This document shows, one piece after another, positions 1-64,000 of a stretch of DNA of 64,000 bases. The stretch is from contig CM000154.2 in assembly GCA_000004695.1 (NCBI GenBank), positions 4,320,001-4,384,000 on the forward strand. Reading direction: 5' to 3'. Positions within the stretch are counted from its first letter, which is position 1, and each line of letters starts with the position of its first letter. Origin of the DNA: Dictyostelium discoideum. Its lineage: Eukaryota. The position numbers and the translations under genes are program-made. A model generated the notes under the pieces. That model was given only the letters and a program-made list of their open reading frames with translations. It did not search any database and was not told the DNA's origin.

Positions 1-1078
1 AGTTATTTTTGAACCTGGAGGACATTTAGGTACATTACATTGAATTTTTGAACATTCAATATCAGCATTTACATTAAAACATAAAATTAAGAACATCATT
101 AAAATTAATAAAAAATTAATAATTTTAATCATTTTATCTTTTTTTTAATAATTTTTTATTTTTATTATTATTGTTTATTTTTTTTATTTTTTTTATTTAT
201 TGTTAAATTTATTTTTAGTTTAAATAAGTTCCTTTTTTAATTATTTTTAAAATTTTATACAAGATTTTTTTTTTTTTTTTTTTTCATTCCAACTTTTTTA
301 ATTTATTTTAAGATTATTCATATAAAAAGAAAAAATGATTTTTTATTTTTGTTTTTTTTTTTTTTAAAAAATAACAATAATTTATCAAAATGAAATTAAT
401 AATTATTTATTTTTTTTTTAAAAAAAATGAAATAAATAAATAATTTTGTGTATTCTTGCAACAAAGATATCAACAATATCACTTAATTGTGTTTAATTTA
501 TAATTAAGTTTAAAGATTAAATTAAAAAAGTTATATTTATCATTATTTTACCTATTTTTATTTTAAATTTTATTTTTTAAATTTCAATTTTAAAATTTTT
601 ATTATTTTATTTTTTGCGATAGGGGTTTAATTTGAATAATAACTAATTATTCCTATTTTTTGCAATTGAAATTAAACATTTTATTCTAAAATTAATTAAT
701 AAAAAAATATTTCCATTGTTTGTAAGTTTTTTATAGCCAAAAATAAAATAAAATAAATAAAAAAAAAAACTATCCAAATTTTATATATGATTAGTTTTCG
801 ATTTACATAAAATTGTAAACCATCATTTAATTAATAAATTTTTAAATTTTATATTGCCGATAATTTAATATGTCTAATATTAATTAATTCAGTTTTTTTT
901 TATTTTAAAAAGTAACTTTATTATTATTATTATTATTATTTTTTTTTATTATTTTTTTTTTAAAAATATACAATTATAATTAAATGTTTGGATTTTAAAA
1001 AAATTATTGAAATAATTTTTTAAAATATATACATCTATATATACACAAAAATTGAAATAAATAATGAAAGAAAAAGGA

Positions 1079-1443
1079 TTAGAGAAAATTTATTGTTTTA
1101 CCTGCTTGATTATAATGACCACCGGATGCCCAATTATCATAACCACCATCACCAAAATTAGTTGCAGTAACTTTACGACCTCTGGCGATTATATAAACAT
1201 CATAGCCAATTGTTGAAAATTTTGTATTTCTAAATTCACAATGGAGTTTAGCATATGGACCTGTGACAGCATGATTTGGATGACAAACAAAAACATTATA
1301 ACCTAATGATGAGAAATGTTTTACCACACTATTTGTAAAATCACAACGAGAACCATTTGGAATTCCTCTAATTTGATTAACAAATGTATTTACATCGATT
1401 TTTGTATTAACATGAAATGGATTCTCAATATTAATTTCTGCCA

Positions 1444-1444
<1 letters not shown>
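1079..1444 (-). CDS. hypothetical 121-aa protein, single exon (MAEINIENPF...CHPNHAVTGPYAKLHCEF...)
   Basis: Uninterrupted ATG-initiated ORF on the minus strand. It is less AT-rich than its flanks and non-repetitive, with Cys/His-containing motifs (CHPNH, LHCEF). I do not recognise a family. (ATT)n microsatellite immediately upstream. Confidence 0.5.

Positions 1445-1445
<1 letters not shown>

Positions 1446-1495
<50 letters not shown>
1446..1495. repeat. (ATT)n microsatellite, ~17 units
   Basis: Perfect trinucleotide repeat read directly in the sequence, abutting the start codon of the 1079-1444 ORF. Confidence 0.95.
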
Positions 1496-1496
<1 letters not shown>

Positions 1497-2111
1497 AAAT
1501 ATAATAATTATTATTATCAATAAATTGGAAATGAAAAAAAAAAAAAATATTTGTTGTATTTATTTTTGTTAATTAATTTTAAAAAAATAAAAAAAAAAAA
1601 AAAAAAAATATTTAACATTGTTGACTTAAGAAATTAAAACTTAAAATAGATTCTTAATTTTTTAAGAAAAAAAAAAAAAAAAAAAAAAAATCTTTTAAAA
1701 TAAAAAAAGATGATATTTAGGGGATCGATTTATTGGAAAATAAAAAAAAAAAACACTTCTGTTTTATTAAATATAAAATTCTATTTTTATTCTCACTTTT
1801 TTTGAGTTACACTAAAAAGGATTAACAGTTTTGATTGATTATATTTGTAAAGAATAATTTTTACCATCAAAAAAAAAGAAAAAAATAAAATAAAATTAAA
1901 AAAATTTATAACAATGATTAAAACCACAAAAATATAATATGAAAAAAAAAAAATATTACTATTGGTTATTAACATTTTATTTTTTTATTTTTTATTTTTT
2001 TATTTTTTATTTTTTTTTTTATTTTTTTTTTTTTGATTGGTAAATAAGTTAAATTTTAATTTTGAGAGGGGATTAGGGGGGGGGGAAAGAGAGAATTAAA
2101 ACTAAAATAAT

Positions 2112-4310
2112 TTATGATGATGCAAGTTCTTGTTGATCTTGTAGTTTTTTCTTTGCAGCAGCTTTACCAACTAATTTCTTTGGTTTTGAAGTTTGTTGAG
2201 GTGCGGTGCCAGTTTCAACGAAATCGAGTATTATTTTGATAGTTTTGGTTTTAGTTTTATTCTTTGGAAGGTCATGAATTTTACAGTATTCTAATAAATC
2301 TGAAAGATTAAAGTTATTTTGTAAAAATCCTCTTTCAATTCCTTTCTTTATATAATCAAATGATGGGCATATCCATTTTCTATCATGAGTATAATAACCT
2401 TTAATCTCTGAAGACGCTGTTGATTGATAGTCCATTATATTATTATTATTATCATCATCATCATCGTCGTCATCATCCTCTGATAATAAACCATTACCAT
2501 TACCGTTACTACTTCCAAAATTACTAAAATTATCGTTTTGTTCTCTGTCTGATTCATTCTCACTATTTATTTCTACATCATTACTACTATTATTATTTTG
2601 AATACCATTACTATTATCTTCCTCTTCTTCTTCTTCTTGTTCTTCTGCTGCTGCTTCTTCGTTACCATTATTATTATCTTGTTTTCTTTTTCTTTTTCCA
2701 TTTGTTATTATTTTAGTTGTTTCTTTCTTTTTAGTAGTGGGCTTTGATTTTATTGTTGTGGAGGTTGATGTTTTTGCTATGGTAGATTTGGGTTTTGTAG
2801 TGGTTGTAGTTGTGGTGGTTGTTGTAGGGGTTGGCTTTGCTGTTGAAGCAGATTGGGCGCTACCGCTTCCTGGTTTTGATTTTTGTTCTGGTTGTAAATG
2901 TACAGGGTCCAATGGTAATGGTTTTCTCTCCCTTTTACCAGGAAGAGTTGGAGTTAATGGTTTATCTGATGATGGTTTATCCAATGATGATCTTAATTTC
3001 TTTTTTGGTTGTTCTGTGTTTGTTAAATTTTGTGATTTTTCGGTATTTTTTGTTGTTGATTGTACAGTTGTTGTTGTTGTTGTTGTTGTTGCTTGAGATT
3101 TTGATGTTTTTGGTGCTGGTTTTGATGGTGCTTCTGTTGGTGGTGATATTATAGTTGAGTTAGTTTTTGGTGCTATTATATTTGTTGGTGGTGTTGTTGT
3201 GGTTGTTGTTGTTGTTGCCTGTGGTGGTGTTGTAGTGGTTGTTGGTACTATGCCTGCAGTTTCAGTTGTTGGTGATTTAGTTGCTGGCTGTTTTTTAGTT
3301 GGTGCTTTTTTTGGTACACCCTTTTTAGCTTTTGATGGAGTTGTCTCTTTATTTGGTGAATTTGTACCACTATTGTCAGTGGGAGTTGTTGTTGTTGTTG
3401 TTGTTGCTGCTGCTATTGAGGTAGTGTTTGTCAATGGTGTTGTACTTGGAATTGGTGAAGTTGTAGAAGTAGTTGTGGTAGTATTAGTTGGTGGAACTAC
3501 TGTTGGAGTTGATGCAATTGTTGGAGTTGTAGTTGTAGTTGTTGTAGTTGTTGTTGGTGGTGGTGGTACTGCTGCGGTTGTTGTAGTAGTTGTTGTTGTT
3601 GCTGCTGCTGTAGTTGTAGTGTCAGGTGATTCTTCTAAATCATACATTGTACTCATGATTGAATCACATAGCGCACCCATATCATCTTTTATTTGAATTT
3701 TTAAATCTCTACAAAAGCTTTCTAAAGTTTTCTTATCTAATTTAAATAAAATTTTGAAGATACCTTGCATCATCATCTCCTCTTCTATTTTATATATCAT
3801 CTCATTGGTGTCTATGGAATTCTCTTGTTGGTCTAAACCTAATAAATTGAATGATTCTTTCAATTGTTTTGGATCTAGTATATATAATGTCTTTTTAATG
3901 TCTTTTCCTTCTTTAATAGTTGTACCAATAATCTGTGCAAATGATTCCGAATTTGGAATTGTTGTTAACCAACCATAAGATTCATCCCATATATTACTTT
4001 TAATAATTGGTAAATAATCTAATTTATTTATTACCATTGGTTTATTATTATTATTATCAGCTGTAGTTCCACCATTTGCAGTTAATTTATTATCTTGAGT
4101 TGTAGTTGCACCACCTTCTTTAGTTGTAGATGATGATGGTGGTTGCTGCTGCTGTTGTTGTTGTTGTTGTTGTTCTGCTGTGGTTGATGCTAATGTTGTG
4201 TTTGGTATTTTAAGTTCATTTAATGATTCAACTGCTAATTTAAGTGATTCTTCTGATAATTTTGCAAATGGTTGCATTATAATGTCAGCTGGTACAGCTG
4301 ATTCACTCAT
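2112..4310 (-). CDS. 732-aa low-complexity protein (poly-Gln, long Thr/Pro-rich tracts, acidic Asp/Glu run, Lys-rich C-terminal part with possible SAP-like helix-loop-helix)
   Basis: Single long ORF from ATG at 4310 to stop at 2112. Coding (CAA)n, (ACA/ACC)n and (GAT)n repeats. The C-terminal ...LSDLLEYCKIHDLPKNKTKTKTIKIILDFVETG resembles a SAP motif (weak). The plus-strand ORFs over the same span (2737-3696) are antisense low-complexity artefacts. Confidence 0.6.
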   Translation of the reverse strand: MSESAVPADIIMQPFAKLSEESLKLAVESLNELKIPNTTLASTTAEQQQQQQQQQQPPSSSTTKEGGATTTQDNKLTANGGTTADNNNNKPMVINKLDYLPIIKSNIWDESYGWLTTIPNSESFAQIIGTTIKEGKDIKKTLYILDPKQLKESFNLLGLDQQENSIDTNEMIYKIEEEMMMQGIFKILFKLDKKTLESFCRDLKIQIKDDMGALCDSIMSTMYDLEESPDTTTTAAATTTTTTTTAAVPPPPTTTTTTTTTTPTIASTPTVVPPTNTTTTTSTTSPIPSTTPLTNTTSIAAATTTTTTTPTDNSGTNSPNKETTPSKAKKGVPKKAPTKKQPATKSPTTETAGIVPTTTTTPPQATTTTTTTTPPTNIIAPKTNSTIISPPTEAPSKPAPKTSKSQATTTTTTTTVQSTTKNTEKSQNLTNTEQPKKKLRSSLDKPSSDKPLTPTLPGKRERKPLPLDPVHLQPEQKSKPGSGSAQSASTAKPTPTTTTTTTTTTKPKSTIAKTSTSTTIKSKPTTKKKETTKIITNGKRKRKQDNNNGNEEAAAEEQEEEEEEDNSNGIQNNNSSNDVEINSENESDREQNDNFSNFGSSNGNGNGLLSEDDDDDDDDDNNNNIMDYQSTASSEIKGYYTHDRKWICPSFDYIKKGIERGFLQNNFNLSDLLEYCKIHDLPKNKTKTKTIKIILDFVETGTAPQQTSKPKKLVGKAAAKKKLQDQQELASS

Positions 4311-5234
4311 TGTGTGTTTTTATTATTATTAATTATTAATTTATTAATATTATTGTTATTATTACTATTACTATTACTACTATTATTATTATTATCTAAT
4401 TCTATTCTATTCTATTTTTATTTATATATTTGTTATTTATTTATCTATTTGTTAATTAAGTTTTTTTTTTTTTTTTTTAAGAATTCTATTTTTAATCTAA
4501 TTTATTTAATCTACTTTTATCTATTTTTTAAACTTTTCTTTTTTATTTTTTTTTTTTTTTTATAATATATTTTATATTTTATTGATTAATTTAAATTATT
4601 ATTGAAAATAATTTATTAATTCACACACACTCTCTCACAGTATACTTTATATGTGTCTGTGGGAAATGTAATAATTTTTTGTTAGTTTTAATTTTTTTTT
4701 TTTTTTTTTTTTGAAATATTTTAAATTTTTTTTTTTTTTTTTTTATTTTAATTTTTTTATTTTAATTTTTTTTTATTTTAATTTTTTATTTTAATTTTTT
4801 TTTTTTTTTTTTTTGAAATTTGGGTGTTCATTGTTAACCACAACGGATTTGTTTTTTGACAGTTAAATTATTTTTAAAATAAAAAAAAAAATAAATTTCT
4901 AGTTTTTAATTGAAAACATTTTAAAATAAAATAAATTTATTTAATAATTTAAATATAAAATATTTATTAAGTTATATATATATATATTTATAATAAAAAA
5001 AAAAAAAAAAAAAAACCTTATTAATTATTTTTGTTTTAATATTATATTTTTTATTTAATTTTTTAAAATTTTTTTTTTTTTATTTTTTTTTTTTTTTTAT
5101 TCGGTAAAAAAAAAAAAAAAATTATTAAATAATAATAAATTATATTTGATTGGTTTAGGTACTATTGTGGCAATATTTATACATGATTTTTTTTTTTTTT
5201 TTAATAATATATTATTAATTAATTAATTTCTTAT

Positions 5235-5507
5235 TTAAATAACCCCGTCTCTAGTTTTTCTATATCCATTTCCACTACTTTCGAACATCATATAGTCGGA
5301 ACCGGCAATTTTATTTGTAGATTGGTTATTAAAATTATTAAAAATATTTGAATTTATATTTTTGGCATTTTTATTATTATTTCTATTTAAACCAGAGAAT
5401 GAGCAAATTGAATCTGGAAAATAAAAAAAAAATTAATATTAATTTATTATGGAAAAAAAAAAAAAAAAAAATAGTTTATTAAATAAATACTTACTTAAAA
5501 GTGACAT
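5235..5507 (-). CDS. small 63-aa protein, two exons: join(complement(5495..5507),complement(5235..5413))
   Basis: Minus strand: ATG TCA CTT TTA A | GTAAGT... 81-nt intron ...TTTTCCAG | ATTCAATTTGCTC. The frame is preserved in phase 1 and gives MSLL-NSICSFSGLNRNNNKNAKNINSNIFNNFNNQSTNKIAGSDYMMFESSGNGYRKTRDGVI*. A locally GC-richer island sits in a 3.4 kb AT desert. Not present in the ORF track because the first exon is 13 nt. Confidence 0.4.
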
Positions 5508-6124
5508 GTTTAAAAAAATATTTTTTAGTTTGTAAAATAAAATTTTATTTTGAGTTTAATTACTTATTTATAATTTTTTTTTTTTTTTTTTTTATTTATT
5601 TCAAAATTAAAATAATTTTTTTTATTATTTATTTAATTATTTATTTTTAATTAAAATTATTTATTAATTATTAAAAAATATTTATTTAATTATTTAATTA
5701 TTTATTTATTAATCTATATTGAAAAATGATTTATAAATTTAAAATTTTTCATTTGTTTAAATAGTTTTTTTAATTTTTTTTGTTGTTATCATTTTTGTTT
5801 TAATTTTATTTTATAATTATTTTTATTTTTTTTATTATTTAATACTAGATAATTTTTTATTTGAAATTTCTAAAATAATTATTATTTAATCTGTGTTGGG
5901 CATAAACCAAAAAAGAAATAATTTTTTTTTATTCAACATCAATTGATCAATACCCTTCACATACATATTTTAGATACCCCAACAATAAAACAACTATAAA
6001 ATTATCCAAACAAACAAAAAAAAAAAAAAAAAAATAATATAAAATAAAAAAAAAAAAAAAAAAAAAAATTCCCACCTCACTCGCAAAGCCATTATGGCTT
6101 CCCACTCTACATTTAACAAATCAA

Positions 6125-6185
6125 TCCACACACTCACACATACACACACACCCACTCACACACCCACTCACACCCACTCACACAT
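6125..6185. promoter_or_regulatory. CA-rich element cluster (ACACCCACTCACAC x3), candidate GBF-type CAE/G-box
   Basis: Tandem near-repeats CACACCCACTCACACACCCACTCACACCCACTCACACA in otherwise >85% AT intergenic DNA. A second C/A-rich patch lies at 6955-7030. Dictyostelium late-gene promoters use C/A-rich (G-box) elements bound by GBF. Assigning this to a target gene is inference. Confidence 0.35.
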
Positions 6186-6493
6186 TTATATATTTATTTA
6201 TATGTATAAAAATTAACACAATCACACTCAAACCCACATAACACAAATATTTCCCACTCACTCTTATTGAAAATAAATCTTATTTTTTTTACATAATAAA
6301 CTATTATTATTGTTATTATTTTATTTTATTTTATTATTTTTATTTTAATGTAACTACTTTTTTTTTTTTTTATTTTTTTTTTTATTTTTTTTTTTTTTTA
6401 TTATTTTTTTTTTTTTACAGAGCACCAACTGTATTGTGTACCACGACAAACTTAATCTTTAACAGTTATACAATAAAAAATTAGTTCCCTTAA

Positions 6494-6524
<31 letters not shown>

Positions 6525-7166
6525 ATGTTGTTGTTAATGAAATTGATGTTGATAATTACACCTTTTGTTGTTTACCATCAGTTAAAGATCAACTAGATTA
6601 GATTTTATATTTTTTTTTTTTATTTTTTTTATTTATTTATTTATTTTAAATTATTTTTTATTATTTTTCCATTCCTTTAAAAGATTTTTTTCATGCATCT
6701 GTGATAAGAAAAAATTATATAAAAATAATAAAAGAGATAAATCTTAACCTCGAGGCAATCACCACTAATTATTAACTAATTTAATTGTTAATTATTATTA
6801 TTATTATTGTTTTTTGTAATGTGTCCAATATTATTGAAGCATCATATAATATTTTTTTTATTATAAATAAATTTAGAAAAATGTGAAAATATTGTTCAAT
6901 TAAAAAAAAAAAAATAAATACTATTTTTTTATATTATAAAAGTTATTGAAATTGATCACTCACATACTAACTCTCTCTCACTCTCTAAATCACTAACACT
7001 CACTAAATCACACACACTCATTACACCAAACTAAATTATAATAAAATGTATTAAGTTATATCACAATTTATCTTACTTTGATTGGAATTTGTGTGGTGTT
7101 TTTATTATTATTATTATTTTTTTTTGGATATTTCTTGCAAATAAAAGAAAATCTATTACTAACAAT

Positions 7167-7206
<40 letters not shown>

Positions 7207-7296
7207 AACAGGATTGAAACATACCAATAGACGAAAAACAAAAGATAAGGATAGACAGATAATAGATCTTATTGACTGATGGTAAACAGATCAACC

Positions 7297-7348
<52 letters not shown>

Positions 7349-7796
7349 ATAATAAAGATTCAGCAATCATCGATAAGGCTCTTTTTTGATTGACTCCTTT
7401 AAACTTTTTTACATTTTATTACCTTTTTTATTATTATTTTTCAAATTTTTTTTTTTTTTTTAATATTATTCTTTTAAAATTATTATTTTTAAACAGAACA
7501 TGGAACAAAAAAACAGAATAAAATTATTTTAAAATAATAATAATAAATAAATTATTTTAAAACTAATAATTATTTTAAGTATAAACAAGAATTAGTTTTT
7601 ATTTTTTTATTTTTCTTTTATTTTCTTTTTATTTTTTTATTTTTTTTATTTTTTTTTTTTTTATTTATTTATTTTTTTTATTTTTATTTTTATTTTTTTT
7701 TTTTTTTTCTAAAAATATATTTTTTTATTTATTTATTTATTTATTTTTATTAATATTATTATTTTTTATTATTATTTATTTATTTTTATTTATTTA

Positions 7797-8937
7797 TTAA
7801 AAATCTTCAGTTAAAAGATAAATTGAAAAATCTGATTGAAGATTAAAGAATTTTGGTTTTGGATTAAAAATTAAATCAACACAACCATCATTAAATTGAT
7901 TGAAAGGTTTAGTGACAAAAGAACCATTAGAGAATAAAGTTGGAGGTTTTAATTCAAATTCATTAATCGAAAGGTAATCTAAGGATTGTAAGATGACAGC
8001 AACTTCTTTTAACATTGCAGGAGAATATCTTTGAAGTCTATGAGTGATTTTCTCTAAAGTTGAACCTGGGTATAAATTTACATTTGTTAGGAAATCGAAA
8101 AACATCTTATTGAATTGACTTCTATTAACTTTACCAAAAACATCAATCCAAGGTTTAATCAATTTCTTTTGTTTATAACTTAAATCAACAAATGGTTTAA
8201 GTTGTTGTTGGTTTTGTTGTTGTTGTTGTTGTTCAACATCAGTTTGATTATTATTATTATTATCAACATCATTTAAATTATTATCTTTGAGATATTGTTG
8301 ATGTAAAGTATAAAATATAGGTATTAAAGAGTCCATGAAAAATTCTTTTGCGACATAAATTTTATGGTGGAATGTGAAATGAGTATCAACAATACCTAAT
8401 GATTTTAATTCTAAAATATAGTTTAATAAATTTTGATAAATATATTGTGAATGATCAATGATATATTCCTCTTCTTTTTGTTCTTGACTATTATTAATTT
8501 TTTGTTCATCATCAATATTATTATTATCAACATCGCCATCTTGATTATTTGATTGATTTAACTTTATTATTAATTTACTAGAATCATCATAATGAATTAA
8601 TTTTTGAAGAATTTCATTAGAATCTGAATTTGAAATTAAATGATTAATGATTTCAATTCTCTTTGCACCATTAACATTTTTACTTTTGATAATTTTGAAA
8701 ACTTCTTGAACCATTAAACAAAACCAACCAATGAATTTACCAGTTCTATCTGAAATATCAATAATTTTTTCAATCTTTAATTTAAATAATTCTTTAAATT
8801 CTTCTGAAATGAATTTATTTTCAAATTCATTTAAAATTAATTCTTTATCATTCATTGTTGTAGTTGTAGTTGTAGTTGATTCATCTGTTTTTCTTCTTTT
8901 ACTATTTTCATTATCATCTTCTTTATCATTATCATCA

Positions 8938-8984
<47 letters not shown>

Positions 8985-11900
8985 TGATGATTTAAAGATT
9001 TCTTGGAATTTTAATTTTTCAGTTGATAATGGATCATTTATACCAATAACATCAGGATTAATTGCTCTTTTTCTTTCATTTTCAATATAGGAATAATCTA
9101 TATAATCTTGAAGTTTATAGGATACACCAATTTTATTAACAATAGATTCTAAACGTTGATTTGAAGCATCTCTAAGTTTTGGAGCTTTTTCAAGTTTTGG
9201 ATCAAATGTTGATTTAATTAAAATATTTGGTGAAACTTTGTTATTGGTTAAAAGGTATAACATTGAAGAGACAGATCCACCACTTGTTAATGGATCATAT
9301 TCGAATAATTGAACATCATCCTCATCACCATTGTTAGTGATACCAACTTTACTAAAAATTTGTTGTTTACTAGCAGCAGCAGCAGTATGATCATTTACAA
9401 TTGGATATTCTTTAATCATTGAAAGGAAAACACGATTTTCATCAAGGAATTCCCTATTGTAACTATTTACTTTGTAAAGAATCTTTTGAATACAAAAACC
9501 AATTGAACGTTCAGTTGATTTGGATTTAACATTCTTTATGATTTTATCATAATACAAACCATCCATAACTCTATTTGAATCCTTTTTACTTATTTGATCA
9601 TTTTGAGAACCAATCATTTTAATACTAAGATTGTAGGAATAATCATCTTCAGGCATTGAAATCAAGAAAAAGATTTTATCCTTCATCATTGATTCCGAAA
9701 CTGAATCGAATTTACTCTTTTCAAAGGTTTCTAAATTTGTATTCTTTGGTATACTTGTATTGAACATTGAATTGAATTCGAGGATAGTTGAGGGTAAATC
9801 TGCCATTTGATCACTTGATTTATGGAATGTTTTATAGGATGGATATTTCTTTACCAACAAGAACATTCTTCTATAACAAAGTGTACCATTTTTATCGATT
9901 TGTTCACCCAATTGGTCCCAAAGAGGATTCAACATTGATGGAATACCCGATGGTGTGATATAGTATTCACTATTGGTATGATTTTTAGCACCTTCTGGAA
10001 TTGTTTTAAAAAAGTTACCAAATACTTCAGTATAAGTTTTTAAAAGTACAGAATCTTCCAATGGACTCCATTTAAATCTACGATATGGTTGGAAATTTTT
10101 CTTAATTTGATCTCTTTTTTCTTTTGCAGATTTACTAAGTAAACTAATTGTTGTTTTTGGTCTAGTACCTCTTTTTCTAATACCTTTCTTTTTGAAAATT
10201 GAATCATCTTTACCATCTTCATCATTTTCATCATCACCACCGTTGTCACTATCGTCATCACTATCAGTACCACTTTCATCACCTTCATTCTTTTCACCAT
10301 TTGCTTTTCTTTTTCTTTTTTGTTCCAACTTTTCTTTTGCAACTTTTCTATAGAATGTTAAAACTTTGTAACCTGAAACATTGAAATCTCTAGCCAACTG
10401 TTTAATTTCCTCTTTTGAATGTGATTTTTTATCGGTGAAAATTTTATACAATTGTTGTTTAGTTGAATCGGTCAATTGATCCTTTGGTACACCCCATAAT
10501 AGGATATTATATAATGCTGGAATTTTATTACAAATGAAATCATCTGGTGGTGGTTGCGAACTGTTTCTATCTCTTGGTAACAATGAAAGGAATTGTAAAT
10601 CTGACCAATAAAGTTTCAATTGTTCAAATGAATTGAAATTGTATTTCTTTATTGAACCATTATCAAAGAGTAATTGAATATCTCTATGAAAAGTGTACTC
10701 TGTATAACCATAAGTAAAACCTTTTGAAATCAAACCCAATCTATTCAATAATGATACCATATCAGAGATCTTTGCAAAGAATTTACCCGATTGAAACAAT
10801 GAATTCTTTATTGGCTTTGGTAAATCAATAATTAATGTACCCTTTTTAATATGTTCATCCAATCCTGGTATCTCTATATTTTGTGAAACAATCTTTAAAT
10901 AATCATCAATTGGTAAATATTTTAATAATAAATTTAAAAATATTCTAGTTGATTCATTTAATACTTCTTTATATAATACCAATTGTAAATTACTTTCATC
11001 TTTAACTTCATTATTATTATTATTATTATTATCTGTTGCTGTTGTTGATGTTGTTGATGATGGTGATCCTTCTTTCATTTCAATATCATTACTTTTTGTT
11101 TTATTTTCAGTATTAACACCATTATTTCTATGTAAGGAACCATTTGTAAATTTAACAGCGAATGACCAAATGAATTGATGTAATAATTTAGAACGAATGA
11201 CTAAACCTTTAACGAAACCATATCTTGATGCAATTGATCTTGAACGAGCATGTACTGTAAATAATGGTTTTTCAATTGAATTCTTAATTACTAAATCTAA
11301 ACGTTGATTATCATCTTCATAAGCATCACGTACAAAATGGTTACCATTATCATCTTCATCACTATCATTATTATTATTATTATTATTATTATCATCTTCA
11401 TCATTATTATCATTATTATTGTTATTATTATTTTTTATTGATCTATTTCTATTTCTATTTTTTAAATAACTATATGGATTATTTTCATTATTTAAATTTT
11501 GATAACTACCAGATAAATTTGATTTTAATACTCTATTTGATGGAATATCTTTAATGGTTTCAATGATTTCCATGATTTCAACATCATCTAATCTATAATT
11601 TTGAGCATCATAAACAAAGAATATCTTTCTATGAGATCCTTTAAGTGATTGAGTGTATAATCTAATTAAACCAACCATTTTCTCAATGATTAATATGTCG
11701 ATAATTCTTTTCAAAGTTTTATTATCCATTGAAGTATCACCTATATTATGTTGATGTAATAACAATGTCCATAGGACACAACCACGTGCTTCCCTAATAC
11801 GATTATAAACTGATTCTTTACGTTGTGAAAACAAAACGGTTTGTGGCATTGATCTCTTTGCTGGTGTTGGTAATGATCCTTGAATCACTGTTGTTATAGT

Positions 11901-14132
11901 TGTATCATCATCTGATTCAACTAAAACTCTTTCCTCAACTTCTTTTTTAATATCATACTCTAGTTGTTTATTTTTTTTTCTTTTTTTTTTACTTTCTTGA
12001 GTAGAACTACCATCATCATTATTATTATTATTATTATTATTTTCTTGAGTATTATTATTATTATTATTATTAGCTTCTTGATTATCAACAACACCATTTT
12101 CAATTGCTTTTATTATTTCTTTATCATTATTAAGAATTTCATTATAAACTCTATTACTTTCAGATATTAAATCTTCATAATTTAAAAGACGACCATTAAA
12201 TCTTGAGATTGGTGTATTAATATCTCTATGTAATAAATTTGGATCTTCTTCAGTTGTTAGTTGATTATCTTTTGGTAACATATCAGCTGTATCTGCAAAG
12301 ATTCTATAGGTTAATTGTCTACCCACTGTTTCTGGTACAATTTTAACTCTATAGGAAATAATTAAAGTTTTAAGTACATGTGCAACGAATTTACGAGATA
12401 ATTCACCACATTTAATACAAATCTCTTTTGCTGTTATACCATCAGTATCTGCTTGTCTAATCATATTAAAAACCTGTTGATAAATTGGTTGTTCCATAAT
12501 TAATTTTGAAGATGATGATAAACCAACCAATGATAATTCTTCACCTTCATCCTCATCCTCATCATCCTCACCACCACCACCACCATTACCTTTACCAGGT
12601 GTATTCTTTGATTTCTTTGCACTTGTTGGTGTTGTTGGTTTCTTTGGTGTGCTTGAAGAATCACCATCTTCATCATCACCATTACCACCACCATTTTCAA
12701 CTAAATTCCAAAACTTTTCACCTAAACCAATCTCTAATTTAATTATGAGTGAATTACCTCTAGTTTCTTGTGAAATGAAATCATTTTCAAATAACCATTT
12801 CTTTACTCTTTTAAATGTTGTTGGTGAAATATTAAACTTCTTTTCAATATCTTTCATTGATAATATATGAGATGGTTCAATTTCTAAATATCTTAAAAAT
12901 GCTGCTTTAAAATAGAATTTTGGTTTAAATCCTTCCTTATCATCTAATGAAAAATATCTTGGTCTATAATATTTCTTTAAAAATAATCTACCAGTTGATA
13001 TCGCAATACCTGATGCACTCTGTGTACCCATAACTTCTACTTTTTCACTTTTTATAAATATATATATAAAAATTAGTAATTTTATTTTTATTTTATAATA
13101 ATAATAATAATAAAAAATAATAACTTACATAACTCCTTTTAAACATAAATCTTTAATTGGTGGAAATATACAACGTGGATCAATATTAAATTCTTGTGAA
13201 AGATCTCTAACGATTGAACCTTCAAATCTAGATTGTGAAACTCTTTCTAAAATTCTCCATTGAATTTGTGATATTTTATTTAATTGATCATATGGTATAC
13301 CAACTGCAAGTGATTGATTATAAGTATCTGCAACATAAACATATCTTTGAGAGATTTCTAAATATGGTGATTTATTAATTTGTTTGATATCATTATCATT
13401 AATTTCATTCTTATTTGTTTTATTATTATTAACATTATTGTTATTTTCATTATTTTCATTATTATTATTATTATCATTCTTCTTTGGAGTTAATATAGTA
13501 CTAATTGCACCACCAGCTACCCAATCTCTAACAGAGGTTCTAATAGGTGTTGAAGATTTAAAAATAATAACTTCTTTCTTTTTTGATCTATCACCATTTT
13601 CAAATTCATCTTGTTCATTGTAATCTTCATTATCACTAATATAACCACCATCTTCAATACTACCATTTCCTAAGAATTTTCTTGGTGTAAATTTCTTTGG
13701 AGTTGGTAATCTAGTTGGTGTTGCTTTAATTGGTGTTGATAGGTTAATAGTTTGTTGTGAAGATTGTTGTGATTGTTGTGTTTGTTGTTGTTGTTGTTGT
13801 TGTTGTGAAGATTGTTGTGGTTGTTGTTGTGAAGATAGAATTTCATCATCATCACCCATTTCAACATCTTGGGTTTGTTGTTGTGATTGTTGTTGTTGTT
13901 GTTTTTGTTGTTCATTTTCAGGTTTATATAATGGATTTTCCTTTAATTTAATTGATTTATGATTTAATAATAACCTATGAATATATCTCTTTGTTTGTTC
14001 TGTTAATTTAATTTTTGTACCATTTGAGAGTTCTGTATCGTTTAAATGATACCATAAATCCTCAGATGTGCATCCAAATGAACAATTGGTGGCAATTTCT
14101 CTTAATGCCTTGGCCAATATTTCATCTAACAT
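7797..14132 (-). CDS. TFIIIC B-block-binding large subunit homologue (GTF3C1/Tfc3-like), ~2085 aa, two exons: join(complement(13129..14132),complement(7797..13047))
   Basis: The two large minus-strand ORFs (335 aa and 1744 aa) are joined by an 81-nt intron, 13048-13128 (GTAAGT...AAAAAG), and the frame is preserved: ...KGV-I-EKVEVMGTQSASG. The N-terminus MLDEILAKALREIATNCSFGC..DLWYHL resembles the GTF3C1 N-terminus. ...EGSIVRDLSQEFNIDPRCIFPPIKDLCLKGVI matches the B-block_TFIIIC winged-helix motif (IDPR..F...K.L...G.I). Size ~2100 aa, with poly-N/poly-D insertions. Confidence 0.65.
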
Positions 14133-14386
14133 TTCTTTTTATTTTATATTGTATTCATACATAAAAATAAATATATGAATATTATTATTATTATTACTCT
14201 TATTATTATTATTATTGTTATTAAAAATAAAAAATAAAAATTTTAAAAATTTTAAAGTATTATATAATATATTTATATTGTGAGTTTTAAATGTAAAAAT
14301 AGTGTTTATCCAAAACAAATAAATAAATAAATAAATAAAAGTCGAGACTGAAAGGTGTGAAAAATAAAAAAAAATAAAAAAAATAA

Positions 14387-14425
<39 letters not shown>

Positions 14426-14749
14426 TTTTTTGACAAAATTTTCAAAAAATTTCCCGCTAAAAAAAAAAAAAAAATATTCCATATCGAGAAATTAAAATTA
14501 ATATTTTAGATTAATAAAAATAGTGATAGTTTTGGTAATTGAAATTCAAACAAAAATAATCAAAACAATAATAAAATAAAAATTTAGTTTTTTTATAAAA
14601 ACTTTTAATTGAAATTTTATGGATATGGACCAAGTCCTAGTAAAAAATAATAATAATTATAGTAATAGTAATAATAGTAAATAATAATAATAATAATATC
14701 AATAACAGTAAAAAATTATATGTTATATGAAATATGAATCTCATATGTT

Positions 14750-14780
<31 letters not shown>

Positions 14781-15159
14781 GATAGTCACAACCTTAAAAA
14801 AAAATTAATTTAAAAAAAAAAAAAAGAAAAAAAAAAAAAAAGGGAAAAAAATTTTTTTTTTAATGAATTGGAATAATAACCCCAATGGGCTATTAAATTT
14901 AAAACATTACAATCTCAACAAAATCAAACCCCCAAGAAGGGTAAAAAAAAAACATTTTTGGGTGGGTAAAAAAAAAAAAATTTATTTTAATCTTTTTTAA
15001 ATCTCTTTTTAATAAAAAAAAAAACATTATAATTAAAAAAATTAAAATTGTAATTTGCCAAACTGTTTTTTTTTTTTTACCCACCCAAACCCTTTAAATT
15101 ATATGAACATCATTGGAGAATCAATCTTTATTTTATTTTATTTATTTTTTATTTTATTT

Positions 15160-15192
<33 letters not shown>

Positions 15193-15291
15193 TTAAAATT
15201 TTTTTTTTTTTTTTTTTTTTCTTAATTAAAATATAAATTTTTTAAAACAAAGTTATAATAATAATAAAAATAAAAATAAATTTATTTAAAA

Positions 15292-15824
15292 ATGCCATTA
15301 AAATTAGATAATGAATCAGAGTTACGTGAAGCTCAAGCCGCTTTATTCAATATAAATTCTACCGGTGGTTGGGTTATGTTGAATTATGTCGGTCCTTCAA
15401 CTGTTCATTTCGCTGCTGGTAAGTTGTTTTAAAAATGATATTTATTTCTTTTTTTTAATAAATTATTATATTAATATATGTGTTTTTTATTTAAAAAAAA
15501 AAAAAAAAAAAAATAGGCGGAGAAAATTTTGAAGAAATTGTTAATCTTCTTGAGGATGATCAAATCCAATATGGTGTTCTTAGAATTGGTAATATTGAAG
15601 AGAAAGGTACTTTGAAAACCACAGTTAGAGATGTTTTCTTTTGTTGGATTGGTCCAGGTGTTGGAATCATCGAAAAAGGTAAAAAGACCGCTTTTTTAGG
15701 TGATGCTCAACAGTTACTTCAACCATACCATGCTGATATCACAGTACTTAATAAAAAAAATTTTAACCGTGAAAATATCCTTGACAGATCTCATCCATTA
15801 TCTGGTAGTCATGTTATTGATTAA
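15292..15824 (+). CDS. ADF-H domain protein, coactosin-like, 144 aa: join(15292..15418,15517..15824)
   Basis: Exon 1: MPLKLDNESELREAQAALFNINSTGGWVMLNYVGPSTVHFAAG. Then a GTAAGT...AAATAG intron (15419-15516, phase 1). Exon 2: GENFEEIVNLLEDDQIQYGVLRIGNIEEKGTLKTTVRDVFFCWIGPGVGIIEKGKKTAFLGDAQQLLQPYHADITVLNKKNFNRENILDRSHPLSGSHVID. The pattern GW..L.Y....V...A.G.GG.EE....L.DD...YG.LR...............F..W.GP is the ADF-H/coactosin fold signature. The ORF track has only the 3' exon (15612-15824). Confidence 0.7.
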
Positions 15825-15912
15825 TATTCACTCAATTGATTTTAATTTTTTTAAAATTATCATCTATACATTTTATATAAATATAAATATAAAATAAAAC
15901 ATAAATTATAAC

Positions 15913-15958
<46 letters not shown>

Positions 15959-16313
15959 AGAATAATAATAAAAATAATGAAAATCCTGACAGTAAAAAAA
16001 AAAAAAATACCAAATAAATCCAAAACCTAGATGATTGCTAAAAATAACAATATAAAAAAAAAAACCAATAAAAAAAAATCACTCCCCCCCCAACCCACAA
16101 TATTCACTAATTCTAAACCGTTTTAAATTATAGGAATATTAAAAAAAAGTTTATTTTTAATAATTATTATATTTTTATTTTTTATTTTTATTTTTTTTTT
16201 TTGCTACTTAAATGAATTTTTTTTTTTTTTTATTGGTTTTTTAAAAAAAAAATAAAAAAAATTATAATTAATTCCAAGTTATAATTATATAAATAATAAT
16301 AAATTTAAAATGT

Positions 16314-16884
<571 letters not shown>

Positions 16885-17289
16885 ATTAATTGTTTTGATT
16901 TTATTGGAAATTAAAAATTATATTTTACTCTGGTTAATTATTAAAATACCTTTTTTTGTATAAAACTATAAAAAAATTATAAAAAATAAAAAAATAAAAA
17001 AAATAAATAAAAAATAAAAAAAAAAAAAAAATCTATTCCCTAAATTGGTGGTTTAAAAATTAAAATAAAAACAATAGTAAATTAAAATAAAAAATAAAAA
17101 AAAAAAAAAAAAAAATTCCCCACACCCCACAATGAGAAAAAAATTGAAATATTTGTTAATTTTTGGAAAAACAAAAAACAAAAAATAAAAAAAAAAATAA
17201 AAATAAAAATAAAAAAAAAAAAACAATAATATAAAACCAAAAAAAAATAAAAAAGTTGTTATTAATAATTAAATTTTATTATTCTTATA

Positions 17290-17315
17290 AATAAATAAAT
17301 AAATAAATAAATAAG

Positions 17316-17345
<30 letters not shown>
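17290..17345. repeat. (AAAT)n tetranucleotide repeat immediately 5' of the CBS gene start
   Basis: ataaataaataaataaataaataaataagtaaataaataaataaataaataaataaataaa, read directly. Confidence 0.9.
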
Positions 17346-17346
<1 letters not shown>

Positions 17347-17347
17347 A

Positions 17348-18125
17348 ATGTTGAAATCCAGTTTAATTAATATGATACTAAAAATTAATAATAAAAAAAA
17401 AATAATTTCACAAGTTCCAAATATAATTCCTCAACTACCATTAAATATTTTTAAAGGTCAAAATATAAACTATACAACAAATAATAAATGGGTAAATTTA
17501 ATAATAAAAAAAAAAAAAAAAAAAAAAAAAAGAAAATTTATTTATATTTTTTATTTTTTCTTTTTAATTTTTTATTTTTTAGGATAAAAAATTATCAGTA
17601 CCAAATTCAATAGAAGTAATTAGAATTAATAATAATGCAATAGGTGAAAGTCTTCATACTAAATTAAAGTCATATAAGGATACACAAGTTGGTGCGATTA
17701 TTGAGGAGAAAATTAGAAATAACTTGGGACGTATGGTTAAAGTTGGAGAGAATGAAACTGTTTATAATGCAATCAAAGTTATGAATGATAAAAAAGTTGG
17801 TGCAACAATTGTAGTTGATAGAAATAATCGTATGTGTGGTATTTTCTCTGAACGTGATTATCTTAGTAAAGTTGATCTTAGAGGTTTATCACCAAAGGAA
17901 ACATTGGTAAAAGATGTATGTACTAAACAAATCATAACAGTTTCAAGTGATAGTGGTGCAACCAAATGTTTATCCATAATGTCAAAACGTAACATTCGTC
18001 ATTTACCTGTAATTGAAAATAAACGTTTACTTGGTATGCTTTCAATTGGTGATATTGTAAAATATATCATTTCTTCTCAAAGTATTGAAATTAATGAATT
18101 AAAATCTGATATTGATAAAGAATAA
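17348..18125 (+). CDS. CBS-pair (Bateman) domain protein with a probable mitochondrial presequence, ~228 aa: join(17348..17491,17583..18125)
   Basis: Exon 1 is MLKSSLINMILK...NNKW (basic, hydroxylated N-terminus). The intron is GTAAAT...TTTTAG (17492-17582, phase 0). Exon 2 has two CBS motifs: MVKVGENETVYNAIKVMNDKKVGATIVVDRNNRMCGIFSERDYL and KDVCTKQIITVSSDSGATKCLSIMSKRNIRHLPVIENKRLLGMLSIGDIVKYI. Confidence 0.65.
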
Positions 18126-18208
18126 AATCAAAATTTAAAATTTAAAATTTAAAAATAAAAATAAAAAAAAAATAAAGTTAAAAAATAAAATATATGTGTA
18201 TATAAATA

Positions 18209-18247
<39 letters not shown>

Positions 18248-18474
18248 CTATACCCCTTTGAAATTTTCCCAACTTAACTTATTATGTAAAATTTTATTTT
18301 TTTTTTATTTTCATTTTTTTTTTTTTTTTATAAATTTACTTATTTATACATTTATTTATTTTTACCCTTAAAAATTTCAACAATTAACTTAACTTATCAA
18401 ATAAAATTTTATTTTTATTTTTTTATTTTTATTTTTTTTTAAAAATGAAAAAAAAAAATATTTTTTTATTTTTT

Positions 18475-18510
<36 letters not shown>

Positions 18511-18557
18511 CCTCCTACCTAACAGTACAATTACAACTATAATATTAAATAAATAAA

Positions 18558-18717
18558 ATGTTAAGATCAACTGATTTTTGGAAAGATGAAGGTGAAACCA
18601 GTTTAATGTTACAAGAAAAAGGTTTCATTAAATCAGAAGGTATTGAAAATGTACAGTAATAAAAAAAACAAATACAAATTTTTAAAACAAATATAACTAT
18701 AATATCAAATGTTAACA

Positions 18718-18750
<33 letters not shown>

Positions 18751-19997
18751 CTCCTATCAAATTAATTAAATGAAATAATAATAATAATAATAATAATAGA
18801 TTTTTGAAAGAACATCAAAATGGTTTGAATTAGTTGGTTTAAAGAAAGAAGAAATTAAAATCGTTGAGTTTTCAACTGACGAACCAGAACGTATCTTTGT
18901 ATTAGATGCTGAAAGAACTTTCTCAAATGATATTAACAAAAAGAAATTAGTTAAAATTTTAACCCACTTAAAAAAAGAGTAAGATTAAACTATTATTATT
19001 ATTATTATTACTACTATATATCACTCTCTTCCTCAGTTATTAATAATAAAATTTATTATTATTATTTTTTATATATAGATTTGGAGATTATCAACAAGGT
19101 TTATCATTTGTTGCAAGTTTCTTAATGTTAACAATGGATGAAAGTGAAAATGTTGCATTAATGACTAAAATTAATTCAATGTTACCAGGTTATTGGAAAC
19201 ATGAAGCAATTGACTTTGGTACAAGTGCTTTCACTTTATATCATATCTTACAACAAACTCATCCATCTGTAAATTTATAAAATTATTATTAATTATTATT
19301 AAAATATAGATATAGATATTAATTAATATTTTTTTATTTTTTTTAGATTACAAAACATTTAGAAAATAATTGTATTGATGCAGGTACATTTTGTCAAAAA
19401 TGGTTTTTAGGTTTATGTGTTCATTTATTACCATTTAGATATTTATTCCAATTTTTTGAAAAGTTTTTAGTTGGTGGTGTTGAATATTTATACAAGTTTT
19501 CATTGGCATTGTTTACAGTATTAGAAAAGAGAATTTTAGATGCAAAGAATCCACAAGTGATCTTTGCAATTTTACGTTTGGATGAAAGTGAAATCAAAGA
19601 TGAAGAGATTTTCCAACAAATTCTCGATAAATCTGATACTATCGATATTTCTACCTTTGATTTAAAGGAGATCAGTAAGGATGTCTATGAACGTAACTTA
19701 AAGAAACGTATTGAAAGTGCTCATAAGGTTCATGCCAATGTCGAAGAGATTGAAGATTGTCAATGGTGTCTTGATAATTTCCCAGAGTTTTATTGTTTAG
19801 AGTGTAAACAACTCGTTTGTCAAGATTGTTTAGATGATACTCCAACCGGTCCAAATGAAACTCATCAAGAAGATTCTCATACTCTTATCTCTATGGAAGA
19901 GTATGAAAATGATAGAGATAAATATAAACAACCAAAATCAACCACTACAACTACTGTTGAAAAATTAACAAAAGATTTAGAAGACTTAAAAGTTTAA
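18558..19997 (+). CDS. TBC/Rab-GAP domain protein with C-terminal B-box-type zinc finger, four exons
   Basis: Exons ~18558..18650 (or ..18655), 18800 (or 18811)..18978, 19079..19268, 19347..19997. Donors are GTACAG/GTAATA, GTAAGA and GTAAAT. The first intron has two equally valid in-frame donor/acceptor pairs that I cannot resolve. The arginine-finger motif is IFVLDAERTF and the glutamine-finger motif is FGDYQQGLSFVASFLML, followed by ...W..L..HLLP...L..FFEKFLVGG...L.. typical of TBC. The C-terminal CQWCLDNFPEFYCLECKQLVCQDCLDDTPTGPNETHQEDSH is a B-box (C-x2-H/C ... C-x2-C ... H-x2-H). Confidence 0.6.
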
Positions 19998-20380
19998 ATA
20001 AATAATAATAATTAAATAAAAATAAAAATAAAAAAAATAAAAATAAAAATAAAAATAAATAAAAATAAATAATTTTTAAATTTATTTATTTATTTATTTG
20101 TTTTTATTTATATAAATAAAAAAAAAAAAATTTACAAATTAAGAAATTTATAAATATCTTTTAAGAATACTTGTGAAAAATTAAAAAATAAAAAATAAAA
20201 TAAAAAAAAAATAAAAAATAAAAAATAAAAATAAAAATAAAACATAAAAATAGAATTTTGATTGGTTAGGGAAAAAAAATAAAAAAAAAAAATAAAAAAA
20301 AATAAATTAAAATGAAAAATAAAAAAAAAAAAAAAAAATTTTTAAAAATGAAAATAGATGTAATTTAATTAAACACAAAA

Positions 20381-20412
<32 letters not shown>

Positions 20413-20660
20413 CATATAACATAAAATTAACGCCAAATTAATTAAAAAAAAAAAAAAAAACTATCACACCAAAATAAAAATCCAGGTGCATGACATGTCC
20501 CAGCTCATAACCAGACAAAAATAATTTATTTTCATTTTTTTATTTTTATTTTTATTTTTTTTTTTTTTTTTTTAAACTTTTGTTTCTAAATTAAAATTTA
20601 TTTAAACTATAAAATTATTTTTAAAAAAGAAATTTCACTCAATCAAAAAAATTTAATATT

Positions 20661-20691
<31 letters not shown>

Positions 20692-20937
20692 TGAATACAA
20701 AAGAATATTATAGAAATAAAAATTTAAAATTATTATTTTTAAATTTTTTAGAAGCTTCATCATTTTCATCTTTATTTATAGTTTTTTATTTCAGTAAAAT
20801 CGAATATGTGGTATGTGGTATAATAAAAAAATAAATAAAATAAAATAAATTAAAAAAAAAAAAAAAAAAAAATTTAATTATTTATTTGAAATTTTAATTA
20901 TTTAAAAAAAATAAAATAAAAATAGACATTATCAATA

Positions 20938-21960
20938 ATGTTATTTTTAGGATCATTATTTTTTTTTACAAGATTATTGGTAATTTTATTTCATTTTCAT
21001 GTTGTTTGGCCATTATTAGTAAATAGTAAACATTTAGAATATAATAATTTAACAGAAATAAATGATAAATTAAATGAAATAAATCTTGACTCAAATAAAG
21101 TTCAAATATATTTTAATGGAAAAGATTCAAATTTTGAAAAATATGCAAATATTAGATTAAAAAATTTAATTTGTAACAAATCAACAATATTACCATCAAT
21201 AGATCAAATTTTAAATTATAGTAATAATAGTAATATTAATAATAGTAATAATAATAATACTGAATTTGAAAAAAAAATAAACTATATAAATATAAAATTC
21301 AAATTTAATTATTCTTCAAATTTAATTCCAAATGTAAGTTTTAAAAAAAATAAAATAATTAAATTAAAAATAATAATTTTATTAATAATTTTTTTTTTTT
21401 TTTTTTTTTTTTTTCTTTTTCTAAACATAGATTTTAGAAGAATTTATAAAAAAATATCCAAATGAATTAATTTGGCCAAATAGAGAATTATTTGAAATTG
21501 AAAAAATTGGATTTAATAATAATTATTTATTATGTTGTACAAAGCCCTCAAATTACTCTTTTAAGTTAAGAAAGGTATTAAATGTAAAATCGATTTTATT
21601 TGGTGTTTCTTGGTTTTATTATTATTTTTCATTTTATAGAAATTCAAATTTTAATGATATTATAATAGAGAAATCAATTGATTCAACTTTTCAACAATTA
21701 TTTCTTGATATGGAATATAATAAAATTTTATATGATATTGGTAAACAATTAATTTCTGTTCATAATGAACAATTTAAAACAAAACAACAAGATGATGAAG
21801 AAAAAAAAGAAATAGCAATTGTTGATGATTCTGTATTAGATATAAAACAAAATATTAAAGATTCCCTTGTAGATATTGTAATTATTGATGATCAAAATTG
21901 TAAACAAAAAACAACAATTTATGATTTTCCATTAATAGAATCAAATAATCCCATTTGTTA

Positions 21961-21961
<1 letters not shown>
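20938..21961 (+). CDS. hypothetical ~308-aa protein with N-terminal hydrophobic signal/anchor: join(20938..21333,21431..21961); possible extra 5' exon 20691..20810
   Basis: MLFLGSLFFFTRLLVILFHFHVVWPLLVNS... The intron is GTAAGT...ACATAG (21334-21430, phase 0), and the frame continues through ILEEFIKKYPNELIWPNRELF...MEYNKILYDIGKQ... to the stop at 21961. An intron-like GTATTA...TATAG stretch (21575-21639, 65 nt) would break the frame if spliced, so I left it unspliced. An upstream ORF segment 20691-20810 (MNTKEYYRNKNLKLLFLNFLEASSFSSLFIVFYFSKIEYV) ends in GTATGT. It would join in frame through AATAG at 20925 to ACATTATCAATAATG. Confidence 0.45.
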
Positions 21962-21997
<36 letters not shown>

Positions 21998-22511
21998 GCT
22001 TTTTTTTTTTTTAATCTTGATTAATTTTTTCTGTTTAAAGTATACATTCAAAAAATTTAACACTATTTTTATTTATTTTTATTTTTATTTTTATTTTTAT
22101 TTTTTTGACATAAAAAATTTATCTTTTTTTGGTTTTTTTTTTTTTTTTTTTTTTCTCATACTAATAATATTAATTTGTGTGTCAATGTTTTTATGTGTGT
22201 GTGTTATATTTTCTGTCTATATATACACATTTTGTAATATTGAAATTTTATTTTAAATTTATTTTTATATTTATATTTTTATTAATTATAATTTAATTTT
22301 TTTTTTTTTTTTTTTTATTAATATTTTATTTATAATTTTTTTTTTTTTTTGAAGGATTGCACATGTCATCTATATATCATTTTTATTTATAAAGACGAAA
22401 TAAAAAATTACTAATAAAAAAAAATAAAAAAAACAAATAAAAAAAAAAATAAAAAAAAACAAATAAAAAAAAAAAACAAATAATAATAACATAGAAAAAA
22501 AAAAAAAAAAA

Positions 22512-23105
22512 ATGGAGGAAAATAATAGTTTAAATAATGATAAAAACAATTTTGTAACATTTGATCCAAGAATATTGTTACCACCACCACCACCATCATC
22601 ATCACTTGTTTATCCACTTTATACACCACCACAACAACAAGAAAATTATAATGTAAATTATAATGATCATAATAAAAATAATAATAGTATTAATACTACA
22701 ACTTGTTACAATGAAGAATTATATAAAGATAATTCATTTATAACATTAAATGATAGATTCCAAACAATTGAACAACAACAACCACAACAACAAAATTATA
22801 ATCATAATCAAGAGAAACCAATTGAATACACACATTCTTATGTTGTTAGTGATGATAAATTAAATACATTTAATAATCAATGGAATGCTTCTTCAACATC
22901 ACAACCTTATTACCCAATTATACCACCATATCAGCCAATCAATGATATTGCACCAACACAAGAGTTTGTTAATAGAGTTGCCATAAGACTTCGTGAAATG
23001 GAAATTGAAGAATCTAGTGACCCAAATGAAATTCATGAAGAAAATATAATGGATGCATCTATGAGCATGTTAATGTTTGTATTATTAATAATAATTATTA
23101 TTTAA
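22512..23105 (+). CDS. hypothetical 197-aa Pro/Gln/Asn-rich protein with hydrophobic C-terminal tail
   Basis: ATG ORF. PPPPP and QQQ tracts, C-terminal ...MSMLMFVLLIIIII (tail-anchor-like). A downstream hydrophobic ORF segment (23160-23345, GMFFFVPFIFSVLYLKSRDKYARRFAIVSMCIGIVYLIMIGIMPFLKGNDDDTTTTIIIS) may be a further exon, but I found no compatible splice junction. Confidence 0.4.
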   Translation: MEENNSLNNDKNNFVTFDPRILLPPPPPSSSLVYPLYTPPQQQENYNVNYNDHNKNNNSINTTTCYNEELYKDNSFITLNDRFQTIEQQQPQQQNYNHNQEKPIEYTHSYVVSDDKLNTFNNQWNASSTSQPYYPIIPPYQPINDIAPTQEFVNRVAIRLREMEIEESSDPNEIHEENIMDASMSMLMFVLLIIIII

Positions 23106-23608
23106 CAAATAAATTTGTATTAATAATTAATTTTTTTTTAAAAAAAAAAAAAAGATTATTATTAGGAATGTTCTTTTTTGTACCATTTATCTTTTCAGTG
23201 CTTTATTTGAAATCAAGAGATAAATATGCTAGAAGATTTGCAATAGTCTCAATGTGTATTGGTATCGTTTACTTAATAATGATTGGAATTATGCCATTCT
23301 TAAAAGGAAATGATGATGATACAACTACAACTATAATTATCTCTTAAATTAATTTAAATAAACGTATTTTTTTTTAATTATTCCATTTTTATTTATTGAT
23401 ATTAATTTTTTAAAATTTTATTTATTTATTTGTTACTTTTCTTTTTATTTGTTTTTTACCTATTTTAATAAAAGTGAAATTCCAAATTATCCTCCTCTCT
23501 CCCCCTTCTAATATTTATTATTAAATTTTTAAAAATTTAATATTATTTTTTTTTATTTCTTTCTTTATTTTTGAAATTATTATTTCTATATTTGATTTGA
23601 AGAGATGT

Positions 23609-23813
23609 TTATTTCTTTACTTTTGAAACCATACTTTTTGCCATACAATTTTTAAATTTTTCAAATTCAACTTTACAAACATTCTTTTCAATATTATCTA
23701 AATTTGATGTTACACATGCACCATATATTGACATCTATATAAATTATTATAATTAAATTAGTTTTGTATTTATTTAAATATTAAAATTATTATACATATT
23801 AATATAATGGAGA

Positions 23814-23906
<93 letters not shown>

Positions 23907-23976
23907 ATACTTCAAATGTACAATCACCTAATGACGATGCCACTCTTTGTGACCATTTACTTGTAGATTTTATCAT
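23609..23976 (-). CDS. twin Cx9C (CHCH-type) mini-protein, 63 aa: join(complement(23911..23976),complement(23609..23734))
   Basis: Minus strand: MIKSTSKWSQRVASSLGDCTFE | GTATAG...(AAT)n...TATATAG | MSIYGACVTSNLDNIEKNVCKVEFEKFKNCMAKSMVSKVKK*. The first CX9C (C-TFEMSIYGA-C) spans the splice junction and the second is C-KVEFEKFKN-C, so the spliced product has the mitochondrial IMS twin-Cx9C signature. The ORF track has nothing here. Confidence 0.55.
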
Positions 23977-24170
23977 ATCTCCTCCTCTGAGCTTTCAAAG
24001 AAAACAAAAATAAAAAAAAAATAAAAAAAAATAAAAAATAACAAAAAAATTAAAAATAAAAAAAAAAAAAAAAAAAAGATTTTTAATTTTGACCAAAAAA
24101 AAAAAAAAAAAAAAAATTCCATTCCACACACTCCACACCCAGGCACCTATATATATATAAATAATAATAA

Positions 24171-25073
24171 ATGAAAGTAGAATTAGATATTAGTGAATTA
24201 GAAAAAATATTTTTCAATAAAAAAATTTTATTTATTAAACTTTTAAATTCAATAATAGTTGTATCATTTAGACATATTTCAATTTATTCTCATTCACCAT
24301 TTACAACCAATTTCAAAGAAACTAGTAAAGATATTTTAAATATTTTGAAAAAAAATGGTTGTTTATCATTTCTTAGAGGTTCAATTTTTTATGATTTCTC
24401 CACTATGCTTGAAACAGCAATTAGATCATATATATTGAAATATTCATTCGAATTTGGTATTTTTCGAAATGGGGATAGTAAATCATTACGATTATCAAAT
24501 GAAATTTTGAAATTGTATTTACAGTATCCTAAAAAGATGTTATTCGATTGTTTAGTTTATTCAAAATCAACTATAAACATAACAGGTATTGTAAAATTGT
24601 TTTTATATTATTCAACATCAACATCACCATCACCATCATCGTCATTATCAATATTATCAGTATTATCACCATCGTCATTAAGTAAATTATATGATAGTAT
24701 TTATCATGGCTCATTTTATTCAATAATGTTGATGTTGTCATCTAAATTTATTGAAGATTATGTTTGCAATAAATTAGACTACTATTTAAATAAATATTTT
24801 AATAAATATAATCATGATAATAAAACAACCAGAATCATTATTAGATCATTGGTTAAATCAATAATCGTTTCACCATTTTATGTTATTGATTCAATTTATC
24901 CAAGTTTAGTAATCTCATCTTTAGTATTGGATCAATCAATCCCTAGATTGGTTGACCCAATTTCAATAGCAATTACAATTTATAAAAATCATGGTTTTAA
25001 TTACTTTTATAAAGGTTTATTACCACAATTTACTCTTGAATTATTTACATCTTATTTTAATTCTAAAAATTAA
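24171..25073 (+). CDS. 300-aa polytopic protein, divergent mitochondrial-carrier-like
   Basis: Length ~300 aa with three internally similar hydrophobic thirds. The C-terminal ...KNHGFNYFYKGLLPQFTLELFTSYF resembles the carrier motif G(F/L)RGLYKG..P.L.R. and ...SPFYVIDSIYPSLV the PFDVIKTR-type helix. The canonical P-x-D/E-x-x-K/R salt-bridge signatures are not conserved, so the assignment is tentative. Confidence 0.35.
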   Translation: MKVELDISELEKIFFNKKILFIKLLNSIIVVSFRHISIYSHSPFTTNFKETSKDILNILKKNGCLSFLRGSIFYDFSTMLETAIRSYILKYSFEFGIFRNGDSKSLRLSNEILKLYLQYPKKMLFDCLVYSKSTINITGIVKLFLYYSTSTSPSPSSSLSILSVLSPSSLSKLYDSIYHGSFYSIMLMLSSKFIEDYVCNKLDYYLNKYFNKYNHDNKTTRIIIRSLVKSIIVSPFYVIDSIYPSLVISSLVLDQSIPRLVDPISIAITIYKNHGFNYFYKGLLPQFTLELFTSYFNSKN

Positions 25074-25104
<31 letters not shown>

Positions 25105-25361
25105 ACAGCAAATCACAAGATATTTTTAAAAAAGTTCAAAGAAAAAAAAATAAAATAAAAATAAAATAATAAAGATATTGTTTTTTTTATTCATTCCAAA
25201 AGATTATTATTAAATTTTTTTTTTTTTTTTTTTTTTTTCTTTTTCTATCTGGTTATATTTTATTTGAAAATAATTTTATTTATTGCTAGAAATTAAAAAT
25301 ATGATGGTGTGCGGAGGGGAGGTGGGTAGTTAAAAATGGGGAGTTTGTCGTATGACCCTAG

Positions 25362-25402
<41 letters not shown>

Positions 25403-25442
25403 AAAGCTTTTTTTTTTTGAATAATTACAAAAATGACGAAGT

Positions 25443-25462
25443 GTCAAATTTAAATTTGACAG
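25443..25462. promoter_or_regulatory. perfect 20-bp palindrome TGTCAAATTTAAATTTGACA ~235 bp upstream of the C2-domain gene
   Basis: Exact inverted repeat (10+10, no spacer) read directly. It sits in a locally G-rich stretch (gtgcggaggggaggtgggtag at 25308-25328), unusual for this genome. Confidence 0.4.
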
Positions 25463-25566
25463 TTTCAGACCTTTTTTTTTGTTTATATTATTAGAAATTA
25501 AGATTTTTAGTTTGATCCGTTGTTAGGGATCTTTTTTATCAACAACACTTTAATTAATTTTAATTT

Positions 25567-25607
<41 letters not shown>

Positions 25608-25694
25608 TTTAAATTCCTTTTTTTTTTTTTGTTTTTTTTTTTTTTTAAAACAAAAAATAAAATATAAAAAAAAAATTTTAAAGTAATAAAAATT

Positions 25695-25972
25695 ATGTCG
25701 TCACTAAAACTTCAAGTTAATAGACCACTAACTCCTACACCGACTCCAACACCAAATTCAACTCAAACTACTGTAACACCATTAAAAAGAAGTTGTTATT
25801 TAGGTCGTGCTGGTCCTTACCATGATGAGTTACCACCTGGAAGAACTAGAGCTGAGGTTGAAGAAGCCAAAAAATTAGGAATTTGCTTAGAAGATATTAC
25901 AATTTATAAAATTACAATTAAAAGAGGAATTATAAATAAAGCAACTGATTTAAATGGTTTATCTGATGGTTT

Positions 25973-26067
<95 letters not shown>

Positions 26068-26100
26068 GTTTATAATTTAATAATTTAATTATTTAATTAT

Positions 26101-26156
<56 letters not shown>

Positions 26157-26598
26157 TTTATTTGTGATAGGATATTGTAAAATATTTAAATCATATAGAG
26201 ATGAATTTGGTGATCAAATTAGAATTAAATTATTTAAAACTCAGGTTTGTAAAAAAACATTAAAACCAGAATGGAATTATGAAGGAATTTATTCAATTTT
26301 TGAAAGTTGTCAAAATTTACGTTTAGAACTATGGGATAAATCTTTACTAAAGAATGATTACATTGGTTGTAAATCAATCTATCATAAAGATATTGAGTTT
26401 GGTGAACCATTAGAAGTTGATTTACAACTTTCATATAAAAAGAAAATTGAAAAAATTGTTGGCTCTGTCGTTATTTCCGTTGAAAAATTAGAAGTAAACG
26501 AAGAAAATAAACAAAAATGTTTAAATGGAACTAATCTTTATGATAGACTTCATGTTAAACCAAGAAAAATTAGAGTTCCTTCAAATTTCCAAAATTAA
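25695..26598 (+). CDS. C2 domain-containing protein, ~233 aa: join(25695..25968,26171..26598)
   Basis: Exon 1: MSSLKLQVNRPLTPTPTPTP...LNGLSDG. The intron is GTTTGT...(TAT)n,(T)n...GTGATAG (25969-26170, phase 1). Exon 2: YCKIFKSYRDEFGDQIRIKLFKTQVCKKTLKPEWNYEGIYSIFESCQNLRLELWDKSLLKNDYIGCKS... is a C2-fold signature (T.NP.WNE...F......L...V.D.D....D..IG). The intron contains ~90 bp (TAT)n and a 50-nt poly-T. Confidence 0.6.
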
Positions 26599-27031
26599 TA
26601 AAATTAAATTTTAAAATTTTAAATAAAATATTTTTATTTAATATTTGTAATTACAATAACAATTTAATAATAATAAAAAAAAAAAAAAAAAAAAAAAAAA
26701 TTAAAAAAAAAAAATCAAAAAAAAATTTATTTTTAGTTTTTGATTAAAAACACCTTTTTTCACAAATTTTTTTTTTTTTTTTATTAAAAAATTGTTTTCT
26801 TCTTTCTCTCAATGGAAGGTGATAAAAATAAAGAAATTCTATTTTGGAAACTTTTTAGAAATGTTTATATTTTCAAAATAATTAAATCATATTTAAAAAT
26901 AAAAACCAACTCTTTTAGATTTGTAGGTTTTTTTTTTTTTTTTTTAATAGGTTGATATTTTTATTAATTATTAAATATTTATTTATAAAAAGGGGGTATA
27001 TAGTTATGATGAAATTAATAGTGTAGAATGG

Positions 27032-29692
<2,661 letters not shown>

Positions 29693-29971
29693 TTTAATTA
29701 ATCTTTTTTTTCTTTTTGGCACCGTTGAAAGTAAAAACTATTTAAAATGATCACAAAGGATTGTGTTTTGGAAACAAAATTTTTTAATTTTTTTTTTTTT
29801 TATTTTTTAATTTTTTTTTTTTTTTTTTTGCTTTTTATTGATTGTTTTCTTCTCTCGATGGAAAGTGATAAAAATAAAGAAATTCTATTTTGGAATGTTT
29901 TTAGAAATGTTTATATATTTAAAATAATTAAATCATATTTAAAAATAAAAACCAACTCTTTTAGAATTGTA

Positions 29972-30006
<35 letters not shown>

Positions 30007-30087
30007 AAGCAATAATTTATTAATTATTAAATATATATTAATAAATAGGGAGTATATAGTTATGATGAAATTAATAGCGTAGAATGG

Positions 30088-31209
30088 ATGATTAAGAATA
30101 ACTATTACTCACTTTTAAGAGATAAAGTAAAGAATGGTGATCCAAATTTATCGTTTGTTTTAAAAACATGTTCATTACCAAAAAACAAAGATTTATTATT
30201 CTTCTCAAAGAGATTTAATTTAGATATTGAAAATGATATTGATTTTTCAAATAATCATTTATACACCTGTAATTTTATAAATACAAATTGTCAAAATAAA
30301 ACTTTTAATTTAGAAAAACCATTTAAATACTCACTTTTTAATATTAGTTATAATAATAATAACAATAAAAATAATAAAGAATTTTTAAACGATAAACAAT
30401 TTTATAAAGCATTATTTAAAAACTATTATAATTATTTTTTATTTCCAGAACAATTACAACTGCAACAACTGCAACAACTGCAACAACAACAGCCAATACC
30501 AATTAATGGTATTATATATAAATTAATAGTTTATTATGATAATGATATTGCATTAGATATAATAATAAATGAATATAAATTATTAAAATTATCAACATCC
30601 AATGATTACCAATCATTAATAATATTAGCAATTAATAATCATTCATTTAAAGTTACAAATTATCTTTATAAATCAATCATTGAAAATCAAATAAAAATAA
30701 ATTTTAATCATTCAATAATTTGGAAATTAATTTTTCCAATTTATAAAATTAATGGAATTGATTTATTATTTTATAAACTAGAAAATCTATTTTTTAGTAA
30801 TAATAATCAAGATAATAATTTAATAATTCATAAATCAACTAAAGTTGATCCAATAATTAAATATTTAATATTAAATAATAATAACAATAATTTAGAATTT
30901 AAATTATCAATTAAATCAGTACCAAAAGAACTTGAATTATTAAATTATAGAATCGATTATTTAGTATATCAAGTAACAGTAGAGACATTATTAAATTCAT
31001 GTTTTACTATTTCAATTCTAAATATATCATCAGAGATTTGGAAATTAAATAAATTAAATTTATGTACAACTAGTTTTGGTTCAAGTGATTCAATTACAGA
31101 TAAATTATTACAAGAAGATTATCAAATATTATCAATTGATCAACTAAATCAATATAAATCCAAGTTAATAAATTTAAATATTTTACCAACTATAATTAGC
31201 GATTTAGAT

Positions 31210-31276
<67 letters not shown>

Positions 31277-32619
31277 GTGTTGAATTTATAATTTCCAAAC
31301 TTATAAAAATGATTACATATTTTTCAGTAGATAAAAATACAATTAATAATCATTTATTTTATTCAATAATGTATTATGATCATAATAAAGATGATGATGA
31401 ATATTATAGTGGTAAGAATAATAATAGCAGTGGTGATAATTTAAAAATAATAAAGAAAAGAAACTTCTTTAAATTAATAACAGGAATAGAAGAGAGAACT
31501 ATACTTTTTAAATATTGTAAAGGTAAAAGAGAATTACAAATTCAATTTTTAAATTATTTTTTAGAAAATCTTGGAAAAACTGTACTTTTAAGTACATTCA
31601 AATTATTTATTGAATTAGATGTTCATTTAGAACTTATGGACATAATTACAAGAGAATTAAAATTAAAACTATTCAACAACATACCAACCCAACCACTCCC
31701 TCCTCATACTCTTACTCAATATTCTTCAAAACCAGTACAACAGCCACAACAACCACTTCAACCAATATTAGTATTTGAAACACCAAATTCAATTAGAATG
31801 TTTGATTATCTTTATAATAATGATAATTTACCGATGTACAGATTTGAAATTAGTGAAATTTTATTTAAAAATAATTTAGTATCCAAAACAACATCTTCAT
31901 CATCATCAAATGATTTCAAAAGAAATGAAAATGAAAATCATTTAAATAATAAATTAATAGCTATTTTAAATCATTTTAAAATAAACTATACATTAGATTA
32001 TGAATCTCAATTGGAAAGAATTAAAAATGAAGTCATATCACCAACATTAAAACAATCAACAATTAATTTCATCTTTAATAATTTTAATGATTTTAAAGAA
32101 ATTATAATATCAATTTTTAATAATAATATTAATCATACTAATAATAATAGCAATATCAATAGTGAAGAAATTTTAAATAATATAAACAAACTAAAATATT
32201 TTTGTAATGGTTTAATAGATTGTTCAATGGATGGATTATTACCATTATATAATTATTTAGAAACTAATAATAGAATAGAGATTGAAGATGATTATGTTTT
32301 AGTTGAAATTTGTAAACGTGGTGATTTAAATGGTTTAGAACAAATTTTAATAAGAAATAATAAGTTAGTAATTAAAAGGGTATTAAGTTGTTCAATAGTG
32401 TTTGGTCAATTGAAGATGTTTGAATATATAAATAGCTCTAAGCATAGTTGGATATTGTCTAATTTATCAAATACTACATCCCCAATTTCATTATATGATT
32501 TTGACCAATTCATTGAATATGCAATCAAATATTGTCAATACCATTTTATTGATTATTTTAGAGACGTTTTAAAATTAAAATTAAAATCACTTTATAACAT
32601 TAATAAATCATTTATTTAA
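30088..32619 (+). CDS. hypothetical 843-aa protein, paralog B of the tandem pair
   Basis: Collinear with 27032-29692 at ~85-90% aa identity over most of the length, with indels in the N-terminal 100 aa and the poly-N tract. It has the same conserved upstream mini-ORF (29857-29970, MESDKNKEILFWNVFRNVYIFKIIKSYLKIKTNSFRIV, ending GTAATT). Confidence 0.6.
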
Positions 32620-32726
32620 ATTAATTTTAAAATTAAATAATTTTATTTACATCTTATTTTTTTTTTTTTATTTTTTTTTTATTTTTTTTTTTTTTATTTT
32701 TTTTAAAAATATTAACTATAAACTAA

Positions 32727-34592
32727 TTAATTGAACTCTTCTTTAATAATTAAACCATTTGACCATTGTTGGAATGCCCATTGAGTTTTTTGAACACGGT
32801 TACCACCATAAGTGAAATCCATAAACATTTCATATGCTGAATTTTCACCATCGACAATTGTTTTTAAAACTTTAGCTTCATGAATAGTTGCGTTACTGAC
32901 AAAAGCTTCTTCAGCAGCACGGTTGGCAGCTTTACCAACACGATTGGTTGAATCACCTTTTTCAAACATAACAATTTCGTCATGATAGTATTTTTCAAAT
33001 ACTTCTAAAATCTTATTATCTTGAATACCTTTAATAACTGCTTCTAAATTTGCTCTAATATCATGTGTTTTGGTAGTTTCTTCGGTGGTGGTTTGTTCAG
33101 ATGCTACAACAACTGCTGCTGCTTCTTCAACTTTAGTTTCTTCAGTGGTGGCTGATGCTGATGCTGGTGCTGGACCTTTATTTTCATTGAATTCTTCTTT
33201 AATTACTAAACCATTTGACCATTGTTGGAATGCCCATTGAGTTTTTTGGACACGATGGCCACCATAAGTGAAATCCATAAACATTTCATAAGCGGTATTA
33301 TCACCATCAACAATTGTTTTTAAAACTTTAGCTTCATGAATAGTTGCATTATTAACAAATGATTCTTCGGCTTTTCTATTGGCTTCTTTACCAACACGAT
33401 TGGTTGAATCACCATTTTCAAACATAACGATTTCATCATGATAATATTTATCAAATACTTCTAAAATTCTACCTTCTTGAATACCTTTAATAATTGAATC
33501 TAAATTTGCTCTAATATCATGAGTAACTGGTGGAACAACAACTGCTGCTGCTTCTTCAACTTTAGTTTCTTCAGTGGCTGGTGTTGGAGTTGCAGCTGGA
33601 GCTGGACCTTTATTTTCGTTGAATTCTTCTTTAATAATTAAACCATTAGACCATTGTTGGAAACACCATTGAGTTTTTTGAACACGATGACCACCATAAG
33701 TGAAATCCATAAACATTTCATAAGCGGTATTATCACCATCAACGATAGTTTTTAAAACTTTAGCTTCATGAATAGTTGCATTACTAACAAAGGCTTCTTC
33801 GGCTTTTCTATTGGCCTCTTTACCAACACGATTGGTTGAATCACCATTTTCAAACATAACAATTTCATCATGATAGTATTTTTCAAATACTTCTAAAATC
33901 TTATTATCTTGAATACCTTTAATAACTGCTTCTAAATTTGCTCTAATATCATGTGTTTTGGTAGTTTCTTCGGTGGTGCTGGTGGTGGTGGCTGGTGCTG
34001 GAGTTGCAGCTGGAGCTGGACCTTTATTTTCATTGAATTCTTCTTTAATTACTAAACCATTTGACCATTGTTGGAAACACCATTGAGTTTTTTGGACACG
34101 ATGGCCACCATAAGTGAAATCCATAAACATTTCATAAGCGGTATTATCACCATCAACAATAGTTTTTAAAACTTTAGCTTCATGAATAGTTGCATTACTA
34201 ACAAAGGCTTCTTCGGCTTTTCTATTGGCTTCTTTACCAACACGATTGGTTGAGTCACCATTTTCAAACATAACGATTTCATCATGATAATATTTTTCGA
34301 ATACTTCTAAAATCTTATTATCTTGAATACCTTTGATGATTGCTTCTAAATTTGCTCTAATATCATGAGTAGTTGTTGTTGTTGGTGTACTAGTAGCAGT
34401 GGTGGTGGTGTTATTTGTATTTGGTGATGTTTCAGTTGCAACAATTGTTGTTGTAGTTGCTTCAGTAGTTGGAACTGGAGTGGTTGTAGTTGGTTCTGTT
34501 GTTGGTGCTGCGACTGGTTCTGTTGATTTTTTATTATCTTTGGATTTTTTAGATTTACCTAAACCCAAAACTTTCTTAAATTTCTTGAACAT
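32727..34592 (-). CDS. 621-aa protein with four tandem NTF2/SnoaL-like domains (~140-aa units) behind a Lys-rich N-terminus and Thr-rich linker
   Basis: The four-times repeated unit is THDIRANLEA(I/V)IKGIQDNKILEVFEKYYHDEIVMFENGDSTNRVGKEANRKAEEAFVSNATIHEAKVLKTIVDGDNTAYEMFMDFTYGGHRVQKTQWCFQQWSNGL(I/V)IKEEFNENKGPAPA. The YE.FMDFTYGG...Q..W.FQ.W.NG.I..E.F pattern is typical of the NTF2-like/SnoaL polyketide-cyclase-like fold. The DNA repeats are >90% identical. Confidence 0.6.
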   Translation of the reverse strand: MFKKFKKVLGLGKSKKSKDNKKSTEPVAAPTTEPTTTTPVPTTEATTTTIVATETSPNTNNTTTTATSTPTTTTTHDIRANLEAIIKGIQDNKILEVFEKYYHDEIVMFENGDSTNRVGKEANRKAEEAFVSNATIHEAKVLKTIVDGDNTAYEMFMDFTYGGHRVQKTQWCFQQWSNGLVIKEEFNENKGPAPAATPAPATTTSTTEETTKTHDIRANLEAVIKGIQDNKILEVFEKYYHDEIVMFENGDSTNRVGKEANRKAEEAFVSNATIHEAKVLKTIVDGDNTAYEMFMDFTYGGHRVQKTQWCFQQWSNGLIIKEEFNENKGPAPAATPTPATEETKVEEAAAVVVPPVTHDIRANLDSIIKGIQEGRILEVFDKYYHDEIVMFENGDSTNRVGKEANRKAEESFVNNATIHEAKVLKTIVDGDNTAYEMFMDFTYGGHRVQKTQWAFQQWSNGLVIKEEFNENKGPAPASASATTEETKVEEAAAVVVASEQTTTEETTKTHDIRANLEAVIKGIQDNKILEVFEKYYHDEIVMFEKGDSTNRVGKAANRAAEEAFVSNATIHEAKVLKTIVDGENSAYEMFMDFTYGGNRVQKTQWAFQQWSNGLIIKEEFN

Positions 34593-36001
34593 TTTTATTA
34601 TATTATATTATAACTTATTATTAAATTATTTAATTATTTAGATTATATATTTAAAATTAATTTATTTTTTTATTTATTTATTTAAAAAAAATTACTATGA
34701 AATTTTTTTTTTTAATTATTTTTTTTTTTTTTTTTAAAAAATTTTTTTTTTTTTTTATATGAAATTATTATTATTACAAAAAGTATTAATATATTTATTT
34801 AATTATTTATTTATTTATTTTTAATTTTATTCAAATAAAAAAAAAATTTTTGGTTCTAATTATAAATGAATGAAAAAAAATTTTTTATTTTTTTTTTTTT
34901 TTTTTATTTTTTTTTTAATTTATTTTTTTTTTTTTTTTTTTTTTTTTTTTCAGTTCCAGAATATTAAACCCGAATTGAAAAATAACGGTAACAAATGAGA
35001 AGGTTTTTTTTTTTTGGTATGAAAACGATTATTGTAAAATTATTTCGGGTTTTTTGTGATCAAAAGCAAAATTTTTAAATATATGGGGCCAAGGGAAAAA
35101 AAAAAAAAAAAAAAAAAAAAAAGGAAAATTTTGGTGCCAGTAAATTTTTTCCTAAAGTTAAATTTTTGGTGGCTTCTTTCCAAAAAATAAATAAAATTTT
35201 TCTTTTACTTAATAAATAAAAAAAAAAACTATGTAAAAGAATAAAAATAATGAAAATTATTGTTTTAAAAATTAAAGTTTAATTACTTTTTATTTGGGTT
35301 TTTTTTTTTTTTTTATGTTTAAAATAAAAAATGAATAATTTATAATAATTTTCTTTTTTAGGTTTTAAATAATTCATTTATTGTTTTATTGTGGTGGGTT
35401 GACATTTTTTTATTTTTTTAATCGAAAAACATTGGATATAACTTCACTTTTTTTACTTTTTTTTTTTTTTGATAATTTTTTGGTTTGGCAAATTATTAGA
35501 AAAATATAAAAATAAAAAGAAAATTCTAATGAAACTTTTACATAAATAAAAACCAATTGACATTAATCTTATTATTATTTTTTTTATTATTTTATTTTTC
35601 TTTTCAAAAGATATTTTTTTTTTCTTTTTTTAGGTTAATATCTAAAAGATTTAATCACCAAAAATAAAAATATAAAAAAAAAAAATAAAAATAAAATTAA
35701 AATTAAAAATAAATAAAAAATAAAAAAAATTAAAAAAAAAAAAAAAAAAAAAATTAAAAAAATTGAAAAAAATATTAAAAAGACTATAAAAAAAATATCC
35801 TGGGTACTTTTTCTTTACACAGTAAAATAAAAAGATTTTTTAAATAAAAACAATATCTCCTATAAAATTAAATTAATTTTTATTTTTTTTTTTATTTTTT
35901 TTTTTTTTTCAATTTTTTTCATGTGAATGTATACCCCAAAAACATTTGGGATTTTCAGAAAAAACAATTAACGATAACTCCTCATAAGTTTCATAAATTT
36001 T

Positions 36002-36053
<52 letters not shown>

Positions 36054-36437
36054 ATTAAACAAAAAAAATAAAATAGAACCTATTAGGTTGTATAAAAAAA
36101 GACAACACACAACCACAAACACACAAAAAACATCATTATAACATTACATATAAATATACGAAGCCACACTTTTTAAAAAAAGAGACTTTCTCCCCCTGTG
36201 TGTATGTATTTTTTTTTTTTTTTCATTGAATATTTTTTTTTATTTTTTTTTTTTTTTTATTCTTAAAAAACCAATCTTTTCTTTTTTAATACTAATACAA
36301 ATAAAATAAAATTATAATAATAGTAATAATAATAATACTTTATAATATTTATTTTTATTTTATTTTAAAATAGTTTATAAAAAAAAAAAAAAAAAAAATA
36401 AATAAAAAAAAAATAAATAAATTAAAATAAAAAAATA

Positions 36438-37592
36438 ATGATAACTATTTCAGAAGAATTAGAGAATTATTCTCTTTCAAAATTTTTTGAAAAATGTTAT
36501 TATTATTTATTTAAAAATTGGTCAACAACAACCACCACAACAACTGCAACTACAAAAACAAAATTAAATAAAAATAAAATTAGTAAAAAGAATGAAAAAA
36601 ATCATATTTCACATCAAACTCAATATATAAAAAATGACAATAATTCTTTAAATAATAGTAATAGTAACTGTTGTAATAGTAATAATAATGATAGTAATAA
36701 TAATATAAAATTAAAAAATGAAAAAGAAGAATTAATTAATAATAATAATAATGAAAAAAAAACAATTTATTCATTAGTTGGAATTGAAGAAGCACCAGAA
36801 CATTTAAAAAGAGAATTTATATTGAATGGATATAGGGTAGATTTTTCATATTTATTATGTTTTAAATCAGTGTTGATATTTGGACATAACGATTTCGCTA
36901 ATATACATAGTCATTTAATACCGGCATTGTTTTTTATGTATACATTGTGGGGAGTGTTGACAGGATCGAGTGGAGGTTATAACGATTATGCAACTTTTGA
37001 TAGCGGTGACAAGATAGTGTTCACCATATTCATTGGGGCAGCCATCACCACCTACATCCTGTCGTTCCTATATCATACGTTTGGGTGCCACTCATTATGT
37101 ACCTATTCGAAATTGTTGGTATGTGATTATTTGGGAATCATCCTATTGATAGGGTCTAGTTTTTTTCCACCACTTTATTATTCGTTCAAGGCGAATCATA
37201 TCGGGTTAATGATATTTTATATGGGTTCAATTACAATGTTGTGTTTGTTATTGGCAATCATGGTTTTAATACCATCGTTGGCCGATAAGAATACTCTAAG
37301 AAATACTTTATTCTGTTTAACGGCTTTGTTTGGTATTGTGCCTTCAATTCACACACTTTTCATTTACCCAGCCCAAGAGGTGTATTACTTTATATTCCGT
37401 TTGGTTTGTATGTTTTTAATTTATGGTGCTGGTTTATTAGTTTACATCTATAGAATTCCTGAAAGTTTAATACCTGGTTATTTCGATTCAATTGTAACAA
37501 GTCATTCAGTTTGGCATTTCTTTACTGCTTATGCTACTTTTTTTAGTTTAAATACTTATTTAGAATTATATAGTAAAATTTCAAATCTATAA
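36438..37592 (+). CDS. PAQR / hemolysin-III / adiponectin-receptor family 7-TM protein, 384 aa
   Basis: After a poly-N/T N-terminal region: ...EHLKREFILNGYRVDFSYLLCFKSVLIFGHNDFANIHSHLIPALFF (PAQR motif ..GYR...S......F..HNET.N(I)W(S/T)HL). Seven hydrophobic segments follow. The C-terminal ...SHSVWHFFTAYATFF matches the family HxxxH motif. Confidence 0.75.
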   Translation: MITISEELENYSLSKFFEKCYYYLFKNWSTTTTTTTATTKTKLNKNKISKKNEKNHISHQTQYIKNDNNSLNNSNSNCCNSNNNDSNNNIKLKNEKEELINNNNNEKKTIYSLVGIEEAPEHLKREFILNGYRVDFSYLLCFKSVLIFGHNDFANIHSHLIPALFFMYTLWGVLTGSSGGYNDYATFDSGDKIVFTIFIGAAITTYILSFLYHTFGCHSLCTYSKLLVCDYLGIILLIGSSFFPPLYYSFKANHIGLMIFYMGSITMLCLLLAIMVLIPSLADKNTLRNTLFCLTALFGIVPSIHTLFIYPAQEVYYFIFRLVCMFLIYGAGLLVYIYRIPESLIPGYFDSIVTSHSVWHFFTAYATFFSLNTYLELYSKISNL

Positions 37593-37684
37593 AATAAATA
37601 AATAAATATATAAAAATAAAAAATAAAAATAAATAAAAATAAATAAATAAATAAATAAATAATAATGTTCCTTATTTGGAAATA

Positions 37685-37724
<40 letters not shown>

Positions 37725-37774
37725 AAAACATAAAACTTTTTTTAAATATCTATAAAAGATTTAAGAAATTAATT

Positions 37775-37823
<49 letters not shown>

Positions 37824-38105
37824 AATTTACCATCTTAACTTCTTTTAATCAAAAAATAAAAAAAAACAACTTTTTTTTGGTAAATCTTGGAATTAGATAA
37901 ATAAAACAAATGTAGGGGGAACAAAAATCCTAAAATTTCAAAACTTAATTTTTTAAGAAGTATATATTTTTTTATTTATTTTAAATTGAATTTTTTTTTT
38001 TTTTTTTAGATTTTTTTTTTTTATTGACAATGACTTTATTTTTTTTTTTTTTTGTTTGCATTAAATTAATTTCCCACCACACACCCCGCACAATAAATTA
38101 TCACA

Positions 38106-40111
38106 ATGGATAATAATAATAATCCAAATAATAATAATCCAAATAATAATAATAATAATAATAATAATGATTATAATAAATGTCATTATCATCCGACTAA
38201 TGAAATAAATTTAATTTGTTTAGAAGCAGAGTGTAAATTAATGCCATGTTGTGTAGCTTGTATGTCAATTAGTGGGAAACATCATAGACATAGTTTTGAT
38301 TTAGTTAATAATTGTATTTCAAAAATTATTGATAATTTTAAAAAAATATATCCAAATATTTCAAAAAGAATTAATGATTATAAAGAATTATCAGAAAAAT
38401 CAAATTCGATTCATTCAAATTCTAAATTAGATTTTTATAAAAATATTGCTCTTAATGATAAAGTTTTTGCAAATTTAATTAATACTTTAAGTTCAATTCA
38501 AAGAAATATAAAAAATGAATTACAAACAAATCAAGATAAAAATTATGAACTAAATTCAAATGAATCTTTACTAATAACTAATAATAGTCAAATACTTTCA
38601 AATATTTTAAATAATGTCTCAATTGATCATTTGGATGATTCAATTAATAATGATAATAATGATAATATTAATTTAGTTAAATATTATCAACAATCTTTAG
38701 AAGTTTTAAATGATGAAATCATTGAAATTGATTATCAAAATTCTTTACTAACTTTCGATCTTCAACTAATTGAAGAATTAAAAGAAAATTTTAAAAAAAT
38801 TTATTCAATTAATCAATCAGATAATATTAATATTGAAGATGAAGAAGAAGAAGAGGATGAAAAATTTAAGATTGGAATTGATGAAAATGGCAATGGGTTT
38901 GTAAAGAGTATGTATGGTGTGTGTAATTTTAAAGAGAAGGGGGTGGATGATGATGATTATTAATATGAATTTTTTTTTATTTTTTATTATTTTAAAATTT
39001 AGATGAAAATAAAAAGTATTATATTTATTCAGAGAATAGTGAACAAGAAGATAAAGATTCAGTTGCATTTGGAGAAGATTGTGGTAATTTATTAAACATT
39101 AGATCAAATAGAGTATTGAAGAATGTAATGTTGTTAGATGGATTTAAAGAGAGTTTAGGAGTTGGTGTATTACCAGATAGTATTGAATATTTGGAGATAT
39201 GTGATATTAAAACACCTTTGGTGGTTGGATCAATACCATCAAGTGTAAGAACATTGGTATTAAATGATGGATTTAGTCAACCATTAGAACCTGGTATTAT
39301 ACCATCAAGTGTAAAAAGTTTAGATTTACATAATATTAAAAATCGATTAAATGTTGGTTCAATTCCAAGATCAGTTGAAAATTTGGTTTTAAATAATGGA
39401 TTTAATCAACCACTTTTAGTTGATGTAGTATCGTTAATATCAGATGGTGTAAAATTTTTAACATTACATAAAATTAAAAGCCAATTAAAGGTTGGCTCAA
39501 TTCCAAAAACAGTAAAGAAATTAAGTATTGGTGATGGATTTTCACAATATTTGGAAAGTGGAATTGTTCCAAATGGTGTAATTACATTATATATTAATAA
39601 TATTAAACAACAGTTACAAATTGGATCAATTCCAACTTCTGTAAAATTTGCAACTTTTGGTGAAGGATTTAGTCAATTGCTTTCACCTGGCATTATTCCA
39701 AAGGGTGTAATGATGTTGTTTTTCTATAACATTAAATGTCCATTGGTTATTGGTTCAATTCCAATTTCAGTTACATGGCTAACTTTTTATAATGGTTTCA
39801 ATCACTCAATATCACCTGGTATAATCAGTAAAGGTGTGGAAAGATTATTATTACATGATATTAAACAACCATTAGAAATGGGTTCAATACCAACAACAGT
39901 AACTCACATCGTACTTGAAGATGGATTCAAACAAGCACTAACACCAGGAATCATTCCAAATTCAATAAAAGAATTAACTTTAAAAAATGTAAATCTTCAA
40001 TTAGTTGAAGGTTCAATACCAAGACAAATTCCAAGAATTATTTTAAATAATTTTAATGAATCATTAGAAAATTGTAATTTAGATCAATCCGTAGAAATAA
40101 AAATAGAGTAG
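38106..40111 (+). CDS. B-box zinc finger + coiled-coil + FNIP-repeat protein, array copy 1 (intact, ~626 aa): join(38106..38907,39033..40111)
   Basis: Exon 1 has poly-N, then the B-box [37 protein letters not shown], a helical region and an acidic run, and ends ...[15 protein letters not shown]. The intron is GTATGT...TTATTCAG (phase 1). Exon 2 has 13 or more ~22-aa FNIP repeats (GSIP.SV..L.L.DGFNQ.L.PG.IP..V). The splice position matches the other copies by homology. Confidence 0.65.
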
Positions 40112-40113
40112 GG

Positions 40114-40163
<50 letters not shown>

Positions 40164-40378
40164 GATTTAATAAAAATTAAATTTTAAAAAAAAAAAAAAA
40201 AAAAATTCCTTTTTAAAAATAAAATAAATAAAATTATTAAATCGATGTGCAATTTTTTTTTTTTTTTTTTTTTTTAAAATTTTAAGTTTATTAAATCATG
40301 ATTGTTTTTTTTTTTAACCACCCACACCACAAACCATCAACAAAAACACTATTTCCATTTTTTTTTTTTTTTAATTTT

Positions 40379-40420
<42 letters not shown>

Positions 40421-40446
40421 AATCAATAACAAATAATATATTAAAA

Positions 40447-41181
40447 ATGAATAAAGATAATAACAATAACAAATGTTCATTTCATCCAAATAAAAATTTA
40501 GAACTTTTATGTTTTAATTGTAAATTTATTCCATGTTGTATGCACTGTATTTCTCAACATGGTGAACACCATGGTCATAAAACAAATTGTATAGATTCAA
40601 TTGAAACATCAAATATTCTCAAAATGATGAATTTATTTAAAAATGATATTATTCCAAAATTAAAAGAAATAGTTGAAAATGATAAACAAATAATCAATAA
40701 ATCTGAAAATATTTATAATGAAATTAATCAACAATATGAAAATAATAAAATTTTAGTAACAAACGAATTTAAAAAGTTTCATACATTAATTCAAATTAAT
40801 CAATTAGATATTGAAAATCAATTAAGAACAACATTTGATGAAAATACAATAATATATACTATTATTAATTCATCAATCAATAATAATAATAATTATAATA
40901 TTAATGATGATAATAATTATGGTATTAATATAGAATCAATAGGTAATAAATTAGATAATCTCAATGATACTCACTTACAATATTGTAATGAAAATCAAAT
41001 TTATAACTGGCTTGAGAATCAAGATATTTATCAATTATTTAAAAAATATCAACAATCAACCTTAATAGTTAATAATAAAAATAATATTGAAAATTTAAAT
41101 AAATTAAAAGAATATAATAATCAATCAATAGTATTTAAAATAATGAATGAAATTAAAAATAATTTAAAATTAATTTATTAA
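40447..41181 (+). CDS. B-box/coiled-coil protein, exon-1-only member of the array (244 aa; truncated copy 2)
   Basis: N-terminal B-box [37 protein letters not shown]. It is collinear with exon 1 of the intact copies up to ...NNLKLIY and then hits TAA where the others continue (EFDNINN...KFIKS + intron). No FNIP exon follows; the coding relic follows instead. It is either a stand-alone short protein or a pseudogene. Confidence 0.4.
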   Translation: MNKDNNNNKCSFHPNKNLELLCFNCKFIPCCMHCISQHGEHHGHKTNCIDSIETSNILKMMNLFKNDIIPKLKEIVENDKQIINKSENIYNEINQQYENNKILVTNEFKKFHTLIQINQLDIENQLRTTFDENTIIYTIINSSINNNNNYNINDDNNYGINIESIGNKLDNLNDTHLQYCNENQIYNWLENQDIYQLFKKYQQSTLIVNNKNNIENLNKLKEYNNQSIVFKIMNEIKNNLKLIY

Positions 41182-41339
41182 ATTTTATGAAAAAATGAAA
41201 AGTTGGTGTAAATATTTTTATTTTTTTATTTTTTTATTTTTTTATTTTTTTATTTTTTTTTTTTTTTTATCCAGATTTTAATTTTTTATTTTTTATTCAT
41301 CCCTTTTTTATTATATTTTAGTTATTTTATTTAACAACA

Positions 41340-42180
41340 AACACTGTTCTTTTTCTTTTATTTCTTTAAGTTTATCTTTGTCTAATTCAATGCCAAAACC
41401 ATCATTATATGTTTCTTGAAGATCAGCTAACATACAGAGTATTGACGATTTTGTTTAAATGATCCAAATTTCCTCGGTATGTTGGAGTTATTTTAAAATG
41501 ATTAATTTTTAAAAAAAAAGTTTTCCACATACACACTATTGGAGCTTACAAAATTAGGTAAAGATATATCTAGAAAAAAAAATAATAAAATAATAAAAAA
41601 TAAAAAATACCAATAATATAATTATTTTAATAATAATAAAAAAAAAAAAAAATAAAAAAAATAAAAATAAAATAAAATTAATAACAAAGTATTAAAAGTA
41701 AGAGATTTGGTTATTTAAATAATTACCCAATATTGGAAAGCTATCATGTTTACGAATAATTTTACCATTATTATAGTATTGTGGCTCTATTTTGGTATTT
41801 TCTAGTATATATTTGATCATGAACGGAACCTGGGAATCCCTCAGGATGTAGTAACAATAATCTGTATGATCTAGTGCATACCTCACAATGAAATTTGACC
41901 ACATGACTTTACTTTTACCAGAATAATAATTTTTTTTTGGATTTGATGAGTGGGAGTTTCAATATCAATAGAGGTAGATTCAGCAGCAATCGCACGATAA
42001 AGCACATTAGATATAGGATGTTTTAAAAAGCCAACTGATTCAACAAGTTTATCTCTTTTCCATTATTTCCTTGCATACAACTCAAAGTGAATGGTTGACT
42101 ATAGTGATTTTGAAATGTTTTTGGACTAATACCAAAAGTAACACATATCTCATAAATTGGAAGATATTGTTTCCAATATA
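41340..42180 (-). pseudogene. GC-richer degraded coding relic (possible transposase/HTH-containing element or gene fragment)
   Basis: The minus-strand translation gives long coding-like stretches broken by stops: ...LPIYEICVTFGISPKTFQNHYSQPFTLSCMQGNNGKEINLLNQLAF*...KVMWSNFIVRYALDHTDYCYYILRDSQVPFMIKYILENTKIEPQYYNNGKIIRKHDSFPILGNY... and MLADLQETYNDGFGIELDKDKLKEIKEKEQCLLLNK. Composition is clearly less AT-rich than neighbouring intergenic DNA. I cannot place the family. Confidence 0.3.
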
Positions 42181-42491
42181 AGAGAGTCTAACACAAAAAA
42201 AAAAAAAAAAATAAATAATGTTATTAATTAATTCATTTTATTTTTTACATTTTTTATTTTTTTTTTCTGTTTATAATTTTTTTTTTTTTTTACTTTGTTT
42301 AATTTAGGACTTGGTGTAATTTTACAAAATTATTTAATTTAATTTAATTTAATTTAATTTAATTTAATTTAATTTTTTTTCATTTTTTTTGTAAAAAAAT
42401 AAAAATTTTCACACCAACTTTTCATTTTTACATAAAATTTTTTTTATTTTTTTTTTTATTTTTTTTATTTCTATTTCGAAAAATTATTAAG

Positions 42492-43550
42492 ATGGTTAAA
42501 AAAATAAGAGTTATTATACCCTTTATGTTGGAAAAGGCTTATGAAGATATAAATAATAATGATTATATAAATAAAAAAAATATTTACGGGATTTGGGTAT
42601 ATAAAACAAATAATACAAAAAAAATGTATATTGAAACAAAATCAGAACAAGGTTCACTTCCTCTTCTAGTTCATTTACAAAATGAACATTTATCGTCTAG
42701 AAAAGTCGAGTTATGGCTTGTTGAAAATAAAATTTATATACCAAAGTTAAGAGAAAAATATTTATATTTTTTAAAATGCAAAAAATGGTAAGATAAATTT
42801 ATTTATTTATTAAAATAATAATATATTAATATTTGTTATAATAAGTCAAAAAAGAAAAGATAAAAGAAATAAAAAAAAAAACCAAATTAAAGAAAAAGAA
42901 ATTTACATTAAAGTTGAAGATAATAAAGAAATTAGCGAAAACGAACGTGATTTAATTGAAGAAAATAAAAAAGAAGTTAGCGAAAATGAATGTGATTTAA
43001 TTGAAGAGGATGATGATGAAATATTATGTGAAGATGATGAAATACCATGTGGACAACCAATCTCATCGGAAGAAGATGAGCCAACTCGTTATACTTTAAC
43101 ATTGATTTCAAAAACGATCAAATTGAAAGAAATAAAAATGACAATGGTACAAATAAAAAAGAAAAATTAAAAATTGAAATTGATGAAAATAAATTTAAAT
43201 TTATAATGAGTAAGTGTAAATAAAAATTTAATAATTATTATTATTTTATATTAATATTATAATATATGTGTATATATTTATATATATATATATTATAAAT
43301 AGATGATAATAAAAAATATTATATATATTCAAAGAATAGTAAATTTTCAGATTATCAAGATAAAGATTCAATTGCATTTGGAGAAGATTGTGGTAGTTTA
43401 TTAAAATTTAAATTAAAAACAAATATAAAGAGGGTTATGTTATTAGATGGATTTAAAGAAAGTTTAGAACCAGGTGTATTACCAAATGGTATTGTACATT
43501 TAGAAATGAACTGGTATAAAAAAAGTTTTTGAGGGAAAAAAAAAAAGGAG

Positions 43551-43581
<31 letters not shown>

Positions 43582-43925
43582 AAAAAAAAAAAAATAAATT
43601 AATCCACATTTTTAGTAATTTTATAAAGAGTAAAAAAAAAATTTAATTTTCCTTTTTTTTAAAAAATAAATCCACTACTTTTGTGTGTAAACAAACTAAA
43701 ATGGCTTCTTAAGAATTTATTTTTTCCCCTTTTTAGTTTTTTTTTTATACCTGAATCTGGAAAATTAAAAATTCATAATTTTGAAATTATTATAAAATAA
43801 TGTTTAAAAAAAAGGGGTAATGGTGAAAAAATTAATAAAAAAATTACGATTAAAAAAATTATTTTAAATGATTTTCCAGAAGAATCATTAAAAGTTTGTA
43901 AACTAAATAAATCTATAGAGATAAA
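42492..43925 (+). pseudogene. chimeric, decayed array copy (unrelated 99-aa ORF + exon-1 tail + truncated FNIP exon)
   Basis: 42492-42791 is a free-standing ORF, MVKKIRVIIPFMLEKAYEDINNNDYINKKNIYGIWVYKTNNTKKMYIETKSEQG.... Next come an internally duplicated acidic segment (EISENERDLIEENKKEVSENECDLIEE), then ...[19 protein letters not shown], the exon-1 tail of the family. Then come a family-type intron, an FNIP exon 2 start at ~43330 (...[52 protein letters not shown]) and the extreme C-terminus at 43800-43925. Most of exon 2 is deleted. Confidence 0.5.
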
Positions 43926-44232
43926 AATTTTTAAATAAAATAAAACAAAAAACTATTATATAAACAAAAAAATAGAAATAAATAAATTAATTTTCATTTG
44001 TAAAATTGGATTTAGTCTTGATTGGTTTAAAAATTTGATAATATTATACCATATGTTTTGTCATTGGAATTTTTTTAAAAGAATAAGTTTGATAAGAAGA
44101 AAATATATGTTAGGTTTTCTTTGAAGGTAATTAATGATCATCAAACCTTTCATTTTCAGTATTGATGAAGTGAAATTAGGAATTGGATACATTTTATAGT
44201 TTTTTTTTTTTTTAATTTCATATGAATTTTAC

Positions 44233-44263
<31 letters not shown>

Positions 44264-44268
44264 AAAAA

Positions 44269-44960
44269 TTGATTGAATTTGTATACCATTTGAACCTAAA
44301 AGATGGATTCTCTCAAACATTAAAGCCAGGTGTTATTCCAAAAACTATTAGAATTGTAACATTACACCAAATAACAAAACCATTAGTAATTGGATCAATA
44401 CCAAATACAGTCTTAAGAATAGAATTTCATAAAGGCTTTAACCAATTCCTTACTCCAGGTATTATATCAGAAGGTGTTAAATCATTAGAATTTTAATGAT
44501 TTAACAGTTTTAAGAATACAATTTCATAAAGGATTTAACCAATTACTTACAGCTGGTATTATACCAGAAGGTGTTAAATCATTAGAATTCCACCAAGTTA
44601 AATACTTATTGATTGTCGGTTCAATTCCTAACTCGATTTATTTATTATGTTTACTGGATGGCTTTAATCAAATAATATCACCAGGCATAATTACTAATGG
44701 AGTGTGCGAGTTAGGTTTGGGAGAAATTAAACAACCATTATTTGTGAATTCAATACCTAATTCCGTCACCAAATTTAATATCATTAATGGATTTTATCAC
44801 TAACGCCTGGAATCATTTCAAATTCAATAAAGAAATTAACTCTATGTACTGTAAATATATGAAATTAGTTGAAGGGTCAATTCCATAAAATTATTTTATA
44901 TGGTAATGTTGAACCATCATCTTTAGATGTTTGTAAATTAGATAGATATGTACAAATAAT
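44269..44960 (+). pseudogene. FNIP-exon fragment with internal ~110 bp duplication, frameshifts and stops (decayed copy)
   Basis: ...[66 protein letters not shown] and then the same segment duplicated. The 3' part carries several stops (...NGFYH*RLESFQIQ*...). No exon 1 is associated. Confidence 0.6.
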
Positions 44961-45064
44961 AAAAAATAATTTATAATAATAGTAGAATCTTTGTAAATAA
45001 TAAAGGATCAAAACAAAAAAATAAAAATAAAAATAAATAAATAAATTAAATAAATATATAATTT

Positions 45065-45420
45065 GGTTCATCAATTTTATCAAATATTCTATTAATTTAA
45101 TTTGAATTTGTTTTTTTTATTTTTTTTATTTATTTATTTTTATATTTATTATTTAACTATTTAATTAATTTTATATTTTCTTTTGTTTCAATCATACAAT
45201 TAATTCACTCGAGATATAAATATATTCTTGTCTTTGAGTGATCATTTATTAATGTATGAATTTTTAAAAATTTTCAATTAATCCATTGCCTTTGTTGTTG
45301 ATGTTGTTGGTAGTCTAGTGGATTTGATAATATTATAATTTATTTATCTTAATATAAAAAGTAACCCAATTGATTCAAAAAAAATAAAAAATAAACCAAT
45401 TCAGTCTTTTTTTGTTTTTT
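45065..45420. repeat. conserved array spacer element, copy 1 (~350 bp), containing a fragment homologous to the 60155-62317 coding sequence
   Basis: ~85% identical to 47765-48130. It contains CACTCGAGATATAAATATATTCTTGTCTTTGAGTGA and CCATTGCCTTTGTTGTTGATGTTGTTGGTAGTCTAGTGGATTTGATAATATT, which match 60755-60850 (within the coding region of the minus-strand coiled-coil gene). Confidence 0.6.
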
Positions 45421-45470
45421 ATTTTAATATCTAAATTTTATAATATCTCAATTTTTCACTCAAATTTTTA

Positions 45471-45517
<47 letters not shown>

Positions 45518-45655
45518 TTTTTAAGATTTTTTAATTTTATTATAATACGATCACTGTCTACAATAATAATAACACATTAAACTATTATCAAAAATAATAA
45601 AAATTTTTACCCACACATTTTTTTTTTTTTTAATCAATAACAAATAATATTAAAA

Positions 45656-47557
45656 ATGAATAATGATTTAATATTAGATAATAACAATAACAATAAGAAA
45701 TGCACACTTCATAGAAATAAAATTTTAGAACTTTTATGTTTAGATTGTAAATTTATTCCATGTTGTACTCAGTGTTTTTCCAAGATGGTCAACACCATGG
45801 TCATAAAACAAATTGTATGGATTCAAAAGCAACATCAGATATTCTCAAAATGGTGAATTTATTTAAAAATGATATTATTCCAAAATTAAAAGAAATAGTT
45901 GAAAATAATAAACAAATAATTAATGAATCTGACAATATTTATAATGAAATTAAACAACAATATGAAATTAATAAAAATTTGGTAATAGATGAATTCAATA
46001 AATTTCATAAAATACTTCAAATTATTCAATTAGATATTCTAAAGCAATTAGAAACAACATTTGATGAAAATACATTAGTAAATACTATTATTAATTCATC
46101 AATCAAAAATAATGATAGTTATGGTATTACTATGGAATCAATGAGTAATGAAATAGATAATCTCAAGCATACTCACTTACAATATTGTGATGAAAATCAA
46201 ATATATAACTGGCTTGAAAATGAAGAAATTTATCAATTAATTAAAAAATATCAACAATCATCATTAATAGTAAATAATAAAAATTATATTGGTAGTTTAA
46301 ATATATTAAAAGAATATAATAATCAATCAATACTATTCAATAATTAAATAATTGATGATATTAAAAATAATTTAAAATTAATTTATGAGTTTGATAACAA
46401 TAAAAACAACCAAAATAAAAACAATAATCGTATTAATTATAATAAAAATGAAAAATTAAAAATTGAAATTGATGAAAATAATTTTAAATTTATAAAGAGA
46501 AAGTAAGAATTTAAATTATAAATAAAATTTAAATTATTATTAATATATATCAATATATATTATAAATAGATGATAATGAAAAATATTATATATATTCAAA
46601 GAATAGTGAATTTTCAAATCATAAAGATAAAGAGTCAATTGCATTTGGAGAAGATTGTGGTAGTTTATTAAAATTTCAATCAAAAACAAATTTAAAGTTA
46701 TGTTATTGGATGAATTTAAAGAAAAATTAGAACCGGGTGTATTACCAAATGGTATAAAATATTTGGAAATAGGAGATATTATAACACTATTAGTAGTTGG
46801 ATCGATACCACCTGGTATCATTCCTTCTTATCCACCAAATGAAGGTCATTGGTTTAAATAATTTTCATTTCCATTGTTCTTAGGTGTAAGATTCCTAACA
46901 TTACATAAAATTAAAAGTGAAGTAAACATTGGATCAATTCCAGTGTCAGTATCGCGTTTGAATCTAAAAGATGGGTTCTCTCAAACATTACAGCCAGGTG
47001 TTATTCCAAAAACTGTTAAAACTGTAATATTACAGGAAATAACAAAACCATTAATAATTGGATCAATACCAAATACAGTTTTTACAATAGAATTTCATAA
47101 AGGCTTTAACCAATTACTTACAGCAGGTATTATACCAGAAGGTGTTTATTCATTGGAATTCCACCAAGTTAAGGACTTATTGATTGTCGGTTCAATTCCT
47201 AACTCGATTTATTCATTATTTTTAAAGGAAGGCTTTGATCAAAAAATATCACCAGGTATAATTACCAATGGAGTGGGCCTATTACATTTAGGAGAAATTA
47301 AACAACCATTATTAGTGAATTCAATACCAAACTCTGTCACCAACTTGTATATCACTAAAGGATTTAATCAATCACTAACACCTGGAATCATTCCAAATTC
47401 AATAAAGGAATTAACATTGGGTACTGACAACATACAATTAGTTGAAGGATCAATTCCAAAAACAATTCAAAAAATTATTATAAGTGGAGATATAGAACCA
47501 TCATTCTTAAATGTCTGTAAATTAGATAAATCTATACAAATAGATAGCAATTATTAA
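45656..47557 (+). pseudogene. B-box + FNIP array copy with frameshifts in both exons
   Basis: Exon 1 (45656-~46503) is broken into two or more frames (B-box ...CTQCFSK / MVNTMV... shift; ...SILFNN* and then ..[16 protein letters not shown] in another frame). Family intron. Exon 2 (46560-47557) has a deletion and frameshift near ttaaagttatgttattggatgaatttaaag, and only the 227-aa distal part (46874-47557) is open. Confidence 0.6.
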
Positions 47558-47723
47558 TAATAGTATACTTTTTTATTTATTAAAGTATTAACTTATCTCA
47601 AATATTTTAATTTTACAAAGAATAAAAATAAAATAAAAAATAAAAAGGGAAGAAGGAGAAAATATTGAATAGTGGAATTCCATTTGTAAATATTAAAGGA
47701 TCAAAAACATGTGAAAAAAAATA

Positions 47724-47756
<33 letters not shown>

Positions 47757-47764
47757 AATAAATA

Positions 47765-48130
47765 TAAAGTTGGGTTCATCAATTTTATCATATATTTCAA
47801 TTAATTTAATTTGAATTAATTTTTTAATTTTATATTTTTATTATTATTATTCAAAGATTTAATTGGTTTAATTTTCTTATGTTTCAATCATACAATTAAT
47901 TCACTTGAGATATCAATATATTCTTGTCTTTGAGTGAACATTTATTAATATATGAATTGAAATTTTCATTTAATCCGTTGCCTTTGTTGTTGATGTTGTT
48001 GGTAGTCTAGTGGATTTGATAATATTATATTTATCTTAAAATTGCTCCTGATCGACACTCAAAATTAAAAGGTTCGATGATCAATAATTACCTTAATTGA
48101 AAAATTAACCCAATTGATTCAAAACCAATA
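47765..48130. repeat. conserved array spacer element, copy 2
   Basis: See 45065-45420. It shares a 29-bp exact block GAGATATCAATATATTCTTGTCTTTGAGT with 60757-60785. A third, shorter relic lies at ~50400-50470. Confidence 0.6.
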
Positions 48131-48519
48131 TTATCTTCTTATTTAATTCTTATAAAGTTAGTAAAGATAGACCCACATGAATATAAGACAATTCCAATGA
48201 CATTTGGGGATGGATGTATTTTATAATTGTTTATTTTTTTAATTTCACATTTCATTTTAGAAATAAAAAAAAAAAAAAATAAAATAAAATTAAAAAATTG
48301 GGATTAGATTTAAAATCTCAATTTTTCCAATTAAAATTTTAAAAAAAAAAAAAAAATAAAAAAAAAAAAAAATTGTATTTTTATTTTTTGATTTTTTTAA
48401 AATACTCGTGCAACACTATAACAACTCATTATACTATTAATAATACAATAACAAAAAAAAAAAGAAGAAAAAAAAAAACTTCTCACACCCCACTTTTTTT
48501 TACTTTATTAATATTAAAA

Positions 48520-48916
48520 ATGAATAAAGATATAATATTAGATAATAATAATAACAATAACAAATGTACACTTCATACAAATAAAAAACTAAAACTTTTA
48601 TGTTTAGAATGTAAATTTATTCCATGTTGTATTCAATGTATTTCTAAAGATGGCGAACACCATGGTCATAAAACAAATTGTATAGATTCAATGGAAATAT
48701 CAAATATTCTCAAAATGATGAATTTATTTAAAAATGATATCATTCCAAAAATAAAACAAACAGTTGAAAATGATAAACAAAAAATCAATGAATACTTCAA
48801 ATTCTTCATTATTTAATATGATATCGAAAGGCAATTAGAAACAACATTTGATCAAAATACATTAATATATACTATCATTAATTCATCAATCAAAAATAAT
48901 AATCAAAATAATAAGG

Positions 48917-48979
<63 letters not shown>

Positions 48980-50357
48980 GCAATATTAATAATGATAATA
49001 ATGATAATGATAATTGTTATTATGGTATTAATATAAAATCAATAAGTAATAAATTAGATAATCCAATGATAATCACTTACAAAATTGTGATGAAAATCAA
49101 ATTTATAACTGGCTTGAAAATGAAGAAATTTATCAATTAATTAAAAAATATCAACAATCATCATTATGAGTTTAATAATAACAACAACCAAAATAAAAAT
49201 GTTACTATTGTAGAAAACAATAATAGTATAAAAATAAAAAATTAAAGATTGAAATTGATGAAAATAATTTTAAATTTATAAAGAGTAAGTGTTAAAATTA
49301 CAAATAAAAGTGTAGTTTTATTATTATTATTTATTAACATAATAATAATTTTATAAATGTGATTATAGGAAATATTATATTCAGAGAATAGTGAATTTTC
49401 ATTTTATAAAGATAAAGATGCAATTGCATTTGGAGAAGATTGTGGTAGTTTATTAAAATTTAAAGAGAGTTATGATAATTTTAATTTAACCAGTGTTATG
49501 TTATTAGATGGATTTAAAGAAAGTTTAGAACCAGGTGTAGTACCATATGGTATTTATAATATGGAAATAGGTGATATTAAAACACCATTAGTAGTTGGAT
49601 CAATACCATCAACCGTTTCAAGTTTAACATTACATGATGGATTTAATCAATCATTAGAACCTGTTATTATTCCTTCTTATCCAAAAAATAATGGACTCAA
49701 GCCATATTATTGATATTTTCATCCAGTGGATGTGTAAGATACTTAGAATTACATAATATTAAAAGTGAACTTAAAATTGGATCAATTCCAGGGTCAGTAT
49801 GCCAATTGACATTAAAAGATGGATTCTCTCAAATATTAAAACCAGGTGTTATTCCAAAAACTGTTGGGATTGTTAGAATAACAAAACCATTAGTAATGGG
49901 ATCAATACCAAATACAGTTTTAACAATAGAATTTGATAAAGGCTTTAACCAATTACTTACAGCAGGTATTATACCAGAAGGTGTTATCGGATTAAGATTC
50001 CACCAAGTTAAGGACTTATTGATTGTCGGTTCAATTCCAAAATCGATTTATTCATTATTTTTCAAAGATGGCTTTAATCAAATATTATCACCAGGTATAA
50101 TTACTGATGGAGTGTGTGAGATAATTTTGGGAGAAATTAAACAACCATTATTAGTGAATTCAATACCGAATTCTGTCACAAAATTGCATATCATTAATGG
50201 ATTTAATCAATCACTAACACCAGGAGTCATTCCAAATTCAATAAAGGAATTAACTTTAGGTAGTGTAAAAACACAATTAGTTGAAGGATCAATACCAAAA
50301 ACAATTCAAAAAATTATTTTAAAAGGAAATATTGAACCATCATATTTTTTTTTTTGA
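48520..50357 (+). pseudogene. B-box + FNIP array copy with premature stop and deletions
   Basis: Exon 1 is open only to ...KINEYFKFFII* (48816). The remaining exon-1 sequence is recognisable but out of frame. Exon 2 is split into two frames (49498-49713 and 49710-50357) with an aberrant C-terminus ...EPSYFFF*. Confidence 0.6.
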
Positions 50358-50624
50358 TTCTTAATTATTTACAAAGTTGGAACCCTTTAAATATATCGCT
50401 AATAATTCAATTTATCATTTGCTGATATTGATTAGTTATTTGACGTTGTTGTTATTCTAGATTTAATTGATTTTTTTTTTTTTTTGATTTAAAAATTCCA
50501 ATTTTGAAATTAAAAAATAAATAAATAATATATAGAATGTTCATATTCATTTTAATTATATCTTATATAATTTTGTGCTCTATTTATTTGTAAAAGTTTT
50601 TTTTATAGTTAACTTAAAATTTAA

Positions 50625-50685
<61 letters not shown>

Positions 50686-50849
50686 AAAAATTGAGATTTA
50701 ATTAATTTGGATTTAAATTTTATTAAAATTTAGAATCACCACATAATAACAACATGTCAAACTATAAATACAATAACAAAAAAATTTTCACCCACAACAC
50801 ACCCCTTTTTTTTTTTTTTTTTTTTTTCAAATTTTTGATAATATTAAAA

Positions 50850-53203
<2,354 letters not shown>

Positions 53204-53937
53204 TTATAAATAATTAAGTATTATTCCGATACCAATTCTCAAATATTACAGGATTAATTAATTTCAGAAATACTTCAAGTTCCTCAATAAAATTTCGAAA
53301 GGCAGCCAAAAACAAAAGATTTAAAATTATTTTTTAGATATTAATTAAATAGGTTTCAATTAAATTACATTTCTGGTAGCAGTAATAACATTTATTTTAA
53401 TAAAAAAAAAAAAAATAATAATAATTACTCATTTTATTCAATTTTAATTTATACTAATTATTATTATCATACAAGTAGTAAACAAAGGAAGAGTATTTGA
53501 TGTTTATCAAGTATGTGTTTATTTTATTTTATTTTATTTTTTTGTAAAATTTTTATTTTTCACTCGATTAAATTGAAACTAATTTCTTTTTGATCCTTTA
53601 TTATTTACAAATATTCTACTATCCATCATTTTCTCCTCTTCCTCTTTTTTTAATTCTTGTAAATTTTAATATTTGAGAATGGATAGGTATAATACTCTTT
53701 TATTTATTATTATTAATATTTATTTATTAATACAGATTTATCCAATTTACATCTAACCCAATTCACACCTAATTTTATTAAATCTGATTTCGATAGGTGA
53801 TTTAAATTTACAAGATAACACGTTTCTAATGGTTGTTCGATTATATCGTAAATAGAACTTGTGGCGGTTATTGGTTATTATTATTAGTTGTTGTTGCTTA
53901 TTAATGATATTACTATTACTTCTATTGCTATTATTAA

Positions 53938-54003
53938 TATTACTATTACTATTACTATTACTATTACTATTACTATTACTATTACTATTACTATTACTAT
54001 TAG
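53938..54003. repeat. (ATTACT)n hexanucleotide repeat, ~11 units
   Basis: Read directly in the 2.2 kb spacer between array copies. Confidence 0.9.
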
Positions 54004-55277
54004 TTGGATTTGATTTTTTTTAACTGAATCATTTAAAGTTAAAACAAATGAGCATTTATCTGGTTGTGTTGCTTTGATACAATAGTTACCTACTTATAAA
54101 TGGTTGAAATTTACCATCAATATTGCTGATTGTTGAAGGCACTTTTGGTAATGTAATTGATACATTTTATTTACAGTCACTTGATTTTATTTCAAATTTG
54201 TATGTTTAAAAAAAAAAAAAAAAAGAAAAATAAACTAATTCAATCAAATCAATCACTTTTTTGATTTTTTTTTAAAGACAAAAAGATTTATAAATTTTAT
54301 AAATTAGAGATGGTGTAATCTGAAAAAAAAAAAAAAAATGAGAAAAATAAAAAATTTATTTTTTGATTATTTTTTTATTTATTTATGTTTAACATTTAGT
54401 TGGATTCAAACCATCCTGTTAAATCAATTTTCTTTTTTTTTTTTCGGGATATTGTTAATTGAAAACTTCAAACATCCCAAATATTGTATGGCTTTTAATA
54501 TCAGAATTAATTTTTTTAATTCTTTTTGATAGCTGTTTTAGTTCTTTTTTGTTGAAAATTCAAATTTAAATTGGTGATAATATCATCAGCAATTAAATTT
54601 AAATTTTTAATTAATTCTGATTTTTTTAAAATGACTACACCAACTTTGTATGGAAGCTCATATAAAAAATTTTTATTAAATGAATATGCTGTAGAAATTT
54701 TTTTTTTTTTCTAATGAAAGATTGTTTAAATCTTATTTTGGATTGATAAAAATAGTTTTTTTTTATCTCCAAACAAAGTTAAGAGATATAATATAAATTT
54801 AAATTTAAAAGATTTATTATTATATTTACATTTTATATAATGTTATCCAACAATTGATCAACTCGTAAAATATCATAAAATGTCTATTTTTAATATAGTT
54901 TTATTATTGATGGTAAATAATAAAACTATATTAAAAAAATTAAATAATGTAAAAAAAAACATTTTAATTTTAAATGATTTAAATCCAATAAATAGTAAAG
55001 ATAGGTTATCTCAAATACCATTAATTATTGATGGTATTAAAATATTTTCAGTTGTGGATACAACATATTTAATATACAGAATTAGATGAACATGCTAGAA
55101 TAATTATTTTTATTTTTAATATTTGGATAATTTTTAATCCAACGAGAGCTAACAAATAAAATCTAAATCATTTTTAATTTATTCATACATTTGTTTTTTT
55201 TTTTTTTTTTAATTTTTTTTTTTTTTTTTAATTTTTTTTTTTTTTTCAAATTTGATTTCTAATTTATAAAATCATAT

Positions 55278-55321
<44 letters not shown>

Positions 55322-55422
55322 TTTTTAAAATCTTTTTAAATTTAAAATACTGTCACTGCATAATAACAACACATTGTACCCTTAGATAAAAAAAAATAAT
55401 AATTAATAATTCTTTTTTTAGA

Positions 55423-57665
<2,243 letters not shown>

Positions 57666-58103
57666 TAATAATAATAAATATGTCTATATCCATTCTCAAA
57701 TATTAAAATTTACAAAGAATTAAAAAAAAGAAAAAGGAAAGGAAGAAGGAGAAAATGATGAGTAGTAGAATATTTGTAAATAATAAAGGATCAAAAACAA
57801 AAAATAAATTCCATCAATTTTATCCTTAATTATTATTATATTTTTAAATTTTTTTTTTTTTTTTTTATTGAAATTATTTTTTAAATATAATCAATTTTAT
57901 ATTTTTTTTTAATTAAAATAAAAGCTAGATATTTTTTTTTAATTAAAATAAAAGCTAGATATTTTTTTTTTTTTTTTTTTTTAAATTTTTTTTTTTTTTT
58001 TTTTTTTTTTCACTCCAAATCAAAAAGTTTTGTTTAATTTTATTTTTAGTTTTTCAGATAAAAAAAAAAAAAACATAAATACTTTAATAATTCTTTTTTT
58101 AAT

Positions 58104-58823
58104 ATGATTGAAAATAAAATAGAACAGAACTGTGCACTCCACACAAATAAAAATTTAGAATTTTTATGTTTAGATTGTAAATTAATACCATGTTGTACAT
58201 TATGTATTTCTAGAGGAGGTGAACATCATCGTCATGGAATTGATTCATTAGAATCAATACAAACATCTTCAATTCTTTCAATGATGAATAGTTTTAAAGA
58301 TGTTTATCCAAAAGTAATTGAAAGAATAGAAAATGATCAACAGATATTAAAAGATTCTGATGAAATTTTCAATGAAATTCAATCACAATATAATAAAAAT
58401 AAAATCACACTAAACCAAGAATTTAAAAAAATTCATAACATACTTTCAATACTTGAATTGGATATTGAAAGACAATTAACTACAGATTTCGAAATAAATA
58501 CATTAATAAATACAACTATAACCTCTTCAATAAATAATGATATTGACAATTATAATAAAAATAAAAATAATAATTCAATCACAGATATATTAAATATTTC
58601 TATAAAAAATATACAACAATATAATGATGATGATTACTATAAAATAGATTCAAATTCAATCGAATTAATAAAACAATACCAACAATCATTACTATTATTA
58701 AATAATAACAATAATATTGATAATTTAAATAAATTAAAAGAATATAATAATCAAACCATTAAATTCGATAACCAAATAATTAATGATATTAGAAGTAATT
58801 TAAAATTAATCTATTCTTTTGAA

Positions 58824-58917
<94 letters not shown>

Positions 58918-60044
58918 CTGAAAAATTAAATATTGAAATTGATGAAAATAATTTTAAATTTATAAAGAGTATGTTGTATAAATAAATAAATAGATAAATA
59001 TATATATATAAATAAATAAATAAATATTAACAATATTGATATATTATTATAAAAATAGAACAAAATAAAAAATATTATATTTATTCAGAGAATAATGAAT
59101 TTCCAAAAAATGAAGAAAGAATTGCATTTGGAGAAGGTTGTGGTAGTTTATTAAAAGTTAATTGGAATAAGAATTTAAAGAATGTAATGTTATTAGATGG
59201 ATTTGAAGAAAGTTTAGAACCAGGTATATTACCAGATGGTATTGTACATTTAGAGATATTTGATATTAAAACAGAATTAGCAGTTGGATCAATACCATCA
59301 ACAGTTACAAGTTTAACATTTAATGATGGATTTAATCAATCAATTGAAGTTGGTATTATTCCATCAAGTGTTATTTATTTAGATTTACATGATATTAAAC
59401 AACCATTAAAGATTGGTTCAATCCCACAATCAGTACAAGATTTGAAACTTTGCAATGGATTCTCTCAACCATTAGAACCAGGTATTATTACAAATAAAAT
59501 TAAAACATTAAGTATTCATGAAATTAAAACTCAATTACAAATAGGATCAATTCCAAATAGCGTCACTCATATGGTATTTTACGATGGCTTTAACCAATTA
59601 CTTTCAGCAGGTATTATACCAGAAGGTGTTTCATGGTTATTCTTTTTTAATATAAAAATCCCATTAGTTGTTGGTTCAATTCCTCAATCAATTTATTATT
59701 TAGTTTTCAGTGATGGTTTCAATCAAACAATATCACCAGGTATAATTACTAATGGTGTGGAAATTTTATGTTTACGTGATATTAAACAACCATTAGAAGT
59801 AAATTCAATACCAAAATCTGTAACCAATCTACTTATTGATAGTGGTTTCCAACAACCATTAACACCAGGAATCATTCCAAATTCAATAAAAGAATTAGCA
59901 TTAGGAAATATAAAAACTCAATTAGTTGAAGGATCAATTCCAAAGAAAATTCAAAAAATTATTTTAGATAAAAATTTCAACCAATCCTTAGAAATTTGTG
60001 ATTTAGATAAGAGTGTAGAAATAAGAACAAATTATTTAAAGTAA
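58104..60044 (+). CDS. B-box + coiled-coil + FNIP-repeat protein, array copy (intact, ~606 aa): join(58104..58968,59089..60044)
   Basis: ~90% identical to the 55423 copy in exon 1. Same donor (AAG A | GTATGT) and acceptor (TTATTCAG | AGAATAATGAATTTCC) and the same phase. Exon 2 has 12 or more FNIP repeats and ends at the stop at 60044. Confidence 0.65.
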
Positions 60045-60154
60045 AAAAAAAAAAAAACAAAAAAAAAAAAATAGAATTCAATAAACTTTATTGAATATTA
60101 AAGATTTTTTAAATAGTATATATTGTTTATTATGTTTTATGTATGATTTAGATA

Positions 60155-60606
60155 TTAAAACCAACCAGACATAAAAGATCCTTTTTCTTTTTCTTTTTCT
60201 TTTCCATTGCCATTACCATTCTGAATTGGTGATGATGTATTACTATTATTATTTGGTGGCGAAAATAATGGTTGTGTTTGAGTTTGAGTTGTTTGAATTT
60301 GTGGTGGTTGCATTTGAATTTGTGGATTGTGACTATTTTGTTGTTGTTGTTGTTGTTGTTGCTGTAAATTTGATTTTAAATTTAATGGATCTAATAATGG
60401 TTGTGGTTGTAAATTATGTGGTGATTGAGCGCCATTACTTAATGATTCTTGTGTTATTATAAAGCTATTATGATTAATACTACTGCTACTATTACTACTA
60501 TTATTACTATTATTATTATTTGATTTTACAATTGGTGATGAATTTGATTTTATATTGCTATTTGTATTATTCGTACTATTATTATTATTATTATTTGTAT
60601 TATTAC

Positions 60607-60685
<79 letters not shown>

Positions 60686-62317
60686 TAAACCTTTTAATTG
60701 ATTTAATTCCTGAATTAATTTTAAATTATCTTTTTTTGAATCATTTAATTGATTAGAGATATCAATATATTCTTGTCTTTGAGTTAGAATTGAATCTTTG
60801 AATTTATTTTTCATTTCATCCATTGTTGTTAATGATTGTTGATAACGAGTTAACATTTGACTATATCTTTCATTTGAGAATTCAAATTTACCTTCAGATT
60901 CTTCCAATTTTCTTTTTAAATCATCGTTTTCTTCATGAAGTTGTTTCTCTAATTTCAATACTCTTTGTTTATGAGTATCTCTCTCCAAAGTGACAGTTTT
61001 TAAATCGATTTTCAATTTTTCAATGGTTGAATTCATAGAGATTGATTTCACTTCAGTTTCTGATATTTTATTGGTTAAATCTGATATTTTATTCATTAGA
61101 TCTTCTCTCTCTCTTTGAAGTGTACGAATTGTATCTCTAAGCTGTGATGGATCTCTATTCATTAAATTATCTCTTGCTGGTGTTGGTTTATTATTTGGTG
61201 TTGATGTTGATGATGATGATGTTGATGTTGTTGTTGGTCTAGTTGGGCTTGACAATATTCTACCTGATGTTGTCATTAATGTTGTACTTGCTATTGGTTT
61301 CTTTAATGGACTTGGTGTTGGTTTATTAAGTGATGATGATGATGATGATGATGATGATGTTGTTGTACTAGTAATTGGTCTATGGAGTGATGATGATGAT
61401 GTTGATGTTGTTGATGGTGTTGGTTTATGAAGTGATGATGATGTTGTTGTTGTATCTTTATGAGTATGCTCTTTACTATCAGAATGAGTTGAATAAGAAG
61501 ATAATACAGGTGATGCATCAATTGGTGATGTTTTATTTGAAGAAGGTGGAGTTGGTGATACTCTTGGTGTTAATTTATTTGAACCTAAACTACTACTACC
61601 ACCACCACCACCACCACTACTACTATTATTATTTGCAGGCATTGGTGGTTTTAATGATGATCCTGATGATGATAAACTCTTTCTATCTTTTGTTGTTGTT
61701 GTTGTTGTTGTTGTTGATGGTGTATCTGTTGATTTATTCGATGATATACTTGGTCTAGATGATGATGATGATGATGATGATGATTTTGAAGGTAATGTAT
61801 GATGATGAGAATCAGTTTTTTTCATCATTGATGCTACAGTTGGTGTTGATAATTTATCAGTTAATTTTTTAGATGATAAAGTTGATGAAGCTGAATTTGA
61901 AGTTGAAGAAGTAGAGGAAGTACCTCCTGTTGTTGATTTTCTTGGACCTGGGAATGTACTTGATAATGATGTTGATGATAATCTATCAGACATTAATGGA
62001 TTTGATTTTAATGTAGTTGAATTATTTGATGTTGATGATAAATTTGTTTTTGATTTATTGGCTGTTAAAGTTGATGGTGTTTTTTTTACAGTTGATGATG
62101 TTGTTGATGATGATGATGATGATGATGATAATGATTTAGTTTTTGATAATGTTGATGAAATTGGTGTTGTTGAAACTGGTTTGTGTGGTGTTGATGATAT
62201 TGTAGTTGTAGTTGTTGAAGATGGATGTGTAGCTGTTGATGGTTTAGTTGATTCATTTATAGATTTCTTATCACCATCATTATTACCACCATTAATTAAT
62301 GAGGTTGGGCTTGACAT
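60155..62317 (-). CDS. 720-aa Ser/Thr-rich coiled-coil protein with poly-Asn/poly-Gln and C-terminal (GN)n(KE)n tail
   Basis: Single long minus-strand ORF. N-terminal 420 aa are S/T/P-rich low complexity. Residues ~420-560 are heptad-like (LRDTIRTLQREREDLMNKISDLTNKISETE...LERDTHKQRVLKLEKQLHEENDDLKRKLEE...). Then N(30), Q-rich, ...GNGNGKEKEKEKGSFMSGWF*. The coiled-coil coding DNA at 60755-60850 is the source or homologue of the spacer-element fragment. Confidence 0.6.
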
Positions 62318-63185
62318 TTTTTTTTTTATTTAATTTTGTATTATATATATAGTTATTTGTTTATTTTTTTATTATTTTTTTATTTATTTTTTTATTTTTT
62401 ATTTGCTTATTTGCTTATTTGTTTTTTATTATTAGAAATCTAAATATCTATATTTTTCTTTTCTTTTTTTTTTTTCTTTTTTTTTTATCTAAAATTCTTA
62501 ATTCTATTGAAATACCATATATTATGAAAAATAAAAATAAAAATAAAAATAAAAAAAAGTGTGTTTATGGTAATAAAAAAAAAAACAATGGAAATTTTTT
62601 TTTTTTTTTTTTTTTTTATTTTTTTATTTGTATATTATATCTGTGTAATTATTTTATAAATTAAATTTTTTTTTTTTTTTGAATTTTTGTTTTTGAATTT
62701 TTTATAATTTTTTTTTTTTTGAAAGTGTGTGAAAATAAAAAAAATATTTAAAAATTTAAAAAAAAAAAAAAGAAAAAAAAAAAAAGATTTTTATTAATTT
62801 AATACTACTCTTTAGGTGTGTTTAGTTAAAATTAAATTGGAATTACCTCAAGATCAGAATTTACTAAAACCTTCCCACTTGTATATATTTGGAACTAAAG
62901 AAAAGAAAAAAAAAAAAAAAGGAAATTCCATATCATACAAATGAAATATTAAAAGTAGCCCAAAGAAGAAAAGTAGTCGAGACCCAAAGCAGAATTCACA
63001 AAATCTTATCAAAAATTAAAAGAATTCAAAACCAAGAACAAGTATAAGAAATTGAATTTCATTCCCCCATCTTTATCTTATATTTGTTTTTAGATCTTTA
63101 ATTTTTTTAATTTCAGATGAGATTTCTTGTGAATTCTCTATGGTATCGGGCCTAAAATAAATAAATAAATAAATTATTAAATAAA

Positions 63186-63195
63186 AAATAACAAA

Positions 63196-63262
<67 letters not shown>
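63186..63262. repeat. (AAAT)n tetranucleotide repeat, ~19 units
   Basis: Read directly. Confidence 0.9.
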
Positions 63263-63354
63263 AAATAACAATTAATTTTTAAACTTTATGTTTTATTGTG
63301 TTATTACTTTTTTTCATTTAATTAAAAAATTGGATTATTATTATTTTTTAAAAT

Positions 63355-64000
63355 TTATTTATAATTTTGATTTAAATAAGAACCATTTATATGTCTATCT
63401 TTAATTTCAGATATTGGAGTTTTTTGATATAAGAAACCAGAATTTGATTTCTTACTACTACTACTACCACTACTATTACCACTATTATTATTATCAATTA
63501 ATGGTTGTAATTCTTTAATTAAACCTGATAAAGAAGATGAAGTATGACCATGACATTGAAATATTCTTTGATTATAATTACCAATTTTAACTCGAATTGT
63601 AAAATCAATAAAGTTGGATGGATTATTATTATCATTATTATTATTATTATTATTTTTATTCGATGAACTACTTGTTGGAGCTTTCATTTTTAAAAATAAT
63701 TGATTAATATTATTTGGATCAATGAATATAAGATAACCAATTTTTGACATTAAAGTTATCATTGAACTACTTAAAATCAAATCTTTCTTTAAACAATAAC
63801 CATATAAACCTGGTATATCACAAAATATTTGAATACTTCTAAATAAACTTGAAGAAATCAAAGGTGAAAAAAATGTACAAAATCTTGAGAATTCGATAAC
63901 TGAAACTTCATCCCTTTTTTCATCAATTACCTTTAATATATATCTAATATAATCAAATATATATTCATAATATGCATTATAATTCCTATTTCTATTATTA
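63355..64000 (-). CDS. hypothetical protein, 3' part of a gene whose 5' end lies beyond the window
   Basis: The minus-strand ORF is open from the window edge to the stop at 63355 (...YEYIFDYIRYILKVIDEKRDEVSVIEFSRFCTFFSPLISSSLFRSIQIFCDIPG...KTPISEIKDRHINGSYLNQNYK*). The M shown in the ORF track is a TTG. The true frame continues upstream. Confidence 0.45.
   Translation of the reverse strand, partial: NNRNRNYNAYYEYIFDYIRYILKVIDEKRDEVSVIEFSRFCTFFSPLISSSLFRSIQIFCDIPGLYGYCLKKDLILSSSMITLMSKIGYLIFIDPNNINQLFLKMKAPTSSSSNKNNNNNNNDNNNPSNFIDFTIRVKIGNYNQRIFQCHGHTSSSLSGLIKELQPLIDNNNSGNSSGSSSSKKSNSGFLYQKTPISEIKDRHINGSYLNQNYK

Follow-up and report, generated by a model that had tools for sequence, protein, structure and literature searches.

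NTF2/SnoaL-fold proteins are usually dimers or tetramers, and the SnoaL fold is a classic polyketide-binding fold. The catalytic acid/base in the pocket of SnoaL cyclase is an Asp (the Asp121-equivalent position), ketosteroid isomerase has a catalytic Tyr/Asp/Asp constellation, and Lsd19 and MonBI/MonBII are NTF2-fold polyether epoxide hydrolases. The NTF2-like enzymes of the iota-carbonic anhydrase (iota-CA)/NTF2 set are dimers (PMC8425729), and the iota-CA LCIP63 and its relatives carry 2, 3 or 4 NTF2-like repeats per polypeptide (PMC8425729). DDB_G0290603 of Dictyostelium discoideum AX4, located in a 64,000-nucleotide stretch of genomic DNA (hereafter, the window), encodes a protein that arranges domains of an ordinary family in an unusual way, although one that is less unusual than first thought.

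The open reading frame listing gives one 621-aa frame at 32727-34592 on the minus strand, and a repeat search within it finds four copies, in agreement with a preliminary description of the window that had proposed one protein with four near-identical units behind a Lys-rich N-terminus and a Thr-rich linker, both of which are present (Table 1). An exact-sequence look-up identified the product as XP_635685.1 (UniProt Q54FT2), which already bears the automatic name 'SnoaL-like domain-containing protein'; given this label and the membership of an ordinary superfamily (NTF2/SnoaL), the fold assignment alone is not news. Our literature searches found no mention of DDB_G0290603, Q54FT2, DDB_G0284631, DDB_G0270080, DDB_G0293760 or DDB_G0281999, and nothing relevant on SnoaL together with Dictyostelium. 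Codon usage of DDB_G0290603, a possible indicator of high expression, is not clearly biased. The window as a whole is AT-rich (GC ~20%) and holds poly-Asn, poly-Gln and poly-Thr proteins.

Table 1. Layout of DDB_G0290603 and its product (positions are those of the window).
Feature	Position	Strand	Remarks
Complete single-exon CDS of DDB_G0290603	32727..34592	-	621 aa + stop codon (32727-32729); ORF listing and exact match to XP_635685.1 / Q54FT2
N-terminal basic-hydrophobic segment, aa 1-23 (MFKKFKKVLGLGKSKKSKDNKKS)	34524..34592	-	net charge +9
Thr/Pro-rich low-complexity spacer, aa 24-74	34371..34523	-	Thr 26/51; from composition and AF2 pLDDT about 25
SnoaL_5 / NTF2-fold unit 1, aa 75-187	34032..34370	-	
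Linker 1, aa 188-212 (ENKGPAPAATPAPATTTSTTEETTK)	33957..34031	-	25 aa
SnoaL_5 / NTF2-fold unit 2, aa 213-325	33618..33956	-	unit chosen for modelling
Linker 2, aa 326-356	33525..33617	-	31 aa
SnoaL_5 / NTF2-fold unit 3, aa 357-469	33186..33524	-	QEGRIL and ESFVNN position-specific, common to sister-species unit 3
Linker 3, aa 470-508	33069..33185	-	39 aa
SnoaL_5 / NTF2-fold unit 4, aa 509-621	32730..33068	-	most diverged; orthologous to unit 4 of D. citrinum and D. dimigraforme (dS/dN; bootstrap 0.98)

Tandem Repeats Finder reports a repeat period of 414 nt with 89% matches, and the four copies (n=4) lie at spacings of 456, 432 and 414 nt. As the conserved cores measure 113 aa in each unit, the ~140 aa originally given as the unit length is the repeat period (that is, core plus linker); the accompanying figure of >90% nucleotide identity holds in four of the six pairs, the cores being 86-98% identical in amino acids and 88-95% in nucleotides. 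The linkers that join the cores have a high content of Pro, Ala, Thr and Glu.

Taken whole, the protein matches Pfam SnoaL_5 (PF20409) at 1.8e-17 (64.3 bits) and SnoaL_2 at 2.3e-16, in each case over four stretches. A single unit reaches 24.8 bits against SnoaL_5, just over the gathering threshold of 24.1 bits, and the four units each match a subfamily profile at 1e-43 to 1e-45. A family profile built from 96 members matches PDB 3HK4 (Mlr7391) with an hmmsearch E value of 5e-18 (profile positions 2-115 on chain residues 20-136) and the limonene epoxide hydrolase 5AIF at 1e-7. Since AlphaFold2 (AF2) on the full-length single sequence was uninformative (pLDDT 39.9, pTM 0.21), a single unit was modelled with the family alignment; the resulting unit 2 model (pLDDT 96.2) is an alpha+beta cone in which three helices lie against a curved antiparallel sheet, as in the NTF2-like superfamily. 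On the basis of the Pfam matches, the 3HK4 profile match and this model, the initial assignment of the repeat to NTF2/SnoaL-like domains is correct, and the repeat unit on its own gives a significant profile match. An NCBIfam scan returned no family name and no equivalog.

Close relatives are few: when 1.84 billion representatives were searched exhaustively with phmmer, only 180 matched at E<=1e-3, almost all of them single-domain proteins of 110-125 aa. Apparent multi-repeat homologs (P0041, with 25 stretches, P0124 and P0128) turned out to be unrelated repetitive proteins with no match to the family profile. Sequence comparison places the domain in a small family, typified by Mlr7391, of mostly bacterial single-domain proteins of 115-125 aa. 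Named bacterial relatives (for example, from Acidobacteriaceae) are 38-47% identical to the unit and carry labels such as 'SnoaL-like', 'ketosteroid isomerase-like' and 'ester cyclase'. Their gene neighbourhoods are loose and inconsistent. A MarR regulator accompanies the gene in one lineage, and two contigs have a class-I O-methyltransferase nearby; at most, this hints at metabolism of aromatic small molecules.

The 3HK4-type signature (Y28, G45, W102 and E110) is at least 90% conserved, and its conserved columns are kept in the four units, as are the polar family residues Y28, E36, K46, N49, R50, E53, E80, D84, T86, Q96, Q100, W102 and E110; N37, also a family signature, is replaced by K in unit 4. 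The i/i+2 strand spacing of E80/D84/T86, Q96/Q100/W102 and E110/F112, used here in place of coordinates, suggests that the polar signature residues line one face of the sheet, predicted to be the pocket side. That the array catalyses the reaction of a known NTF2-fold enzyme, whether LEH-like, SnoaL cyclase-like, ketosteroid-isomerase-like or of the iota-CA type, is quite unlikely. Limonene-1,2-epoxide hydrolases (LEHs; 5AIF, 1NU3 and 2BNG) are 10-18% identical to the unit, which does not conserve their Arg-x-Asp and water-binding Asn: in the HMM alignment with 5AIF, Arg78, Asp80 and Asn34 align with M81, M83 and E36, so the LEH triad is not kept, and even if this alignment were in error by one residue of register, Arg-x-Asp would still be absent, there being no Arg among strand residues 78-86 in any of the four units. 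Against SnoaL (PF07366) the single unit scores 15.3 bits (E 0.018), below the per-domain cut-off of 28.4 bits, the whole-protein value of 33.9 bits being a sum over four repeats. The unit has no Pfam match at E<=0.1 to CaMKII_AD, DUF4440 or SnoaL_3 (the iota-CA families), and no iota-CA is found among the best 50-60 structural matches. With the LEH residues unconserved, the PF07366 threshold missed and the iota-CA families unmatched, no known enzymatic mechanism can be assigned.

In social amoebae the domain forms a multigene family, represented in Dictyostelium, Heterostelium, Cavenderia, Acytostelium, Tieghemostelium and Polysphondylium violaceum. Single-domain paralogs of about 112-115 aa include DDB_G0284631, DDB_G0270080 and DDB_G0293760, and D. 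discoideum has many two-domain paralogs of 236-237 aa (for example, DDB_G0281999), which have a 15-aa linker and lack the basic N-terminus. Given these two-domain proteins and the two to four repeats of LCIP63, the view that NTF2-like domains normally occur singly was overstated, although complete multi-unit arrays of the 3HK4-type subfamily were found in dictyostelids only. Two Heterostelium proteins, PPL_10911 (178 aa) and PPL_09333 (174 aa), consist of a basic-hydrophobic N-terminus (MVQIKRFFSKIGNKIHKKG... and MGHLKRFFSKLGKKVHKKG..., respectively), a linker and one domain, likely the ancestral layout of DDB_G0290603.

From such a single-domain ancestor, the array may have arisen through intragenic tandem duplication (that is, by unequal recombination), a process that appears to be continuing. 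Four units are present in three D. discoideum strains (including AX4), one D. cf. discoideum, two D. citrinum assemblies and D. dimigraforme. In another D. cf. discoideum strain, the syntenic locus carries a two-unit allele that encodes 343 aa, and the first unit of this allele is a mosaic (5' part u1-like, middle u2-like, 3' part u3-like) that reads as a signature of unequal recombination. The uninterrupted open reading frame of D. purpureum contains six units, with a 69-nt intron in unit 1; the annotated 740-aa model omits most of one unit. Repeat number therefore varies as the preliminary description had envisaged, with two, four and six units seen. Synteny with a divergent HlyIII-family gene (36438-37592 in the window) and a downstream 843-aa gene is retained at all three loci checked (D. 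dimigraforme, one D. citrinum assembly and the two-unit D. cf. discoideum strain). For the six-unit gene of D. purpureum, no synteny with the AX4 locus was found within +/-6 kb, and its six units may therefore be an independent expansion. Near-identical repeats of 414-456 nt are a classic cause of mis-assembly; however, the same 621-aa protein is encoded in a second, newer assembly (KAM9948284.1), four units occur in seven other assemblies on Mb-scale contigs, and four-unit proteins recur in other strains and species, which effectively rules out an artefact. Likewise, the intact reading frame and a dN/dS well below 1 speak against a decaying, functionless repeat, and we regard the chance of either as negligible.

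Between units, dN/dS is about 0.03-0.3 (Nei-Gojobori), and all four are therefore under purifying selection. Much of the similarity between units can be ascribed to this constraint, given that even a Heterostelium unit remains about 75% identical. The concerted evolution proposed for the repeats applies to some of them only. Units 1-3 cluster by species at third codon positions, with moderate bootstrap values (0.56-0.84) from a small sample (113 codons, that is, ~113 third positions per unit), and their within-species dS (0.11-0.33) is lower than that between positional orthologs (0.27-0.43). By contrast, unit 4 is a clean ortholog, with a dS of 0.29 to sister-species unit 4 against 0.35-0.54 to units of its own protein, and falls in a cross-species clade (Table 1); at first and second codon positions, units 1-3 group by position (unit 1 orthologs, 0.69; unit 3 with D. 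dimigraforme unit 2, 0.85). Such a conflict between third and first/second positions would be produced by patchy gene conversion that keeps position-specific residues. We suggest that gene conversion partly homogenizes units 1-3 and that unit 4 escapes it.

The N-terminal segment is the sole basic-hydrophobic peak of the protein, with a BH-like score of 0.96 (approximate, the scale being a reconstruction) confined to aa 1-24. The type of motif is kept in D. citrinum, D. dimigraforme, D. purpureum and Heterostelium proteins, and what the genera have in common is that aromatic/aliphatic and basic residues are mixed at the very start of the protein (FKKF, FFKKIF and KRFFSK); seven residues of the basic segment are missing in one D. 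discoideum strain (P0010). Judging from its composition, the segment may anchor the array to an acidic membrane surface through electrostatic attraction and hydrophobic insertion, in the manner of known unstructured basic-hydrophobic sites that bind membranes. A Heterostelium paralog model (P0184) has a C-terminal hydrophobic segment in place of the basic N-terminus, which may lend weak support to membrane attachment of the domain family. Lys-rich nuclear and nucleolar targeting signals have reportedly been described for Dictyostelium, and the composition of aa 1-23 is compatible with a nuclear or nucleolar protein in which the Lys-rich N-terminus (KSKKSKDNKKS) is a nuclear localization signal (NLS) or a nucleic-acid-binding tail and not a membrane anchor; however, the conserved FKKF, FFKKIF and KRFFSK mix looks more like a typical membrane-binding amphipathic segment than like an NLS, and we consider the nuclear reading unlikely.

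The spacer that follows has no predicted structure, and its length differs among strains. Dictyostelium surface proteins have O-glycosylated Thr/Pro-rich stalks, which the Thr/Pro-rich spacers resemble, and the protein could accordingly be imagined as secreted or mucin-like at the cell surface. This is very improbable: no signal peptide or transmembrane segment was detected in the 621 aa (maximum Kyte-Doolittle 19-residue mean, 0.78), and Thr-rich tracts are common in other proteins encoded in the window that look clearly intracellular.

Combining these observations, we propose that DDB_G0290603 is a cytosolic 'beads-on-a-string' protein, in which a basic N-terminus and a spacer are followed by four independent SnoaL_5 cones that are docked at a membrane and share one type of small-molecule pocket, and assign this reading a probability of about 0.55. 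In this model, four independently folded SnoaL_5-type cones would be carried on flexible Pro/Ala/Thr/Glu linkers behind the disordered Thr-rich spacer, the pockets of all cones would bind or convert a single kind of small molecule, polar or amphipathic, and more cones would provide a higher capacity or avidity locally. The architecture and the fold themselves are established by the evidence above.

Given the usual oligomeric state of the fold, the four units may instead fold back on each other as two pseudo-dimers or one pseudo-tetramer, so that the oligomer is hard-wired into a single chain and no valency is added. Every copy number above one is even (the two-domain paralogs, the two-unit allele, four and six), and the natural deletion allele lacks exactly two units. 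The linkers of 15-39 aa are long enough for pairing, 3HK4 crystallized with four chains, and a dimeric state is stated for the iota-CA/NTF2 enzymes (PMC8425729). The position-specific residues of units 3 and 4, which are conserved across species, also fit non-equivalent roles. However, the independent copy-number observations are few, the single-sequence full-length AF2 model shows no confident packing between domains (pLDDT 40, pTM 0.21), and the long, variable, low-complexity linkers are more spacer-like than a designed tether would be. We therefore hold a single-chain oligomer to be a serious though somewhat improbable alternative to independent cones.

As to what independent cones might bind, a speculative extension is that the array acts inside the cell as a multivalent receptor or buffer, tethered to a membrane, for one of the polyketide signals of the organism itself (for example, DIF-1 or MPBD). 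Some 35 years on, DIF-1 has no identified receptor (PMC11560335). The expansion and extreme conservation of the domain family across dictyostelids would count toward such a role. The conserved residues of the predicted pocket are polar or acidic and not hydrophobic, which would argue mildly against a chlorinated alkylphenone ligand, and we consider the proposal a long shot.

Whichever ligand or reaction applies, its discovery would annotate the whole 3HK4-type family, bacteria included. The locus provides a clean, datable case of intragenic domain amplification (1, 2, 4 and 6 units) in which copy-number change appears to be ongoing, and one in which silent and replacement sites conflict, the former pointing to conversion and the latter to positional orthology. 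It also illustrates how a bacterial-type SnoaL_5 subfamily has grown, in social amoebae with their many polyketide signals, into a multigene family of high conservation, and the conserved basic-hydrophobic N-terminus of the protein suggests that the cones are concentrated at a membrane.

In terms of known systems, the unit is close to Mlr7391 of Mesorhizobium loti (3HK4; profile match over the full domain) and its bacterial relatives; unlike DDB_G0290603, these are single-domain proteins of 115-125 aa that have neither a basic N-terminus nor linkers. The one- and two-domain dictyostelid paralogs have domains 70-87% identical to those of the array, and PPL_10911 and PPL_09333 share its order of basic N-terminus, linker and domain, yet none of these paralogs exceeds two domains. 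The N-terminal segment is a putative unstructured basic-hydrophobic membrane-binding site; we found no published description of a conserved basic N-terminus combined with an NTF2-type array. Tandem NTF2-fold polyether epoxide hydrolases are known; the domains of Lsd19 and MonBI/MonBII are mutually diverged and serve successive steps, whereas the units of DDB_G0290603 are near-identical, and we know of no polyether pathway in Dictyostelium. LCIP63 is the direct precedent for an NTF2-fold concatemer, although the resemblance is architectural only: it belongs to the CaMKII-AD / SgcJ-EcaC NTF2 family, to which the unit has no Pfam match, and it is targeted by endoplasmic reticulum and chloroplast signal peptides (PMC8425729) rather than carrying a basic N-terminus.

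At the locus syntenic with DDB_G0290603, which in the Dictyostelium discoideum reference strain AX4 encodes four SnoaL_5-type units, a strain of D. cf. discoideum (GCA_054859205.1) carries a natural allele with only two units. The first of these is a mosaic of AX4 units 1, 2 and 3, which is consistent with the loss of two units through unequal crossing-over. Just downstream of the AX4 gene lie two Asn-rich ORFs (886 and 843 aa), assigned to no family, that are tandem paralogs; both match the same stretches of the sister-species loci, and two copies are also present in the two-unit strain.

Table. Coordinates of the features discussed.
Feature	Location	Strand	Source	Remark
Asn-rich ORF, 886 aa	window 27032-29692	+		just downstream of DDB_G0290603
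Asn-rich ORF, 843 aa	window 30088-32619	+		just downstream of DDB_G0290603
Long Thr/Ser-rich low-complexity protein	window 2112-4310	-
Long Thr/Ser-rich low-complexity protein	window 60155-62317	-
Natural two-unit allele, 343 aa	L003 (extracted locus) 6001-7032		GCA_054859205.1, D. cf. discoideum	syntenic locus
Six-unit gene DICPUDRAFT_28055	L002 (extracted locus) 6001-8610		GL870969.1, D. purpureum	ORF open throughout

Variation extends to the basic N-terminal segment, which in the protein of another D. discoideum strain (KAM9970741.1; P0010) reads MFKKFKKVLGLDNKKS... and lacks GKSKKSK; D. discoideum is thus polymorphic in how long this tract is. Two long Thr/Ser-rich proteins elsewhere in the window account for its local peaks in GC content and skew, and Thr-rich tracts like the spacer of DDB_G0290603 are therefore commonplace in this genome.

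Other arrangements of the domain occur in further dictyostelid genes. Several 237-aa two-domain paralogs from a D. discoideum strain (ACTFIR_004700-004702; P0195, P0199 and P0208) sit on a single contig under consecutive locus tags, which points to a tandem gene cluster of this family at another place in the genome. In Heterostelium, PPL_11732 (P0007, 762 aa) looks like a single-domain member of this subfamily that gene prediction has joined to an unrelated downstream protein; the near-identical PPL_10911 (P0013, 178 aa) stops directly past the domain. The Heterostelium single-domain paralog PPL_10287 (P0184, 194 aa) has a hydrophobic C-terminal stretch of approximately 22 aa (FIIASIGVALFFGVIFSVILILL), which may be a tail anchor or else a gene-model artefact. 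Bacterial single-domain homologs, for example from Acidobacteriaceae (P0212, P0251, P0226 and relatives), share 38–47% identity with the Dictyostelium unit; genes for a MarR regulator and for a class-I O-methyltransferase are among their neighbours (loci L005-L008). The small size of the subfamily (180 representatives) raises the possibility of an old transfer from a bacterium to a dictyostelid.

In D. purpureum, the DICPUDRAFT_28055 ORF is open over its whole length and encodes six units, and the annotated 740-aa model appears to have spliced out approximately 106 in-frame codons. A 69-nt AT-rich intron within unit 1 looks genuine, whereas AX4 DDB_G0290603 has none.

Follow-up and report, generated by a model that had tools for sequence, protein, structure and literature searches.

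What interrupted the second copy of a tandem gene array on chromosome 5 of Dictyostelium discoideum, and by what route did the interrupting DNA come to lie there? The window analysed here (64,000 nucleotides; the exons of the AX4 gene DDB_G0290607, protein P0012, map to it with 91-100% identity) carries on its plus strand, between 38100 and 60050, a series of two-exon genes, the first exon coding for a B-box protein part and the second for FNIP repeats. From 38000 to 48000 the window is colinear, at 99.8%, with a second D. discoideum assembly (L009), and an Rfam scan of the whole window returned nothing. An earlier note, made from the letters alone, had drawn attention to a GC-richer, stop-interrupted coding relic on the minus strand of copy 2, which it considered the trace of a transposable element or of a transduplicated gene piece.

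The relic is real, and three-frame translation of 41250-42260 gives protein-like runs on the minus strand from about 41330 to 42190, with frame switches, stops and frameshifts. Some of the details first attached to it had to be corrected, i.e., the meaning of its base composition, part of the quoted peptides and its placement relative to exon 2 of the array gene (discussed below). GC content does rise from 0.12-0.18 in the flanking DNA to 0.31 at 41700-42150, but this is the level of the neighbouring array exons (0.25-0.32) and thus marks coding sequence, not foreign DNA. Judged by homologues, two of the quoted peptides were partly out of frame: the true frame at 41900-41800 is SHVVKFHCEVCTRSYRLLLLHPEGFPGSVHD, not KVMWSNFIVRYALDHTDYCYYILRDSQVPF, and the peptide "GISPKTFQNHYSQPFTLSCMQ..." is in frame for its first third only. 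The coordinates of all features are collected in Table 1.

Table 1 Features of the interrupted array copy and full elements used for comparison (window coordinates unless a locus is named)
Feature	Position	Strand	Basis
5' part of copy 2 exon 1, B-box gene, cut short	40447..41181	+	ORF list, array homology, L009 gene call
TIR, transposase-3' end: AAATTTTATGAAAAAATGAAAAGTTGGTGTAAATATTTTTATTTTTTTA	41180..41228	+	inverted repeat I1; same ends in L002, L003, L004, L007, diverged in L001
Transposase exon 3 remnant	41327..41569	-	alignment to L002, L007, L001 and protein alignment
Transposase intron 2, AT-rich, kept	41570..41726	-	aligned with L002, L007, L001; GT...AG borders conserved
Transposase exon 2 remnant (HTH region and first half of DDE)	41727..42187	-	alignments, homology search
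Intron 1 3' part, then replacement sequence in the place of exon 1	42188..42391	-	alignment to L002, L007; L004a
TIR, transposase-5' end	42392..42440	-	inverted repeat, matches ends of full elements
DDB_G0294192-like gene, 5' fragment	42492..43086 (homology 42446-43086)	+	deep protein search, BLASTP
Tail of copy 2 exon 1, to stop/splice region	43131..43222	+	array homology; in frame with gene fragment
Full element, L002	3657-7448		
Full element, L003	3438-7752		
Full element, L007	3693-7826		

Homologues and decay of the relic

Raw pieces of the relic yielded in Pfam a sub-threshold HTH_Tnp_4 match alone (E = 0.18). A homologue search with the stitched translation was far more productive, returning the D. 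discoideum protein P0001 (E = 7e-52, 62% identity) and P0002 (E = 4e-43), both of which carry the Pfam domain PF13359 (DDE_Tnp_4). At the DNA level the relic aligns over ~1.2 kb with the full-length copies or loci encoding these two proteins, and at aligned exon positions it is about 93-94% identical to a nearly intact copy. Recognition of the transposase family depended on these Dictyostelium homologues and on correct splicing. Among the annotated homologues, the gene models of P0001, P0002 and P0004 are truncated or wrongly spliced.

We compared loci from D. firmibasis (L001 and L008), from separate contigs of one D. cf. discoideum genome (L003 and L007) and from two further D. discoideum loci with relics (L004, whose relic is designated L004a, and L006), along with L002. 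A three-exon structure was re-derived from three-frame translations of L001, L002 and L003. The intact gene, as spliced from L002, encodes a protein of 327 aa in which exon 1 provides 53 codons, exon 2 the HTH-like region together with the first half of the DDE domain, and exon 3, starting with GDRAYISLP, the part that includes RVYVENFF. Spliced in this manner, the L002 protein matches DDE_Tnp_4 with E = 2e-22 and 80 bits (cut-off 24.8) over profile positions 2-157 of 158, with further weak matches to DDE_Tnp_1, HTH_Tnp_4 and the IS5-family, while the L001 protein, at E = 2e-20, is likewise above the gathering score. A second search retrieved intact full-length proteins from D. cf. discoideum (P0007, 327 aa) and D. 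firmibasis (P0008, 326 aa), each with PF13359. The putative catalytic triad (AADST, GDRAY and VYVEN) is intact in P0007, P0008 and L002, and in L001 the Glu of the catalytic motif is changed to Lys. A search of solved structures with the transposase found nothing. Judged by sequence homology, the relic at 41327-42187 of the minus strand is a pseudogene of a predicted DDE_Tnp_4 (PIF/Harbinger, IS5-like) transposase.

The extent of decay can be read from the alignments. The exon 2 remnant retains 93.9% identity to exon 2 of L002 at aligned positions, and it has accumulated five frameshifting indels (-5, -5, +2, -1, -2), two in-frame deletions (-3, -15), a TGG>TGA stop and a GAC>GAA change that turns the first catalytic Asp into Glu. 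From the 5' end of exon 3, 87 nt are gone, including GDRAY with the second catalytic Asp; the rest of this exon has indels of +1, -3, -2 and -1 (all frameshifting except -3) and keeps the glutamate of VYVEN as well as the position of the stop codon. The window copy has no transposase exon 1 (53 codons), and ORF2, the second gene of the element described below, is missing along with its flank (~2.3 kb); in the place of exon 1 stands sequence with an (AAATT)n microsatellite at ~42325-42374 and what may be a vestigial ATG. Counted together, the lesions are eight frameshifting indels, one nonsense codon and the loss of two of the three catalytic residues, i.e., the D-D-E triad is not intact (Asp to Glu, Asp deleted, Glu kept). 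Given the stop and the eight frameshifts, the window copy encodes nothing.

Ends, gene content and relatives of the element

The relic lies within a unit of 1,261 bp (41180-42440), a deletion derivative that retains both ends. Its two terminal inverted repeat (TIR) arms of 49 nt are identical at 46 positions, and the window has exactly two occurrences of their 15-mer core, ATGAAAAGTTGGTGT, one on each side of the relic and in inverted orientation. Scanning for the core at up to 2 mismatches gave three matches in the window versus 0.46 expected; the third, weak one (54637-54651) was rejected as a terminus, its context agreeing at only 24 of 48 positions.

The same ends, AAATTTTATGAAAAAATGAAAAGTTGGTG..., form inverted pairs in L002, L003 and L007 and delimit full elements of 3.8-4.3 kb in D. 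discoideum and D. cf. discoideum. Elsewhere such an end was found singly in L004, and singly and in diverged form in L001, and the match in L008 is doubtful (6 of 30 positions differ); in D. firmibasis, the transposase genes are intact and a repeat can be recognised at just one end. L003 and L007 are 95-98% identical over about 4.1 kb, with the limits of homology falling exactly at the TIR tips. Immediately outside the tips of the three full elements stand the triplets AAT/AAT, AAT/AAT and ATT/ATT, i.e., the full elements appear to make a 3-bp target duplication (n = 3, in an AT-rich genome). Intact copies that are still 95-98% identical are possibly active, and they are candidates for a homologous transposition tool.

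Between the transposase-5' TIR and the transposase gene, the full elements have ~2.3 kb carrying a second, divergently transcribed gene, ORF2, of about 340-365 aa. ORF2 is kept in L002, L003, L007 and, in D. firmibasis, L008, and at least four copies are found on different contigs of D. cf. discoideum. It has no Pfam or NCBIfam match and no detectable Myb/SANT/trihelix domain. An AlphaFold2 model built from a five-sequence alignment has a mean pLDDT of 46, only three helices at the N-terminus scoring higher (70-85), and a Foldseek search of the PDB with this model gave no match at E <= 0.001. We also considered ORF2 as a Myb-like protein, an assignment that found no support in Pfam, NCBIfam, the low-confidence AlphaFold2 model or the Foldseek search of the PDB. 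In this analysis the element family was seen in the D. discoideum species group only. Several of its members are annotated as hypothetical host proteins, and some of these are mis-spliced.

We consider, with a probability of about 90%, that the stretch 41180-42440 represents a two-gene cut-and-paste DNA transposon of the PIF/Harbinger type, in the form of a dead, non-autonomous copy that has suffered internal deletion. A transposon copy in a gene array is an ordinary kind of event, and nothing about it is surprising in kind. Other identities for the relic have to be weighed against this one. The earlier note had named an ordinary spliced host gene, with introns accounting for the stops, as the alternative, and two AT-rich introns in the region are indeed genuine, one of them (41570-41726) inside the flagged interval. 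The 1-, 2- and 5-bp indels and the TGG>TGA change, however, lie inside sequence that is exonic in intact copies, and these lesions exclude such a reading; moreover, the copy lacks exon 1, the context of the start codon and the GDRAY motif, and no AX4 protein of the family turned up in searches of databases that include the AX4 proteome. We give a spliced gene practically no credence. Descent from a domesticated, HARBI1-like host gene, of which the relic would be a pseudogene instead of a transposon copy, would agree with the way gene predictors call family members ordinary "hypothetical proteins", and also with the D. firmibasis locus L001, which sits among housekeeping genes and has one recognisable TIR besides its Glu>Lys change in the catalytic motif. 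But where a host gene would be single-copy, syntenic and devoid of TIRs or target duplications, this family has multiple near-identical copies at different loci: the copies in the window, L002, L003 and L007 have a TIR at either end, the full copies are flanked by 3-bp duplications, non-syntenic copies within one genome are 95-98% identical, the second ORF travels linked to the transposase, and defective derivatives occur at several loci. A domesticated ancestor is in our view very improbable, and the transposon copy remains the preferred reading.

The defective form is shared with other loci. Both L004a and L006 have in common with the window copy a 1-bp deletion, a 15-bp deletion and the 12-bp and 75-bp deletions of exon 3, and all three share one additional base in GGAAAAC(T)n. 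In L004a, the TGA stop and the D>E change recur as well, and exon 1 has been replaced by the same sequence. Since these lesions are common to relics at different loci, they must predate the copies, i.e., it was the defective form itself that was copied. Most simply, a 1.26-kb non-autonomous derivative was spread by trans-mobilisation via its intact ends; alternatively, segmental duplication may have been the route. Homology searches of databases that include the AX4 proteome returned no AX4 protein of the transposase family, and this is consistent with AX4 keeping only dead or propagated defective copies, as seems to be the case. The family is now documented in its ends, target duplication and gene content, with members that are intact in sister taxa and, in D. 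discoideum, propagated in defective form.

The insertion in exon 1 of copy 2

Exon 1 of copy 2 aligns to its paralogues until 41178-41184 (...KNNLKLIY), and homology is back at 43131-43152. Only 55-70 bp separate these points in the paralogues, and the equivalent exon-1 stretch is missing in copy 2. The interruption, from 41179 to about 43130 (1.95 kb), is thus inside exon 1. The relic had initially been placed at the point where copy 2 loses exon 2, and this is not so, the exon-2 remnants lying further downstream at 43437-43522, 43816-43935 and 44281-44976. The proposal that an insertion disrupted the array is borne out, as exon 1 of copy 2 is split and array homology is broken between 41178/41184 and 43131-43152; of the two kinds of inserted DNA put forward, a transposable element and a transduplicated gene piece, both turned out to be present. 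On the left, the insertion border and the TIR tip agree to the base, and where exon 1 meets the transposon end a TAA (41179-41181) has arisen that truncates the B-box ORF to 244 codons. This truncated ORF is the 244-aa gene called in L009.

On the right, the TIR is followed by 685 bp of a third origin, not array sequence. The junction between the right TIR and the 5' region of a DDB_G0294192-like gene fragment reads CATAAAATTT + TTTTTATTTTTTTTTTATTTTTTTTATTTCTATTTCGAAAAATTATTAAGATGGT. In the fragment, a 99-codon ORF or exon (42492-42791) is followed, after what is probably a short intron, by an acidic stretch that ends with ...SSEEDEPT at 43086, beyond which ~45 bp of unassigned sequence lead to the resumed array homology. 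It matches P0015 (AX4 DDB_G0294192, on a 12-kb unplaced contig) with 3e-24 and P0014 with 8e-12 (HMMER, BLASTP), and no homology was found between this region and the array copies or the full elements. From these protein matches, 42446-43086 is evidently the 5' part of a member of a small Dictyostelium gene family, unrelated to the transposon or the array. Within the fetched loci, 42446-43230 has no relative by low-complexity-filtered blastn and tblastn (unfiltered tblastx gave AT-rich noise), and in none of them does a DDB_G0294192-like gene adjoin an element. A Ulp1/C48-like protease identity for P0014, prompted by an H...D...Q...C-like motif, was set aside for want of Pfam, NCBIfam or PDB-sequence support.

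The insertion explains the broken state of copy 2, a host gene that has been split into a truncated B-box ORF and a chimeric ORF, DDB_G0290607. The exons of the latter (P0012) lie at 42624-42758, 42838-43146, 43335-43514 and 43816-43935, and DDB_G0290607 is a chimera in which the gene fragment and the exon-1 tail are followed by the start of exon 2 (FNIP) and by what is left of the end of the FNIP exon. Two local gene models, this chimera and the 244-aa B-box truncation, are corrected accordingly.

Our account of how the insertion arose starts from direct observations (the homology, the element ends, the lesions, the insertion borders and the lesions common to the relics), and from there we infer the order of events and the joining of the transposon with the gene fragment. 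Simple transposition of the window copy is not demonstrated, because the array resumes 690 bp past the right TIR, and the search for flanking repeats suggested at the outset had a divided outcome: terminal inverted repeats are present, but a perfect target duplication is not, ATT on the left being faced by TTT on the right. The whole 1.95 kb was also tried as one mobile unit with a pseudo-TIR near 43040-43140; this candidate was rejected, since its best score of 23 is reached by 21% of background segments.

We propose that a defective Harbinger-type derivative and the gene fragment came together in exon 1 of copy 2, and that this could have happened by either of two routes. The element would have transposed into exon 1, with a later event adding the fragment at its right end, or else a donor segment, in which the element sat in the promoter of a DDB_G0294192-like gene, would have been copied in while a break was being repaired, or brought in by ectopic recombination. 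At the left end, the base-exact junction speaks for the involvement of a transposase, and the composite build of the insertion and its missing duplication speak for some repair or recombination. On the latter view, the transposon would be a passenger, pasted into exon 1 as part of a segment that had been joined beforehand at another locus, as repair filler or by ectopic recombination. Several features are in keeping with filler DNA: the insertion is composite (transposon at 41180-42440, gene fragment at 42446-43086 and ~45 bp), no intact target duplication surrounds the window copy (ATT vs TTT), about 55-70 bp of exon 1 are missing relative to the paralogues, and the right TIR lies ~50 bp upstream of the ATG of the fragment, as would fit an element residing in the promoter of that gene elsewhere. 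Against it, the left border meets the TIR tip to the base, which is expected of transposase joining and would be luck for random filler, and the donor locus was not found, the DDB_G0294192 family being beside the element in no fetched locus. We rate filler as a serious contender at a little less than even odds; it concerns the mode of arrival only, and the identity of the sequence as a transposon copy is the same under either history.

Comparison with known transposons

PIF/Harbinger is a eukaryotic superfamily of cut-and-paste transposons that includes maize PIF, rice Ping/Pong with mPing and zebrafish Harbinger3_DR, and from which the host gene HARBI1 is derived. Its members usually generate a 3-bp target duplication of TWA (TAA or TTA) and have a Myb/SANT-like partner in their second ORF. 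The elements described here resemble them in having a transposase of the DDE_Tnp_4 type whose N-terminal region is HTH-like and, in the intact copies, the D...D...E arrangement, and also in their short TIRs, apparent 3-bp duplication, second ORF and internally deleted derivatives that retain the ends. They differ in the duplicated triplet, which is AAT or ATT (AWT; three elements, in AT-rich DNA), and in an ORF2 without a detectable Myb/SANT/trihelix domain. Further points to be set against the superfamily as a whole are that the two genes are divergently transcribed, that the family is found in the D. discoideum group only and that the window copy is dead. There is also a likeness to the bacterial IS5-family, as the transposase matches NCBIfam transpos_IS5_4 (E = 1e-6, below the cut-off) and Pfam DDE_Tnp_1 (6e-8); unlike IS5 elements, however, this one has spliceosomal introns and two genes, and the similarity is far under family thresholds.

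Closer to home, the DNA transposons of D. discoideum catalogued by Glockner et al. 2001, as relayed in PMC5633606, comprise Tdd-4/5, DDT-A/B/S and thug-S/T, and according to the same source none of the transposases of the catalogued Dictyostelium DNA transposons resembles known transposases (PMC5633606). Our family is like the Tdd, DDT and thug elements in its host, low copy number, length of a few kb with inverted ends and short defective derivatives, but differs from the catalogued elements as described there (PMC5633606) in that its transposase clearly resembles a known type. The proteins encoded by Tdd-4/5 are integrase-like and of the Ginger type (PMC2836005), whereas no retroviral integrase (rve) domain was found here, Pfam giving DDE_Tnp_4 and DDE_Tnp_1 only; the DDE_Tnp_4 type is different from the Tdd or retroelement type. 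The intron of thug-S harbors a multicopy hairpin, "miRNA-like_D3" (PMC4894637, text), which we assumed to be the miRNA_can_D3 of Table 2 in the same paper (PMC4894637). Neither miRNA_can_D3-5p nor -3p is present in the window, L002, L003 or L007 at up to 3 mismatches, a comparison that uses a proxy and not the thug-S consensus; miRNA_can_D3 is present in L006 at ~4484-4521, outside the relic of that locus.

In the accessible literature we found no report linking Harbinger/PIF with Dictyostelium transposons. The family is provisionally set apart from DDT, thug and Tdd by their descriptions, not by consensus sequences, and it may already have been named. With this in mind we tentatively suggest, with the odds against us, that it is an uncatalogued PIF/Harbinger family of the D. 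discoideum group, with a recognisable transposase, a lineage-specific ORF2 that is not detectably Myb-like, copies in D. cf. discoideum and D. firmibasis that are intact and may be active, and defective copies only in AX4. If it is uncatalogued, a small correction would be due in Dictyostelium repeat libraries and gene annotations. A model organism would also gain a native, definable TIR/transposase system, and Harbinger-type elements would gain an example in which the partner protein is non-canonical.

A second break in array copy 2 and the gene model built across it

The array gene whose exon 1 is interrupted by the relic (array copy 2) is disrupted a second time, across window positions 43523-44980. 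Its FNIP-encoding exon 2 stops at position 43522, and a short remnant of the end of that exon and an additional, frameshifted partial copy of exon 2 are found further along (see table), the latter containing an 86-bp tandem duplication (44407-44492 and 44504-44589) with 90.7% identity between its halves. The AX4 gene model DDB_G0290607 (P0012, 241 aa; window 42624-43935, plus strand) is a chimera of four pieces. It begins with a 5' fragment resembling DDB_G0294192 and continues through the tail of array exon 1 and the opening 29 codons of FNIP exon 2 to the remnant of that exon's end. Against Pfam, all that is left of a domain in this protein is an FNIP match below threshold.

The proteins related to the fragment at window 42492-43086, DDB_G0294192 itself (P0015) and its relative P0014, have C-terminal halves that are missing from the window fragment and that display an H...D...Q...C-like spacing (HFSVILI, HLDSL, QEQ, and NNCGFF). 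A possible likeness of this motif to Ulp1/C48 proteases was unsupported by Pfam, NCBIfam and PDB sequence searches. Elsewhere in the window, two neighbouring genes with very similar sequences and an adjoining repeat-containing ORF (see table) bear no relation to the transposon relic.

Features located in the window and at the D. discoideum locus L004
Feature	Locus	Position	Strand
Paralogous gene, 886 aa	window	27032-29692	+
Paralogous gene, 843 aa	window	30088-32619	+
621-aa ORF, four near-identical repeats of ~140 aa	window	32727-34592	-
FNIP exon 2 end, short remnant	window	~43816-43935	
Partial exon-2 copy, frameshifted	window	44281-44976	
Family relic	L004	4456-5119	-
Family relic	L004	5767-6499	+

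Other copies of the transposon family and their surroundings

L004 is a single D. discoideum locus that holds two family relics in head-to-head orientation, annotated as 107-aa "hypothetical proteins" (P0003 and P0005). The window copy shares its TGA stop and its D>E change with each of them. The D. discoideum contig with a nearly intact element (L002) bears further transposon genes at 185-1216, 1481-3169, and 7842-8235. The additional genes on this contig comprise a second, clearly distinct DDE_Tnp_4 gene (284 aa; motifs CVLGDSAY and RRVYVEQFFG), a hAT-type gene pair (Dimer_Tnp_hAT and ZBED1_RNase-like) and a reverse-transcriptase fragment. The region is a cluster rich in transposons, and D. 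discoideum harbors at least two Harbinger-like lineages.

The D. firmibasis copy (L001, 6001-7372) retains an open three-exon frame, with lysine in place of the catalytic glutamate (RAYVKNFF) and a single recognisable terminal inverted repeat; it may be decaying or immobilised. The annotated protein (P0002) is mis-spliced, skipping the start of the GDRAY exon.

A small-RNA hairpin near a family relic

At another D. discoideum locus (L006), both arms of the miRNA_can_D3 hairpin (Table 2, PMC4894637) match positions ~4484-4521, with one and three mismatches. The site lies ~1.5 kb from a Harbinger-like family relic and adjoins another B-box/FNIP gene. The text of PMC4894637 places a small RNA in the thug-S intron; we assume this RNA to be miRNA_can_D3.

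What the first reader, a model, noticed from the sequence alone, without database searches (positions are those of the whole stretch)
45065..48130. Array spacer elements carry a captured fragment of the neighbouring coiled-coil gene
The ~350-bp conserved spacers at 45065-45420 and 47765-48130 (with a shorter relic ~50400-50470) contain ~100 bp that align to 60755-60850, which lies inside the coding region of the minus-strand gene 60155-62317. This includes a 29-bp exact block GAGATATCAATATATTCTTGTCTTTGAGT and the conserved stretch TTTCATTT(C/A)ATCC(A/G)TTG..TTTGTTGTTGATG(A)TTGTTG. This suggests the ancestral duplication unit spanned an FNIP gene plus part of a 60155-type gene, so the spacers are pseudo-exons. 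Alternatively, it is a shared regulatory or transcribed element.
Basis: seen in the sequence. Interest (0 to 1): 0.6.

Follow-up and report, generated by a model that had tools for sequence, protein, structure and literature searches.

The report
Decayed neighbour-gene fragment in array spacers
Two spacers between tandemly repeated B-box/FNIP genes of a Dictyostelium-like genome each hold a dead, roughly 150-280 bp leftover copy of part of the neighbouring coiled-coil gene, which is ordinary debris of segmental duplication and not a working element.

Summary
Coiled-coil (cc) gene segment 60701-60844 aligns to 45151-45312 (74.7%) and 47856-48004 (75.2%), same orientation. Alignment z-scores are 15.1 and 13.7 against dinucleotide shuffles. 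The flanks stay significant without the 29-mer, which is exact at 47907-47935 and 60756-60784 and has one mismatch at 45211-45239.

The copies match cc codons ~481-560: the end of the coiled coil plus the start of the poly-Asn tract. They carry stops and frameshifts. Their substitutions fall evenly on codon positions (16/11/10). They form a 19-23% GC island in 9-13% GC spacer. I found no tRNA, Rfam or RNA-folding signal.

Both lie inside larger paralogous blocks (44281-45386 and 46949-48130), downstream of degenerate genes G1 and G2.

Relic-to-cc identity (~70-75%) matches the G1-G5 versus G6 split (68-74%). sp1-to-sp2 identity (84.5%) matches the G1-G5 burst (84-87%).

The most likely history is a founding segmental duplication spanning an FNIP gene and the 3' part of the convergent cc gene, then loss of the cc tail, decay, and copying with the unit.

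The claimed third relic at 50400-50470 is not significant. This is an ordinary gene relic of low interest.

The parts
45108..45341 (-). Relic of the coiled-coil (cc) gene in spacer 1 (sp1), downstream of degenerate gene G1. The core match is 45151-45312. The 29-mer with one mismatch is at 45211-45239.
   Evidence: blastn 74.7%, 98 bits. Extended alignment 45057-45341 vs 60598-60875. z=15.1. Minus-strand frame broken by stops and frameshifts.
47785..48025 (-). Relic of the cc gene in spacer 2 (sp2), downstream of degenerate gene G2. The core match is 47856-48004. The exact 29-mer is at 47907-47935.
   Evidence: blastn 75.2%, 86 bits. Extended alignment 47778-48025 vs 60614-60866. z=13.7. Minus-frame reading YQQHQQQRQRIK*KFQFIY**MFTQRQEYIDISSELIV*LKHKKIKPIKSLNNNN.
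60621..60875 (-). Segment of the cc gene that the relics correspond to: codons ~481-560, the end of the coiled coil plus the start of the poly-Asn tract. The core is 60701-60844. The 29-mer at 60756-60784 encodes TQRQEYIDIS.
60155..62317 (-). Intact 720-aa ORF of the cc gene: a Ser/Thr-rich N-terminus, a coiled coil at about aa 383-545, and an Asn/Gln-rich tail. It is convergent with the last array gene G6, whose stop codon ends at 60044. It is the likely parent of the relics.
   Evidence: Pfam gives only weak sub-threshold hits. No homologue in the large protein database.
44281..45386 (+). Paralogous block A: the 3' part of degenerate gene G1 (stop codon 44974-44976), its 3' flank, and spacer 1 with the relic.
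   Evidence: 80-97% identical to block B in 60-column bins; identity falls to 49-67% beyond 45386/48130.
46949..48130 (+). Paralogous block B: the 3' part of degenerate gene G2 (ORF ends at 47557), its 3' flank, and spacer 2 with the relic. It contains an extra 57-70 bp at 48040-48109.
50400..50470 (.). Claimed third relic in the G3-G4 spacer. It cannot be distinguished from chance. G3 has a truncated 3' end, so a deletion could have removed most of a relic here.
   Evidence: z=2.0, 0.1 and -0.3; 0.5-0.6. G3 ends in EPSYFFF*.
54000..54175 (-). Marginal, much more decayed possible copy of the same element in the 2.2-kb G4-G5 spacer. It lies directly after an (ATTACT)n run at 53875-54005.
   Evidence: Colinear alignment to sp2, z=3.3, 5/500. 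Not significant vs sp1 (z=1.1) or the gene (z=0.5). Minus-strand reading.

Best explanation
The conserved cores of the two spacers are non-functional relics (a pseudogene fragment) of the neighbouring coiled-coil (cc) gene.

Most likely history:
1. An old segmental duplication copied a B-box/FNIP gene together with the 3' part of the convergent cc gene. Its breakpoint was near codon 481 of cc (about 60875). This left a truncated cc piece at the junction between two array units.
2. The piece lost the cc C-terminal tail, about 350-450 bp between the intergenic region and the poly-Asn (ATT)n tract. It then decayed without constraint.
3. A later burst of tandem unit duplication produced G1-G5 and copied the relic along with its unit. 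It survives recognisably only after G1 and G2. The other spacers lost it through deletion or AT-biased decay.
4. G1-G3 themselves became pseudogenes.

Shown: the homology, its orientation and extent, the loss of coding capacity, the absence of coding constraint, co-duplication with the unit, and relative ages that fit the model.

Inferred: that the founding event was one contiguous duplication, the tail deletion, and the loss of the relic from the other spacers.
For: - Homology is far above chance and extends beyond the 29-mer on both sides.
- Both relics have the same orientation as the cc gene. Both lie 130-300 bp past the stop codon of the upstream FNIP gene, in the middle of the spacer where two units join.
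- The reading frame is destroyed.
- 37 differences are shared by both spacers against the gene. They fall 16/11/10 on codon positions 1/2/3. Of the 37, 13 run GC to AT and 11 run AT to GC.
- Relic GC is 19-23% against 9-13% in the adjacent spacer (19% to the right of the sp2 relic) and 25-28% in cc coding sequence.
- In the aligned relic, sp1 and sp2 differ from each other at about 16 of 175 sites. A further 37 sites are differences shared by both spacers against the gene. So the capture predates the sp1/sp2 split.
- The relics are embedded in blocks 44281-45386 and 46949-48130, which are 80-97% identical.
- Ages fit. Exon-2 identities are 84-87% among G1-G5 and 68-74% between G1-G5 and G6. 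The corresponding values are 84.5% for sp1 vs sp2 and about 70-75% for relic vs cc.
- G1, G2 and G3 carry frameshifts, premature stops or insertions. The relics therefore sit in the degenerate part of the array.
- Partial gene duplicates and pseudogene fragments next to rapidly expanding Dictyostelium gene families are documented for the tgr genes (PMC12745789).
Against: - The relic is an internal piece of cc. The 3' tail at 60155 to about 60600 is absent, and no significant homology extends past either relic boundary (z=1.6 and -0.1 on the right, 2.1 and 2.4 on the left). A simple contiguous duplication therefore needs an additional deletion.
- Only 2 of 6 spacers carry a verifiable relic.
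- Conservation is uneven. The ancestor of sp1 and sp2 had no change across the 29-bp block, while about 25% of the other ungapped columns changed. A column-shuffle test gives P<5e-5 for the 29-bp run in sp2 and 0.003 for the 21-bp run in sp1. Plain neutral decay does not predict this. It may reflect faster slippage and misalignment in the AT-rich flanks, a short gene-conversion tract, or selection.
- The rest of the genome could not be searched, so a closer paralogue elsewhere cannot be excluded.
Confidence: 0.78

Rival explanations
1. Templated insertion. The ~230-280 bp piece was copied from the nearby cc gene into the breakpoint of a tandem duplication by replication template switching or repair 'filler' synthesis. 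In this reading no duplication ever spanned the FNIP gene and the cc gene contiguously.
For: The fragment is short and internal to cc. It lacks both the 3' tail and everything 5' of codon ~481. It sits at the unit-to-unit junction, and no homology extends beyond either edge. Its left edge lies in an (ATT)n-like tract that could supply microhomology. G0 also has an (ATT)14 run right after its stop codon.
Against: This model has no reason to predict that relic-to-cc divergence should match the G1-G5 versus G6 divergence. There is weak colinearity between the left part of each spacer and the present G6-cc intergenic region (z=2.1 and 2.4). That is what a contiguous duplication followed by a deletion would leave.
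Confidence: 0.12
2. The original repeat unit was a complete convergent pair of an FNIP gene and a full-length cc-type gene. Alternatively, the source was a cc paralogue that has since been lost or lies elsewhere in the genome. The spacers hold what remains after large deletions on both sides.
For: Both ends of the cc gene are missing from the relic. The array contains other gene wreckage, including an inverted FNIP C-terminus at 53590-53850 and an FNIP 3'-end relic at 43840-43940. The cc coil segment also resembles the coil module of the array genes, which hints at a shared family history.
Against: This needs more events than a partial duplication. A tblastn search with the whole cc protein finds no other cc-derived sequence in the array. 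Spacers 1 and 2 are only 0.7-0.8 kb long.
Confidence: 0.07
3. The fragment is kept because it works. Read-through transcription of the plus strand from the upstream FNIP (pseudo)gene would be antisense to cc mRNA. It includes a 29-nt perfect match, so it could yield antisense RNA or siRNAs that regulate cc. Alternatively, the shared core is a protein-binding site.
For: Orientation makes plus-strand transcripts antisense to cc. The 29-bp core is more conserved than its flanks. sp1 and sp2 are 90-97% identical across the relic core, compared with 77-95% in the adjacent pseudogene coding sequence.
Against: There is no structural RNA signal and no Rfam hit. The relic lies 130-300 bp beyond the stop codon, past several AATAAA motifs. 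The host genes are pseudogenes. Outside the core the sequence decays like neutral DNA, with 16/11/10 substitutions per codon position and indels. The higher identity in the core is within the range seen in neighbouring bins. Only two copies survive.
Confidence: 0.03
4. The similarity is chance or low-complexity AT-rich sequence, or all three sites are copies of a mobile element.
For: The window has 15-27% GC, and AT-rich spacers give many 40-76-bit blastn hits to one another.
Against: z=14-15 against dinucleotide shuffles. The flanks are significant without the 29-mer. The next-best hit of the gene segment in the window is 39 bits against 86-98 bits. At protein level the match is specific (TQRQEYIDIS, YQQ, the poly-Asn tract). 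The window holds only three copies, with no terminal repeats or transposon ORFs, and one copy is in-frame coding sequence of a 720-aa ORF.
Confidence: 0.01

Closest known systems
Duplicated (non-processed) pseudogene fragments, or gene relics, left at segmental-duplication junctions
   Same: A truncated copy of part of a neighbouring gene in its original orientation. It lies at the boundary between tandem repeat units. The reading frame is broken, there is no codon-position bias in the substitutions, and it was co-amplified with the unit.
   Different: The piece is internal to the parent gene. It lacks the 3' end that a single-breakpoint tandem duplication should include, so at least one further deletion or a template switch is required.
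Partial tgr gene duplicates and pseudogenes around the tgrB1/tgrC1 locus of Dictyostelium (PMC12745789)
   Same: The same group of organisms and the same kind of fast-evolving clustered family. [quoted passage not shown]
   Different: There the fragments are pieces of the expanding family itself, and they are proposed as donors for recombination. Here the fragment comes from an apparently single-copy bystander gene at the edge of the array. No recombination back into the parent gene is shown. The only hint is the unusually conserved 29-mer.
Dictyostelium B-box/FNIP gene family, e.g. AreA (DDB_G0279871) and the FNIP gene chtB (DDB_G0290617) (PMC4554924, PMC3559258)
   Same: The array genes have the B-box (PF00643) plus FNIP repeat (PF05725) architecture, in two exons with one short intron, as described for these genes.
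   Different: This is context only. The finding concerns the spacers and not these proteins. I could not establish whether the window contains either named gene.
Processed (retroposed) pseudogenes
   Same: A non-coding copy of part of a coding sequence.
   Different: The relic lacks the mRNA 3' end. The A-rich run next to it is the decayed poly-Asn (AAT)n tract and not a poly(A) tail after a 3' UTR. It lies 13-15 kb from the parent gene in the same orientation and inside a tandem unit.

Membership tests
Duplicated pseudogene fragment (gene relic) | Statistically significant nucleotide homology to a parent coding sequence | tested here: met
   74.7% and 75.2% identity over about 150-160 bp; z=15.1 and 13.7; the flanks are significant without the 29-mer.
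Duplicated pseudogene fragment (gene relic) | Coding capacity lost (stops and frameshifts in the homologous frame) | tested here: met
   sp2 has four stops within about 55 homologous codons. sp1 needs frameshifts and also has stops.
Duplicated pseudogene fragment (gene relic) | Substitutions show no coding constraint | tested here: met
   The 37 shared-derived differences fall 16/11/10 on codon positions 1/2/3. The sample is small.
Duplicated pseudogene fragment (gene relic) | Arose by DNA-level duplication: it is carried within a larger duplicated block, and its age is consistent with that of the flanking paralogues | tested here: met
   Blocks 44281-45386 and 46949-48130 are 80-97% identical. 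Identity classes of 84-87% and 68-74% match sp1/sp2 and relic/cc respectively.
Duplicated pseudogene fragment (gene relic) | The parent is the adjacent gene and not another paralogue | not testable with these tools
   There is no other copy in the 64-kb window. The rest of the genome is unavailable. The protein databases and the metagenome scan returned nothing.
Processed (retroposed) pseudogene | Contains the mRNA 3' end followed by a poly(A) tract, usually with target-site duplications | tested here: not met
   The cc tail and stop codon (60155 to about 60600) are absent, and there is no significant homology left of the (ATT)n tract.
Functional exon or coding paralogue | An open reading frame is retained on the homologous strand | tested here: not met
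   All six frames of both spacers are interrupted.
Structured non-coding RNA | A match to a known RNA family, or folding more stable than shuffled sequence | tested here: not met
   No Rfam hits at gathering threshold and no tRNAs. Folding z-scores on both strands are -0.5 to +1.3.
Transposable element or dispersed repeat | Many dispersed copies, defined termini (terminal inverted repeats or long terminal repeats), and element-encoded ORFs | tested here: inconclusive
   There are only three copies in the window, one of them in-frame inside a 720-aa ORF, and no terminal repeats were seen. Genome-wide copy number could not be tested.
Regulatory or antisense element | Transcribed or bound, and conserved beyond neutral expectation | not testable with these tools
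   There is only indirect evidence. The 29-bp core is over-conserved relative to its flanks, but overall sp1/sp2 identity is within the range of the neighbouring pseudogene sequence. No expression data are available.

The most novel reading that the evidence does not exclude
The relics are not inert. Transcribed on the plus strand as the extended 3' ends of the upstream FNIP (pseudo)genes, they would yield RNA antisense to the coiled-coil gene's mRNA. This RNA includes a perfectly matching 29-nt block, which could feed the Dictyostelium RNAi machinery or act as a short gene-conversion partner. That would explain why the 29-mer stayed unchanged while the surrounding relic diverged by about 25%.
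Probability: 0.04. Interest if true: 0.5.

Novelty: new member of a known kind. Interest (0 to 1): 0.15.

Why it matters
The relic is a molecular fossil. It marks a probable breakpoint, at about codon 481 of the coiled-coil gene, of the duplication that founded this B-box/FNIP array. It also gives two internal time points for the array's history: a founding split at about 70-75% identity and a later burst at about 85%. This is useful for annotation, because these intervals should not be called exons or regulatory elements and G1-G3 should be flagged as pseudogenes. It also adds one more example of how clustered families in Dictyostelium-like genomes turn over. It does not reveal a new mechanism or a new class of element.

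Tried and rejected
- An exact-sequence look-up of the coiled-coil (cc) protein and two array proteins found none of them in the collection. A homology search with the cc coiled coil found no hits. A metagenome scan for the 29-mer gave 0 matches.
- The tRNA and Rfam scans of the whole window found nothing. The 'GGTAGTCTAGTGG' stretch that looked like a tRNA D-arm is not a tRNA.
- RNA folding of the relics and of the gene segment on both strands shows no excess stability.
- The bacterial promoter/terminator scan is uninformative here: 47 sites against 40 expected.
- I searched for further relics. The G3-G4 spacer gives z of 2.0 or less. The G0-G1 and G5-G6 spacers give z=-1.0 to 1.5. Region 43930-44060 shares only a 16-mer. 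The G4-G5 spacer is marginal at z=3.3 against sp2 only.
- I looked for cc homology beyond the relic edges and found none that was significant.
- I tested whether the spacer fragments derive from an inverted copy of an array gene's own coil module and not from cc. This is rejected. The spacers show z of about 0 against all G-gene coil segments but 75% identity to cc.
- blastn with loose scoring (+1/-1) is swamped by AT-rich noise and was used only to gauge the alignment extents.
- The inverted-repeat search returned only (AAT)n/(ATT)n pairs.
Full report
**Context.** The window has 13-33% GC per 2-kb bin. Its ORFs are full of poly-Asn, poly-Gln, poly-Ser and poly-Thr tracts. It encodes eukaryotic proteins: HlyIII/PAQR, GTF3C1-like and SnoaL-like repeats. 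From 38.1 to 60.0 kb it carries a plus-strand array of two-exon genes. Exon 1 encodes a B-box zinc finger (PF00643) and a coiled coil. Exon 2 encodes FNIP repeats (PF05725). This architecture is described for Dictyostelium genes such as AreA, and the FNIP gene chtB likewise has two exons and one short intron (PMC4554924, PMC3559258). From my own knowledge, the composition and this family point to a dictyostelid. I could not confirm the species, because the protein databases hold none of the window's proteins that I tried.

I label the units as follows:
- G0: 38106-40111
- G1: 40447-44976
- G2: 45656-47557
- G3: 48520-50357
- G4: 50847-53203
- G5: 55423-57665
- G6: 58104-60044

The array ends 111 bp before the stop codon of a convergent 720-aa ORF at 60155-62317 on the minus strand, which I call the coiled-coil (cc) gene.

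- The 29-mer is exact at 47907-47935 and 60756-60784, and has one mismatch at 45211-45239.
- blastn aligns 60701-60844 to 45151-45312 (74.7%, 98 bits) and 60712-60844 to 47856-48004 (75.2%, 86 bits). The same gene segment finds nothing above 39 bits elsewhere in the window.
- Against dinucleotide-preserving shuffles the local alignment scores give z=15.1 and 13.7.
It fails. With the 29-mer excluded, the right flank scores z=5.2 and 6.1 (0/1000) and the left flank z=5.3 and 2.4.
- With permissive scoring the alignments run from about 60598-60614 to about 60866-60875, taking in the degenerate (ATT)n tract.
- The two spacers are 84.5% identical to each other.
- The proposed third relic at 50400-50470 is not distinguishable from chance: z=2.0, 0.1 and -0.3, and 0.5-0.6 when a long deletion is allowed.

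**What the fragments are.**
- They correspond to cc codons ~481-560, the last part of the coiled coil and the beginning of the poly-Asn run. They have the same orientation as the gene.
- Read on the minus strand, sp2 gives YQQHQQQRQRIK*KFQFIY**MFTQRQEYIDISSELIV*LKHKKIKPIKSLNNNN. The gene gives YQQSLTTMDEMKNKFKDSILTQRQEYIDISNQLNDSKKDNLKLIQELNQLKGLNNNN. sp1 is similar but also frameshifted. No frame on either strand is open.
- In a three-way alignment, 37 differences are shared by both spacers against the gene. They fall 16/11/10 on codon positions 1/2/3, so there is no sign of coding constraint.
- The relics have 19-23% GC. The spacer next to them has 9-13% (19% to the right of the sp2 relic). 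cc coding sequence has 25-28%. The relics are therefore small islands of coding-like composition.
- There are no tRNA or Rfam hits in the window. Neither strand of either relic folds better than shuffled sequence, with z from -0.5 to +1.3.
- The direction of transfer is from a coding cc-type sequence into the spacer. The cc copy is in frame inside a long ORF whose coiled coil continues upstream, whereas the spacer copies are truncated and broken.

**How the fragments got there.**
- Both relics sit in the middle of their spacer. To the left is the 3' flank shared with other units. To the right is the poly(A)-rich upstream region shared with other units.
- They are part of larger paralogous blocks, 44281-45386 and 46949-48130. 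These are 80-97% identical per 60-column bin, and identity drops to background beyond them. One ancestral relic was therefore copied together with its unit.
- Within the relic, sp1 and sp2 differ at about 16 of 175 sites. A further 37 sites are differences shared by both spacers against the gene. Capture therefore clearly predates the sp1/sp2 split.
- Pairwise identities among units give two age classes. The exon-2 3' parts of G1-G5 are 84-87% identical to one another but only 68-74% identical to G6. The exon-1 parts of G1-G4 are 87-90% identical.
- The sp1/sp2 identity (84.5%) falls in the younger class. The relic-to-cc identity (about 75% in the core, about 70% extended) falls in the older class.
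- This pattern is expected if one old duplication copied an FNIP gene together with the 3' part of the convergent cc gene, and a later burst multiplied that unit.

**What remains inferred.**
- A single-breakpoint tandem duplication should retain the cc stop codon and C-terminal tail (60155 to about 60600). The relic lacks them, and I found no significant homology beyond either edge.
- About 350-450 bp must therefore have been deleted between the G-gene 3' flank and the poly-Asn (ATT)n tract before sp1 and sp2 split. Otherwise the piece arrived as a templated insertion at the junction, or it is the remnant of a once complete cc copy.
- The left part of each spacer shows weak colinearity with the present G6-cc intergenic region (z=2.1 and 2.4). 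This leans toward duplication followed by deletion, but it is not decisive.
- The other spacers show no verifiable relic. G0-G1 and G5-G6 give z=-1.0 to 1.5. G3-G4 is covered above. The 2.2-kb G4-G5 spacer has a marginal colinear match to sp2 at 54000-54175, directly after an (ATTACT)n run (z=3.3, 5/500).
- G3 has lost its last ~15 codons. A deletion reaching into its spacer could explain the missing relic there.
- G1 is interrupted by about 2 kb plus further wreckage. G2 has a frameshift in exon 1, an in-frame stop, and a split exon 2. G3 is fragmented and truncated. All three are pseudogenes, so the relics lie in the decaying part of the array.

**One feature is not fully explained.** The ancestor of sp1 and sp2 shows no change across the 29-bp block, while about a quarter of the other aligned sites changed. 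Column shuffling gives P<5e-5 for the 29-bp run in sp2 and 0.003 for the 21-bp run in sp1. Part of this is probably because the AT-rich, slippage-prone flanks evolve and misalign faster. A short gene-conversion tract or selection cannot be excluded. sp2 is not globally closer to the gene than sp1: 7 sp2-specific changes against 3 sp1-specific. That argues against a recent conversion into sp2 alone. This is the only basis for the low-probability functional reading, in which plus-strand read-through transcripts would be antisense to cc mRNA.

**Comparison with what is known.**
- This is a duplicated, non-processed pseudogene fragment. Partial duplicates and pseudogene fragments beside fast-expanding Dictyostelium families are documented for the tgr genes (PMC12745789).
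- It is not a processed pseudogene, because it has no mRNA 3' end.
- It is not a retained exon, because no frame is open.
- It matches no known RNA family.
- It shows no transposon hallmarks, although genome-wide copy number could not be checked.

**Side finding.**
- The same cc segment (aa ~481-540) weakly resembles the coil module at the end of exon 1 of every array gene, (K/Q)YQQS(L/S)...KEYNNQ...NNLKLIY, which lies on the opposite strand.
- A profile HMM of that module scores the cc segment above all 2000 shuffles for a 69-aa window, and above all but 11 of 2000 for an 80-aa window.
- hhalign gives P=5.8e-4 but only 29% probability.
- DNA-level alignments give z=2.9-4.4 against the six paralogues, which are not independent tests.
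- The spacer relics show no such similarity (z about 0), so they derive from the cc version and not from an inverted array gene.
- Whether cc and the B-box/FNIP family share this module by descent remains open.

**Verdict.** Biologically it is ordinary duplication debris. Interest is 0.15, and it is a new member of a known kind.

Noticed in passing
window 60690-60875 (-) versus 51651-51833, 56119-56265, 58600-58830, 46135-46404, 40948-41175, 38640-38860 (+): The cc protein segment at aa ~481-540 is the same stretch that was captured in the spacers. It weakly resembles the YQQS...KEY...NNLKLIY coil module at the end of exon 1 of every B-box/FNIP array gene, on the opposite strand. HMM shuffles give 0/2000 (69-aa window) or 11/2000 (80-aa window). 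hhalign gives P=5.8e-4 with 29% probability. DNA alignments give z=2.9-4.4. This is suggestive of a shared module but not proven.
   Followed up: partly
window 55423-57665 (G5) versus G6 and G1-G4: G5 is a chimera. Its exon 1 is 96% identical to G6 exon 1 but 71-73% identical to G1-G4. Its exon 2 is 84-86% identical to G1-G4 but 71% identical to G6. This indicates unequal crossing-over or gene conversion within the array.
   Followed up: partly
window 40447-44976, 45656-47557, 48520-50357: Units G1, G2 and G3 are pseudogenes. G1 has a premature stop after NNLKLIY and about 2 kb of foreign sequence. G2 has a frameshift near 45790, an in-frame stop at 46345 and a split exon 2. G3 has fragmented exons and a truncated 3' end (EPSYFFF*).
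   Followed up: partly
window 53590-54175: The 2.2-kb G4-G5 spacer holds, on the minus strand, a relic of an FNIP gene C-terminus (…[12 protein letters not shown]) with its 3' flank (53590-53850). Next to it lie an (ATTACT)n run (53875-54005) and a coil-like stretch reading MYQLHYQKCLQQSAILMVNFNHL…LNDSVKKNQIQLI. This may be an internally deleted inverted family member.
   Followed up: partly
window 48040-48109 and 44109-44177: The extra ~57-70 bp that spacer 2 has relative to spacer 1 is an inverted copy of a segment inside the wreck of G1 (z=11.9). A small sequence has therefore moved or been inverted within the array.
   Followed up: partly
window 43840-43940: There is an isolated relic of an FNIP gene 3' end (…ESLKVCKLNKSIEIKIFK*) inside the disrupted G1 unit (z=5.6 against the G2 3' end).
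   Followed up: no
window 41182-43150: About 2 kb is inserted between the G1 exon 1 and exon 2 remnants. Its short ORFs (41692-41904 minus strand, 42492-42791 plus strand) have no Pfam match, and its origin is unknown.
   Followed up: no
window 45211-45239, 47907-47935, 60756-60784: The 29-bp core is far better conserved than the rest of the relic. Column shuffling gives P<5e-5 for the 29-bp run in sp2 and 0.003 for the 21-bp run in sp1. The cause is unresolved: faster evolution and misalignment of the flanks, a short gene-conversion tract, or selection.
   Followed up: partly
window 57910-57969: There is a perfect tandem duplication of a 30-bp unit (taattaaaataaaagctagatattttttttt) in the G5-G6 spacer.
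   Followed up: no
window 27032-29692 and 30088-32619: Two adjacent, closely related long ORFs (886 and 843 aa) on the plus strand have no Pfam domain. They form another young tandem gene pair.
   Followed up: no
window 32727-34592 (-): A 621-aa ORF is made of four nearly identical ~140-aa SnoaL-like repeats separated by Thr/Pro/Ala-rich linkers.
   Followed up: no
window 40320-40329, 45610-45619, 50739-50748: A CACCCACAC / CACCACATAA-like motif recurs 40-130 bp upstream of the start codons of several array genes. From memory it is reminiscent of the Dictyostelium upstream sequence element (DUSE). I did not test this.
   Followed up: no
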